Positions 1-55,525 of a stretch of DNA of 55,525 nt are shown piece by piece. How positions within the stretch are numbered: the first letter of the stretch is position 1; every line of letters starts with the position of its first letter. The stretch spans positions 20,464 through 75,988 of the forward strand of contig MQRK01233039.1 of the NCBI GenBank assembly GCA_001938485.1, in the 5' to 3' direction. The position numbers were made by a program, and so were the translations under genes. Source of the stretch: Girardia tigrina. Lineage: Eukaryota. Under the pieces are notes generated by a model, which worked only from the letters and a program-made list of their open reading frames with translations, did not search any database and was not told the DNA's origin.

Positions 1-1520
1 GCTTTTTGTGTTTGTACTGTTTGGATTTAATGTTTTGCAAATATACGATTTTGTACGTCACTCTTAGTTTTACTTTAAGGTATTTTTTAATATATTGGTG
101 CTTTTTAGTTAAGGCGGCAGCTGGGATCTTGCCTCGGCGGCAAAACACCTTGAGCCGGCACTGTTTCCATTCATCTATTGACAAAATCCTGGCATTTTCT
201 TTTGTGTTCTCTTCTTCAATTGTTCCCACTAAACATCGTCCAAGTTTGTCCTCAAAAGTTTCTTTCTTTATAAATTTCCGTACTTTATCATTTACTCTTG
301 CTTCACTTATCTCAACATTCCTTTCATCGTCTATCACTACNNNNNNNNNNNNNNNNNNNNNNNNNNNNNNNTAAATACCAATACTTTGGGAGTCACTGGT
401 ATCCTTTAATTTATTGCCCCGACTGGCTCCACTTCTGTCGAGGCGTTGCCTTTTGGGTGTTCACTTCCTGTAACCGATTCTTCATATTCTTTTTCAATGT
501 TATTCACGAATCTCCGATTATCTCCTAGTCTTTTGTCTTCTCTATCTCTACATCTTTGTTGATTGTAGCCCGATCCTCGATAGTTATTGTCCCCTGTATT
601 TTGCTATCTTCTTCTGCCATTAAGGTTTGTATAACATTCACTTTCACTGTACCCTTTATCTTGACATCTTTTGCATTCGATGTTTGGACAGTTTCTTCTT
701 ACGTGTCCCTGTTGTCCACAACCATAACATTTTATTGGTCTCCTTTCCGAACAAGTTCTCATCATGTGTCCTTCTTTTCCACGTCCGAAACACTTGATTG
801 GTTTTCTTTGTCTACATGTTTCACTTGTGTGACCTACTTTTTCACAATTTCTACACTTGACGGCTTTCATGCCTCGAGCGTATTCTGTAGTATTTCTAGC
901 AACCCCTGTCTGATTTGTCCGTATATACTGTCCCCTGTTACTGCTTCTCTGTAACTCCGGGGTCTGTTTTGCATCCCCTGGTCTCTTACTACATTTACGT
1001 CTTCTGTCACACTTTTGACGTCATGTTCTGCCTTTATCTTTTCTTTTATCTCATCTATTCCTTTTTGTTAAGTCTCTCTTCCTTTTTTATATCCACATCA
1101 TCACAACAATGTAACAATAATGCTTCCATGATAGCCTCTTTTGACAAGTCATGTTTCAAGATCTTGGCTGCGAGCTTTTCTTCTTTTAAAAAAATACTTC
1201 CGGTGTGTCTTCCTTCATCCTGTACCGGCATACCTCAGTCAGGTCTTCGAATAGTGAAGACGTTCGAGAGAATGCCTTTCTCAATCGGTCTTTGTAACCT
1301 ACCATTATCTTATCTACCACTTTGTATCGCTCTTTCAGATCTCTCTCCAATAAACAAATGACTATTGTCTCTTGTTTGGCCTTCGCTATTTCTGCAAAAT
1401 TAAAGAATGTTTCACATTCTTCAACAAATGTCTCCACATTATCACCTTTCCTATATATATTCTTTATTCATGATATATTCTTTAAATACTTCACAAATTT
1501 CAACTGATTTGCCGACATTT
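1..1520 (-). mobile_element. Ty3/Gypsy-type LTR retrotransposon 5' part: frameshifted gag with zinc knuckles
   Basis: ATG at 1471; ORF 604-870 has four CX2CX4HX4C-type knuckles (two degenerate); N-terminus resembles the gag at 19153-20082; element runs off the left edge. Confidence 0.8.
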
Positions 1521-2437
1521 AATGCATTACAATTTAAAAAGTTAAATAAAAAAAGAGATTATATTAAAATGTATTTTAAGTTTACTAATACATTTTTACA
1601 TTAAGTTTATATTAGTTCTTCTTCCGGAATATTTTGACAAACAACCATAAAATTCTTTTATAAAATTTTCAATATCAATCAATTTTTTAATTTTTAAATT
1701 TTTTTGAAGAAAGGACAAGTTGTCATATTAGTTATACCACACAAAAACATATACTTACTTTTGTTACTATAACACTTTTAATGATATAATTGATAAACAA
1801 TTTGAAAAGAGAAATGTCACTCGAAAATCAATGATTTCGAATTTTTAATTGAATACTTTATTATCCTTAAAGTTTGTCTAAAATTATCATAATTTCAGGG
1901 TTTAGTTACAATAATTTCTTATATCAAATCTCAGTTTTAAGATCAGTAATTTTATACCAAGATACTCGATCCAATTATCGGGTATAGAATTCGAAACAAA
2001 AAGGATCTCCTGATGATTTTAATTATTTTCAAATCTACATGGTCCAATAGATACTTTCATATGCTATCAATTCATCAGCTAGTTTTAGACGTACAAGCAT
2101 TAGTTAGTCTCATTCTAAATGTCTACAGGATTTGTGTGGTTAGTATTGCATATATAAAGAAAACTGTCATCCATGGAATCTTTACAAAAATATAAAAACG
2201 AAGAACAAGAGAAAGAAAGTGGCAAATAAAATTAAAAATCCATTGAATATAAAAAAAGATAAGATAAATATTTCCGACTCAAATAATTATTTAAAATTAA
2301 AAATTTGAAAAAAACATTAATTAATCAATTTATGACTGGCAATGATAAATAATGTAATTACAAAAAGGTTTAGTGTTTGAAAAAAGTTAGACTGTCAGAG
2401 ATATTTGTAGCTTCAAAAAACATACGGGATACATTAT

Positions 2438-2933
2438 TGATATTAAGACATTTAGACTAGTCGCGTTTGAACTTTTATTAGAATCACATTTAGAGTCATT
2501 ATGACTCTCAGAAAGTCTTTCGTCCTTTGTCATCATACTAATTGGTTTTCTTTTTCTCTATTTAATCATGATTATTCGAACAATTTTTCTAAGTCATTTT
2601 TTAAAATATAATAATTAATATTAATTAAAAATAATAAATTTTACCATTTGTCAATAAATCCCAAAATAATAAAAATGTCATCAAATTATTTAAAATACAT
2701 TTCATTTAAATTTTACCAAAACATTAAACTTAATTTTAATTGTTAAATTAAAAATATGAACTTATAAAATGATTATTTTAATTATGTTCGAATAGTCAAT
2801 CACTTTAAATTTATATAAAAAAATACCAATTTCCATCTGGGTGGGAGAATCACCATTCTTAATTTAACATACTTAAATCAACATACAGCATCACTACATT
2901 TACACATTCAAACAATTTAAAATATTCCTCACA
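2438..2933 (-). mobile_element. Solo LTR (same family as LTRs at 5658 and 6424)
   Basis: Reverse complement matches 5658-6135 and 6424-6955 along its length (e.g. ttccatctgggtgggagaatcaccatt); begins TGTGAG on the minus strand. Confidence 0.8.
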
Positions 2934-3521
2934 ATTGAAAAGTACAGTGTAATCCTTATAATAAACCATTTTTAAAAATAGATTATAACTGAAGAGAATA
3001 CTTAAAAAACGTCAATCCTACTTGTAATAGTCTACTGACTACTACGCGTATATATATATTTTTTATGTAAATACTGTTATTTTTTGTATAATGTCTGCTA
3101 TGTTTTTTTGGTCTTCTTGTATTTCATATTATTTCTGTGTGATGCCTTGTATGTGTCTAGTGTTAATCTCTGTGTTTTATTTTTTTTATTTTTTATGCAA
3201 ATCCGAAGTGATGAAAACAAACAATTTTTTGCAATCCTCAAGATTTTTGCAGTATGGTTGTCCATGCCGTCGTTGGCTCATGTTTTTTTACCGCATTGAT
3301 CGGTTTTTGAACAAAACAAATGTGACTGACAATTGGTAGTAATCCAATTACCAACAGTAATATAACCACAATATTATTTTATGATAATATTGTTACCAAC
3401 ATTAATTTTGATTTTAAAATTCAAATCTTGAATTTTAAATCAATTATAATTAAATAATTGTAATAATAAATTTACTGATAATTGCGATTTCTTTCAACGA
3501 CAATTACAGAATTGACTATAT

Positions 3522-3571
3522 CCGAAGAATTTCCAGTTTACTTGATATTTCGAAGAATTTCCAGTTTACTT
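3522..3571. repeat. Tandem duplication (cgaagaatttccagtttactt x2, 29-bp period)
   Basis: Direct reading. Confidence 0.8.
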
Positions 3572-4421
3572 ATTATTTCGACGAAATTTGGGGATAATTT
3601 GTTTATAGTGACTATCATCTACATTTGATCAACATTCTAACGTACTATTTTATTTACTGTGAGTAACCTTTCTGTGAATAAAAAGTTAATAGTTGTAATC
3701 AAGATTATTATACTCATTTATTCGTTGAATTTATTCTATTTTTTTACAATCTAATCAGTTTCATCAAATAAGCACCTAGTTTGATTAACTTGGTTAGATT
3801 TATTTTTATACAATAAAAAAATTAAGTATTCATTCTCTATTAGATTGACCAACGGATACTTTATTTTTTTATACTACTTTTTAAAAAAATGATATTTAAA
3901 TGAGAACTACGACTGAAGATAAAGTAAACATAATATGAGAAACTCCGTGATTTAATATAGAATGATTCCGAACTTCGATGAAACAACATTCGTTTATTTT
4001 TAAAAACTTTGTTCAAGCCTTTAAACCTTACATCCTCATTTGTCGGAAATCATCCTTTTCTTCGTTTAATTTTTCTGCTCTCCAGAGTTGTTGGTAAATA
4101 AGCGATTATTTACGTTATTTCATTATATTATGTTAACAAATAAATAAAGGGAAATTAGTCAATTAAATTTTGTGATTAATCGCTTTTTGACTAATATTAA
4201 TTTTAAATATTTTTTTTAAATATTTTAAGTTCATCATGCACGAGGGGAAAATTTTTGATTTTTGACCTATATTAAGCTTTGTACTTAACGTACTGGTGGT
4301 AATAATTACAGTTAATCGTGTAAAATAATTTAAAATCTGCTCAAAGGTAATTTATCAAAGAAATTATCTTTATGTTTTATTTTTTAACTTTTAATATTTA
4401 CTAATCTTAATTTTTTTCCAG

Positions 4422-4743
4422 GTATGGAGATTAGATACTATTGTCAGTATGCTCTACCATGGAATGCCAATGTCCAGTACAGACACAAATATAATCGTTC
4501 ATACTTGTGATCAAGAACTTTGTGTTCGACCACAACATCTTAGATTCAGGGCCAGTGCTGTCGCCCTTGCTGTGGTATTAAAAGCTCTTCAACAAGGGGG
4601 ATATCAGTTGATTCCTCCGAAAAAGAATTTAAAAGAGAAAGATAATGAAAAACTGGAATCTGGAGATCCTGAAAATGGATTGGAACCAAACAGTAACAGA
4701 TCAGGCTCTGCCAGCTCGAGTATTAGTGTTACTCAAAATCAAG
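4422..4743 (+). CDS. NFI: NFI/CTF-like transcription factor, exon A (C-terminal half of MH1-type DNA-binding domain); gene 5'-partial
   Basis: Polypyrimidine acceptor ttttttccag| at 4421 and donor G|gtatt at 4744. Translation VWRLDTIVSMLYHGMPMSSTD..HTCDQELCVRPQHL aligns in register with recalled NFI consensus [29 protein letters not shown]. Confidence 0.88.
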
Positions 4744-5657
4744 GTATTAATAGATTTCATTTTCCAATAATTACTTTATAATTTATAATATTAAGTACCC
4801 TTTCTATCGACTAAATTTACAATTAATATTTCTCATAGAGGGTTTGTTCTGGTTTAATTTGTCAATAATAACAAAATATGTTTTGTTTTGAAATAATTTT
4901 AATTTGTCTGTTATAGTTGTTTTGTAAATTATTATAATTATGAAACATTATAACATACTAAAATGCGTTTCAACAATAAATATACATACATATATAAGTA
5001 TTATATTTCTATATATATTTTTTGTATTAAAAGAATAATTCTAACACTTTCTAAATATAGCTTTTTGCCCATATTCAACTGTTCATTGAAGATTCGCTAT
5101 ACATCGAGATTTACCACTGCCGGAGGAAACCTCTTTAGCAATTGGGTGAAATCAGAATTCCATTAGAGCCGCTAGCAAGAGAGTAACGTTAGGAAAAGAA
5201 AACTTATTAAAGAAAAAACGTCTATGCTAGTATTTTATGTATATTGTATTAATTTACCAAATGATTAACAATTGGCTCAAGCAAAGTGACTTTCATGTAT
5301 CTGTTTCTGTAGACTTTATTTTGTCGATTGAGAATCAACCAGAAAAAAATTGATAAATTATTACTACAAATCAGCACAATTGCTTTGTTGAAAATCTTAC
5401 GCATTTTGTTTTATTTCTTGTATCTGTTTTTATAATTTGTTGTTTGAAATTTAAATTCAAATAATTATTATATTTATTATCATTATTTATATTCATTATT
5501 AATCATCCTCAAAGACAAAATTCAGTTCGACTTTGTTCAACATTTTGAAGAACAATCGCTGTTAATTTTTATTACTGTGATTTGCCTTTTGTTTACGTTA
5601 TGATATTTTATAAATAAGAAAATAAACTAAATTATTTAAATAAAAAAGAATTAAAGA

Positions 5658-6960
5658 TGTGAGTAATATTTAAACTATTGTGAATGTGTAAGTGTATTGA
5701 TACTGTATGTTGATTTAAGTATGTTGAATTTAGAATGGTGATTACCACCCAGATGGAAATTGGTATTTTTTAAAATTTAAAGTGATTGAACATTCGAACA
5801 TAATTAAAATAATAATTTAATAAGATTATATTTTTTAAATTAACAATTAAAATTAAGTTTAATATTTTTAATAAAATTTAAATTAAATTCATTTTCAATA
5901 ATTTGATAACATTTTTATTATTTTAGGTTTTTATTAAGAAATGGTTAAAATTATTATTTTTAATTAATAATTTTAGACGTTAAATATTTTAAAAAGATTT
6001 TGAAAAATTGTTCGAATAATCATGATAAAAGATAAATAATAAAACGATGTCAAACGGTGAAAGATCATCTGAGAGTTGTAATGACTCTAAATGTGATAGT
6101 AATAAAAATTCAAATGAAAATTGTCTCAATGTTCTTGGTAAAAGAGATTAATATGATTAAATAAAAATTTAAATAAAAATAATTAAACGAAAATCTTCGA
6201 AGAAAACTAAGACATTGGTGAAAAAACACCGCAGAAGGAATATTTCAGGTCGGAGATAAAGTCTTGATAAAGAAAGTTAACCCATCAAAAGAGGATGACC
6301 GTTAAATGGGACCAGCTAAAATTATAAAGTAAAGACACGAAAGAAGTTATGAGATACAGCTATATTATTACAGCATTTTGATCAGAAATGTAGTATGGCT
6401 AAGGCCTTTTCATTCGAGGGGGATGTGAGAAATATTTTAAATTGCTTGAATGTGTGAAAGTATTGATTCTGTACGTTGATTTGAGTATGTTCAAATTTGA
6501 ATGGTGATTCTCCCACCCAGATGGAAATTGGTATTTTTGTTAATTTAAAGTGATTGACTATTCGAACATAATGAAAATAATAATTTGATAAGTTTATATT
6601 TTTTAAATTAACCATTAAAATTAAGTTTAATATTTTTAATTAAAGAAAAGCATTTAATTATATATAAATAAAATTAATAAAATTTAAATTGAATTATTTT
6701 TTTAACAATTTGATAACATTTTATGGTTTTAGTTTTTTTATTAAGAAATGGTTAAATTTATTATTTTTAATTAATATTTGTAGAAATTAAATATTTTAAA
6801 AAGATTTAAATATTGTTAGACTAATAATTATTAAAAATAGAAATAAAAAAAACAAGTAGAACGATGTCAAATGGTGAAAGATTTTCCAAGAGTTGTAATG
6901 ACTCTAAATGTGATAATAATAAAAATTCTAATGAAAATTGTCTCAATGCTCTTAATAATA
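5658..6960 (+). mobile_element. Internally deleted (TRIM-like) LTR element: LTR 5658-~6135, ~290-bp integrase tail remnant, PPT, LTR 6424-~6960
   Basis: Two diverged ~480-530 bp direct repeats starting TGTGAG; internal VGDKVLIKKVNPSKEDDR*MGPAKII..HERSYEI (Gypsy integrase C-terminus); polypurine tract gagggggga immediately before the 3' LTR. Confidence 0.82.
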
Positions 6961-9127
6961 CGTTTCATAAACTTTGTTGCAGGAGCATATTCCTGAAGAC
7001 AACCAAAAGACCAAAATAATCTATTATAGGCATAAGTTGGATTTTAAAAATTCCTTTTGTTTTAGAAAAAATAATATTAAAAAAGTATATCTTGAGCGAC
7101 AATTTATATTATTCATGAGTTCATTTCGTAACTTTTCAAATCCGTCCCAGTTGTTTGACCAGTTAATAAAAGTTCCTTTCAATAAATGTTGAACTTTGTC
7201 TCTATCTTTCCTTTCTTTAATTTTTTCTTTTTGATTTTTTTATTCCTTGCTTTCAGACAGATTTTACACAGAACATAATGAAACAAAATTTTTACTTTGA
7301 ATTTTACTTTTTAAATAAATTATAACATACTTAAAAATATGATGTCAAATTAAAAATTAACAAGACAAAATCAATTATTATATTGTTGCACCAATCTAAT
7401 AATATAAAATGACCTTTTAGTTGGTTTAAAAATAGAAATAAGATTATGAATATCATTAATAATCTTAAGATGTTTCAAAATCAGAATATTATTGAAAAAT
7501 AAAAAAACAGTATTTCTTTACATCACAAAAGAATTTCTGAAGATTATTTTCTGAAACTATCAGAAATAGTAGAAAAAAATAAGAGAGTATTTCTGTCTGA
7601 TAGCGCATAATCGAATATTAATTATATCTGCTTCCTGCCCACTGACATTTTTGCATAGTCAGTAAATTAAAAAATTGAGCTCAGGGCTGTAAAAAAATTA
7701 TTTAGACAATAAGAACATAAAGACTTTAAAGAAGATTAGTTAATATGAATTGTATAATTAAAATTTACGATCAGAAATTTGTAAAAACATTGTTTCCTTT
7801 AGAAAAGACCTCATAATATTTATCTTTCATAAGGATGACCTTCAAAAGAAAGTATTAAAACAGTATATATTTGAACAAGGTCTTTGACATGTGTATTTCT
7901 AAGACGTAACTTAAATCAAATTTATGTTTATTATAAACAGTAATAACCACTACAATATGATATATTATTTGATAAACATTTTTCATATCTTAAATGATCG
8001 TCGAACAAGGTTCATTTTTAGAACTCGACTTTCATAGGGTATTAAACCAATCTTGTATTATAATACATTTTATTGGTGTGTCGTTATTAATATTACAAAA
8101 GAAAATTAGAAGCATCTTTTGGTGTAAATCAGGCGGCAAATGGAAGCGATTTTGATAAAATTGAAAACATTTGCAAGTTTATTTAGTCTTGATGGTTGAA
8201 TACATTTACTGTCAAAAGCCACGAAAATAAATCTATACTCCACTAGACACTGGCTTCGTATGGCGACGAAAGTGATAACGTGAATTTCCGGAGTTAAATT
8301 AAAATTCAGTAACTTTTGATTTATTATTATTTCTATTAATTTGACTTGGAAAATTTTGACTTTTTGAAAGGAACATTGGAAGTATTAAACATTAAAACCG
8401 TATTAACAAATTCTAAGAAAACAGATGAGCTTTTTTTCGTTTTAAAAAGAAAATGTTCTTGAGATGTTATATTGCAAACAAAATATAGCCTAAAGTTAAA
8501 AACATCAATTAAATTGTGATAAAAAAATGTCTGAAGTAAAGTCAATGAATAAAATTTCTGAGTTTGTTTTGTTGCTTGACTCAAATAAACCCTGAACAAC
8601 CACCAACAAATTCATGTTAACAACCAAAAGAGGTTCAATTGATTTGTAAAGGGAGAACATTAATTTTAACATTAGATATTCTTGCTCATTTTGAAAGTTA
8701 ATTAAACTGAAAAGTTAATAATTTATTTTCTTCTTGAGTAAAATTTAAAAAGAAATTTTTAAAATAACATAACATACAATATAATAAAATGTTCCACTTT
8801 TAACGGAAAATCTTTCTCGTGAGTAAAACAATTTTTATAAATAGAAACCTTTTATTCGGATTAGTGGGGCACTCTCTTCATTCCTACAAAGAATTATTTA
8901 TTATAAATGCGTGGTTCTCAAACTTTTCCTATTTGTGCTTCTTTTTCTAAGTTTGCTTTAGATTCATGGTATATTTCAAGAAAACTTTTTGATTGAAACA
9001 ATATAACAACAACTAAAGACAAAGATAAATTTTTATAAAGATCAATGATAAATATTTGGTAGAAGTGAAATACATTCCAAATAAATCTATGAAGATGTAA
9101 TTTATTTACAATGTTTACTTAAAATTA

Positions 9128-9129
<2 letters not shown>

Positions 9130-9180
<51 letters not shown>
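9130..9180. repeat. (ATT)n microsatellite
   Basis: Direct reading. Confidence 0.95.
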
Positions 9181-9182
<2 letters not shown>

Positions 9183-9552
9183 ATTATAATTCAATATTTC
9201 GTTGCAGTATATTATTAAAGAATATAAATGTATCGGTAAAAATGAGAAAATATATGTGATAAATTTCACAACCTTCATATTTTCTTCAAATGTCGCAATC
9301 CTGTTAAATTTATCATCAGAAGTTTTTTTTCGTGAAATAAAAGTATCCAAAATTAACGGCGGAAAAAGTATAGATTAAATGCATTTGTAAAATCTATTCT
9401 GAAAATCATTTAAAGAATGATGAGTTAAGTGATTTCTTAATTGTTCGGCTTCTTTCAGGTTTTACTCGTCAGTAATACAAATAATATGATAAGGGAATTT
9501 TATATTTCACACATGAAAATCAATATGGAGGATATGTTTTTTAAATATTATA

Positions 9553-11035
9553 CAGTGCTGGAAAAAAAGTCTTTTGACAGTGCACTTTTTTGCGATTTTT
9601 ACTGAAAATATATTACCAAAAACAGTTTTTCAACCCAATTTCTTAATACAACCTTATAAACGTATATTTTATCTATTTTAAGTAAAGAATTAATACCAGG
9701 ATTTTTTAATTTCAATCAAAAGAGAGAAATTTTTATTTAAAAACGATAAAATATCAAGCTAAAAGTTAATCAGGATAATACGGCATAAAATGAATAAAAT
9801 AGTAACAGGAATTGATAAAATACGTTAAAGGATCATAGTTTAAGCCAATCGAGTTCAATATTTGGTTGGGTACCATCTGTTTCGGATAACAGCTTCGATA
9901 CGGGGTGGCATGCTCTCTGCAAGTTTCTGGCACTCCTCTGCAGTGGTCTCTAGGCACCATACCCGTTTGATTTCCTCTTTTAATTGACTTATAGATGTTA
10001 TATCAATCTCACTGAGTTTCCTCTTCATGTTGGACCACAGATGTTCACTTGGATTCAGGTCTGGGCTGTTGGATGGTCAGTCAAGCAGCTCAATGTTGTT
10101 GTCCTGAAACCATTTCAGCGCCTTTTTTGAACAATGGCAATAGGCATTGTCTTGCTGGAAAATTGTACAACCATGGACGAAAATGTCTTCGAAATGTCTG
10201 ATTGGGGCAATTGTTGCTTTGGAATGAGCTGTCATCACTGAACATGACCTTTTTCCACTGTTCAATCGTATAATTCTTGTATTTTTCACAAAATTGTAAT
10301 CGCATCTTTCTCATTGCACTTGTAATGATTGGTTTTTTCACAGCTGTACGGGCTGGCATTTTGAATTCCTTGCACAGGCGATTTCTTATTGTATGTGTCG
10401 TAACATTGCTGCACTGCACTGTCAGATTGCGCTTGATTTGGGCAGAAGTAATAAAGGTATTCTTCACTGCTTGCCTTCTTATTAGTGCATCAACTCGGGG
10501 AGTGGTTGCTTTAGGCCTACCTAATCTTGTTTTAATTGAAGTATTGCCTTCGGATTCATATCTTTTTATTATATTGGCAACAGATTGATGGGAAATTCCA
10601 TACTGAACTGCAATTTCTCTTGTTGACAGACTTTTATTGCAGTGTAAAGCTATAATAGCACCTCAAATCTTTTGGTCAACTTTTTTTCCAGACATAGCAA
10701 AAAAAATTCGCGATTTGATTGGTTGATGAGGGAAGAAAGAAGGATAATGCATCATATGCAATACAAGTGACGCAGCTTATTTTGCATACACTGTACATAT
10801 AAGAGCATATTCACATGTGTATACATAGCCATGCATACATATTATTATGTAAGCATTATGTATGCTCACATAATATCCTTAAATAGTCTCACTCTATTAA
10901 TTCTTTACTTAATATAGATAAAATATACGTTTATAAGGTTGTATTAAAAAATTGGGATGAAAAACTGTTTTTGGTAATACATTTTCACTAAAAATCGCAA
11001 AAAGTGCACTGTCAAAATACTTTTTTCCAGCACTG
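9553..11035 (-). mobile_element. Tc1-family DNA transposon, defective transposase
   Basis: ~140-bp TIRs (CAGTGCTGGAAAAAA...), TA on both flanks. Transposase ATG at 10695, WKKVMFSDDSSF, FQQDNAYCH, SPDLNPSEHLW motifs with frameshifts and an internal deletion. Confidence 0.95.
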
Positions 11036-13899
11036 TACTTGTTATGGATATTTCTAGGGGCTACCATCTATTCTTAAATAACTGAAATATAGGAAATAAA
11101 TTGTTCTTTTAGCCACTCTTCTTATAGTCATTTTTTCTCGTAATCAACAGTTTATTGAATTTGTTAAAATTTTGCTCCTCTTTCCTTTCATAATCATAAT
11201 TGACCATTAAAAATAGATTATCGTTTAAAACTTACAGGATTAATCTAATACGTTAATCAAAATGTTTGTTAATCAGTTTTATGGCGAGTTATTATTAAAA
11301 GTGTTGTAACAAATTGAAGATTGAACACCTAAAGGGAAGTTTGATTTCACTTTTGATAATTTAATTTTAGAAAATGGAACTTTATCTTTAGTTTTTCGAT
11401 TTAATACTTTTGGGGTCTTCACACTAATATTACTGATTTCTCGACACAAGGTTTGTTTATGAAATGTTTGCGCTTCTCTTCAGATACAATTTTCAATCAA
11501 AAAAGTTTTAAATGAAATCAAGGATAGCAATACGTTGATTTGATGAATTAATTCGTCTATAACCAAGCATGATATAGATGCTAATGATTATTTCATTGGG
11601 AAGCTTATCCAAATTTTGTGTAATCCTACTAATTTGTTGGAAGTTACTTAGGGAAATAGCAATTAGGGTGTGCATAAGATGAGGAGCTCCTGGCAAAAGG
11701 CTGCTGATCATAAATTTCAAATGACCAATTTCCTGAATACAAAAAGTCCCTAATCTAAATATTTACTTATCTTCCACTCATTGAAAGACTTATTACTCTT
11801 ACAGATATCTATCTTAGCACAAACGTTCTGTTTTTAGTTTATCTCTGTTACTTTACTTAATTTACATAACAATTTTTAGTAATTATTTTCCTTATAAATA
11901 TCATTATTTATTATCCTTTTTTCATTTGGAAATTGAACAAATTAATAAAAGAAGTTTCTCCATTATTAAGTCTACGTCGTCAACAGACACTTCAAACTCC
12001 GCTTTTGCTTTTTATCCAAGCAAAATTATCAAAAAAATATTTCCACTAAATTATTTTTTTTATTTTTTATTATTTTTATGTTTTTCGATGGAATAAAATT
12101 TAATTCTAAATTGTGCAGTGATTATTGATTTTAAATTGACCTTTTTTATTTATGATTTTGAATACGTTTTACAACACGGTTTTATTAATCATATGTTAAT
12201 AATATTTTTGTTTGATATAATACTCAGGAAATTCTAATAGCTATTTCAAAAAATCTTAATTATTACATTTATTATTTAATCAATTCAAAAATATTTAAAA
12301 TATTGAAGTTAAAGTACTGTAAATATATATTCACAAAAATATTTACAAATTTTTTTAAACTCAAATATTTAGGAAAATGTAAATTGCTATTGAAAATAAA
12401 TCATTAATATTAAAATATTCCAAAATCAACGCGCCGTCATGATTGGGACACCTTTACAAAAAGTAACACAAACAAGATCTGGTGAGAACGTTAGAAGAGG
12501 TAAAACTTGAAATTGATGTAAAGATACCATTTTCACGAATCACATGATTAAACGCGTTAAAATGATGGATGTGATTGACTTGATAAAACACTTTTGTAGT
12601 TTTCTCTTTGAGCATTCATGACCTACGCAAACAACTTTTGAATTTTTTATATCAGTTCCAGGTGATGAACTATAGTTTAGAGGTCACCTATTCAGGTAAA
12701 TTAATTTGTTGTTTGAAGTGTTTTTTTCATGTAATAAAGCGTTTACATGTTCTTAGTATCCCTCAACTCAGAATTTTCATCTTTAAATCTGGAAAACTAT
12801 TTTAGTGAAACTCTTTTGATTTGCAAATTTTCCTTAATTATTTTATATAATTTGGTTAACTTTCACTGTTTTGACACTTTGATTAAAGGTAAATAAAGGA
12901 TGTTGGTAATGATCTTCAAATTTAATTAATAAAAAAATACACAAATAATTTTAAAGGATATGTTAATACTTCGTATATAAAAATGAACAAAATAGAAAAC
13001 CCTTAAAATTGAATGAGATTAAAATAGCGTGTGAACTAAGGTCTAAATAAGATAAATAATTTCTGTCAAACAAATAAAAAACAAAATCATTATTCATTGT
13101 GAATACAATTTAAATTTTAATTACATAAGATCATCCTTATTTTGAGTTATTTTAGAGAGTTTTAAACTTCAAACATAATTAATATAAGTTTTTATTAACC
13201 ATGCACTTGTTCAATATGTACCCAAGCAAACAGATAGATAACAACATTAAGGTTACATTGGACAAAAATGTACACAAACACTGGTTAAAAGGAAAAAAGG
13301 AAGAAAGCATTGAAGAGTACAAACAAATAATCAAAATAACATATTCAGAAGGATATAAAGCTGATCAAGTAAGATTCTTAATCATAGATTACGTTTTAAA
13401 AATATAATCTATTCCATTTCAAAGGATAAGTTTTCTGTAAGGGCTTTTATTCACATAATGACCTTTCTTTGAATCATTATTGATAAGAATACGACATCCC
13501 ATTAATTAGTATTCTAAATGGGCAAAGTAAGGCCTTCTCCATTCTTAACATATTTAATTAAAATAAATAAAAAAATTGTCCAGTAAAGTCCTTTCAAATT
13601 TAATATTTACTGATAAAATTTCCAATTATTTAACATTTTTATTTAACAATAGAAAAAGGTACCGATACAGGGGATAGTGATGTAAAGCTATGTTGGAATT
13701 TATGGAGACAGTAAATGACCTATTTACTTTATCTCCAAGGTGAAAACAACAATTCCTTAAAGTATTTAAACAAAGAATTAATAAACAATAATTGGAGAAG
13801 TTTAGTAGTACAAAAAGACCATTTATTCACCAATTAAACAAGCTAAAAGCTACACCAACTCAGATTCACACTCAAAAACATTCATTCACAGGTAAAACA

Positions 13900-14840
13900 A
13901 ATACTGTATGCACTGTGGACTTACTTACTGTACTTTACGATGCATTCTTGAAGAAGTCCATTATTTTCGTTTGTTTTGTCGCCTTTGTCATCTCTATCAA
14001 CACTTCTTCATTGAGATTCGAAAATGCACGTAAGTGAGAATCAGTAAATCTTGAAGGAGTTAGTAAGAATCGTTCCACTACTTGCAAAGCTTACATTGTT
14101 TCCTTGAACTTAAGAACAACAAGAACATCAGAATCATCAATTTCATCTTCCTAGACCACGTCTAAGATCTCTGTTGTTTTTGAAGAAATGTCATGGTTTG
14201 ATTTCCACTGGTTTATCCAATTTGTGTCTATTTCTACGTCTCCACTTATTTCTCCCAGAGTCTTGGCAAATGTCGTTTCTTTTTGTCTAAGAATTTCTCC
14301 ACTCAGTTGGCTGTTCTGTTCGCATGATTGTGAACCATTCTACCAAAGCTTTGGATGTCTGCTCAAATTTCGTTGATTTTATTCGTTTAATATTTCCAGT
14401 GATGCATTTCTCACTGCAGAGACATTTAATTTTTTCTTGGCCTTTCAAAATATCACAAAGTGTTTGCGTTTTGACATCAAAATGCTTCGTGATATCAGTT
14501 TGCTTTAAGGCCTTGTTTTGCTCTGCAAAATAGACGAATTTATACTTGCATTCTAAGCGAATTTCTGTTTGTGCTCGCTTCTTGGCCATAGCTAAAAAAT
14601 AAATAACTAAATAATTAATAAATTAAATAATCAATATCTTTTAATATCTTTTTTATGATAATAATATTTACTACTGAACAGAACTTAAATTTTTTATTTC
14701 ATTTTAACCATAGATATTCGTGCTTAATTTCACGTTCAACAATATTAAATATACGGATAAGGTTTACAAAATATAGACTTGGTTTAGAAAAATCTTCCGG
14801 ATTTCACGAATATCCGGATTAGGCAAATTTGACTTTATGT
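13900..14840 (-). mobile_element. Tigger/pogo-like transposon remnant (N-terminal HTH + CENP-B-type HTH)
   Basis: ORF 14287-14589 (KRAQTEIRLECK..KQTDITKHFDVKTQTLCDILK..KRIKSTKFEQTSKALVEWF); acidic C-terminal remnant near 14050-14200; ends uncertain. Confidence 0.7.
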
Positions 14841-14927
14841 ATATATATATATTATCTAGAATTAATAATGGCATTTTTAATAAAAATGCAAACAAAGGTC
14901 ATTTTTGATTATTAACTTTATTGACAA

Positions 14928-14964
14928 TACAGACGCGTTTCACCATCTCGGCATCTTCAGTGCA
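14928..14964 (-). ncRNA. Minimal type I hammerhead ribozyme (PLE-associated), best-preserved copy
   Basis: Minus strand UGCA-CUGAAGA-U-GCC GAGAU GGU-GAAA-CGC GUC^UGUA: complete core, stems I and II, palindromic ACGCGU at stem III, GUC cleavage triplet. Confidence 0.88.
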
Positions 14965-15043
14965 ATGAAATAAAGTGATTAATTACTATTTATATAGTTG
15001 AAAACTATTACATCATACGTCTCAAAAACATGCTTTTTGTCAT

Positions 15044-15080
15044 TGCACTGAAGATGCCGAAATGGTGAAACGCGTATGTA
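15044..15080 (+). ncRNA. Minimal type I hammerhead ribozyme
   Basis: UGCA-CUGAAGA-U-GCC GAAAU GGU-GAAA-CGC GUA^UGUA. Confidence 0.85.
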
Positions 15081-15123
15081 TTGTCAATAAATTTAATAAT
15101 CAATAATGGCCTTTGTTTGCATT

Positions 15124-15230
15124 ATATATATATATATATATATNNNNNNNNNNNNNNNNNNNNNNNNNNNNNNNNNNNNNNNNNNNNNNNNNNTATATAT
15201 ATATATATATATGTGTGTAAGTGTGTGTGT
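15124..15230. repeat. (TA)n/(TG)n microsatellite with gap; other (TA)n at 15893-16002 and 50629-50665
   Basis: Direct reading. Confidence 0.9.
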
Positions 15231-15887
15231 GTACTCAGACTTCAAAAAATACCGAATTAATCTATTATCCAAATGTACAAAATGAGAAGGAAGTTTAAAT
15301 TAGATGTTTGAAAAAAACTTAAATCTCTTTGATAAAATTTAAATCTCCTTAATAAAGTATTTTTCTTTTTATATTTTCATTTTAATGTCATTAATATTCA
15401 TAATTTTAGAACTCTTTTATAGCTTTTGATTAAAATTAAAAGAAACTTTATATTTTTGATTTGACAAACAACAATTGTATATTTCTATTCAGATAAAGCA
15501 ATAATAATATTTATACTAATTATACGGAGAAAGAATTACCTTAGAAGATTCGGTAAAATAATGAAAATTGTAATTTATTTATACAGAAATAACTTAAAAT
15601 AATATTTAAATATTTGGTGCATTTACATCAAATTGTTTATTATACGGATCTAAAATTCCTAAATAAATTAACCTTTGAAACTCTTCTATGAAATAAAATA
15701 TAATATAAATATATATTTAAAAAGATAAATAAACATTTGATATAGCATAACCATTATCCGCTTTATACATAAAGTTATGTTTATAAAATTACAAAAATTC
15801 TTATTTAATAAAATAGAAACTTTAAAATTTAGTAAAGTAGTCAGTAAAGATATTATGGTTAAATTAACAAAAAATATCTAGAATATA

Positions 15888-15921
<34 letters not shown>

Positions 15922-16005
15922 NNNNNNNNNNNNNNNNNNNNNNNNNNNNNNNNNNNNNNNNNNNNNNNNNNNNNNNNNNNNNNATATATATATATATATA
16001 TATTA

Positions 16006-17545
16006 TAGAACTGATAATGGCATTTTTAATAATAATGAAAAGAAAGGCCATTTTTGAATATTAAATTTATTCACAATACGTACGCGTTTCACCATTTCGG
16101 TATCTTCAGTGCAATGAAATAAAGAGATTAATTACTATTTATATAGTTGAAAAACTATTACATCATACGTCTCAAAAACATGCTTTTTTTTCTCCTTATT
16201 TTTTTAAAGTATTTTAATGATATTTAAAAAACTTTAATATGATTAGATGAATCACCTTGCACGTTTAAGCATGGTTTATGATGCTTTATTAACAATGTTT
16301 CGGCAATAATCCTTTCATAATTTGTGTCAAAATTATTTAAAATCACTTTAAAATCTTTATTCTAATCTATAAGATTACCTTTACATCTTTTAATATGGCT
16401 CAATATCGAACTATTTCTACTCGAATGAGTATGTTCAGCAATTCTAGTGCGGATATGACGACTTGTCTCTCCAATGTACAAGGCTTCGCACTTGTGACAT
16501 TTGAATTGATAAACTAGATTTGTCTGCACAAAGGAGTTTTTGATTTGTTGGAAAAATAGTTCCGGCATTTATTAGTTAAAAAGATTACTCTCAATTTTAA
16601 GCCAACAGGTGTTCGATGTTCTAAAAATCGTTTGAACTCCTTTGCTCCCTCTGAGTACGGTAATTTTAGATTGATAGTCATTTGATTATAAATGCCATTT
16701 CCCGAAGTTATATTTGATGTATTATTTGATTTTAAATAAATGGATTCAACAGTATCTTTTATGATTTTATTTAAATACTTTTTATTAAATCCATTTTAGA
16801 AAGCCTATTATGAAGTTCATCAACTTCATTATCAAATATCTCAAAGGTTGATGTTAAACCCCAGACTCTATGTACCAAACCTTTAATTATGTTCCTATTG
16901 TATTTTGGGTCAGAAAAACTGTTTGGACAACTGTACAAACCGGTATCAGTTGGTTTTCGATATAATCGAGTCTGATATTTATCTTTAATGCTTTCAATTA
17001 ATACATCTAAAAATGATAGTTTATTAGTATTTCAAAGGTAAACTTGATATTATGGTGAAGACCATTTACATACTCTAAAAAGCGTGAGACATTATCTTCA
17101 CCTTTCAATATAAGAAAAGTGTTATCAACATATCTCGTATAAAATAAAGGTAATTTTCCATTAAAATTATTGAACTTTTGTTCTAAATTATGCAAAAAGA
17201 GGCAATCAAAGGCGTTAAAGGTGAACCCATAGCGATTCCATCAGTTTGCATAAACCATTTTTCATTAAAAATAAATGGTACGTTTTTAGTACTGAATTCC
17301 AATAATTCTCTTAATGCTTTACTACTCAATGACTTAGTTTTATCTTCTACCAAATTATCCCATAATTTAACTCATAAATTAATGGTTTCTCATTCATTAA
17401 GATTTTAAAGTGATTTTAAATAATTTTGATACAAATTATGAAAGGATTATTGCCGAAGCATTGTTAATAAAGCATCATAAACCATGCTTAAACGTGCAAG
17501 GTGATTCATCTAATCATATTAAAGTTTTTTAAATATCATAAAAGA
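16006..17545 (-). mobile_element. Penelope-like element (RT + GIY-YIG endonuclease), 5'-truncated, with inverted 5' repeat
   Basis: RT motifs QTDGIAMGSPL, RYVDNTF, YRKPTDTGLY; EN motif VYQFKCHKCEALYIGETSRHIRTRIAEH; ~17397-17545 is the inverted copy of ~16210-16355; stops and frameshifts present. Confidence 0.93.
16077..16113 (-). ncRNA. Minimal type I hammerhead ribozyme (stem I mismatch)
   Basis: UGCA-CUGAAGA-U-ACC GAAAU GGU-GAAA-CGC GUA^CGUA; A-C mismatch at the first stem I pair. Confidence 0.78.
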
Positions 17546-19152
17546 CTTTTTTTAAAGAAAAAAAATTTCATTCCAGTAATATTTTCCGTAGCGTTCTCTC
17601 GTCTTGGTGAGTAACTGCATTCAGGCTAATATATTGGCTAAATTGATCAATTATAGCCAAAATATACTGATATCCATTAACATTTCTGTTGAATGGTCCA
17701 CAAAAGTCAATATATATCTTTTGAAAAGGTTCATCTGCAAATTACTTAATATGTCTTTCTTTTGTTTTCGCAGTTAGTGTTTTTCGCTTTTGACAATTTA
17801 TGCAACTTTGAACAACTTCTTTTATCTTTTCTCTCATATTTTCCATATCAAAATCATCTCTGAGGTAGTTAAAAACCTTTTTACTCGCAGCATGACATAA
17901 CATCTTATGCATATCTTCAATATAATCGGTTCTATTTGTTCTCGGGATCCAGTACTTATTATTTTCCGTTGCTACAATGTCATCTTTCAGTTTCCATTTA
18001 TTTGTTCTTCCTTGTTTCAAATCGTTTTTGATTTTTTTCGATTTCTTCATTGTCATTCTGCCATTTGAAATTATTTGGTTCTTCGTGTAACGCTAGAATT
18101 CGAGTTTTAATCTTTCCTTTCTTCGCTTCTTCATGTGTTGTTTGGCATTGACTACATAATNNNNNNNNNNNNNNNNNNNNNNNNNNNNCATTTGAATGTC
18201 TTTCACCTTTCCTGTATTCCATTCTCATATCAAGACCGCTGAGAAAATTTATCCATGTTTGAAATTGCGGTGTTATTGGGTTCTTTGTGGTCATCATAAA
18301 CGTAATAGCTTTGTGGAATGTTCGCAACAAGAATCTTTTCCCATATAAGAAATGCTTAAAATGCTGAGTGAAATAATATATCGCTAGTAATAATTCTTTT
18401 CTGGTAATGCAATAACCAAGTTCATGTTTATTCATCTTATGAGAACCATATGCTATGACTCTTTCTCTTCCACTCGAGTCTTTTTGTGACAGTACTGCTC
18501 CAATCGTATCNNNNNNNNNNNNNNNNNNNNNNNNNNNNNNNNNNNNNNNNNNNNNNNNNNNNNNNNNNNNNNNNNNNNNNNNNNNNNNNNNNNNNNNNNN
18601 NNNAGCTTCGTCACATTCTTTTGTCCATATTATTTTCTTATCCTTGTTTTTGCCACACAGGCCTTCTAAAACTTTCGAATATCTTGCATAATCTTTTATG
18701 AATTTTCTGTAATAATTTGTCAAACCCAAGAAATTCCTTAAATGTTTAATATATTTGAACATTTTGAAATTTGTTAATCGCATCGATCTTTGTTTTATCA
18801 GTTTCTATACCATTACCACTTATTACGTACCCCAAAAACTTGGTCTTTTCTACTAGAAATTGACATTTCTCTGGATTTATCCTCAAACCTGATTCTTTGA
18901 TTTTTTTAAATTTCTTCATTCTTCGTTTTGCTTCTTTTTTCTTCCATTTTACTACTAAAACAGTTTCCTTCACATTCTTTCCAACAATCTAATTTTCAAT
19001 CACACACACATTCACATACACAATCACACACACCATCATACTTATTTTTATCACTTAATGAAGCACATTGATCACCTCTCCTTGTGATCGTGCCTCCTCG
19101 TTTCCCTGCTCATTTTCACACCTTTGTCTCTTATCTTGGAAGACCCTTTTAG

Positions 19153-20082
19153 TTAACTTTCCTTGATTTGATCTAGTCTCTTTGTATTCGCTGTCGTCAT
19201 TGCATTCATCAATTTCCGCAACTGGGTATTGACGATTTTGAGGTCTATTATTGTATCCTGCATTATTTTTTTCTTCCAATCGCTGTTTCTACTGTACTGT
19301 TCTCTTTCCTTAAATATATTCTTGTTGAGATAACATTGAGTTCTATAATGGCCATTTCTGTTGCAGTGAGTACACTTCACATTTGGACAATCTCTTCTTA
19401 TGTGGCCTTCTTCTTCACATGCATAACATTTTACGGTTCTGTAATAATTGTTTTTCGGTTTGAATCCATTATTTCCTTTGTTCCTATTGTTGTGTTCGTA
19501 ATGCCTATGCGGGGTTCTTTCGTTATGTACAGCTTTGCGTCTAGTTACGGTTTTCCAATTATCTTGTTTATTTACCGTCGTATATGCTGCCACTGTTTCC
19601 TCACTTTCCATTTTACGTAGTTCGTACATATTGGTAACTACGCTTTTTATATCTTTGGTTTCAGTTGTTCCTCTCAGTTTTAATTCTTTTTTGATTTCAT
19701 AACTGTCAACCATATTTAAACGGGCAAGGTTGAGTAGTTCTTTTTTAGACAATTTTTCTTTGGTTAGTATATTCACAAGTTCTTCTGCTTTTTTGTATGT
19801 TTCTTGTGGGTTGGAGGATCCCCACCGTAAGTTTACCAACTCATTCATTGTATCCAGAATGGATTTTTCTTTAGTAAATGCAGCCTTCAATTTTTCTTTG
19901 TAATTTTTACCGTCCATCTCTGAATATTTTTTTATTGCCGACGGTGTCATAAACACAGTCACCATCACTATTTTCCTCTCTTCTGCTATACCCATAATGT
20001 CGGAATAGCGTTCGAAATTATCAATGAAATCTTCCAAATTCGATTCTGATCCATTGAATTTTTCACATCCCATAATGTTCAT
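19153..20082 (-). CDS. gag: Gypsy gag (open frame, two CCHC knuckles)
   Basis: Part of ORF 19153-20184; the true start is probably downstream of the PBS at about 20082 (MNIMG...). Confidence 0.8.
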   Translation of the reverse strand: MNIMGCEKFNGSESNLEDFIDNFERYSDIMGIAEERKIVMVTVFMTPSAIKKYSEMDGKNYKEKLKAAFTKEKSILDTMNELVNLRWGSSNPQETYKKAEELVNILTKEKLSKKELLNLARLNMVDSYEIKKELKLRGTTETKDIKSVVTNMYELRKMESEETVAAYTTVNKQDNWKTVTRRKAVHNERTPHRHYEHNNRNKGNNGFKPKNNYYRTVKCYACEEEGHIRRDCPNVKCTHCNRNGHYRTQCYLNKNIFKEREQYSRNSDWKKKIMQDTIIDLKIVNTQLRKLMNAMTTANTKRLDQIKES

Positions 20083-20091
20083 TGTCACATG

Positions 20092-20105
20092 AGCCGTGGT
20101 CGCCA
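20092..20105 (-). promoter_or_regulatory. Putative primer binding site (TGGCGACCACGGCT)
   Basis: TGG-initial GC-rich motif at the junction of AT-rich LTR-like sequence and gag. Confidence 0.65.
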
Positions 20106-20594
20106 TATTAACAGCATCACAATTTGAATGCAAACATTTATTGACAACACAAACACTTTCTTCACAACAATTTTCATTGGTCATCTTTCTTTGATTGATA
20201 TAGTTTTTTTTGTTAATATATTCAAATCTAAAAAAACAACGAATGGGAAAGATTAATAATAAATTTTAATTTCTCATAATTTTTATTGGATAAAAGTCAT
20301 TACATAATTTTTTAAATAAAAATTAATTTTTAAAATATGTTTTTATATCTTTGGTTTCAGTTGTTCCTCTCAGTTTTAATTCTTAATAAGTTAAAATCAT
20401 TTACTGAAAATATTATTAAAATTCATAATTATCAAACTTTAATTAATTAGTACTTAAATTTAATATCATTAAATTAATTTCATTAGATTCAAATAATCGA
20501 TCAATAAACATATCAATCCCATCTGATTAGGAGAGTCACAAATCTAAACAGCATACAAACAACAAACTGACAACATTCCAAATTATCCTTCACA

Positions 20595-20630
20595 GCACTG
20601 AAGATGCCGAAATGGTGAAACTCATATGTA
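20595..20630 (+). ncRNA. Degenerate hammerhead ribozyme copy
   Basis: GCA-CUGAAGA-U-GCC GAAAU GGU-GAAA-CUC AUA^UGUA; core intact but stem III palindrome mutated. Confidence 0.65.
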
Positions 20631-20674
20631 TTGTGAATAAATTTAATATTCAAAAATGGCCTTTGTTTGCATTA

Positions 20675-20848
20675 CGTGGTGTGCTCAATAAGTAGTGAGC
20701 CTAACATAAAAATAATAATCCGATTCCAATGAAATTTATTTTTCATAACAAGCAAGTTATATCTTAATAACTTGCTTGTTATGAAAAAAATTCATTGGAA
20801 TCAGAATATTATTTCTATGTTATTCTCACTACTTATTGAGCGCACCAT
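20675..20848. mobile_element. Fold-back MITE, Tc1/mariner-type
   Basis: Whole element is an imperfect inverted repeat (ggtgtgctcaataagtagtgag...ctcactacttattgagcgcacc) with a ~6-nt centre; TA flanks. Confidence 0.85.
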
Positions 20849-21686
20849 ATATATCCTAAATTTATATGATGATACTAATTATTATAAAAACCTGATTTTT
20901 TTTCATTCATCAAAAGTGATATTTTAAGTTTTCTGTCTTTAGGAAATTAAAGCATATGATACTTTGGAAATCATTACAAAACAAATAAGAGAAAAATATG
21001 AAATAAATATAATTTTTAAAGATATTTAAATATTTTGGTTTGTATAGTTTATTTTAAAACTAAGTTTATTGTGCAACTAAGTTTAGTTAAATTAATTAGT
21101 TAAAATATTTATTAACTAAAAAGATTTAACAATTACTTTATTTATTAAATATACTATATTTTATTATAAATGATACTGACCAATAGGATTGCAACATTAA
21201 AGAAATGAATGTCACTAGTAAAGTCTACCGAAGGCCGTCTGAGTGCTCATTTACTATCATTAGCACTTTCGATCTATTTCAACATCATTTGCATTAAAGT
21301 TAAATATGTTTATCAGATTTTTTTAAATACACTGTATATATATGTGCAAGCAATAAATAAAAATATCTAAATTCGTTTCATTTTATTTTCGATTTACTAC
21401 ATAATGCTGTTTAGATATTTAGACTTTATATCAATAGTATTATATCTTTAGTATGAAAGCAAAAAGCGTGTCCGGAAATTTCTACGAAAATATTTTTAGG
21501 AAGGAAATTTATGAGAATTGAAATTTATACAAATAAAATTAATAAAATGTTTTTCAGAATACAAATTTATGACTAAAAAATGTAAATTTATTTACGGGGA
21601 TGTTTTTTTTCATTTTTGTCAATGTCTATAGATATCCTCAATTAAATTGTCACAAGAAAGAACATGAATTCGACTTTGAATATGTA

Positions 21687-22416
21687 CAGTCGATACCGGT
21701 TAGTGTGAGGTTGTCGGGACTTGATGTTGATGTCACATTAACCGAATCATACTGAAAACTTTATAATGTGCAATTTACAGCGCATGTTTGATTCCGGCAG
21801 ATAGGATATCACTTGAATTCTCATTATCATCTTATTTCTTCCAAAAGTATTCAATACATAGATGTTTAATAATAATAAATATGTGTATAAATATAAGAGT
21901 TTGTATTTACAAACAAAAGTTGTAATACATATTTTAGAAAAGAAAAATTATTAGTACTGGGGCTGAACGTAAGCCATTCTTTTGCCGTTTTACCACCAGT
22001 TGGATTACTTCCCTTGTAAGCCAGTATACCCGATGGTGTTGCTCGATAAAGCAGCCCAGTTTCATCCAAATTGTATTGATCGTTTGAGCTGTACTCCAGT
22101 ATTCCAGGAAAAATATTTTCAATCCGGTTATCACCTCTAATGTATCAGCTGCGGCCTTTTCACCATTTATACGGTGAAAAGTGATGCCATCTCTAACCTT
22201 CAGTCGCTCCAGCCAACTGTGTGTTGGTGTGAAATCAACTCTGAGCTTTATAGCCAACTGCGCAGCTTTTTTTTAGTATCAATGGACCGCTTGCAGCTGC
22301 CACATTAACCGGAGTCATACTAACCGGACCAACTTTGTATATAAAAAAGAAACTCAAAATTCGGGGAATGTCAAAAGTGTCACATTAGCCGGAGTCACAC
22401 TAACCGGACTCGACTG
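21687..22416 (-). mobile_element. Non-autonomous pogo/Tigger element with transposase fragment
   Basis: TIRs CAGTCGAtaCCGGTTAGTGTGA / TCACACTAACCGGacTCGACTG, TA flanks; SWLERLKVRDGI and NLDETGLLYRATP...GGKTAKEWLT motifs. Confidence 0.9.
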
Positions 22417-22644
22417 TACTTTGATTTATGATGCAGTATAATGAAATAATAATATCTGCTTAACAAGTTATGTAACAATTTCATAATATAACGCAATACT
22501 TTGACGTGCTTGTGGTTACCAGTTAATATTTGAATTTTACCGGCCTTTTTGTACAGATAATTAACAGTTATAAAGGAACAAATAAAACTAACAAATATAT
22601 ATTAAAGAATTTGGACCAACATTATATATATGGGAAGCTTTCGC

Positions 22645-23030
22645 CAGAGCCGTAATGAGGGCGGTGCGGCCGCACCGGGCGCATGGGCGCCAAAATCGCA
22701 AAATGACCAATTTTAATTTTGTTTCGTTTTTATTATATATTAAAGTTGAAAAGTTATAAAATCAAAATTTTGTTAGTTTTTTGTTATTATTTTATGCGCA
22801 ATATGGCAACAACAATTTAAGTGATTTTGCATTATTTATTAATTATCTATAATCTATTATTTCATTGCAAGGCTTAAGCATCAATGCTGCGTCATAGAGC
22901 ATGTGAATACGAACGTCCAAAGTCAATTTAATTCTTTTAAGGCATAATTTGTAGTAGTGAATGTTTTTCGCGCTGGGGGCGCCAGATTTGAACTTCGCAC
23001 AGGGCGCAATTTTTCCTTACTGCGGCTCTG
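22645..23030. mobile_element. hAT-type MITE with 8-bp TSD
   Basis: Termini CAGAGCCG...CGGCTCTG; perfect TSD GCTTTCGC at 22637-22644 and 23031-23038; GC-rich subterminal motifs. Confidence 0.9.
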
Positions 23031-23461
23031 GCTTTCGCCGGCCAGAATAACGAAATGATATGCTTTATGATAAATTACATATAATAAATTATAATTCCCC
23101 GAAATTTAATACATACATATAATTCCAATCAATTAAGTCGAATAATAGGTCACATTATTTATTGTTAATAAAACAAGATAATATTGTTCCTATTTAGTCA
23201 ACGTTCTCAAATCATTGCAATGACGTTTTCATTTAAAGAACAATACTTTCACCTTTCATTTACAGTTAAAATCACATATTTTAGGTTTCTTTTTCTTGGG
23301 AAATAGGCTGTAATGATGATTTGATTTCCAAAGTGATAATAATTATAGAAAATAAATAACCGAAAAGTAAATCACAATATACTTAAAATAAATATAAAAA
23401 AAGTATAAAAAAATAACTTTTTAAATTATTGAAATTTATTTAAATTTCATAATTATTTTAG

Positions 23462-23530
23462 ATGAAGTTGAAAATTCTGTCGAAATATCCGGACCTTTTA
23501 ACATCGAACAAATCCAGCAGTATTTAATAG
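23462..23530 (+). CDS. NFI: NFI-like gene, exon B
   Basis: tttag| acceptor, phase 1 matches exon A. Reads (D)EVENSVEISGPFNIEQIQQYLI, resembling the conserved NFI post-DBD motif DSFVTSGVF/WxVTELVRV. Donor G|gtttt at 23531. Confidence 0.78.
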
Positions 23531-23575
23531 GTTTTTGATCTTTTCTATCAGATTTTAAATAACCTGTTAATGTAG

Positions 23576-23876
23576 AAGACTTAAAACCATGTGTTCAGTC
23601 TCTTGAAAAAATGGTTTTAAGTGCAACAGACCGGTCAATTTTATGTGCACATCCTGATCTTGACAACATCAATAGTTCAACTGCCATTTCTGCCACTTAC
23701 GATTCTCCAAGAACAATTGTGAATGATAGTTCTTCTCAGTATAAAGCATTCCACTTTGATAAGTCAAATAATTCAAGACCAATGAAAAGATTAAACAATC
23801 ATTTGGCACCCGACTGTAAGTCACCGAATTCCATAAAACGAGGTCGAATGTTAGATCGTAAAGCAGGAAGTAAAAG
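23576..23876 (+). CDS. NFI: NFI-like gene, exon C
   Basis: tgtag| acceptor after a 45-nt intron; phase 1 puts it in frame with ORF 23611-23901; donor AG|gttatt at 23877 (phase 2). Confidence 0.78.
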
Positions 23877-24128
23877 GTTATTTAAAACTTTTTTATATTG
23901 AAGTATTTCTTCAAATTTCAATTATTATAATACTATTTTATATTACTTCCATTAAATCAATTGATAAGGATATATTATATTATATCAAATGATTATATTA
24001 TTTCAGTATATTGTGTGTGTAATTTTTTTTTTATTCTTAAAAAAAGAACATTTTTATATTTTTAAAAAAAGTCGTTTTTGTTTTTTATTTAAACAATTAA
24101 GTATCATTTTTTAATTAATTGTTAGGAT

Positions 24129-26066
24129 TGTAGGAAGTTACAGAAGTCATTTTCAACAAATTTATTAATATCATATACTAACATTATATAAACACATTTA
24201 AGAAGATTTTATAAAAAATATTGTGAATCCTTTTTTAATAAAAAATTAATATGTATTTTAATATAACAAAGATTGTTTATAAGTATTCGTTCTTAAACCC
24301 TCTTTCGTTAAAAGGCTTTAGCCTTTCTATATTCCTATACATAATTTGACCAGTATTATTCTTCATTTTTACACAAATTTCGTGGTGTTTCTTGATTATC
24401 TCATATGATCTTTCATATTGGTCAGTTTCTTTTTGTCTGTTTTCTATTTTTACCAAAGCCAAATCATATAAATAAATTCATTTCGTTCCTGGAATTATTT
24501 TTTTCGACAGATTAAGGATACCTTCTTTTCTCAACAACATGTATGTATCCAGTTGTACCAAATATAAATATCCACTTCTGGATCGTTGAGTATAAGGTCC
24601 CGGTTTTTACAGAACTAAATTCGGTGCATATATCGGCACGAAGGCGTCCTCTATACGATCCCTGGTTTCCACTGGGGTTCTTTTACTAGCGGCCTCCCCC
24701 AGCACCCTTCAATTGAGTGAACGCTTCCGCACACCACACAGGCTTCCTCGATAGATTAGCGGTTAGATATCTTTTCCAACCAACCTGTGTCTGTGTTCCT
24801 CATACAGACCCTTTCGCCACGCAGGCACACCCTTACTCCCACATCAACCTCCCTTTCGGGAATCAAGTATTAGTATGTCAGCCATTGGTTGGCTGACGGA
24901 ACCATTTTTTCATAGATTCATCAGCTTACCTGGCGGACTACACTCCACCGATCCGTACGTCCATTTCATTTATATCCCGGCTACCTCACTGCATTCCCGT
25001 TTCTATAGCCTCCAACCCACCTTTCATGTATCGGAGTCGTATATAGGTCGCTCCCTGGGACCAGTTGCACAGATCATTGGTAGCCGGTGCTGCACTCCTG
25101 CCAGTACACGATTCCACCCCTTTCCATGTAGGGAATCATATTAGTCAGTGTATAGCCTCTCTTCTCTTCACCTTTCGATCCACAATTGACCACACCACCG
25201 TTTCTACAGTTTCCAACCCACTTCCATGTATCAGAATCTGTAGAGGTCGCTCCCTGGAACCAGTGATGTGATATCCCTGACTTCTCGCACCATACCCTTT
25301 CACACAATTGGGGATATTCACAATGTAGATTGCGCATATCCCCTTCTATCTCCATATCCCTGGAAATCTCCAGGGATATGGGTACTTCTGGCACCTTACG
25401 CACCACTCAACGCTTATCTTGAACTCTTATCCCTGTTGGAGGCCGCATTTACCGACTCCCTCATAATATTTCTAAGAACGACCGATGTATTTGAGATATG
25501 ATTTGTTTCCCTAGTTTTTTTCGGTTTGACATATTTTCGCCTCACATCGTTTATGGTCTTGGCAGATGCCAAACGCCGTATTCCGTAGTATTCTCAAATT
25601 TCTCTCATAATACTCAATCTAATCGTTCCAATTTTATTATATGAGGATACAAAGCTCCTCGTATTAATTACATCGTATTAATTACATCTGCTCTATCCTG
25701 ATTACTTAAAGATGTTAAAACGATTTATCTGCAAAACCTGTTAATAATACCAAAAATATAATAATTTCCATTGAAAACCTTTATAAATACTTTCACAATG
25801 AGAACTTGTATCCTTTCGCTCACTTTCGATACTTCGAAAAACCTTTGGAAATCGATGATTAATTGCTCCAAAACATTGAATCTATCAAAAACCTTGGGTG
25901 AGAGAATGGTCTAAGGTGCGTCTGCCATGTAAGAAGTAACAGAAGTCGTTTTCAAAAAATTTGTTAATATCAAATACAAACATTATTTAAACAAATTTGA
26001 GGAGATTTTATAAAAATATTGTGAATCATTTTTTTGATATAATATATCGATATGTATTTTAATCTA
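24129..26066 (-). mobile_element. Non-autonomous LTR retrotransposon (short LTRs, decayed gag, integrase tail)
   Basis: Diverged direct repeats at 24129-~24270 and 25928-~26066; PBS-like TGGCAGACGCACC abutting the right LTR; PPT-like aaagaggg near 24300; ORF 24277-24462 integrase tail (YRNIERLKPF); knuckle-like remnants near 24700-24830. Confidence 0.82.
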
Positions 26067-26979
26067 TTTTTTCATTCAAACAATTACTTAACTTTTAAAA
26101 ACAATATTCCCAACCAAATTAATATTTATTACAGCTAAATATAAATTGTACAATGCTTTAATTAATCCATCAAATATAAAATACTCAAACTATTTTCATT
26201 GGAAAAGACATTTTACACTTATTAAAGAATTCATTCATTATGATAAAGTTGTCAAGAAGCACTGGATCACATAGGGAAATTTGTTTCCCAATAAACAATG
26301 AGAATGGCATGACAATTGTCCTTCTTTTGTAATTTATTTTCTGTTTTCTATTTACACTATTTAGTTGGACTGTGACTCGCGATATCCGCCTTTTAAATGA
26401 CTATTAAAAACATGTACGAACAGTTGACACATTGTTTCACTTATCTTGCTTTACTCGGATTTTGTTTAATTTATTTGAATTGATGACATTGTTCTCATTA
26501 AGTATTTTATTTATCCCCAATTTTTATTAGAACTGAATTAATAATTGTTTGAATATTGTTTGATATTTAATTAAATAAAATAATAGTAATTATTGTGATG
26601 TTACAAAGGGGGCTCCGCAAATATATTTACAATAGAAATTGTTCGGGATATGAAGAATAAAATGTTTTCATCGTACTTTAGAAGAATTTATTATAATTGT
26701 AATCAGTTCTAAATTCTTCGGGATTATGATTTCTCATCTTTTACAAAATAAACAAAATCAACAATATTTTATATTGCTCTTTATTAAGGATACACATCTA
26801 AAGCTTTTTGAAATTTTATTATTTTAATATTGTAATATTTTTGAATGATTAATAATGAAGAATGATTGAAAAGAATAATAACAACTATTAAACGATAAAC
26901 GTCGACAATCAATTAATAAACCTTATTTCAGTATAGACTTCGATATTTATGGTAGATAAATTAGATACACAAGATTGAA

Positions 26980-27600
26980 ACTAATGTAGAATAGGTATCA
27001 GTAAAGCCTTTTAGGACAAACAAAACATTTTGTTGAAAAGCTGGATGATTCTTTTATAATCTTTTAAGGCAAGGATATAATCGAAAAGTGTAACTCTGAT
27101 TGAAACAGGTATTAAAAAAAGATTGAATGAATGAGTTTTTTGGAAATACATATTTTCCAACTAAACTAAAAGACAGAAAGAGATTACAACCGCAGTTTCA
27201 ACAAAAACCAATCAATACTGTTTCACAGTAATGTCTTTTGAAATTGTTGTGGATCCAGAAACTTTCCAATAACTATTGATAAAGGTTTAGAGAAATTTCC
27301 ATTGGAAAAAAAGTTGTGGTATATTTGGATGGTATTTTGAGTTTAAAAAAAATGAAAAAAATAACAAAGATTAATGCATATCCTCCAGAAAATAAATGAA
27401 TTTTATTTAAAAGTAAATCTAATGAAATTTCAATCACTAGTAAAAAACATTTGTTTGGTTATATAATCAGGAAAAAAAGTTAACTAAGATATATGCTACT
27501 ACCTACTTTCAGGAACCATCATATATTAGAAGGATTACGACATATACTCGAAGTTTTAAAACGTATTTTTATAAAAATAAAGATATTAAATGGTTAAAAA
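26980..27600 (+). pseudogene. Decayed Gypsy reverse transcriptase remnant
   Basis: TAVSTKTNQYCFTVMSFEIVVDPETFQ ... VVVYLDGIL, matching TAF..MPFG..P.TFQ / YLDD. Confidence 0.7.
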
Positions 27601-27609
27601 TGGTGTTCG

Positions 27610-27720
27610 GACACTTCGTCACTTACATTTTATCACTTGACACTTTATCACTTAGACATTTGATCACTTGGTACATTTTATCACTTATTTTTGGACACTA
27701 TCTTTTGACACTTTATCAAT
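27610..27720 (+). repeat. Array of ~15-17 bp subrepeats (gacactttatcactt), likely a DNA-transposon terminus
   Basis: About six degenerate copies following tggtgttcg. Confidence 0.65.
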
Positions 27721-30700
27721 AATAATATTTTTTAATTTAGAATAATTTTTATGTTTAATATCAATTAATTAATAATTAAATTATAAACTAAAGTTTTTTT
27801 AGTTCTTACACGATAATAATTTCAAAAAGTTATTTCTGAAAAGTTACATCGATATAATCATCATAAAAAAATTTCAATGAAACGATTGTAAATTGGAGAT
27901 GGAAATTTTTTCGGGTTTCCTTTTCATTGATTATTTTATTTTTTTTGATGATATAAATAATGATAACAATAAATTTTAAATTATAATAATTTTAATATTT
28001 GAATTTCAAACAATCATCAAAAAGACGGAAACTCTCAGGAGAAGTGATCTTACAGAAATTACGTAGGGGATTCTCTCAGTGACGCGAAGTGATGAGGACC
28101 ATTTTTTGGGATTCCCTTGGTGTTTTTAATAAAAGATTTAATAATGAATTTAAAAATTAAGTTTAAACCTTGTTAAATAAGAAACTTAAAATAAATAATT
28201 TAAAAGAACATTTTTTTAAATAATTTTTTACCTTATTTAACTATTTGAATGAAGCATTAGATTATATTTAATTTAGGTTTGAATACTGAAAGTAAAACAA
28301 AACGTTGCTTCAATAACAATCATGACTGGAATACTATTAATATCAAAATACTTCTGAATAATATGACAATCTTTGAAAGATATTTAGTACTTCCTTCTTC
28401 GATAAATGACTTTCGTTAAACATTTGTTTAGCCAAATCTTCCTGAAATCAGCCGAAAATTTGTTACCTGACGGCTGTATCTACGAAAACTCTGTTGGATT
28501 TTCATAAATAACTATTTTCAACTTTAATATTAATAAGCGTGGTGCATGTCATTGCGTAAGACTTATTCCATACGTATTTTTTAATTAAAAGTAATAGTAT
28601 TATGTTGTTAATATGTACTAACAATGTTAAATTAACCCTTTAGCATAGGAAAAATTTTTGAAATTAGTTTTTTATGAAAACTTAAAAGTTCAGTATAAAA
28701 AAATTTTTCAATAAGGTTTTACTATAGTTTTATTTTTTAATCATAAAACGTTTTCTTACAAGATATTATAAATATTTGTCATTTATCTCTTATTTAAATT
28801 ATAAATTATAATTAATTATGCTTTATTTGTAATTTATGTTTATTTTATAATTTTTTATGTTAAAATTTGTTATTTTATATTTAAATTTTAAATATAAATT
28901 CGATTTTAGAAATATTGAGCTCACGTTTTAACACGTTTCTTTTAATATTCAATAAATAAAAATTCATTTAAAATAACTAATTATCTCGTTATTTTTACTC
29001 AGACGAAATTTTTTGTATTATTTTTTATTTTAATTACCATTTTTATTTTCGTCATAGATTAAAAACCAATTCTGTCTATTTTCTTTTGATTATTGAAAAA
29101 AAACATTAATAAATGGATAAATGAATTGTTCTAAACCAATATTTTTTGTTATTCTCAAAAGATTTTTTTAATCGGAAAGAGATTTTTCAAATTAAGAAAC
29201 AAAAAAAAACAAACACAAGAACGAAAGAAAAAAAAGACGATTTGAAAAAAATCCATTGACAATTGTTAAATGTAATAAATGGAATATGGGAACCCGTCAT
29301 TTATAGTTTCTACGAGTTATAAACTCGATTCTGTTTTGTAGATTTCATTTCAATAAGCAACTATTAATTTGTTCCCATAACATCATTAAAATGGAGTTTT
29401 ATAAAGTACTTAATTCTTAATTCTTCTTTAAAAGCTAGTTAGACATCTAAAGTGGATTTTAAAGAAAAAAATATTTAATTAATATTAAAAAAAATTTTTA
29501 ATGCAAATTTACAACAATATACATTTCTTTAATTTATATTTTGTATTTATAATTAAAAAAAAGGAAAATAATTTTAATTTACAATGATTTTGATTAACCA
29601 AGAGAATTTTCCATAAAAATAAACAAGATTTTAACAATCTTCTTCATTGCTAATTGATGAGAAATTGTTCTATTTCAATATTATGCTTGTGGCATGCAAT
29701 GAATCACAGAATTCCACAAGAATTCTGTCTGCTGCTTTGGAATTTTTGGATTTCAGAACACAAACCATTACTTTTATTTCACACTTTGAACGCATTTTCT
29801 TTACTTTACCTTTTATATTTATTTCCTCTCCTTATTTGACATACATTTTTATAAATTAGATTTCTGTGCTCTTCTGTGTCTTAAAAAGTTTCAGAATAAA
29901 AAGAATAAAAAGTTTCAGAAATAAAAGAATCTCAAAACTGTAATAAATATACCTTTTGAATATTAACGAAAAACATCATATTTAACATTTTTTGTGAAAT
30001 AATGTATTAATTAAAATATTATTTCTTATACAATTGAAATGCAAAAAAATCTCAAAAAAAGGAAACATGTAAAAACAGGTAATTTAAGGTTTTCTCTAAA
30101 TATTACTTCTATCAAATTTATAATTAATTTCAATTAAATTTTAGGTCGAATAAAACCAATTTTAATAATTTAAAAAATATTATTTGTTTAAATTTTTTTC
30201 AAAAGCATTTTTTATCAAAAATAAAATTATAAATATTTGACTTAAGTAGTTAAACCAATTTTCGTATGTTCATTAAAAATCTTTTGAAAATAAAAAAAAT
30301 ATATAAAAAATACAAAAAAAGTGTGGAAATTTTAGAAAGATGTAAAGTAAGAGAATAAAGTGGCATAATATTTGAAATTTATTCTCTAAGGAATTATTTT
30401 TAAGACTTCGAAGAATATAAAGATTGTATTTTTGTAATTCTAAATTGAAAGTAATTTTTTCACTTACAGTTTGACTTTTCGAAAGTTCCAAGACTTTTTT
30501 GTCTATCTTTCGCATTAAAATATTTTTTTTACATTTGCCATTTATATTGTTTGAGTTTATAAGTTATAGAAACACATGGTTGCGTTACATCAAAAGGATT
30601 TAAAGAATATAGAAAAGAAAAGTTTCACGATTAACTCTTGGAAATAAAAAGATTGATATATTTGCTCCTAATTATTTTGAAATAATCTTGGTTCACATCA

Positions 30701-30956
30701 GTCGTACGTATTAGTTAAAATAACCTTTAATGTTTCGTGGTTTACGTTTAAATTTATCAGAATTATTAATAACTGAACACCAAACTTTCTTGTTTTTAAC
30801 ATTTGAGAGGGGAGCAAATGTTTGACTTTAAAAATTCATCAAAATAATTTTAGTGTTTCAAAATTTTAAATAAGATCAATATATAAAAATATATATTTAT
30901 TTTTTTTCATGTTTAATAAATAATTTTACTGAAATTTCTAAATTTTATACTTTCAG

Positions 30957-32037
30957 TCCTCCTCTTTTGATGTCTGATATCACTCCAGTTACAAGTGGGT
31001 ATCTAAAGAATGCATCGGTTCCCATTCCAACAATGAATAGTAAATCGAACTCCGGTAATATCAATCCCCATCTCAATGGTTGTAATCTCAATGGGATTAA
31101 CAGATCTGATCATCACCCTATTACAAATTCATTTCCAAATTTTTATCATAATCACCCACCAAATCATAATCCGTCCAACCACCATCCCTCAATGAGTTTA
31201 TGTTCCCCAAATCCTAATCCTAGATATATGTATCAGACTCTTGCAAATCATAAATCTAATCCATTTCATCATAATCTTCATTATCCATTTATTCCGGGAA
31301 CTGGATCGCATACCTTTCCTCCTCTTTTTCCATCTTCTTCATATATTCCTGATCCCGGAAACACTATGAAACATCATCACAGATTCTCTCCCCTTCCTTC
31401 ACCCCGTCACGGTTCAATGGAACATTTACCATTATCTTTAACGCCAACAAAATACACCCGACATGGTCATAATTCTAATGTTATACACCCTGTTTCTGTG
31501 CCATATTATCCATCATCTCAAACTCCATCGATCTTTCCATTTCGACATAATCCATTCGAATCAATGCCTCCCCTTGGATTCTCTAGATTTCAATCTCCGA
31601 AAAAACCTCATTTTAACAATATTCATCGACCCATTCCAGAACCTGCTACGACATGTACAATTCCAAAAATTGGAAATTCTAATTTACAACAATCATTTGA
31701 AGATGATTCCTCAATAATTGAAGATAATAATCCTAATGAATCATTTACCAAACGATCTACCGAAATAGAAAAAAATCCATCCCCGATAGAAGAGGATAGC
31801 GCGAATGCTTCTTCCTCAATACCTGAAAATAGTAATACAAGTACAACAACAACATCAAGTAAGAGTAACAACGTTACTCCATCTCAAACTCCCAGAAAGC
31901 CTGCTAAAAAGAGACTTGAGGCTAGAACTCCTACATTTGATAAAAACGAAGAAAATCAAGGAGATTCCTCATTAGATTTTTCAGCTTCTACAGGATCCGC
32001 ATTTAGACTTGTTCATAAAAGCAAATCAATAAGTTAG
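30957..32037 (+). CDS. NFI: NFI-like gene, exon D (Pro/His/Ser/Asn-rich putative regulatory domain; probably terminal)
   Basis: tttcag| acceptor at 30956; phase 2 joins exon C in frame with the 356-aa ORF. Proline-rich as expected for a CTF/NFI C-terminal region; basic PRKPAKKRL NLS-like motif; TAG at 32035-32037 (overlaps a possible GTTAGT donor). Confidence 0.8.
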
Positions 32038-32121
32038 TTTTTAATTATCATTTTTATAAAATTTGATTATAGATAATTTATTAAAAGATGTGTTTAAGGA
32101 AGAATAATTTTCTTTTTTTTA

Positions 32122-32127
32122 AATAAA
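32122..32127 (+). terminator. Candidate polyadenylation signal of NFI-like gene
   Basis: AATAAA about 85 nt after the stop; weak evidence in AT-rich DNA. Confidence 0.3.
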
Positions 32128-35100
32128 GAAAATTTATTTGCACAAAAATATTTAAATATCAAAACATTGAAATTTTCAATCATAAAACGTGATTCACGAT
32201 TTTCAAAATAATTATTGTTATTGAAAAATGTCTATTATTAGAATGAAGTATAAATTAAGATTCGACAAAAATACTTAAATTATTTTATTAAACTATTTAA
32301 AACGGCAAATTCGATTATTGCATCTTGTTTATTTTATTCAATAAATAAAGATTGGAACGAATTTCCATATTTCTACTTGGATACCTTTAGGGTACATTTA
32401 ACCAACAATTTTATACATTGTTAAATTTGATACCAAAACCTTTTCACTTTGAAGTTTAATTTTTAAAGTTCTAGTTCTTAAACAATAGAATAATTTTAGA
32501 AGAGCATTGTATGTAGTTTACATTCTTTAAACGCCCTTAGATGAGGTTGTTGTTTAGAAGAAATCCCATTTAAGAGTAAAGGGTTTAGTATTATAAAATT
32601 GAGGTAACATCAAATAGTCCTTATAAGAAATAGTTTCACATTTAAAAAATTTACTTAAAATAAGGAACATTTTGAAAATAGTAAAAAAAAACAATTATCA
32701 ATTTTCTAATCAATATATTTAGTTGCATTAAAACAAAAAATCATTTCTTTGAAAGAATTGTTTTAAAAATTAAAATTATTAAATTTAAGGAAGAAAAAAA
32801 ATTTTAGGGAAAAAAGAGAGAAAAGAGAAAAATACCACAACTAACGAAAATTAATTATTTTAATTTATTTTCCTGAAAACAAAATCTGTTTATTAGAGGC
32901 ACTCGATTATTCGAATAAATCGAATAATAAAATAAAGTCGGAAAAAATCATCACAAATAACCATATGATCAATGATGGTAATAAAGAAAACAATTTGTAT
33001 TGTATGACGACACAGACGGACAAATATCATACGAACTAATACAGAAAGAATTGTTTACCTTCTGTACAGGATGTTGACCAGCGTCACCTGAGCATGTGAG
33101 TGAAGTTATTTAGTCAATGACTGGTGGTTTGGTTGTGGTGAATTTCAGCTTACAAATAATATTAGCAAATTTACTGTTTAACCTTCATATCAAACAAACG
33201 CTATAGTCGGTTTTTGTCGTTAATGAATTAAAAATCGACTAAAACAAAAAAAACAATTTTTTTTCAATAAAAAAATCAATTTTCTCTTAGTATCGTCGTT
33301 GGAGATTTTTTTTCCTTTTCCCCAGATTTATTGATCTGACCATCGTTTTTATGGATTGGTGCTCTGTGTTTTAAGCCGATTAAAATATGATAATGGGATT
33401 GATATTAATCTACATTTTGTTTCGAATGATAATAATATCATTTGACTGCTCATTTTTCATTACATTCGCGAAATACGACGATATTCAAATGAGTATGGCC
33501 AACGACGATTTGAGGCATCATTAGCAGTTCGCCCGTCCTTAATTGCCAAGCTCATATATTCTGTTTTTGTATTGTTTCGATTCACTGTTTCAATAAACAA
33601 TGAACGATTTCCATCTTTCTTTTATAGCTTCGAGCTATCTCTTTGTTTTTAGTGTTATAACTATAATAATTACGTATTTTGTCATTAAAAGAGTATTATA
33701 GAAATTCTATAAATTTTATCTAGAATATCTTTTAAGAAAAGTGATATAAAAGTCTCACAAGTGATAAAATATTTATTATTATGCATCTTTTTCTCCAAAA
33801 AATCTGATATAACTTTCCAATAGTTATCATTAGCAAATCTTTTTTATGTAAATTAATTTTAAATTTTTTATATAAATTATAGTAAAAATAATTTTCGAAA
33901 TTTTTATACGAATAACGGAATTAATTTTTTGACAATTATTTTTTATTGAAAATTTAATCAAAACGATTTAAAAACTTGTTTAGTATTTCATATGAATACA
34001 TGATCTCACGAAAAAACGAGTTTATTCTTATCAAAAATAAGTTTTAAAGCTTTCAGAAAATGGTAATAGCCCCATGGAGCAGGATCGTTTCTCTACTGAC
34101 TGGCTACCCATTTCTATAATTACTTTTAAAGTTCTTTCGATGATCACTTCTAAATGACCAATATGATGTAGTTAATGATGTCTTTTTATTGCTTTTTAAA
34201 ATATTATAATGGGATAAATTGAACTTTTTTTTCAAAATTGTAATAGTGTAAAATTTAAGCTATTGAAATTATCAAAAACAACTTAAATTTATACCATTCT
34301 AATATATTTTTGATTTTCAATCTAAATCATTTGTAACTAATAATCTGTGATTTCAAAATTGAATAACAAATAGAAATAAAAAATAAAATATAAAATTTTT
34401 TTCTATATTCTTTCACAATTCACTGCATGTTTCGTTCTTATGAGATCATTAAATGAATCGTTTATTGCTAGAACAGATTTATAAACATTCACAACTTAAA
34501 TCAAAAGAGAATATGTATCTAACACAGAATATTTTTCAAAACTCTGATTATATATAAATAACTCAAAACACTAAAAAGATTTTCAAAAAAATAATTTTAA
34601 TTTTTTTTAAAAAAAATTATATTAATATATTTTTTAAAAAATACACTTTTTAATAAATTTAATTTCAAAAAAAATTTTGTAAGTACCAAAATATGAAATT
34701 CTGCAAAACTGTAATATTAAACAAAAATTTTAGTAATTTAAATTTCAAAAATTAAATAGCATTTTAATACCATTTTTTATGTATAAAATGAAATATAATT
34801 TAAAATTTTATTTTAATAAATAAGAAATATAAATATATTTAAAATGAAATATAAATAATTTTTTAAAATTCCTGAAATTAAAATAAAAATTTTCCACTAG
34901 TATAATGAATAGATAAACATTTAAAAAAAGTTTTAAAAACTAAATACAAATAATTTTGACACAATATGATAAATAAAAAATATATAGTTAAATATTTTTA
35001 TTTGACATTGTGATGAGTTAATCATGTTTAAATTTCAATATTTACAATTCTGAAACATTGGTTATTTCTCTTTTGAATGTTAATAAAAGGGTTGTGATGT

Positions 35101-37655
35101 TTCATTACTAATGACGTGCAAAATGTTCTTTCATAATGTGTATCGAAATTTGAAATCAGAATTGAAAATTCATCATTTACATTAGCTGATTTTCTTTTTT
35201 GACACGACTTTAAATGCTCACAGACTTAAATCGTTTGACTTGGTAGTGTGTGTTCAGTAATATGAGTACGGAGATGACGGTGTGCCTATCCAATGTGCCA
35301 ACGTATTCCGCTAGATTCCCGAGTTGTTCGAGAACCGGACGGTGGTAGCAGTCGCGCTCGACTTTGATGTGCTGCGCCCATTTATATTTTATATTCAAAG
35401 TCGTTATTTTCAAGCAAACAAAATAATGGTTATTATTAAAAAGGAACAAAAATATCATTATTTTCCAGCTAACAAATTACAGTTGTTATTTACAATACAT
35501 TTGTTATTTTGAATACATCACTTTCTTTTACTTAATGTTTTAAATGTTTAAAGAAATCAGGATTTCCAAAGCAATCATTCTTTCTATCATGCATTAATAT
35601 TTTCAAAATGTAAAACATATAAATATTAAAAGAAAAAAACTTTAAAAAAATTTCAATAATAATTATTTATTAGCTTTAAAATATAATAAAAAGTAGAGTA
35701 TTTTTTCATTAATTAACGATGTGACTCCATCTAAATTATTTCAATATGGTTGAAAATATTAGATGATAATCTCTTTTCTCAAAAAAATATATATATATTG
35801 AATTTTTTTAATACAAAAAAGATTTTACTTTTTTTCTAATAATCGAAAACAGTGATTCTACGAATTATTGTTTTCCAAAAATTTCTCTCGACTGCAAACT
35901 TCTCCAAAAAAGATTTATCAAAAACCATAAATATTAATAAAAGATAATAATCAATAGTGATTCAATATTACTTACAGAACACATCTGGGATTAATTTTCA
36001 AACTACTAATTAAATTTGCATAAAAATTTAGCAAAAAAAATGAAAAAAATTGTAATATTTCTTTCACTGAAGATTTGACACAAAAGACGTAATTACTTGG
36101 AAAAGAGGATTAGATAGAATCATTGTCAGAGCTAATTAAAATAATTGAATTAATTAATCATTCAAGCTAATAATTTGAATTTAATAGGTGCTTATTAATG
36201 CAGTTTCTACTCTGAAATTTGGACTGTTTTAGATCAATTAAAGAATTTCCTATTTTATTTAAGAAATATAAATTATAAAAATCCATGTGAGGATTGTTTG
36301 ATTGTCACTTTTTTACTGATCCCATGCACGAACAATTAAGGAGGATATTTATGTGACAGTTAGACTACGGAATATCATTTGCTTCACGATTGTTTTACAA
36401 TTTTGAGAAGCAAACTTTTGAGTAAGTCTTGATATATTTTCTGTAGTTCATATTTTCTATGGTTTTAATCTGAGAATAGGTATTCAACTATTCAGAAAAT
36501 GATTATATAAAGTTAGTAAATTGGAACAAAAGTTATATTTGTATTATATTCTAGTAATGTTCAATGAAAACTTTGTAGACCTTTGAAAATAAAAAACTTT
36601 AGGCACTTTTCACTTCGAATTTAATTTTCAAATGGAAAAAAAGTAACTTTGATCTTGTCGTTCATAATGTTTTTATAGTTAACTCTTACAATTCTTTATT
36701 CAGTCCAATGAAAATTTATATTCGATTTTAGGAATAAATTAGCTGAAAATTCAATCTTCTCGCGAGAAAAGTTTACTCTTGTTTTTAAGATAATTAGTTT
36801 TAATGTATTTTATCAATTGTGTAATGTAACGTCAACAACTATAACCCCTAATATATGTTTTCAATTCATAAATATTCTTAATCTTGATGACTTTACATCT
36901 ATGGGAACGAATGTTTATGCTACTTGGTAGAATAAAATGAGGAATTTGATGAGGTATGACTAGTTAAAGTTTGAAGAACAAATATATAAATTATAGAAGC
37001 TAATAATGACAAATTGATGAATATTAAAATAAATGGTGATATAGGTCTGGTAAAAATAATCTCCCCTGTTTATATAATACACAAAAGCAAATATTTTTTA
37101 TGTTATAACTGATTTGGTTTCGATGAGTCCAAAATACAAATGCAATAGTTTACACCAATATGTGTAAAGATCTAATTTAATACTGCTTTATTACATTCGT
37201 ACTCAATAAATACTTTGTGAAAAAGTTTTGGAACGCAACGAAAATTCATAAAAAAATATCCAAGGTTATGTAGGATACTCTATGTTTAGGGAAACGTTTG
37301 AATTTAAACAGGGTCATGAGAACTCTAGAAAATTACCCGTGTAGAAGATTACAAAAAATATCATAATACCCGAAATCGTTGAAAAAGAGATGACAAGGCT
37401 TTTTATTGGTGTAGATGTTGGCAATGGATCAAAATCTCTTCAGAGAATAATAGTTAATACAAAGAGTCTAGACTGTTTAACTCAAATAAAACTGACCTTG
37501 ATTAACGATTTATTATCACATTTTATATCCGTGAAATCAAGCAGCTGTTAAAACAATGCCAAAATAATAGTACTAGACAACCAAAGAAGGAAAATAATCT
37601 AAAATGTTGTTACACAAGTCTTTTCGGAATCAAAAGGAATGTTTTTAATTATTAA

Positions 37656-37859
37656 CCCCTTTACCGTGTGTCACGAGTTAACTCGTCATATGAAATCTTG
37701 GGCTTAACCGTACATCACGAGTTAACTCGTCTTCAGATATATAAAAGTCGTCTGTGTGCCGTGCGTCCCGAGTTAACTCGTCCTGATACAAAAAAAGCAT
37801 TGGAAATCAATAACAGCCAATTCAACAGCGGATGATAAAAATAGGTCACGGTAAAGGGG
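37656..37859. mobile_element. piggyBac-type MITE
   Basis: TTAA on both flanks; TIR CCCCTTTACCGTG / CACGGTAAAGGGG; three internal CGAGTTAACTCG palindromes. Confidence 0.9.
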
Positions 37860-38065
37860 TTAATAACTAATCCAAAAGATTAACAACATATAAAGAATAT
37901 TACTCTTAACGTCTTGATTAAGTGGCTACAAAGTTTATCTAAATAGATCTGACTTGTATAAGAAGAAAATCATTTCCATCAGAACAATATACTTTCTCAC
38001 ACACGTGTGGTAGCAATGAGAAAAGTAAATAAACTTTCAGATCCTTATTTGCCTCTTTCTGTCTT

Positions 38066-38134
38066 TTACACAATTAATCTCTTTACACAATTAATCTCTT
38101 CTGCCTTACACAATTAATCTCTTTACACAATTAA
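38066..38134. repeat. Tandem repeat (ttacacaattaatctct x4)
   Basis: Direct reading; 17-mer pair duplicated at a 40-bp period. Confidence 0.85.
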
Positions 38135-39115
38135 AACCTTTTCTTCAGGGAAAAATAATTTACAATGGAAGAAAATTCAAAACACATCTTGAAAGAATTG
38201 AGAGATCAAACTTTCTTGGGGTCATGATGACCTTGGTAGATTATTGGATGAACTTTATTCAGTTTACAGAAGGTTCTATAAAAATAATATGTATTTCAAA
38301 AATAAATTTTCTGAATGTTTTTTCATTTCACTAACTTTTTCAAGTAACTCTCGTTCAATTCAAACATTTATTATTTATAATATATGTCTTCGACAAAATG
38401 TCAGACTTTGATTAAAAGTAATTAAATAATTATAATATTTACTGTTTATTTAAAACATAAATTGTTTAATCATAATTATAATTAACGTAGTTCTTGTATA
38501 GCAGCATTTGCGGATGTCAATTGATACCAATCTTTTCTATGGTTAAAAGAATGTTGATGCTACTCGTTTATATAGGAACAATATTTTTGAAGTTATTGAC
38601 TCTGTATTTTTCTTTATAAATTAATATTATAGAAAAACAAGGTGAATAAATAGAAAATATTTTTTTAATACCACTCTTATAATTGACGAGTTTGTATTAA
38701 ACATGAATCATACATCGACTTATTATAATTTTGACTTAAATTTTCCTTATGATTGTCAATTTCATTCCGTTTTTTGTATTTTTCATTCATTTTTGATAAA
38801 TTAATTCATTAATTGGTAAATGTTTTGATAAATTAAAAAATTGTGATCGGAAATGAATAAGTAGAAAAAAAAATCAGCTCTATCCGATAAAGAAAAGTGA
38901 AAGAAATGATGACTTACCAATGATGATTTGTACCAAACAGACAAACGGAGCGAACGAATATAAAACATGGTAAAAAAATAAATAAATATGATTATAATAA
39001 ATGATGATGAACGTTATTTAAGATTTCAAAACAATTTATATCAACTAAAACATAAATACTTTTAAATATATCAAAATTATAAATAAATTATGAACTCATC
39101 AAAATTTTAAATTTC

Positions 39116-40088
39116 TATTGGGTCCGAAAAGTAATGTGCGTTTAGCATATAGCTAACTTTAACGGGCATTATTAGCTATATAACTTAATTAAAAATCTAC
39201 AGTGTATATGTATTAATCTATTGCTTTATTGAAAAATTTAATGAAGTAATGGAAAATTTTAAATTCAAGGACCATTTTTAAATGGAGAAAAAATCGGAAC
39301 ATTTACGAGACATTATTATTTTTTACTATAGAAAATGGAAAAATGCATCTGCAATCTGGAAAAAGATTGAATATTTATTGAGAGAATGTGTCAACTAAAT
39401 CTACTGTAAGATGATGGTTTGTTAAATTCAATGCTGGAAATTTTAACCTCGAAGATTTTAATCGCCTGGATGACCTTCTGCTGTTGATGCTTTGTCAAAT
39501 TAAGGAACAGATTGAGTCAAATCCAAGATTAATTACTCGTGATATAACAGAGGCCGTGGGTATTCCAAAAAGCACCCTTACACCAAAAAAGTCTTGCTCT
39601 GTGTTTTGTGGGATTTTAACGGTGTCATAAATTACGAACTTAATTCTGATGTGTACTGTCGTCAGCTAAAAAATTTGAACCAGAAATACAGGAAAAAAGT
39701 CTGGAACTGTCAAACAGAAAAGGTGTTCTGCTTCAACATGACAATACAAAACAACATGTTTCTATCATCACTCGTAGAAAATCATGCGAGCTATGATAGG
39801 AGGTGTTACTCCATCCACTATATTGACCTGATCTACATCAGACTTCTATTTATTCCGGTCCTTGCAAAATTCTTTGAATGGAAATTTTTTTTAATTGTGA
39901 GGCTATCAAAAATCATGTGGATGCGTTTTTTGAGTCAAAACTTATGGAATTTTGAAACTACCTGAAAGATGAATTGAGGTCATCGAACAAAACGGCAAAT
40001 ATTTCACTGAATAAACTTTGTTCTTTCTTCTAAAAAACTGATTTTAATATTCATGAAATAACGTGCATTACTTTTGGACAAGTCAATA
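39116..40088 (+). mobile_element. Internally deleted mariner
   Basis: Imperfect TIRs (tattgggtccgaaaagtaatgtgcgtt / aacgtgcattacttttggacaagtcaata); WFVKFNAGNFNLED, KKVLLCVLWDF, HDNTKQH, HPLY*PDL remnants. Confidence 0.88.
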
Positions 40089-41199
40089 TTATACGTAAAA
40101 TGATATCCACATATTATGATGAAATTTTTATGAGGTAATGAAATGAAATTAACATCAAGCATTCTGTCGGACATTTTAATAAAAGAGTTTATAGAACAAA
40201 AAACAGAAATACGTCGTTTAATGCACAAGATGTGTTCCTGGGGAAAAGTTTTAACTGAAATAACAGTAAAAAGGGTCTTTAGTCCCATAATAAGGGATCT
40301 TTCTGTTATAAAAATATTAATTATTATTTTATAAGGTTATTATGTACATAGAAAAGCAAAACGTATGTACATTATGTTATTTGTCGAAATTTATTAGCTA
40401 ACGTCTTAGAAGAAGAAATATCATATTGTCGGTTTACATTTTCCAAACATTCTTTAGTGTCAATTTAAATCCAGGGTCAAACTTCCATTATTTTCTGTCA
40501 ACACTGTTAAGTGGTAAACCCTTTTTTGTCTCAATCATCTAGAAAGATAATGAGTTTCAAAAATTAACATGTCCAATTACAGTAACTTTACCTATCCTAT
40601 CAACAATTTAACATCGTTTGATTTAATTTGATTAAGACATTAAAATAAATTTATAACACTTAATTTTCTAAGGAAATTATTGCACTACAAATTAACTGTA
40701 ACCATGAAAATTTCAAAACACTTTTTCAAAAATATCTTTTTTGGATTTGTTTTTAAGAAATCTCTTTTCATTGTTTTATAAAAGTTATTTTACCGAAATT
40801 TCGATGAACGAAACAAAGTCAATTCATGCTTTTAATAATAAATGTTTTCAAGAATAAAATGTTTACTGGGGATTAAAAAGAATTTCGACATCATTTTACA
40901 CAAAATATAATTTTTAAAACCTTCAGTGGAATAACTGATGAATCTAAAAGTTCGATTAAAAAAGATAACGCCAGAAAAAATTAGGCGCGTTTTATTACTT
41001 TATTTTACTATATTAACATTTGCACGTGTAAAAGATAACTTAATGAATTTACTGATAAATTCTTTTTTTTTGATATCTACAAAATCTTTCTTCGATATTT
41101 TTCTATTTTAAAATTATCCAATTTGTTTCTTATTTTCAATTTTTTTATTGTTAAAATTCGAATTTAAATTCAGTTTCATTTGTGATTTAAAATATAATT

Positions 41200-42432
41200 C
41201 TTATGATTTTTAAGTCAAAAAATTTTCGTCTGAATATATTGTGATTAATTTCGACGGATCAACCGTCATCATCAGACTGAATTAACAATGATATACTCGC
41301 GTTTATATATCAAAGCAATGTTTATGTAATCATTATGTCATTTAAATCATNNNNNNNNNNNNNNNNNNNNNNNNNNNNNNNNNNNNNNNNNNNNNNNNNN
41401 NNNNNNNNNNNNNNNNNNNNNNNNNNNNNNNNNNNNNNNNNNNNNNNNNNNNNNNNNNNNNNNNNNNNNNNNNNNNNNNNNNNNNNNNNNNNNNNNNNNN
41501 NNNNNNNNNNNNNNNNNNNNNNNNNNNNNNNNNNNNNNNNNNNNNNNNNNNNNNNNNNNNNNNNNNNNNNNNNNNNNNNNNNNNNNNNNNNNNNNNNNNN
41601 NNNNNNNNNNNNNNNNNNNNNNNNNNNNNNNNNNNNNNNNNNNNNNNNNNNNNNNNNNNNNNNNNNNNNNNNNNNNNNNNNNNNNNNNNNNNNNNNNNNN
41701 NNNNNNNNNNNNNNNNNNNNNNNNNNNNNNNNNNNNNNNNNNNNNNNNNNNNNNNNNNNNNNNNNNNNNNNNNNNNNNNNNNNNNNNNNNNNNNNNNNNN
41801 NNNNNNNNNNNNNNNNNNNNNNNNNNNNNNNNCGATTTGGAATATCCATTTTTATGAAGTAAATTCATTAACTTATCAATACTTTCATTACATTTAGCGT
41901 ACGTAGACGAAAGTGTCCAAGATCTATAGATCAAATCTTTTATCATATTTCCTTTATATTTAGGTTCACAAAAACTGTTAGGGGTTGTATATAACCCTGT
42001 ATCAGTTTTCTTTCTATAGATCCCAGTTTCAAAATGGTTGTTTTTTGCTCTTTCTATCAAAAGATCTAAGAATGGTAANNNNNNNNNNTTTTCATATTCT
42101 ACCGTGAATTTTATATTTGAATGTAGGGAATTCATATAATTTAAGAAAGGCTCAACTTGTTCTTTATTATCAAACAATAGAAAAATATCATCTACATAAC
42201 GTTTATAAATTTTTAGATTTAACACCATCATATAGACTTATTTTCTCTTCAATCTTTGAAAGAAATATCGAAGCTAAAGTTGGAGCTAATGGAGAACCCA
42301 TAGCTACCCCATCAACCTGTTGATACCAATCATTATTAAATAAAAATCGTAAATTCGATGTTGCAAAATATAACAATTCCCGAAAAGCAATCTCATCAAC
42401 TAAATGATGTTCATTAACATTATTTCTCCATA
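41200..42432 (-). mobile_element. Second Penelope-like element (RT; probable EN region hidden by N gap)
   Basis: QVDGVAMGSPLAPTLASIFLS, RYVDDIF, LPFLDLLI, IYRKKTDTGLY; hammerhead-containing 3' repeat near 41240-41280. Confidence 0.9.
41241..41277 (-). ncRNA. Minimal hammerhead ribozyme of the second PLE family
   Basis: GU-CUGAUGA-U-GACGG UUGAU CCGUC-GAAA-UUA AUC^AC: 5-bp stem II, palindromic AUUAAU; stem I only 2 bp adjacent to the core. Confidence 0.75.
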
Positions 42433-42479
42433 TTTCTTATGATATATAATAATTTAGAAATGTAATTTTTGTAAAACAA

Positions 42480-43350
42480 AATCTCTAATGTATAGTAAGT
42501 AAATTGTCAAATCGATAATATGTTGTTTTTAAATGATCTGGACTTCTTCTGAATTTAAGAATTAAACAGCAATACACCCTGCTTTGATTATTATTTATAC
42601 ATGATCCTTTAAAGGGTAGTGAATTCCTATTTTCTCTCTAGCGGCAAATTACGCTAAATCCTTTTTGCCTCAAGGCATAAATTTTCTTTTCACCGTCTGT
42701 CGGGTTTTATCCTTTGTTCTAAACTTTAATGTCTGGTGTTTTTGTTTCTTCAGGCTTGATAAAGCCATAAAACTGCTTAACAATAATTAGACTCCTTTTT
42801 AATGAAAACGTTAAAGTCAATAAGGTTTCATATTATTTTTTTCCAAACATGTCAATAAGATTTTTTCATAAACCATAATATGTTTATTCACATCTCAAAA
42901 TCGTTATAGATTTTTACTGACTACTGTACTAGTAAACATAGATACTTAATCTAACAAAAAATTAAAAAAAATATTCTGTAACAACGATTATCTTGAAATA
43001 TTTAAAGAAATTATATTTAAAAATATTGATTTATATTCTTTTGTGACTCCATATCTATTTCTATCAAAACCACTAAAGTGACTTCTTCAGTCTCGAAACT
43101 CTTCTCTTAACAACCACTTGAAATATACACAGTCACCTTCACTAAAGGCTTGCCAGGTTTTATATATGTTTACTACAGAGGATTCATTAATAAATGGCGA
43201 CAAAAACTTATAAGTTTTCCATTGAAATTATTCAGCAACTATGTTGCAAAAGAAATATGCTATTTAAGATTTACTTTCAATTCTAATCTAAATCTTGTTA
43301 ACGTCACTTCAGTTCCCTTTTCTGATTATTTTCCTTCGATTTCTTCCTTA
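42480..43350 (-). pseudogene. Possible highly decayed Gypsy pol remnant
   Basis: Scattered minus-strand fragments (FMP*G, GF(Y)QA, KHI*..GKP) in the expected order. Confidence 0.35.
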
Positions 43351-43591
43351 GCGTAAGTGGAGTGCATTTCTATATTTGTTTATTTGTAGTTTTAACTTGT
43401 AGTTAATAATCCAAATTTATTATTGTTTAAAATAGATTTTATTAATAATATATAGTATTTTCGTTATTAAAATCTACTGGTAATAGTATTAATAATATTT
43501 TATATTTTGGAATATAACCTATTCACATTTCAAGAATGTTTCTTTTGTGTTTTAACTGTGTTTAAGATAGGCAAGAAAAAATTATCATAAT

Positions 43592-43795
43592 AGCAGTTAT
43601 AAAGACTTAACAACTTTATGTTCACCAAAATGAAGACTTGAAATTAAAAGAAACCAATTTTTGGATTAAAAAGTGTCAAACCACTTAATAGATTTCTATT
43701 AAGTGGTTTGACACTTTTTAATCCAAAAATTGGTTTCTTTTAATTTCAAGTCTTCATTTTGGTGAACATAAAGTTGTTAAGTCTTTATAACTGCT
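43592..43795. repeat. Long palindrome, 101-bp arms with 2-nt spacer
   Basis: 43592-43692 is the reverse complement of 43695-43795; no mismatch found by eye. Confidence 0.95.
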
Positions 43796-45399
43796 TCAAA
43801 ATAATTTCCAACACTTTCAAAGTTATTGAATGTTTCTTATCAAAGATGAGACACCATGATTGAATGTACAAAAGTTATGTATATAAAAAATTGAAAACAA
43901 AAATAAGATATAGAAAAGTTTGTATCAACAATGTTTACGAAATTAAAGTGAAGTCTTTTTTTTAAAACTTAAAACTATTTGTATTGTTATTGTTTAAAAA
44001 AATTAATAAAAAATACCGATCAATAAAATAATTATTTGATCTATTTGGTGTGTAATAATTTCATTTATTATATACTGTAAACGACAAATTCCTATTTGAT
44101 TTGGACGGATTCACCTGAATCATTTGTCAAGCAATTTCGAGAGAGAAACATAAAAGCTTTATTGTACATATGCTCGAGCCAACAATATTTGACTAAAGCT
44201 GTTTTCTATCAGAGACCCCCTTCGTCTCGGAAATAACAAATGCAAAAGAGGAATGCTGATTTTATAGATGATTGAAAAAATATTAATTCCGTTTCTGAGC
44301 TTGACTAGTCTCGTCGACGACAAAATACTGGTGAGCTGGAGACTAACTGTCGAAGCTGATTACATCTCTGGATGGGAGTGCATAGGAGTATTGAGATGAT
44401 GGGCGGGACGGTGGTTACAGCAATGATGTCGATGATGTGATAAAGATGAGCTTGGCCAATTGATGATGATTAATAATGAGCAAGCCAGTTAATGCTGGAT
44501 AATTCTTCTTAGTTGGTGTCGGACGACACCTCACTTATGCTTAGAAATTTGTAAGATAATGTTGTAAGGAATTCGTTAACTATAAAAATTCGAAAATTAA
44601 ATCGGAACTTTTAAATTAGTAAATATATTTATATTTAATGTATTCTATTAAAAAAAGATTTGATAAACCTTACGTAATTATAATCTGAGACAATGTTAAT
44701 ATAAATTTTTATAATTTTATTATGACAATTTCAAATTTGTAATTTCCTTTCATTTTGTCGAATTGAAAGAGTAGACAAGTGATATAAACTATCTGTAAAA
44801 GTGAAGCACCATTAGCTCGTTAAAAATTTTAAAAATCTCTTTAAATATCCATTAACTATTCATCATACTGATTTCCTTTATTCTTTTATAAATATGTTAG
44901 TAAAGGTATATCTAGTTATAGTACAAATCTCATTGTCACCAAATCAATTTGTCAATATATTAAAGAGATTATTTTATGCTCATCTAACATCTCAAACCTT
45001 TTTTCACAAATTCATTTCAAAATATCTTCAAAAGGTTAAGAACTCATTTTACCTTTGTCTCTAAATCGCCTGAGTTGCACCATCATGGATTGTACTTTGA
45101 GGAATGTTATTCAAACTTGTGTTTATTGACTGAAAACGCTAATAAATTTTTGGGACAAAGTAATACACAATGTTTCTTGGGTATTTTATTTGTTCTATTT
45201 TGTAGTTACAAATTTTGACCAAAATTTTAATTTATTTTGACCATACTTTTTTTCGAAGATTGATAGCAAATTGAATAAATTTTGGCAAAATTCTCAAGAA
45301 CAATGTCAATTTTAAATTTTAATTGTAACAGTTTGTATCTTTATCAAATTTATAATATGATAACGATAATAATTACAAACAAGTAAACAAAGTTTTCAA

Positions 45400-45720
45400 A
45401 TACTAAAAGCCTTTAACAAAAATATATTTGTTAGATGAATCTTTAACCATAGTTTGGTAATTTTGTAACCCATATATTTAGAACTGGTAAGAAGAACGAC
45501 TTTAATAGAAGTGCAGCGGTCTATATAATTTATATAGCATTTTTGATATACTAAAAATAATTCGTTAAAGAGAAGAAAAGAACGTTCACTTTCATCATAA
45601 CCATTTTTTAAAATATAATTACAGAGTTTTTCATTTTTATAAAACTCTTTTTTCCTTTGCCAACATATTCTCCTCAATTGAATCCGATTATTCGAAAGTA
45701 ATTTTCAATCCAAGTTCTTT
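45400..45720 (+). pseudogene. Tc1/IS630-like DDE remnant
   Basis: LPTYSPQLNPI motif at about 45658-45690; rest unrecognisable. Confidence 0.45.
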
Positions 45721-47330
45721 TCAAAGGGATATAAATCAATAGAAAATTGGAAACTAGAAATGAAACTTCTTTTCCTCTTAAATTATAGTAAAGTACTTGA
45801 AAATATTTAGACTCAACTAAAAGATTGGTGATCAATTTCTATACGTTAACTTGTTATGTGGTTGACCGATGAGATCGGACAATATAAAAGTTGTATACTT
45901 TGGAAAAACACTTAATATTGTTTAATTGATTAAAAATTGAGTTAGGTTTAAAAGTTTAGAACTTTAGATTAAGGATTAAATGTTAATTTTGAGGAGAAAT
46001 ATTAAAATCAATTTCAAATATCATTAAAATTTTACAAGAATAATTTTACATAATTTGTCTAAGTGAGCAAATATATATTAATTTTATTAATCAGGTAACA
46101 CAAACCTTAATAATGATAATTCTTGAAGGTACCAAATTTAGGAAAAGTATCATTATTTGCGAAAGTAATTCAGGTCGAATTAAAACAAATAAGTAATAAT
46201 TACGATACTGATTTCTAGAGTACTAATAATTACCCATTGATAACTCTTTTTCTTTCAGTGTTCCGGCAAAATTATAAAATAATATTCAGTATCAGATTTT
46301 TAATTATAATTTGCTTACGATGTCTTTTTTATTTTTAGGCTATTGTATTGTTTAATACGCTCTTATCTCGTTACTTTTCCATAGGATCAGTAAAAATGCA
46401 ACTATTTCCCAGACAAGTATTTCTCTAAAAACGTAAAACAGTCGGATTTTGTCAAAATTTGGTGTGGAATTAAATATGCTTCATATGTTTTTTTCAAAGG
46501 ATTAACATTCCGATTTAGTTTTTTATTTATTTCTTTCTTTACTGATATTACATCTTCTTTCAGTTTTTATTAATTAAAAAATATTTCTTTTTCTTTTCTC
46601 ACAATAAGTTTATTATTTACTTCATTTGACTTTATCATTTATTTTCTTCAACTTTTTGATTTTTTTGTTAACAAGTTAAGAAGGAGATAAGAAAATTGTT
46701 CTTGATAAAGAAAATCTTCAATGGTTCAATGGAAAGATTAAATAATCTGGCTAAAATTGAGATGTAATGTCAGATAATAACAAATTAAAGGTGTGGTTTC
46801 TCCTTTTTTAAAAGAAGTTATTAAAAGAATTTCCAACAGTGATAAATGATAATAATAAATAATAATAATGCACTACATGAGAGATGATTATCAAGACTTT
46901 TGATTAAGAGTAAACTGAAAAACTAGTAGGGGCGGAAAATTATGCTTATCAAATGATGCTGAAGCGAAATTCTTACATAAGTGTCTCGGTTTGGTTTTAA
47001 TTAGGGTGTTTCTTTCGTGTTTTCTTATATCATTGCTGGCTTATCGTTTCATTATTCTTTCTAATTTTGGATTCATATGTTTCTTTAATTATGTTTTTTA
47101 TACATTTGAATGCTTTTTTCATATTTAAACGATCACAAAATACCAAAATATAAGTTTGAATGATCCTATATAATGAATGGACAAAACGTTCATCAGAAAT
47201 TCTCAAACAATCTGCTGAGAAAATTTCATTGCTTTCATAAATTAATATTCCACATATTTAATATAAAACACGAATAAAATGATAAACATATACTTTTCAA
47301 AGTACGGGCTAAAAAATAGTGTAATATATA

Positions 47331-47730
47331 CGTGGGCTGCCCGAAATGTTCTTAGCCTATCAATCAAAAACAAAAATTAAATTTGAAAAGATATATTTAT
47401 TTTTTGATATAATCTCCTTAAATATAATACATTTATTCCAACTTTTTTATTTGTTCTATTTTATTTCTAATTATCTTTCAATGATATTTAATGAAATTTT
47501 TCATTGTTAAATATAGAAGAAATAGTTATGAGTTTTTGATTCCGCCTCGCCAAAACTTTTGCCGTTGTTGACCACTGTTCTGCCAATAAACCCAGGTTTC
47601 ATCAGCTGTAAAAAGGCGATATAGAAAATTGTTGCGGTGGAGCTTTCGAAGTAGTTAATTGTTTACAGCTTCATCATTTGTTGTGAAACGCTTTACAGTA
47701 AGGAACTTTTTAGGTTAGGAAATAAATACT
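47331..47730 (-). mobile_element. Inverted 3' fragment of a mariner related to 47816-49082
   Basis: TA-CGTGGGCTGCCCGAAA TIR; 47640-47728 is reverse complementary to about 48850-48945. Confidence 0.8.
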
Positions 47731-47815
47731 GATATGATGAATGTATTACGTATGCTCCTTCGTATGCCACAGTAAAAATTGGGTTTCGGAATTCAAAAGT
47801 GGTCGTAAAAGCGCA

Positions 47816-49082
47816 GGCTGTCCGGAAAATTCTAAGCCTAACACACATATGATTCTATAAACAGCAAAAGATAGGTATGTTAGAACGTCGTATATATATA
47901 TATATATAATATGAACACATGTAAAATTTCATTATTATGTGTTATTTCTTTGTTTAAAAGGAATTTAAAATTGACTTAACATTAATTTTTTAGTAATGAA
48001 TAAATTCAAGAATCTGACGGAAATTGAATATTTATTTATGACAGGATTAAAATGAGAGGAAATTTTTATTGATATGGGAAATGTATTACGTGAAAGAGTT
48101 CCTTCGTATTCCACAGTAAAAAAGTGGATTTCGGAATTTTAATGTGTTCGTAAAAGCATTGAAGATGAACCACGTAGAGGAAGTTCAAAAACTGCGACAA
48201 CACCAGAAATCATTCGTGGAGTACATGGTATGGTGTTAGAAGATCGGCGTGTCAAAGTAAGCGGAATAGCTGATGCGATGGGCATCTCAAAAGATCGAGT
48301 TGGATATATTTTGCATGAGGAATTACACACGAAAAAGCTTTGCGCAAGAAGGGTGCCGCATTTGTTGCGGATCGATCACAAATTCTTTCGAAAGAGAAAT
48401 TCTTAAGCTTGTTTGGATCGTTTTAGACAAGAAAGGGGATTTTTTTATAACTGTTTCTGAAACATGGATCCATCATTATACACCAGAAGCAAAAGAAAAG
48501 TCAAAACAATCGATTGAGGCTGGTGGAAGTGCACCAAAGAAAACTAAAACAGTTCAGTCTGCCGGAAAGGTTATGGCGACAATTTTTGGGATTACAAAGG
48601 TGTTTTATTGATCGATTATCTTGAGAAAGGTAAAACAGTCAAATCAGAATATTACTTAAGACATTTGGATCAAAGAGATGCAATAATTCGTGAGAAAATA
48701 CATTGTTTTGCGAAGAAAAAAAATCAATTTTCATCAAGACAATGTAAGCGCTCACGAAAGTGGTTTGACGATGGCTAAATTGAATGAATTGAAGTACGAA
48801 TTGCTTAATCATGCACCGTATTCACCAGATTTTGCTCCAATTGACTATTATTTGTTTCCTAACCTAAAGAAGTTCCTTGCTGGAAAGTGTTTCACATCAA
48901 ATGATGAAGCTATTGCGTCTGTTAACAGTTATTTTGCAGAGCTCGAGGAAAATCATTTTATTCAAGGGAGAGTTGTTAGTAAAACTTTGGAATGTTTTGG
49001 GAGATATTATCAAAAATAAATATTTTTTTAAATTAAAATGTTGTTTATAATTGTAAGGCTAAGAACTTTTCGAACAGTCCCC
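47816..49082 (+). mobile_element. Near full-length mariner, defective transposase
   Basis: TIRs ggctgtccggaaaattctaagcct / aggctaagaacttttcgaacagtcc; motifs RVPHLL, TVSETWIHHY, SAGKVMATIF, FHQDNVSAH, HAPYSPDFAPIDYYLF; stop and frameshifts. Confidence 0.95.
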
Positions 49083-50625
49083 AAATATACATATATATGT
49101 GTGCTTATATAATTTTCCATTTTTAAAATTCATTTCAAATTTAATATCATATTTTATAAATAAAAAATAGTTAATGTTAAATAAGGAAAATGTAACATAT
49201 TATTTTTTCTATATTTTCTGATTACTTTTTTTAATTAAAAATATTCTTTATTTATTTCACTCAATTGATTTGATTTTTTAAAATTATGTTTTCTTAATTA
49301 ATTGTTTTAAATTAATTTAATCTAATTTTACAACATTTTAATTTATTATATTTAAATTAATTAATTTTTTGTAATTATTTTTCCTATTTATTTTAACAAA
49401 ATGGTAATTAAATAATTTATTCGAATGTTTTTCAAATCATTAAGAATTAAATTAGCATAATAAATAAAAATTTGATTTAATAAAATATTGGAATTAAAAT
49501 TAAAAATAAATTTTAAAAAATTGCAAAAAAAGAACAAATATAATTTTTTATATATTTTTCTTTAAAATAAATATATTAATGAGTTTTCTTAAATTGTGAT
49601 TTTCAATTGTCGTAAATAAAAAATAACTATTTCTTCTATATTTAACAATGAAAAATTTTATTAAATATCATTGAAAGATAATTATATGATGAAGATTTAA
49701 TTGTTCCTTTCTTTATCGAATTCAAGAAATTATTCACATTTATCTTTATTATTATTATTTTGTAATAACTATAATTAAATATGGAATTTTTTTACAATTT
49801 TCTGACTTTTTTTTCTTGAAAATAGGTTTTGGTTTGAAAGATCATATGAGACAAAATTTTCGAAGCTCAATATTTCTTTTTATTATATTAATGTTTGTTC
49901 TAATAATAAAACCATTATTTTAATATCTTTTAAAGAAAAATAGAAATAAATTAATAACTAAAGGTCATCATAATTGACTGTATAATATTAAACTTTTTGT
50001 GGTTATAAGTTGTTTACCATGAATTTGCAAGGGTAATAACTTTAATTTTCTATTCAATGGCACTGGTTTCAATTCCATTGCGGAAACCAACCCTATTTTT
50101 AAACAATGTGACATCCTGTTTTGTTACTGATGTTGGATTTTGCATTTTCTTGGAATTATAATATACTGTAAGGTTAAATAATGGTTATCATTAGACGTTC
50201 ATTTATATAGATCAAAAAATATTCATCTATATTAAAAGGCTTTTTCTGCAAGGTTAGATTTTTCTCTTCTTTTAATATTAAAAAATGCAACAAATTAAAG
50301 AGATGAACACTTTATTATTACATCATTGAAACTATTATATTATAAAATAGTTATATTTTATGGAAATTAAAAAACTTCATTTGTCTTTTTTTGTCTAGCA
50401 AGAAAAAACATTTAAATTTTCTTAGAATTTTTTTACCCCAAGAATAAATGAATTTAGAGAGAATGTTATCAAGAAAAGTTCAAAAAGTCGTAAATGAAAT
50501 TAAGAAAAATAAAGGAAACTTATGAAATATTTTTTATTAAATAGTTAATTTATTTTACTCAAATTTTTCATAATTAATTTTCAATTTTTTATCAATTTTT
50601 TCTAATTGAAATTGTATAATTAAAC

Positions 50626-50666
<41 letters not shown>

Positions 50667-51699
50667 TCATCCATTATGTAAAAGTCAATACAAAAAAAGA
50701 CAAAACTATTTTTTCATATTATTTTCAGTTAGATAACTTCGTTTGAATTGAATTGAATATAAAAACTTTATTCATATTTCTTTTATTGTAATTTTCTTTT
50801 TTTCTAATTTTAAAGAATAAGTATTATTTATAACGCTTTTAATTGTCGTTTTCTAATATATTTGGTTAATCAAGGTTATTATTAAAATTTTTACTCCCTT
50901 CTGTCTATATTCCCTTTAAAATAAAGTGATTGATGATATTGTCAAAAATTACTTCATATACAATTTTGATTCCATTTCTCCATTAAATTTGACTATCGTC
51001 ATAATTGTTCCTAAAGTTTTTTTTCGTATATTTTTTCCTCAGTTTACCTTTAATTTATGAATTTTAATTAATATATATTAAATCTACCCAGTGATCTATT
51101 TTTCATTGGCACATCACCAGTATTTATAAAGTTACTTTTACTTTTTTGTTTCGAAAAAAAATCTCGAAAAAATATTTATTCATTAATTATACCGGTGGAA
51201 AATGTCACGAAACAAAAAAAACAGAACAGAGAGTGCACATATATAAATTATCTTGAATATTATATTATTATTTGCCATTAAATTATTTGAATTAATTTTT
51301 ATTTTTCTTATAATAATCTATCAAAATAAAATATAAAAGGTGTATTATTTGCTTTCATGAACATTTTTTTCTTTTCTATTTTTGCATTAAGAGAAAGGTT
51401 TATAGAAAGATAATTTTTCAAATTTAATTTCTATCAAATTAAGATTGTTACAACTTTTTTTACTTTGTTTATATAATTACTTTAAAGTTTTTGTTAAAAT
51501 TTTGAATTCTTGTAAATTTATGTGTTCCGTTTTTTCATTTAATTTTTAACTGTTTTATTTAGGTAATTTTGATATTCGTTTTTTGATTCTTGTTTATACA
51601 ACATAAAATTTTTAGATATTTAATAATTAAAAAATATGCTTGCAAAATATCTTGTGAGTTGATATAGTAAAAATGATTTGATGAACAATCTTTAGACTT

Positions 51700-52350
51700 G
51701 TTAATCCGGCCACTGCTACTTTCAAAGGTTCATGTTAAAAAGGTTTATGTTAAATGACTATAATAATAAGAAAAGAAGAGATAATAATGAAATAAGATGC
51801 TAAAGCTGCTTTAACTCTGATAAAAATCAGAAAGTGGTAAAAATAATCAGCACCCGCAATATAAAGAATGAATGTGATTTTGATTTATCAATAAGAATAA
51901 TAAAATATACTGTAAAACTTTTGGATTCAATCATAAGAAAGCAGAACGAAAGATTGTGGGATATTTTCTACTTACTTCTCGAAGAATCCCTGAATGTAAA
52001 CAGTGGTGAAAAGATTGCCTGAATTTTAATAAAGGGATTTTTTTCAGATAAAAGAAATATTGGTTGTGGTTTTTTTGTCAAAGTCTGTCGACCAAGCTTA
52101 AAGTATGGCTATTTCTTGTAATGAAAGTTTTATTCAAGATCTGAACGGAAAACAAAGTTCAGAAAAATATAGGTTTTCTCTCATAAAATCAAAGCTTGGT
52201 GACTTTCATATTCAAACAGTACGATTGAGCTTTTGATGATGTACTTTCTTGAAAAAAATAATATTGAACTATCAAAATAGCTTGCTCCTAAGTCAGACTT
52301 AAATATTACGAAAATTATTTGATAAATGGATGTAAAATAAGTACATGATG
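51700..52350 (+). pseudogene. Old Tc1-like transposase remnant
   Basis: FLEKNNIELSK*LAPKSDLNIT resembles FLE.N.I..L.WP..SPDLNPIE. Confidence 0.4.
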
Positions 52351-54649
52351 GCCCAATTTTTAAAAATAGAAATGCTGAAAAATAGACAAAAAATATTTTT
52401 CTAAAATTAGTTTACAAAATTAATATGGATTTATTGTGTTTGAGGAAGAGGAGACCAAATATATTATTGAAAACTTTGCTGATAAACACTTTTTTATTTT
52501 TTTAAATTGAGCAATGTAATGTAAATCGTAAAGATTTTATTTATTATATTTTAATTTGTATCTTTTTTAGATCAAAATACATTAATGAATAAAATATATT
52601 TCAATAAAATTTTTAACATTCCGATTTTTTTTCATTTATTATAATTAAAATATTATTTATATTGATAGAATAATTACTTCTTTTTTTCTTCAACAATTTT
52701 TAATTAATTATTTTTGTTTTTTTTATTTCAAGAATTTCAATGGTAAAAAATCTGTTCAGAATTGTGAACATATATTTAAAAAAATAAATAATCATTGGAA
52801 CAGTTTTAAAAAATATCATTTGAGATAATTTTTATTGAAAAAAAACAAATTTCGTTCAAAGCAAAGTCTAATAATATCATTTTTCTTGTAATTTTAATCT
52901 CTTACACGACTGTTTTTTCCGAATAATCTTGAAATTTTCTTTTGTAGTTTTACATTCATTTATCAATGCAATTAAACGTGAAATGTAAGTGAAAAAGATT
53001 TATTGTCAGAATATATTTTCTTATTAAACTCTTTGTTGTCAATTAAAAAAACAGATATTAATCCACGATTTTATCAGTTATTCTTTTCAATGCATTTGAC
53101 AAATATCATCATTTACCGTTCATCTATTTAGATTTTTTCTTTTTTTTGAAATTGTGAATCGTTTTCTATTCTTTTAATTTTGGTTTATTATCCTACATTT
53201 TCCTATTAAAAAAGGAAAATATTGTCTATTCGAAAAAAAACGAAAAAAAATTTTCATTTATCGAGGAATATTAGTAATAAATACTGAAAAATAACAATCC
53301 ATTGATTAACTAGTACAAAAATAAGAAATATATAAATAAGAAAAATATAAAAAAGAAAATTTTTAAAAAGACGAACTTTTTTAATAAATAATTTAATTTT
53401 AAAATCAAAAAAAAACGAAGACAAAACATCATTTTGTTAAATAGAGTTTTTTTAAATAAATAAATAATTAATGTGAAAATTATTTCTATTTTAAAATAAT
53501 TTCATCAATGATTCAATTTGTTTTTATTAATAAAAAAATTAATCTTCAATTAAAATGTTAGTTCTTTCATTTGCATTTTTCATGGTGTTTGAGACAGTTT
53601 TCTTTAAAAATATCAGCATTTTTTGTTTTAATAAATTAACTAAGATTAGGCATTAATTTTTAGAATATTTAATTATAATCATAATTAACAAAGTAAAAAA
53701 TTCAGAAGTATTTTTTTTCAATAAAAAAAAGGAAAAGAAATTAATTTTATTTATGTATTCTTTCGTCTTATTTCTTTTACTTTTATTTTATTGAGAATAT
53801 TTAATACAAAATCGATTTTTGTGTTTGTCGAATTCATAAGAGACTGTTATTCAATGTATTTTAATTAATTAAATAAATAATAAATAATCGCAGTGGTAGA
53901 ATACTACATGAAGGATTATATTATTTTAATCATTTTTATTTTCTATTAAAAAAACCAATGAAATGATACAATATGGTTTTGTTTAATTTTAAATGAAAAA
54001 TTCTTTAAAAAAATTTATTGTCAGAAGAAAATCGGTGTTCATTTTACGATTTCAGACATATTTTCCTATTCAGTTAAAATTCAGACGTTTTGAGACCACT
54101 CAATTTGGAAAGTTTTGTTTTTTCTTTCGAAAATGAAACTCAAAACTAATAATTAAAATAATCTGTATTTATAATATAATTTATTTGGTGTTTTAAATAA
54201 AAAAGTAAACTTTTTAGATGCATAAAAATTATTTTTTCTTGTGTTTTTTTTGCAATGGAAACATTTGTGAAAATTTTGTGAAAACTTTCTGAACAGGAAA
54301 TATATTTAAACAAAATTGTTGAAAATTAATCAAAGTCTGGGGTCTCTTTTAACTCTTGGAATCTTTGTAAAAATAAAAAAAAAGTTATATTACAGACCAA
54401 ACTAAATGTTATGATTTGAAACTAAATAATATTTTACAAATATATAAATAAAAGTAATAAATAATAGACAATAGACAATTTTCTTTTATTTATATTTTGA
54501 AAAATAATAATTTTATATTTTATGTAACTTATATGATTGTTCCCGCTTTTTTAAAAATTTGAATAAAAGTTTTATAAAAGTTAATAAAAAAAAGTTAAGT
54601 TTTTTTAAAGTTATTAAAAAAATACAATAACTTAATCAATTATATAATT

Positions 54650-55330
54650 TTTAACATTGTTCTGGATCTGCTCATATTTCTCGACCAAATAATTTCACCA
54701 GAAATCGTCTGGTCTGATGTCGAAGACATTATTGCGCAAGGTTTCGAGATTATCCTGATTGTCAGGAGTAAATGATGATAATTTGTTAGCACGATATCCG
54801 AGATCTTGGGGATGACTTTGACACGATCACTTGGTCTAGTTCATCCTGTCTATTTTGCTGTTAAGTCCCATTTCCTCAGCACAAAAGGTTCTTATCGATC
54901 GTGTTGTTCCATTTCAGAAATTTAATATGGAATACAGCTTACCAAGTTTACCAAAACCTGGATAATATACTTTTTTGGGTCGACCTTGCTTCCGAAACGA
55001 TTCTACACAAAAGCCACTGTTTATTGCTGTGCGAGGATCGATTACGGATGTGATGTTGAGCAGTAATTTGAAGCCGAATATCTTTCTGCTGATTGTTAAG
55101 TTTATGAGGAATTTAAGCACATAATTTTCGAAGGAATCTCATGGACTGAAGATTGCGGGCGTATTGTTGAGCTTAAAATTGCAATTTTTAAATTTAGCGT
55201 ATCAATTATGTTCAGTTTCGGAGCCAAAAGTACTCTCCGTACAAATGTCTCGAGTTGAATAATTTTTCTTATTGTTGTTGTTAAAATTCTTTTTTTATTG
55301 TTATAGTATACTACTGGACAAAATATTTGC
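54650..55330 (-). pseudogene. Highly decayed mariner transposase
   Basis: Minus-strand SDIVLTNYHH and NLETLRNNVFDIRPDDFW*..LVEKYEQI resemble a mariner C-terminus. Confidence 0.65.
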
Positions 55331-55412
55331 AATTACATTTTGGTGCATTTTTAAAAGTTTTAGGTAAACTAATTCTTTTTTAAACTAAAGTCAACCTATT
55401 GATGTATTATAA

Positions 55413-55525
55413 TATTAGGTTGTTCGATATGAAACGGGTCAAAATTAAAGTAAAATGTAAATCGATTTTTTTAAATAATAACATTTTATTTTTAATCAAA
55501 ATATCCCCCCATGTTGTCAACACAC
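55413..55525 (-). mobile_element. 3' end of another mariner running off the window edge
   Basis: TIR-like tattaggttgttcgatatgaaacggg; minus strand reads CVDNMGGYFD*, typical mariner terminal residues. Confidence 0.7.

What the first reader, a model, noticed from the sequence alone, without database searches (positions are those of the whole stretch)
4422..4600. NFI-like DNA-binding domain with His-Cys box endonuclease spacing, including the His at the catalytic position
Seen: VWRLD..L..G.P..STD (NFI signature) is followed by H-T-C-D-Q-E-L-C-V-R-P-Q-H-L. Known (recalled): MH1 domains of Smad/NFI are proposed to derive from His-Me finger homing endonucleases such as I-PpoI, whose H98-x-C100-x4-C105-x4-H110 spacing is reproduced exactly here. 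Vertebrate NFI instead has C-x5-C, a longer linker and no His at that position. The metal-binding Asn (I-PpoI N119, +21) is replaced by Ala. Inference: a strongly divergent NFI that retains or reconverged on the ancestral nuclease-like loop, probably catalytically dead; a possible intermediate or new NFI subfamily.
Basis: partly seen in the sequence, partly recalled or inferred. Interest (0 to 1): 0.8.

Follow-up and report, generated by a model that had tools for sequence, protein, structure and literature searches.

The report
Flatworm NFI with nuclease-like zinc loop

Summary
Window 4422-4743 (+) is a spliced exon encoding VWRLD...STD...H-T-C-x4-C-x4-H-L, with Ala 21 residues after the His.

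It is the C-terminal half of an NFI-type (MH1-like) DNA-binding domain. The upstream half lies outside the window: one exon is 10.5 kb upstream and the first exon is probably on another contig.

The gene is one of three paralogues, and they are the only NFI genes in this 1.4 Gb genome. Orthologues occur across flatworms (Schistosoma, Echinococcus, Cichlidogyrus, Macrostomum) and some are already auto-annotated as CTF/NF-I.

- The His is invariant in 12/12 flatworm sequences. It replaces a Lys that is invariant in 12/12 canonical NFIs.
- The C-x4-C spacing is not new. A sponge NFI and two unnamed sponge-like NFIs have it.
- The residue at the nuclease Mg-binding position is Ala or Ser in 10/12 flatworm sequences. 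It is Asp in canonical NFI and Asn in I-PpoI and HNH_3.
- An AlphaFold model of a close orthologue matches NFIC at Z 20.7 and I-PpoI only at Z 2.8.

Verdict: a divergent but ordinary NFI transcription factor. Its vestigial His-Me finger loop most likely re-acquired the His and is not catalytic. It is a neat evolutionary curiosity, not an intermediate form.

The parts
4422..4743 (+). Exon encoding the C-terminal half of the NFI-type DNA-binding domain (helix VWRLD.., STD backbone-contact motif, strand, zinc loop, strand, hydrophobic helix), followed by a low-complexity linker
   Evidence: AG acceptor before 4422 and GT donor after 4743. Translation. Human NFI DBDs are the only significant PDB hits: E 2e-4 with the single exon and 4e-9 with the family profile. 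The exon is 81-88% identical to flatworm orthologues.
4500..4541 (+). His-Cys-box-like zinc loop H27-T-C29-DQEL-C34-VRPQ-H39-L40. Cys29, Cys34 and His39 correspond to the NFIX zinc ligands Cys156, Cys162 and His167. His27 replaces the invariant Lys152.
   Evidence: Alignment A2. Column counts. NFIX zinc ligands from PMC12630593. Pfam PF05551 matches this stretch in 12/12 flatworm sequences, all below the cut-off. hhalign puts H/C/C/H in register with HNH_3.
4563..4565 (+). Ala48, 21 residues after His27. This is the position of the Mg-binding Asn119 of I-PpoI and of the invariant Asn of HNH_3. Canonical NFIs have an invariant Asp here.
   Evidence: In the AF2 model of the orthologue the position falls in the first turn of the helix that follows the second strand.
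23462..23530 (+). Next coding exon (..SGPFNIEQIQQY.., a motif conserved in flatworm orthologues), after an 18.7 kb intron
   Evidence: tblastn with P0009-P0014 and P0178. AG acceptor and GT donor read. The reading frame continues from the single carried base at 4743.
23576..23876 (+). Following exon (..EDLKPCVQSLEKM..SATDR..). The 3' end is approximate.
   Evidence: tblastn. Splice sites read. No transcript was available to fix the donor.
30967..32037 (+). Open frame holding a large downstream exon with the conserved basic motif TPRKPAKKRLEARTP at 31888-31932. Exon borders were not determined.
   Evidence: the ORF listing. tblastn to five flatworm orthologues. Sequence read.

Best explanation
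The exon belongs to a flatworm orthologue of Nuclear Factor I, a sequence-specific transcription factor with an MH1-like, zinc-stabilised DNA-binding domain. Shown: the fold, the CCCH zinc ligands and the base-reading Arg and Lys are conserved. Three of the four zinc ligands lie in this exon. The fourth Cys and the base-reading RRID..DK hairpin lie in the exon 10.5 kb upstream. Inferred: the protein binds TGGC-type half-sites through the beta-hairpin and probably dimerises through the hydrophobic helix after the loop. The H-x-C-x4-C-x4-H loop is the vestigial beta-beta-alpha-Me (His-Me finger) core that every MH1/NFI domain inherited from a homing-endonuclease-like ancestor. In flatworms the Lys that closes the first strand in all other NFIs sampled has become His, which recreates the exact His-Cys box signature. 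The helix residue that would hold the catalytic metal is Ala or Ser in 10 of 12 flatworm sequences, and the residue before the His is hydrophobic. The site is therefore most likely structural or a DNA-backbone contact, not catalytic.
For: NFI identity:
- Human NFI DBDs are the only significant PDB sequence hits.
- The upstream exon reads ..CVLSRGDARGRMRRIDGGKGSDK| against NFI ..[23 protein letters not shown]|.
- The AF2 model of the orthologue P0178 (96% and 94% identical to the two DBD exons of paralogue B, 77% to the window exon; pLDDT 81) matches NFIC at Z 20.7 (170 residues, rmsd 2.5), Foldseek E 6e-11, TM 0.80-0.86. Smad MH1 gives Z 10.6 and everything else is 4.1 or lower.
- hhalign of the flatworm against the canonical C-terminal half gives probability 98.7%, E 3e-16.

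Orthology:
- The genome has no canonical NFI. PF10524, PF00859 and a canonical NFI query find only these three paralogues.
- The family spans trematodes, cestodes, monogeneans and Macrostomum. Macrostomum is sister to the rest, as in the species tree.

DNA contacts:
- The equivalents of NFIX Arg116, Lys125, Arg115, Thr145, Arg38 and Lys42 are kept as the same or a basic residue (with for the NFIX and NFIA contacts).

Loop:
- His27 is found in 12/12 flatworm sequences and Lys in 12/12 canonical ones.
- In the model the His is the last residue of strand 158-160. The loop, strand 173-175 and helix 179-191 follow.
- Position +21 is Ala 8, Ser 2, Met 1, Asn 1 in flatworms, Asp 12/12 in canonical NFI and Asn 16/16 in HNH_3.
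Against: No biochemistry exists for any flatworm NFI, so DNA binding, specificity and absence of cleavage are all inferred. The structure was predicted for an orthologue of paralogue B, not for the window's own spliced protein. The first exon of this gene is assigned to another contig only by elimination. Expression of this paralogue was not shown. The invariance of the His over a very deep divergence shows it is under selection for some function that I cannot name. One family member of unknown taxon (P0016) has Asn at +21 as well as the His.
Confidence: 0.85

Rival explanations
1. The His is plesiomorphic. On this view the flatworm family is a relic or 'intermediate' lineage that kept the catalytic-position His from the homing-endonuclease ancestor, while all other NFIs changed it to Lys.
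For: The loop length and the C-x4-C-x4-H spacing are the same as in I-PpoI and HNH_3, and also as in sponge-type NFIs, so the spacing itself looks ancestral. In the unrooted DBD tree the flatworm group is one side of a very long, fully supported branch, so a root on that branch is not excluded by the tree alone. All 12 flatworm C-terminal halves hit Pfam zf-His_Me_endon, and none of the 12 canonical ones does.
Against: Flatworms are bilaterians. A sponge, vertebrates, a hagfish and seven unnamed invertebrate-type NFIs all have Lys. Each genome has one family or the other, not both (single NFI genes in Porifera, Placozoa, Cnidaria, C. elegans and Drosophila according to PMC11193209). Retention would need an ancient duplication and many independent losses, or many parallel His-to-Lys changes. 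The long branch is typical of fast-evolving flatworm genes.
Confidence: 0.08
2. The domain is, or is also, an active His-Me finger nuclease or nickase. His27 would act as general base and some other residue would hold the metal.
For: The His is at the correct position and is invariant. The profile search with this exon family retrieves bacterial and phage HNH_3 endonucleases, E 5e-8 to 1e-3. hhalign against HNH_3 units gives probability 97.4%. One relative, P0016, has Asn at +21.
Against: The +21 metal ligand is Ala or Ser in 10/12 sequences, including all three paralogues here. The residue before the His is Val, Ile, Met or Tyr, so it cannot be a ligand. The Asp after the first Cys, conserved in HNH_3, is variable here. 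The hhalign match stops at the second strand and does not cover the GT..N helix. The HNH_3 set was itself picked by the flatworm profile, so that score is biased upward. Pfam scores stay below the cut-off (17.7 bits for the window exon against a 27-bit cut-off). I-PpoI is not found by sequence in the PDB and only at a noise-level Z of 2.8 by structure. MH1 domains are classed as inactive His-Me fingers (PMC5714182).
Confidence: 0.03
3. The exon is a decaying pseudo-exon or an assembly artefact and is not part of a working gene.
For: Expression of this paralogue was not demonstrated. The first exon is not on this contig.
Against: The frame is open and the splice sites are canonical. A related species carries a copy that is 88% identical at the protein level through the exon, including the fast-evolving tail (P0001). 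Downstream exons with motifs conserved among flatworm orthologues follow in order and in frame. The sister paralogue has a full-length, intron-free, transcript-like contig in a close relative (P0178, 893 aa on 2910 nt).
Confidence: 0.02

Closest known systems
[quoted passage not shown]
   Same: The fold is the same: Z 20.7 and TM 0.80-0.86 for the orthologue model. The CCCH zinc site is kept. The RRID..DK beta-hairpin keeps Arg116 and Lys125. The VWRLD helix, the STD motif and the N-terminal helix plus basic 'antenna' are all present.
   Different: Only about 25% identical over the DBD. His replaces the invariant Lys152. The loop is C-x4-C rather than C-x5-C, and three residues shorter overall. 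The redox-sensitive Cys119 is Gly. The invariant Asp in ..KELD.. is Ala. There is no CTF_NFI C-terminal domain by Pfam. The proteins are 650-1500 aa long. The DBD is split by introns, including one at DK|VW. The sequences fall below the Pfam MH1 and NfI_DNAbd_pre-N cut-offs.
Flatworm NFI orthologues in public databases (S. mansoni Smp_152430, Echinococcus granulosus 'Nuclear factor 1 A type' A0A068WT72, Cichlidogyrus, Echinostoma and Macrostomum 'CTF/NF-I domain-containing protein')
   Same: The same family: 68-85% identical in this exon for the neodermatan orthologues and about 46% for Macrostomum. The H-x-C-x4-C-x4-H loop is identical, as are the RIDGGKGSDK hairpin and the downstream motifs (GPF.IE.LQQY, PRQPAKKR.EARTP).
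   Different: This genome carries three paralogues: A in the window, B at 84% identity and C at 60%. I found no paper describing the family or its loop.
Sponge-type NFI (Sycon ciliatum P0041; unnamed P0028 and P0032)
   Same: The same loop length and x-C-x4-C-x4-H spacing as the flatworm family, so the 'I-PpoI spacing' is not a flatworm invention.
   Different: These have Lys, not His, before the loop and Asp, not Ala, at +21. They pass the Pfam MH1 cut-off, and P0041 and P0028 also pass NfI_DNAbd_pre-N.
His-Cys box / HNH_3 His-Me finger endonucleases (I-PpoI 1A73; Pfam PF05551, PF13392)
   Same: H-x-C-x4-C-x4-H-L in register, with Pro two residues before the last His. The His ends a beta-strand, and a strand and helix follow. 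A first zinc Cys comes from an upstream segment.
   Different: There is no metal-binding Asn at +21. The helix is hydrophobic rather than GT..(D/E)N. The rest of the domain is NFI. The structural match is only Z 2.8 (I-PpoI) and 2.5 (I-HmuI). Pfam scores are below the cut-off.
Smad MH1 domain
   Same: The same superfold and CCCH zinc site, and the same origin as a degraded His-Me finger (Z 10.6).
   Different: No antenna domain, a different hairpin, and C-x11-C spacing (from my own knowledge of Smad3). The Smad genes of this genome lie on other contigs.

Membership tests
NFI (CTF/NF-I) DNA-binding domain | CCCH zinc site (NFIX Cys103, Cys156, Cys162, His167) | tested here: met
   Cys in ..SCVLSRGD.. 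of the upstream exon (L020:4093-4305), plus Cys29, Cys34 and His39 of the window exon, align with the four ligands. They are invariant in the family.
NFI (CTF/NF-I) DNA-binding domain | Beta-hairpin with base-reading Arg116 and Lys125 (..RRID....DK|VWRLD) | tested here: met
   RMRRIDGGKGSDK in the upstream exon. Arg115, Arg116, Asp124 and Lys125 are kept, Arg121 is Lys and Ala123 is Ser.
NFI (CTF/NF-I) DNA-binding domain | MH1-like core plus N-terminal helix and antenna, with NFI as the best structural match | tested here: met
   The model of orthologue P0178:125-335 matches NFIC at Z 20.7, aligned over model 6..187 and chain 11..183. For the window gene itself the N-terminal exon is only assigned by elimination to C241454:57341-57520(-).
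NFI (CTF/NF-I) DNA-binding domain | Reaches the curated Pfam cut-offs (MH1 PF03165, NfI_DNAbd_pre-N PF10524) | tested here: not met
   The exon and the full-length flatworm proteins fall below the cut-offs. The best is MH1 at 13 bits in P0014. UniRef names based on another profile do call them CTF/NF-I.
NFI (CTF/NF-I) DNA-binding domain | CTF_NFI C-terminal region (PF00859) | tested here: not met
   No hit in the genome or in the full-length orthologues. The C-terminal regions are long and low in complexity, with their own conserved motifs.
NFI (CTF/NF-I) DNA-binding domain | Dimeric binding to TTGGC(N5)GCCAA | not testable with these tools
   Inferred only, from the conserved contact residues.
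His-Me finger (His-Cys box / HNH_3) endonuclease | Catalytic His at the end of the first strand of the beta-beta-alpha motif | tested here: met
   His27 is the last residue of strand 158-160 in the model. It aligns with the invariant His of HNH_3, which in turn aligns with I-PpoI His98. No residue-level superposition was possible.
His-Me finger (His-Cys box / HNH_3) endonuclease | Metal-binding Asn, His or Asp in the helix (I-PpoI Asn119, His+21) | tested here: not met
   Ala48 in the window. The family has Ala 8, Ser 2, Met 1 and Asn 1. HNH_3 has Asn in 16/16.
His-Me finger (His-Cys box / HNH_3) endonuclease | Reaches the Pfam cut-off for PF05551 or PF13392 | tested here: not met
   PF05551 scores 16.8-17.7 bits for the window exon against a 27-bit cut-off; the best family E-value is 1.5e-4. 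HNH_3 is hit by 1 of 12 members at E 0.17.
His-Me finger (His-Cys box / HNH_3) endonuclease | Phosphodiester cleavage | not testable with these tools
   Needs a nuclease assay.

The most novel reading that the evidence does not exclude
Flatworm NFIs have rebuilt a working feature on the fossil nuclease site. The invariant His at the old catalytic position could give a pH-, metal- or redox-sensitive DNA-backbone contact. In members that also carry Asn at +21, such as P0016, it could even give residual nicking activity. That would make this a transcription factor reverting toward its endonuclease ancestry.
Probability: 0.05. Interest if true: 0.7.

Novelty: new member of a known kind. Interest (0 to 1): 0.35.

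Why it matters
The idea that MH1 and NFI domains are degraded homing endonucleases has so far rested mainly on structure comparison. In the flatworm NFI family the kinship shows at the sequence level. The Pfam model of the homing-endonuclease zinc loop picks up all 12 flatworm sequences and none of 12 canonical NFIs, and a profile of this exon retrieves bacterial HNH_3 nucleases. That makes the family a useful bridge for teaching and for remote-homology benchmarks.

It also gives a natural Lys-to-His and Asp-to-Ala double variant for asking what the vestigial active-site residues do in NFI. Practically, flatworm NFIs escape the Pfam cut-offs and are mostly labelled 'hypothetical', so annotation of parasite and planarian genomes could be improved. 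It does not change what is known about how NFI works.

Tried and rejected
- **PDB searches for I-PpoI.** A phmmer search with the 25-residue loop alone found nothing. The family profile found only NFIs, not I-PpoI.
- **Exon-only AF2 model.** The model of window 4422-4625 had pLDDT 66. That is too low, so it was not used for fold searching.
- **Naming the unnamed invertebrate NFIs.** I looked up the source contigs of P0121, P0032 and P0016. Only metagenome or run accessions came back, so the Lys/His polarity rests on few named outgroups.
- **Sponge NFI word search.** It returned almost only vertebrates among the 120 proteins listed.
- **First exon on this contig.** It is not in the 14 kb upstream. 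Candidates lie on other contigs.
- **Orthologue DNA for an exon/intron conservation test.** P0001's contig came without DNA.
- **Joined protein.** Exons were handled separately, and the natural orthologue P0178 was used for the fold.
- **Earlier findings.** The two look-ups returned nothing.
- **Rejected readings.** An unrelated HNH gene or transposon domain is excluded because the flanking exons and the fold are NFI. A Smad is excluded because the Smad MH1 loci are elsewhere.

Full report
**What is at the coordinates.** The window is AT-rich (about 25% G+C). It lies in contig C233039 of a 1.43 Gb eukaryotic assembly of 255,254 contigs.

At 4422 an AG acceptor is followed by an open frame that reads VWRLD...SSTD...HTCDQELCVRPQHL...RASAVAL.... 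It runs to a GT donor after 4743, so the exon is 4422-4743, longer than the 4422-4600 given.

An HNH_3 profile aligns I-PpoI chains as H98-L-C100-x4-C105-x4-H110-L...N119, and the exon reproduces that spacing.

**What the exon belongs to.**
- Against solved structures, the only hits are the DNA-binding domains of human NFI-A, -B, -C and -X. E is 2e-4 with the single exon and about 4e-9 with a family profile.
- Comparing this contig with two paralogous contigs by tblastx revealed a conserved exon 10.5 kb upstream, at contig 14093-14305 (L020:4093-4305), outside the window. It encodes ..NLLKKLYKEL..CVLSRGDARGRMRRIDGGKGSDK and abuts VWRLD. It matches NFI ..[23 protein letters not shown].
- Downstream exons with motifs shared by flatworm orthologues follow at 23462-23530, at 23576 to about 23876, and inside the open frame 30967-32037.
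- The exon for the N-terminal helix and basic 'antenna' (..KPSEALF..CKRLAPLWFKG..) is not on this contig. Two copies lie on other contigs. The one on C241977 is identical to the orthologue of paralogue B. By elimination the one on C241454:57341-57520(-), which ends in a GT donor, belongs to this gene. That link is an inference.

**Family and distribution.**
- The genome has three paralogues. A is in the window. B is on C219369, 84% identical in this exon. C is on C214896 plus three near-identical short contigs, 60% identical, with introns of roughly 50-100 nt.
- Pfam models for the NFI pre-N region and CTF_NFI, and a canonical NFI protein used as query, find nothing else in the genome. The MH1 model finds only Smad-like loci. 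These three genes are therefore the genome's NFI complement.
- Word and profile searches found the same family in Schistosoma mansoni (Smp_152430, 'hypothetical'), Trichobilharzia, Echinostoma, Cichlidogyrus, Protopolystoma, Echinococcus ('Nuclear factor 1 A type'), Anoplocephala, Hydatigera, Mesocestoides, Sparganum and Macrostomum. Several carry the UniRef name 'CTF/NF-I domain-containing protein'.
- P0178 is an 893-aa protein on a 2910-nt contig. It is nearly identical to paralogue B, whose exons here are 14.6 kb apart. It must come from a spliced transcript of a close relative, and it confirms the DK|VW junction.
- In a maximum-likelihood tree of the DBD, the flatworm sequences form one side of a fully supported, very long branch. 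Macrostomum is sister to the rest, as expected for vertical descent.
- From these hits the host is a flatworm. I could not name the species.

**Fold.** I folded the natural orthologue P0178:125-335, using a 29-row alignment that also held the window's exons as separate rows. Mean pLDDT was 81 and pTM 0.73.
- Foldseek ranks only NFI DBDs at the top (E 6e-11 to 1e-8, TM 0.79-0.86), then Smad MH1 from E 0.018.
- An exhaustive alignment against 48,161 chains gives NFIC Z 20.7, Smad4 MH1 Z 10.6 and nothing else above 4.1. I-PpoI (Z 2.8) and I-HmuI (Z 2.5) appear at noise level.
- The I-PpoI alignment range (model 69..177 to chain 2..115) would put the His on His98 if that stretch is ungapped. This is only consistency, not proof.
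- In the model the His is the last residue of strand 158-160. The zinc loop, strand 173-175 and helix 179-191 follow, which is the beta-beta-alpha topology. His+21 falls in the first turn of the helix.
- In the NFIX structure paper the loop 153-164 connects strands beta3 and beta4, and Cys103, Cys156, Cys162 and His167 hold the zinc. Lys152 therefore ends beta3, as the His does here.

**The loop compared across NFIs.** Positions are counted from VWRLD.

| Position | Flatworm (12) | Canonical NFI (12) | HNH_3 units (16) | I-PpoI |
|---|---|---|---|---|
| 27 | His 12/12 | Lys 12/12 | His 16/16 | His98 |
| 29, 34, 37, 39 | Cys, Cys, Pro, His (invariant) | Cys, Cys, Pro, His (invariant) | Cys, Cys, Pro, His (invariant) | Cys100, Cys105, Pro108, His110 |
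| 48 (His+21) | Ala 8, Ser 2, Met 1, Asn 1 | Asp 12/12 | Asn 16/16 | Asn119 |

The canonical set comprises the sponge Sycon, hagfish, eel, chicken and eight unnamed sequences.

The sponge-type NFIs (Sycon, P0028, P0032) have the same loop length and x-C-x4-C spacing as the flatworms. Vertebrate-type NFIs have three extra residues and C-x5-C, and one arthropod-like sequence has C-x6-C.

So the 'I-PpoI spacing' is shared with sponge-type NFIs and is plausibly ancestral for NFI. What is specific to flatworms is Lys to His at position 27 and Asp to Ala or Ser at position 48. Neither group has both a His and an acidic or amide residue, except one sequence of unknown taxon: P0016 has His plus Asn.

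**How nuclease-like it is.** A profile of this exon family, run against 1.84 billion representatives, found three groups:
- the flatworm family;
- a few canonical NFIs, all with Lys;
- bacterial or phage proteins made of tandem HNH_3 endonuclease units (E 5e-8 to 1e-3).

An unbiased contrast comes from Pfam's own models. All 12 flatworm C-terminal halves hit zinc-loop model PF05551 (best E 1.5e-4; 17.7 bits for the window exon, below the 27-bit cut-off) and none hits MH1. Nine of 12 canonical halves hit MH1 and none hits PF05551.

| hhalign comparison | Probability | E-value |
|---|---|---|
| Flatworm vs HNH_3 units | 97.4% | 1e-11 |
| Canonical NFI vs HNH_3 units | 86.5% | 5e-6 |
| Flatworm vs canonical NFI | 98.7% | 3e-16 |

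The first value is inflated, because the flatworm profile itself selected the HNH_3 units. The match to HNH_3 ends at the second strand and does not include the GT..N helix. The family is still closest to NFI.

**Mechanism.**
- Shown: NFI fold, zinc ligands, conserved hairpin.
- Inferred: sequence-specific binding of TGGC-type half-sites. The residues that read bases or hold the backbone in NFIX and NFIA (Arg116, Lys125, Arg115, Thr145, Arg38, Lys42) are kept as the same or a basic residue. Ala123 is Ser and the redox-sensitive Cys119 is Gly.
- Inferred: no catalysis. The metal ligand is missing and the residue before the His is hydrophobic. The Asp after the first Cys, conserved in HNH_3, is variable here. 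The published classification of His-Me fingers treats MH1 as an inactive group.
- Unknown: what the invariant His does. A phosphate contact replacing Lys152, or a structural role at the mouth of the zinc loop, is the simplest guess.

**Retained or regained.** The tree cannot be rooted. Flatworms are bilaterians and lack a canonical NFI. Sponges, vertebrates and the other sampled lineages have Lys. Invertebrates generally have one NFI gene. A single Lys-to-His change at the base of the sampled flatworms (Macrostomum already has it) is far more parsimonious than retention from the nuclease ancestor.

I put retention at about 8% and real nuclease activity at about 3%. The outgroup sample with names is small, which is the main weakness.

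**Limits.**
- Expression of this paralogue is untested. Twenty runs from ten studies hold the exon or part of it, but none is on record as RNA.
Those places were not sent to any tool again.
- No residue-level superposition on I-PpoI could be made with the tools.
- I found no paper on flatworm NFI or on this loop.

**Verdict.** The 'intermediate / new subfamily' reading is not. This is a member of the divergent, already catalogued but unstudied flatworm NFI group. It carries a conserved and probably re-acquired His at the fossil catalytic position of its His-Me finger core.

Noticed in passing
window 17998-20184 (- strand): Two long ORFs sit inside the 18.7 kb intron. One has an RT RNase H domain (E 9e-22) and one has a gag-type CCHC zinc knuckle (E 1e-7). 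This is a fragment of an LTR-type retroelement. It was only observed, not reconstructed.
   Followed up: partly
protein P0016 (locus L036:484-918): A 144-aa member of the flatworm-type NFI family from an unnamed sequencing run carries both the His and an Asn at His+21. That is the full H...N spacing of I-PpoI and HNH_3. It is the only such case among 12 sequences. Its taxon and completeness are unknown.
   Followed up: partly
proteins P0021-P0040: These bacterial or phage proteins are built of two to five tandem HNH_3 units. Often only the last unit keeps both the catalytic His and the GT..N Asn. Upstream units have Gln, Arg or Pro at the His position or lack the Asn. This is a prokaryotic parallel for nuclease-dead His-Me fingers reused as DNA-binding modules.
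   Followed up: no
G000 contigs C214896:19480-20148, C66606, C128380, C128381 (L014-L017, L032): Paralogue C has its three DBD exons within about 700 bp, with introns of roughly 50-100 nt, against 10-19 kb introns in paralogues A and B. It occurs on four contigs with identical exon sequence, which may be haplotigs, recent duplicates or assembly redundancy.
   Followed up: partly
window about 14880-17560 and 20105-20673: These stretches match C214896:815-1490 and 2588-3023 in several frames and on both strands (tblastx). They belong to a dispersed repeat family in the introns.
   Followed up: no
window 41322-42231: Three overlapping ORFs of 175-294 aa lie on both strands. The 294-aa one was scanned against Pfam and had no match. 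This is probably a repeat or a compositional artefact.
   Followed up: partly
L020:4093-4305 and alignment A2: The redox-sensitive Cys-3 of NFI (NFIX Cys119, ..RIDC..) is Gly in all sampled flatworm family members (RIDGGKGSDK; RIDGLRGSDK in Macrostomum) except Cichlidogyrus, which keeps Cys (RIDCGKGSDK). Oxidative regulation described for vertebrate NFI is therefore probably absent.
   Followed up: partly

Follow-up and report, generated by a model that had tools for sequence, protein, structure and literature searches.

The window, that is, the whole stretch of DNA analysed here (55,525 nt of Girardia tigrina, GCA_001938485.1 MQRK01233039.1:20464-75988), carries part of an NFI-like gene on its plus strand. 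A long intron of this gene houses a cluster of four hammerhead motifs and is framed as follows:

4423-4743, plus strand: NFI-like coding exon with the second half of the DNA-binding domain (VWRLD...), the 5′ neighbour of the cluster intron
4744-23461, plus strand: cluster intron, GT..AG, 18,718 nt, defined by an exon junction in RNA contigs
23462-23527, plus strand: next NFI-like exon, placed by RNA contigs and homology

By phmmer, the exon at 4423-4743 is weakly similar to NFI structures (E 9e-5), and it is 61-88% identical to flatworm CTF/NF-I proteins (26 matches among 374 candidates). Its end at 4743 is joined to 23462 in contigs of all four runs, each from a different study; the RNA label is the tool's guess for three of these runs, and the fourth is unlabelled. 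In the contigs, the exon at 23462-23527 is followed by a 45-nt intron and then by an exon that extends to about 23876 and is joined to about 30957. A single exon at 23563-23898, considered as a candidate, was ruled out by this 45-nt intron. Homologues place downstream NFI coding segments at about 23470 and 31888, and they also place a further NFI-domain coding exon upstream of the window (L012:4093-4302). Because of this upstream exon, the cluster intron is not intron 1, as a first-pass annotation of the sequence had called it, but at least the second. It is probably the third or a later one, as the 1,006 nt that precede the downstream exon in contigs of X5 and X14 exceed what the two known exons can supply. 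A search of the genome with the exon found a single paralogue, at 82%, as well as four places at 59%, and a search for an empty allele or haplotig of the cluster intron found none, only a single match.

The four motifs are Penelope pLTR minimal type I hammerheads of one family. A scan of the window found four cores of the form CUGAAGA-U-stem II-GAAA, and the copies agree at 88-92% of positions across 85-93 nt:

14916-14970, minus strand: hammerhead copy 1, C3 at 14960, ACGCGU, position 17 is C; antisense in the pre-mRNA
15038-15088, plus strand: hammerhead copy 2, C3 at 15048, ACGCGU, position 17 is A at 15076; core and palindrome intact
16069-16119, minus strand: hammerhead copy 3, C3 at 16109, ACGCGU, A-U in place of G-U in stem II; antisense in the pre-mRNA
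within 20595-20674, plus strand: hammerhead copy 4, C3 at 20598, palindrome ACUCAU, core stem I reduced to 3 bp, tail absent

The first-pass annotation had already reported these cores in the orientations -,+,-,+, three of them with ACGCGU, and the scan recovered the same orientations and palindromes. Its claim that two copies lie on the pre-mRNA strand of an NFI-like intron is borne out by the exon junction in the four runs, and the cleavage sites that it gave, 15076/15077 (+) and 14932/14931 (-), are correctly placed, with A and C at position 17. All four copies have the CUGANGA and GAAA boxes with a NUH cleavage triplet. The palindrome (positions 15.1-16.1) is intact in copies 1-3, and core stem I has 4 bp in copies 1 and 2 and 3 bp in copies 3 and 4. 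Stem II has 3 bp in copies 1 and 2 and is preceded by an extra nucleotide, as in the minimal hammerheads (min-HHRs) of Penelope-like elements (PLEs). The search with hammerhead models that had been proposed as a check gave no support, as the Rfam covariance models returned no hammerhead match in the window even at E<=1, only four weak unrelated matches. Folded in isolation, the copies were no more stable than shuffled sequences (z 1.05 to -0.81), which is expected of motifs that depend on dimers.

The min-HHRs described in PMC4209133 have a conserved G10.1-C11.1 pair, presented there as a tendency and not a strict rule, and a longer helix II in Schistosoma. In contrast, the window family has a 3-bp stem II closed by a G-U pair (A-U in copy 3), so that G10.1-C11.1 is lacking; U occupies 11.1 in 69 of 70 family copies, and other hammerhead families of the genome carry G-C. 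The palindrome contains a 2-nt insertion, as reported for Drosophila virilis and rotifers (PMC4209133). Among the first 100 looser-pattern matches in the genome, the palindromes differ by family: ACGCGU, ACAUGU, ACUAGU, AUAUAU, and AUUAAU.

The 31-nt core of the family has 1,232 exact matches (622 + 610) in the 1.43 Gb genome, and its reversed control has none. Together with the 88-92% likeness of the copies, this shows that the cores are not chance occurrences; as only exact core copies are counted, 1,232 is a minimum for the size of the family. The looser pattern has 8,353 forward-strand matches, with two for its control, and 14,054 on the reverse strand. Since the latter count is inflated by overlapping ends, we estimate about 16,000 motifs genome-wide, or one per 85 kb, which is above the figure of 9,000 published for Xenopus tropicalis with a different descriptor (PMC4209133).

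The family was surveyed in a set of 64 non-redundant loci, retained after 10 of 74 were removed because they overlapped or duplicated others or were the window. A copy is present at 52 of them, and 19 carry two or more. ACGCGU occurs in 66 of the 72 copies scored, a proportion that partly reflects how the loci were selected. At six loci (L010, L052, L061, L063, L067, and L069), a same-strand hammerhead lies directly ahead of the PLE reading frame. This frame starts at an AUG within stem II (MVKRVCIV...) and is open for 100 codons at four of the six. As the hammerhead precedes and overlaps the element's own frame, the motif belongs to the pLTR, in agreement with the identity first proposed for it. 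A pLTR hammerhead at both ends of the frame, an inverted truncated copy, and a one-sided tail were all found. The frame of the Anolis Poseidon element PAc likewise begins in hammerhead stem II (Frangieh et al. 2024, PMC11167929), with the start codon of PAc at the start of the stem and that of the window family in the loop and the 3′ strand.

In the intron, the four copies likely derive from two back-to-back insertions, A (copies 1 and 2) and B (copies 3 and 4), each with a pair of outward-pointing pLTR arms of which one has a tail and the other has none. The second insertion was interrupted by another element:

14836-15038, minus strand: long arm of insertion A, a Penelope-like 3′ pLTR fragment with tail beside a (TA)n tract, 91% identical to the pLTR end of insertion B
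15033-15125, plus strand: tailless inverted short arm of insertion A, with a (TA)n tract at its end, 92% complementary to 14885-14975
15985-17395, minus strand: body of insertion B, a 5′-truncated PLE with the C-terminal part of the reverse transcriptase (RT), GIY-YIG, and 3′ pLTR with tail and (TA)n, recognised by the GIY-YIG domain and translations
17396-17571, plus strand: first part of the inverted arm of insertion B (end of the endonuclease gene), 97% complementary to 16213-16360
17572-20594, minus strand: nested 3′-truncated remnant of a Ty3/gypsy-type LTR retrotransposon, delimited by Pfam domains and sister-copy boundaries
20595-20674, plus strand: probable last part of the inverted arm of insertion B, with copy 4, from sequence comparison with family copies

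Insertion A is about 290 nt in total and non-coding. Its long arm reaches 114 nt past C3 and its short arm 77 nt; the arms are 57 nt apart, and the inverted pair is flanked by (TA)n tracts. Insertion B retains a GIY-YIG domain at 16365-16520 on the minus strand (24.3 bits, cut-off 22.6) in a coding frame broken by stops and frameshifts. In a sister copy (L046), an RVT_1 domain above the cut-off is followed by GIY-YIG at 21.5 bits (cut-off 22.6). The linker between RT and endonuclease of this sister shows no CX2-5CxxC by eye, and the family is assigned to the endonuclease-bearing PLEs as a group.

The inverted arm of insertion B is split inside stem I of copy 4 by the LTR element, in which Pfam recognises a gag zinc knuckle, an RNase H, and an integrase zinc finger, and whose LTR ends at 20594. 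Most sister copies of this element stop at 20594-20597, with unrelated flanks beyond, and matching starts at 17572. The segment at 17396-17571 lacks about 75 nt of the pLTR, and its last letters are those found ahead of stem I there. As the sequences that border the LTR element on its two sides correspond to those around the stem I 5′ strand of the pLTR, we infer that copy 4 is the far end of this inverted arm. We keep the assignment provisional because copies 3 and 4 are 91% alike, compared with 97% for the neighbouring arms, and because insertion B shows no target-site duplication; none was recognisable at these insertions, which terminate within (TA)n tracts that contain assembly gaps.

This minus-plus layout is the normal footprint of a PLE insertion, already published, and is not special to the NFI-like gene. 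Outside the window, 17 of the 20 neighbouring pairs are -+, two are ++, one is --, and none is +-. Without the three loci fetched for having two matches, the counts are 15 -+, one ++, one --, and no +-. Many contigs are short, and pairs are therefore undercounted. The copies end preferentially about 77 nt (28 of 72) or 114 nt (30 of 72) past C3. A tail on one side with a short arm on the other is the commonest class among the -+ pairs (8 of 17), and both window pairs belong to it. The cores of a pair are between 88 nt (in the window) and 2,317 nt apart, and the point at which the arms enter PLE coding sequence varies. Pairs of min-HHRs on opposite strands, separated by 100-700 bp, are on record (PMC4209133). 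The complex insertions described for Penelope/Poseidon, Neptune, and Nematis elements (Craig et al. 2021, PMC8557442) share the 5′ truncation, the adjoining inverted truncated copy, and the tail at one end. PLEs in the same account also share the order of RT followed by a C-terminal GIY-YIG and, in the case of Naiads, (TA)n targets. The tail of the window family, about 37 nt from the two end points, is within the 30-40 bp given there. PAc is similar too, with two preferred 3′ ends, two initiation sites, and AT-rich targets (PMC11167929). Relative to the family majority over 73 positions, copies 1-4 differ at 7, 4, 2, and 3 positions, and the median of 66 other copies is 4. The window copies thus show no extra conservation, and the damage in copy 4 falls on functional positions. 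In literature outside subscription journals, we found nothing on this locus or this family.

Within the transposon, the hammerheads are probably working ribozymes, and their sequences look selected. Position 17 is G in 2 of the 1,232 family copies and is A, U, or C in 35, 24, and 10 of 69 copies, respectively. This near-absence of G could also stem from few founder lineages. A G at the cleavage position blocks hammerhead cleavage, and here the overlapping codon would still encode valine with it. In an active transposon, a pair of tandem copies would dimerise through the palindrome, and the resulting hammerhead would process the element RNA. Min-HHRs were reported to show no cleavage as monomers and low activity as dimers (PMC4209133). 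For the Anolis PLE, the published work describes cleavage as not needed for insertion in vitro and no reads that began or ended at the cut site (PMC11167929).

In the host pre-mRNA, folding predictions suggest a different fate. The antisense copies had been proposed to pair with the sense ones, and the predicted hairpin between copies 1 and 2 agrees (-128.3 kcal/mol, z -20.3, none of 200 shuffles as stable). The ribozyme-competent fold of copy 2 lies 71.5 kcal/mol above this hairpin, and 15 of its 17 core and palindrome positions are predicted to be unpaired with p<0.003. Copy 3 antisense would be a second partner for copy 2 (-120 kcal/mol) and could also pair with copy 4 (-114 kcal/mol). Copy 4 itself lacks the outer 5′ strand of stem I, and it is the sole same-strand partner of copy 2 in cis. 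The hexamer energies for the dimers are -7.5 kcal/mol for copies 2/2, +0.9 for copies 2/4, and +3.4 for copies 4/4; the 2/4 hexamer has two mismatches, and the two copies are 5.5 kb apart. Pairing with the antisense copies is thus predicted to act as a one-way lock with no ON state in cis, and on these models neither sense copy would cut the NFI pre-mRNA. The folds are predicted for equilibrium, and the hairpin could be opened by proteins, by editing, or by helicases. The presence of spliced mRNA means that some transcripts survive, with which partial cleavage is compatible.

We therefore hold with high confidence that the four motifs are pLTR hammerheads of an abundant PLE family, likely left by two 5′-truncated back-to-back insertions in a spliced NFI-like intron, and that the sense copies, going by the models, would not cut. 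During transcription, the antisense arm would emerge first and would zip up with copy 2 over about 86 bp; copy 4 is damaged and has an antisense partner upstream as well. We regard the cluster as most likely self-silencing, neutral debris. What speaks against this is that copy 2 has an intact core and palindrome and lies on the transcribed strand.

It is improbable that the motifs stay uncut while the long hairpins, being double-stranded, influence the host RNA by way of editing, small RNAs, or slower splicing. Two predicted arm duplexes, one of about 86 bp (-126 kcal/mol) and one of 148 bp (16213-16360 with 17396-17543, -215 kcal/mol), do share this one intron. However, the same hairpins occur at a large share of the family's insertions, so that any such effect would be generic. 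Somewhat less probable still is that transcripts of the same family supply the missing partner in trans for a sense intronic copy such as copy 2, so that activation of the transposon would cut host pre-mRNAs, including that of NFI; the back-to-back layout would then be a built-in lock that makes intronic insertions tolerable.

The regulatory switch advanced in the first-pass annotation, in which the sense copies would cut the NFI pre-mRNA once freed from their antisense partners and lower NFI output as in Cpeb3, seems to us very unlikely. The principle that intronic ribozymes can lower mRNA is real, as zebrafish mRNA was lowered 13.6- to 20-fold by an optimised hammerhead placed in an intron (PMC11856399) and Cpeb3 mRNA is modulated by the ribozyme in its own intron (PMC10919898), and copy 2 is intact and transcribed. 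In addition, the shortage of tandem retrozymes reported for Xenopus introns (10.64898/2026.07.22.740005, 2026 preprint) hints at selection against active motifs in genes. Nevertheless, with both sense copies predicted to be inactive, a gene switch is unlikely. Neither half of the proposal is favoured by the models, as copy 2 would be locked, with 71.5 kcal/mol to overcome and no competent partner in cis, and copy 4 is damaged twice, in its palindrome and its truncated stem I. Moreover, the geometry is the family default, the copies show no extra conservation, min-HHRs are described as weak even as dimers (PMC4209133), and the Anolis PLE gave no read ends at the cut site in the published data (PMC11167929). 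The HDV-like ribozyme of Cpeb3 (PMC10919898) and the intronic hammerheads of amniotes (PMC6765202) are similar in being self-cleaving, sense-oriented motifs within a long intron. The half-life of the former has been measured and fits the pace of transcription, and its effect on the Cpeb3 mRNA has been demonstrated (PMC10919898); the latter are termed ultraconserved in a title cited in PMC6765202. Unlike these, the window copies are young ends of a high-copy transposon, depend on a partner, are predicted to be sequestered, and lack extra conservation.

Least probable of all, we rejected a non-autonomous mini-element or retrozyme family moving as a unit, which the small, non-coding insertion A might suggest in place of stubs of full Penelope elements, as core spacing ranges from 88 to 2,317 nt, the arms continue variably into PLE coding sequence, and no head-to-tail monomer arrays were found at 14000-21500.

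From a biological perspective, the preferred reading, silenced Penelope debris, makes this locus a clean intronic example, in a flatworm, of known Penelope insertion geometry and one among thousands. If a switch or activation in trans were true, a transposon ribozyme would control a transcription-factor gene. With many dense hammerhead families and G avoided at the cleavage site, the genome is well suited for testing whether PLE hammerheads cut in vivo and for asking whether introns are cleared of lone sense copies. The window itself contains a fifth hammerhead, of a different family, at 41275 on the minus strand.

The Girardia tigrina genome carries an estimated 16,000 or so minimal hammerheads, a figure derived from a loose pattern that gave 8,353 forward-strand matches against 2 in the control, and the matches fall into several families whose palindromes, the letters allowing a dimeric stem III, differ from one family to another. 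This count is higher than the 9,000 reported for Xenopus tropicalis, a number obtained with a different descriptor.

At four loci of the Penelope-like element (L052, L061, L063, and L069), the AUG that opens the element's reading frame sits within hammerhead stem II, so that the predicted cut lies 3′ of the start codon and would split it from the remaining frame. At family loci elsewhere in the genome, the two arms of a single insertion often differ at subfamily-type positions (e.g., L041 and L054), and the paired window copies at 14960 (-) and 15048 (+), and at 16109 (-) and 20598 (+), differ in the same way. These differences suggest two templates per insertion.

Representatives of other families lie in the window or upstream on the same contig (L011), or at another locus (L013):

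41245-41282 (-), fifth window hammerhead: CUGAUGA, stem II of 5 bp with G-C closing, palindrome AUUAAU, C at cleavage position 17
L013:7539 (-) and 8533 (+), two hammerheads of a third family (palindrome AUAUAU) that face outward and are separated by 1 kb, close to the contig end
L011:3975-4340, GIY-YIG-like remnant of another Penelope-like family, identified by eye

The fifth hammerhead is antisense and probably still within the NFI-like gene. This host gene (exons 4423-4743 and, upstream, L012:4093-4302) is a divergent NFI of flatworm type; Pfam found no CTF/NFI domain in either exon. The genome also holds an NFI-like paralogue (L077, 82%) and another that is less closely related (L078 and L079, 59%). 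A 45-nt GT..AG intron (23528-23572) neighbouring the 18.7-kb intron was recovered in all four runs.

Other repeats in the window include:

9587-11003, 14290-14622, 21869-22272, 39543-39962, and 47325-49089, DNA transposon remnants (Pfam or by eye)
43592-43795, perfect MITE-like inverted repeat of 101 bp with a 2-nt spacer

The remnants include Tc1-type (inverted ends of 109 nt) and mariner-type elements according to Pfam, and two pieces judged pogo-like by eye only. The inverted repeat accounts for the weak Rfam miRNA matches in the window.
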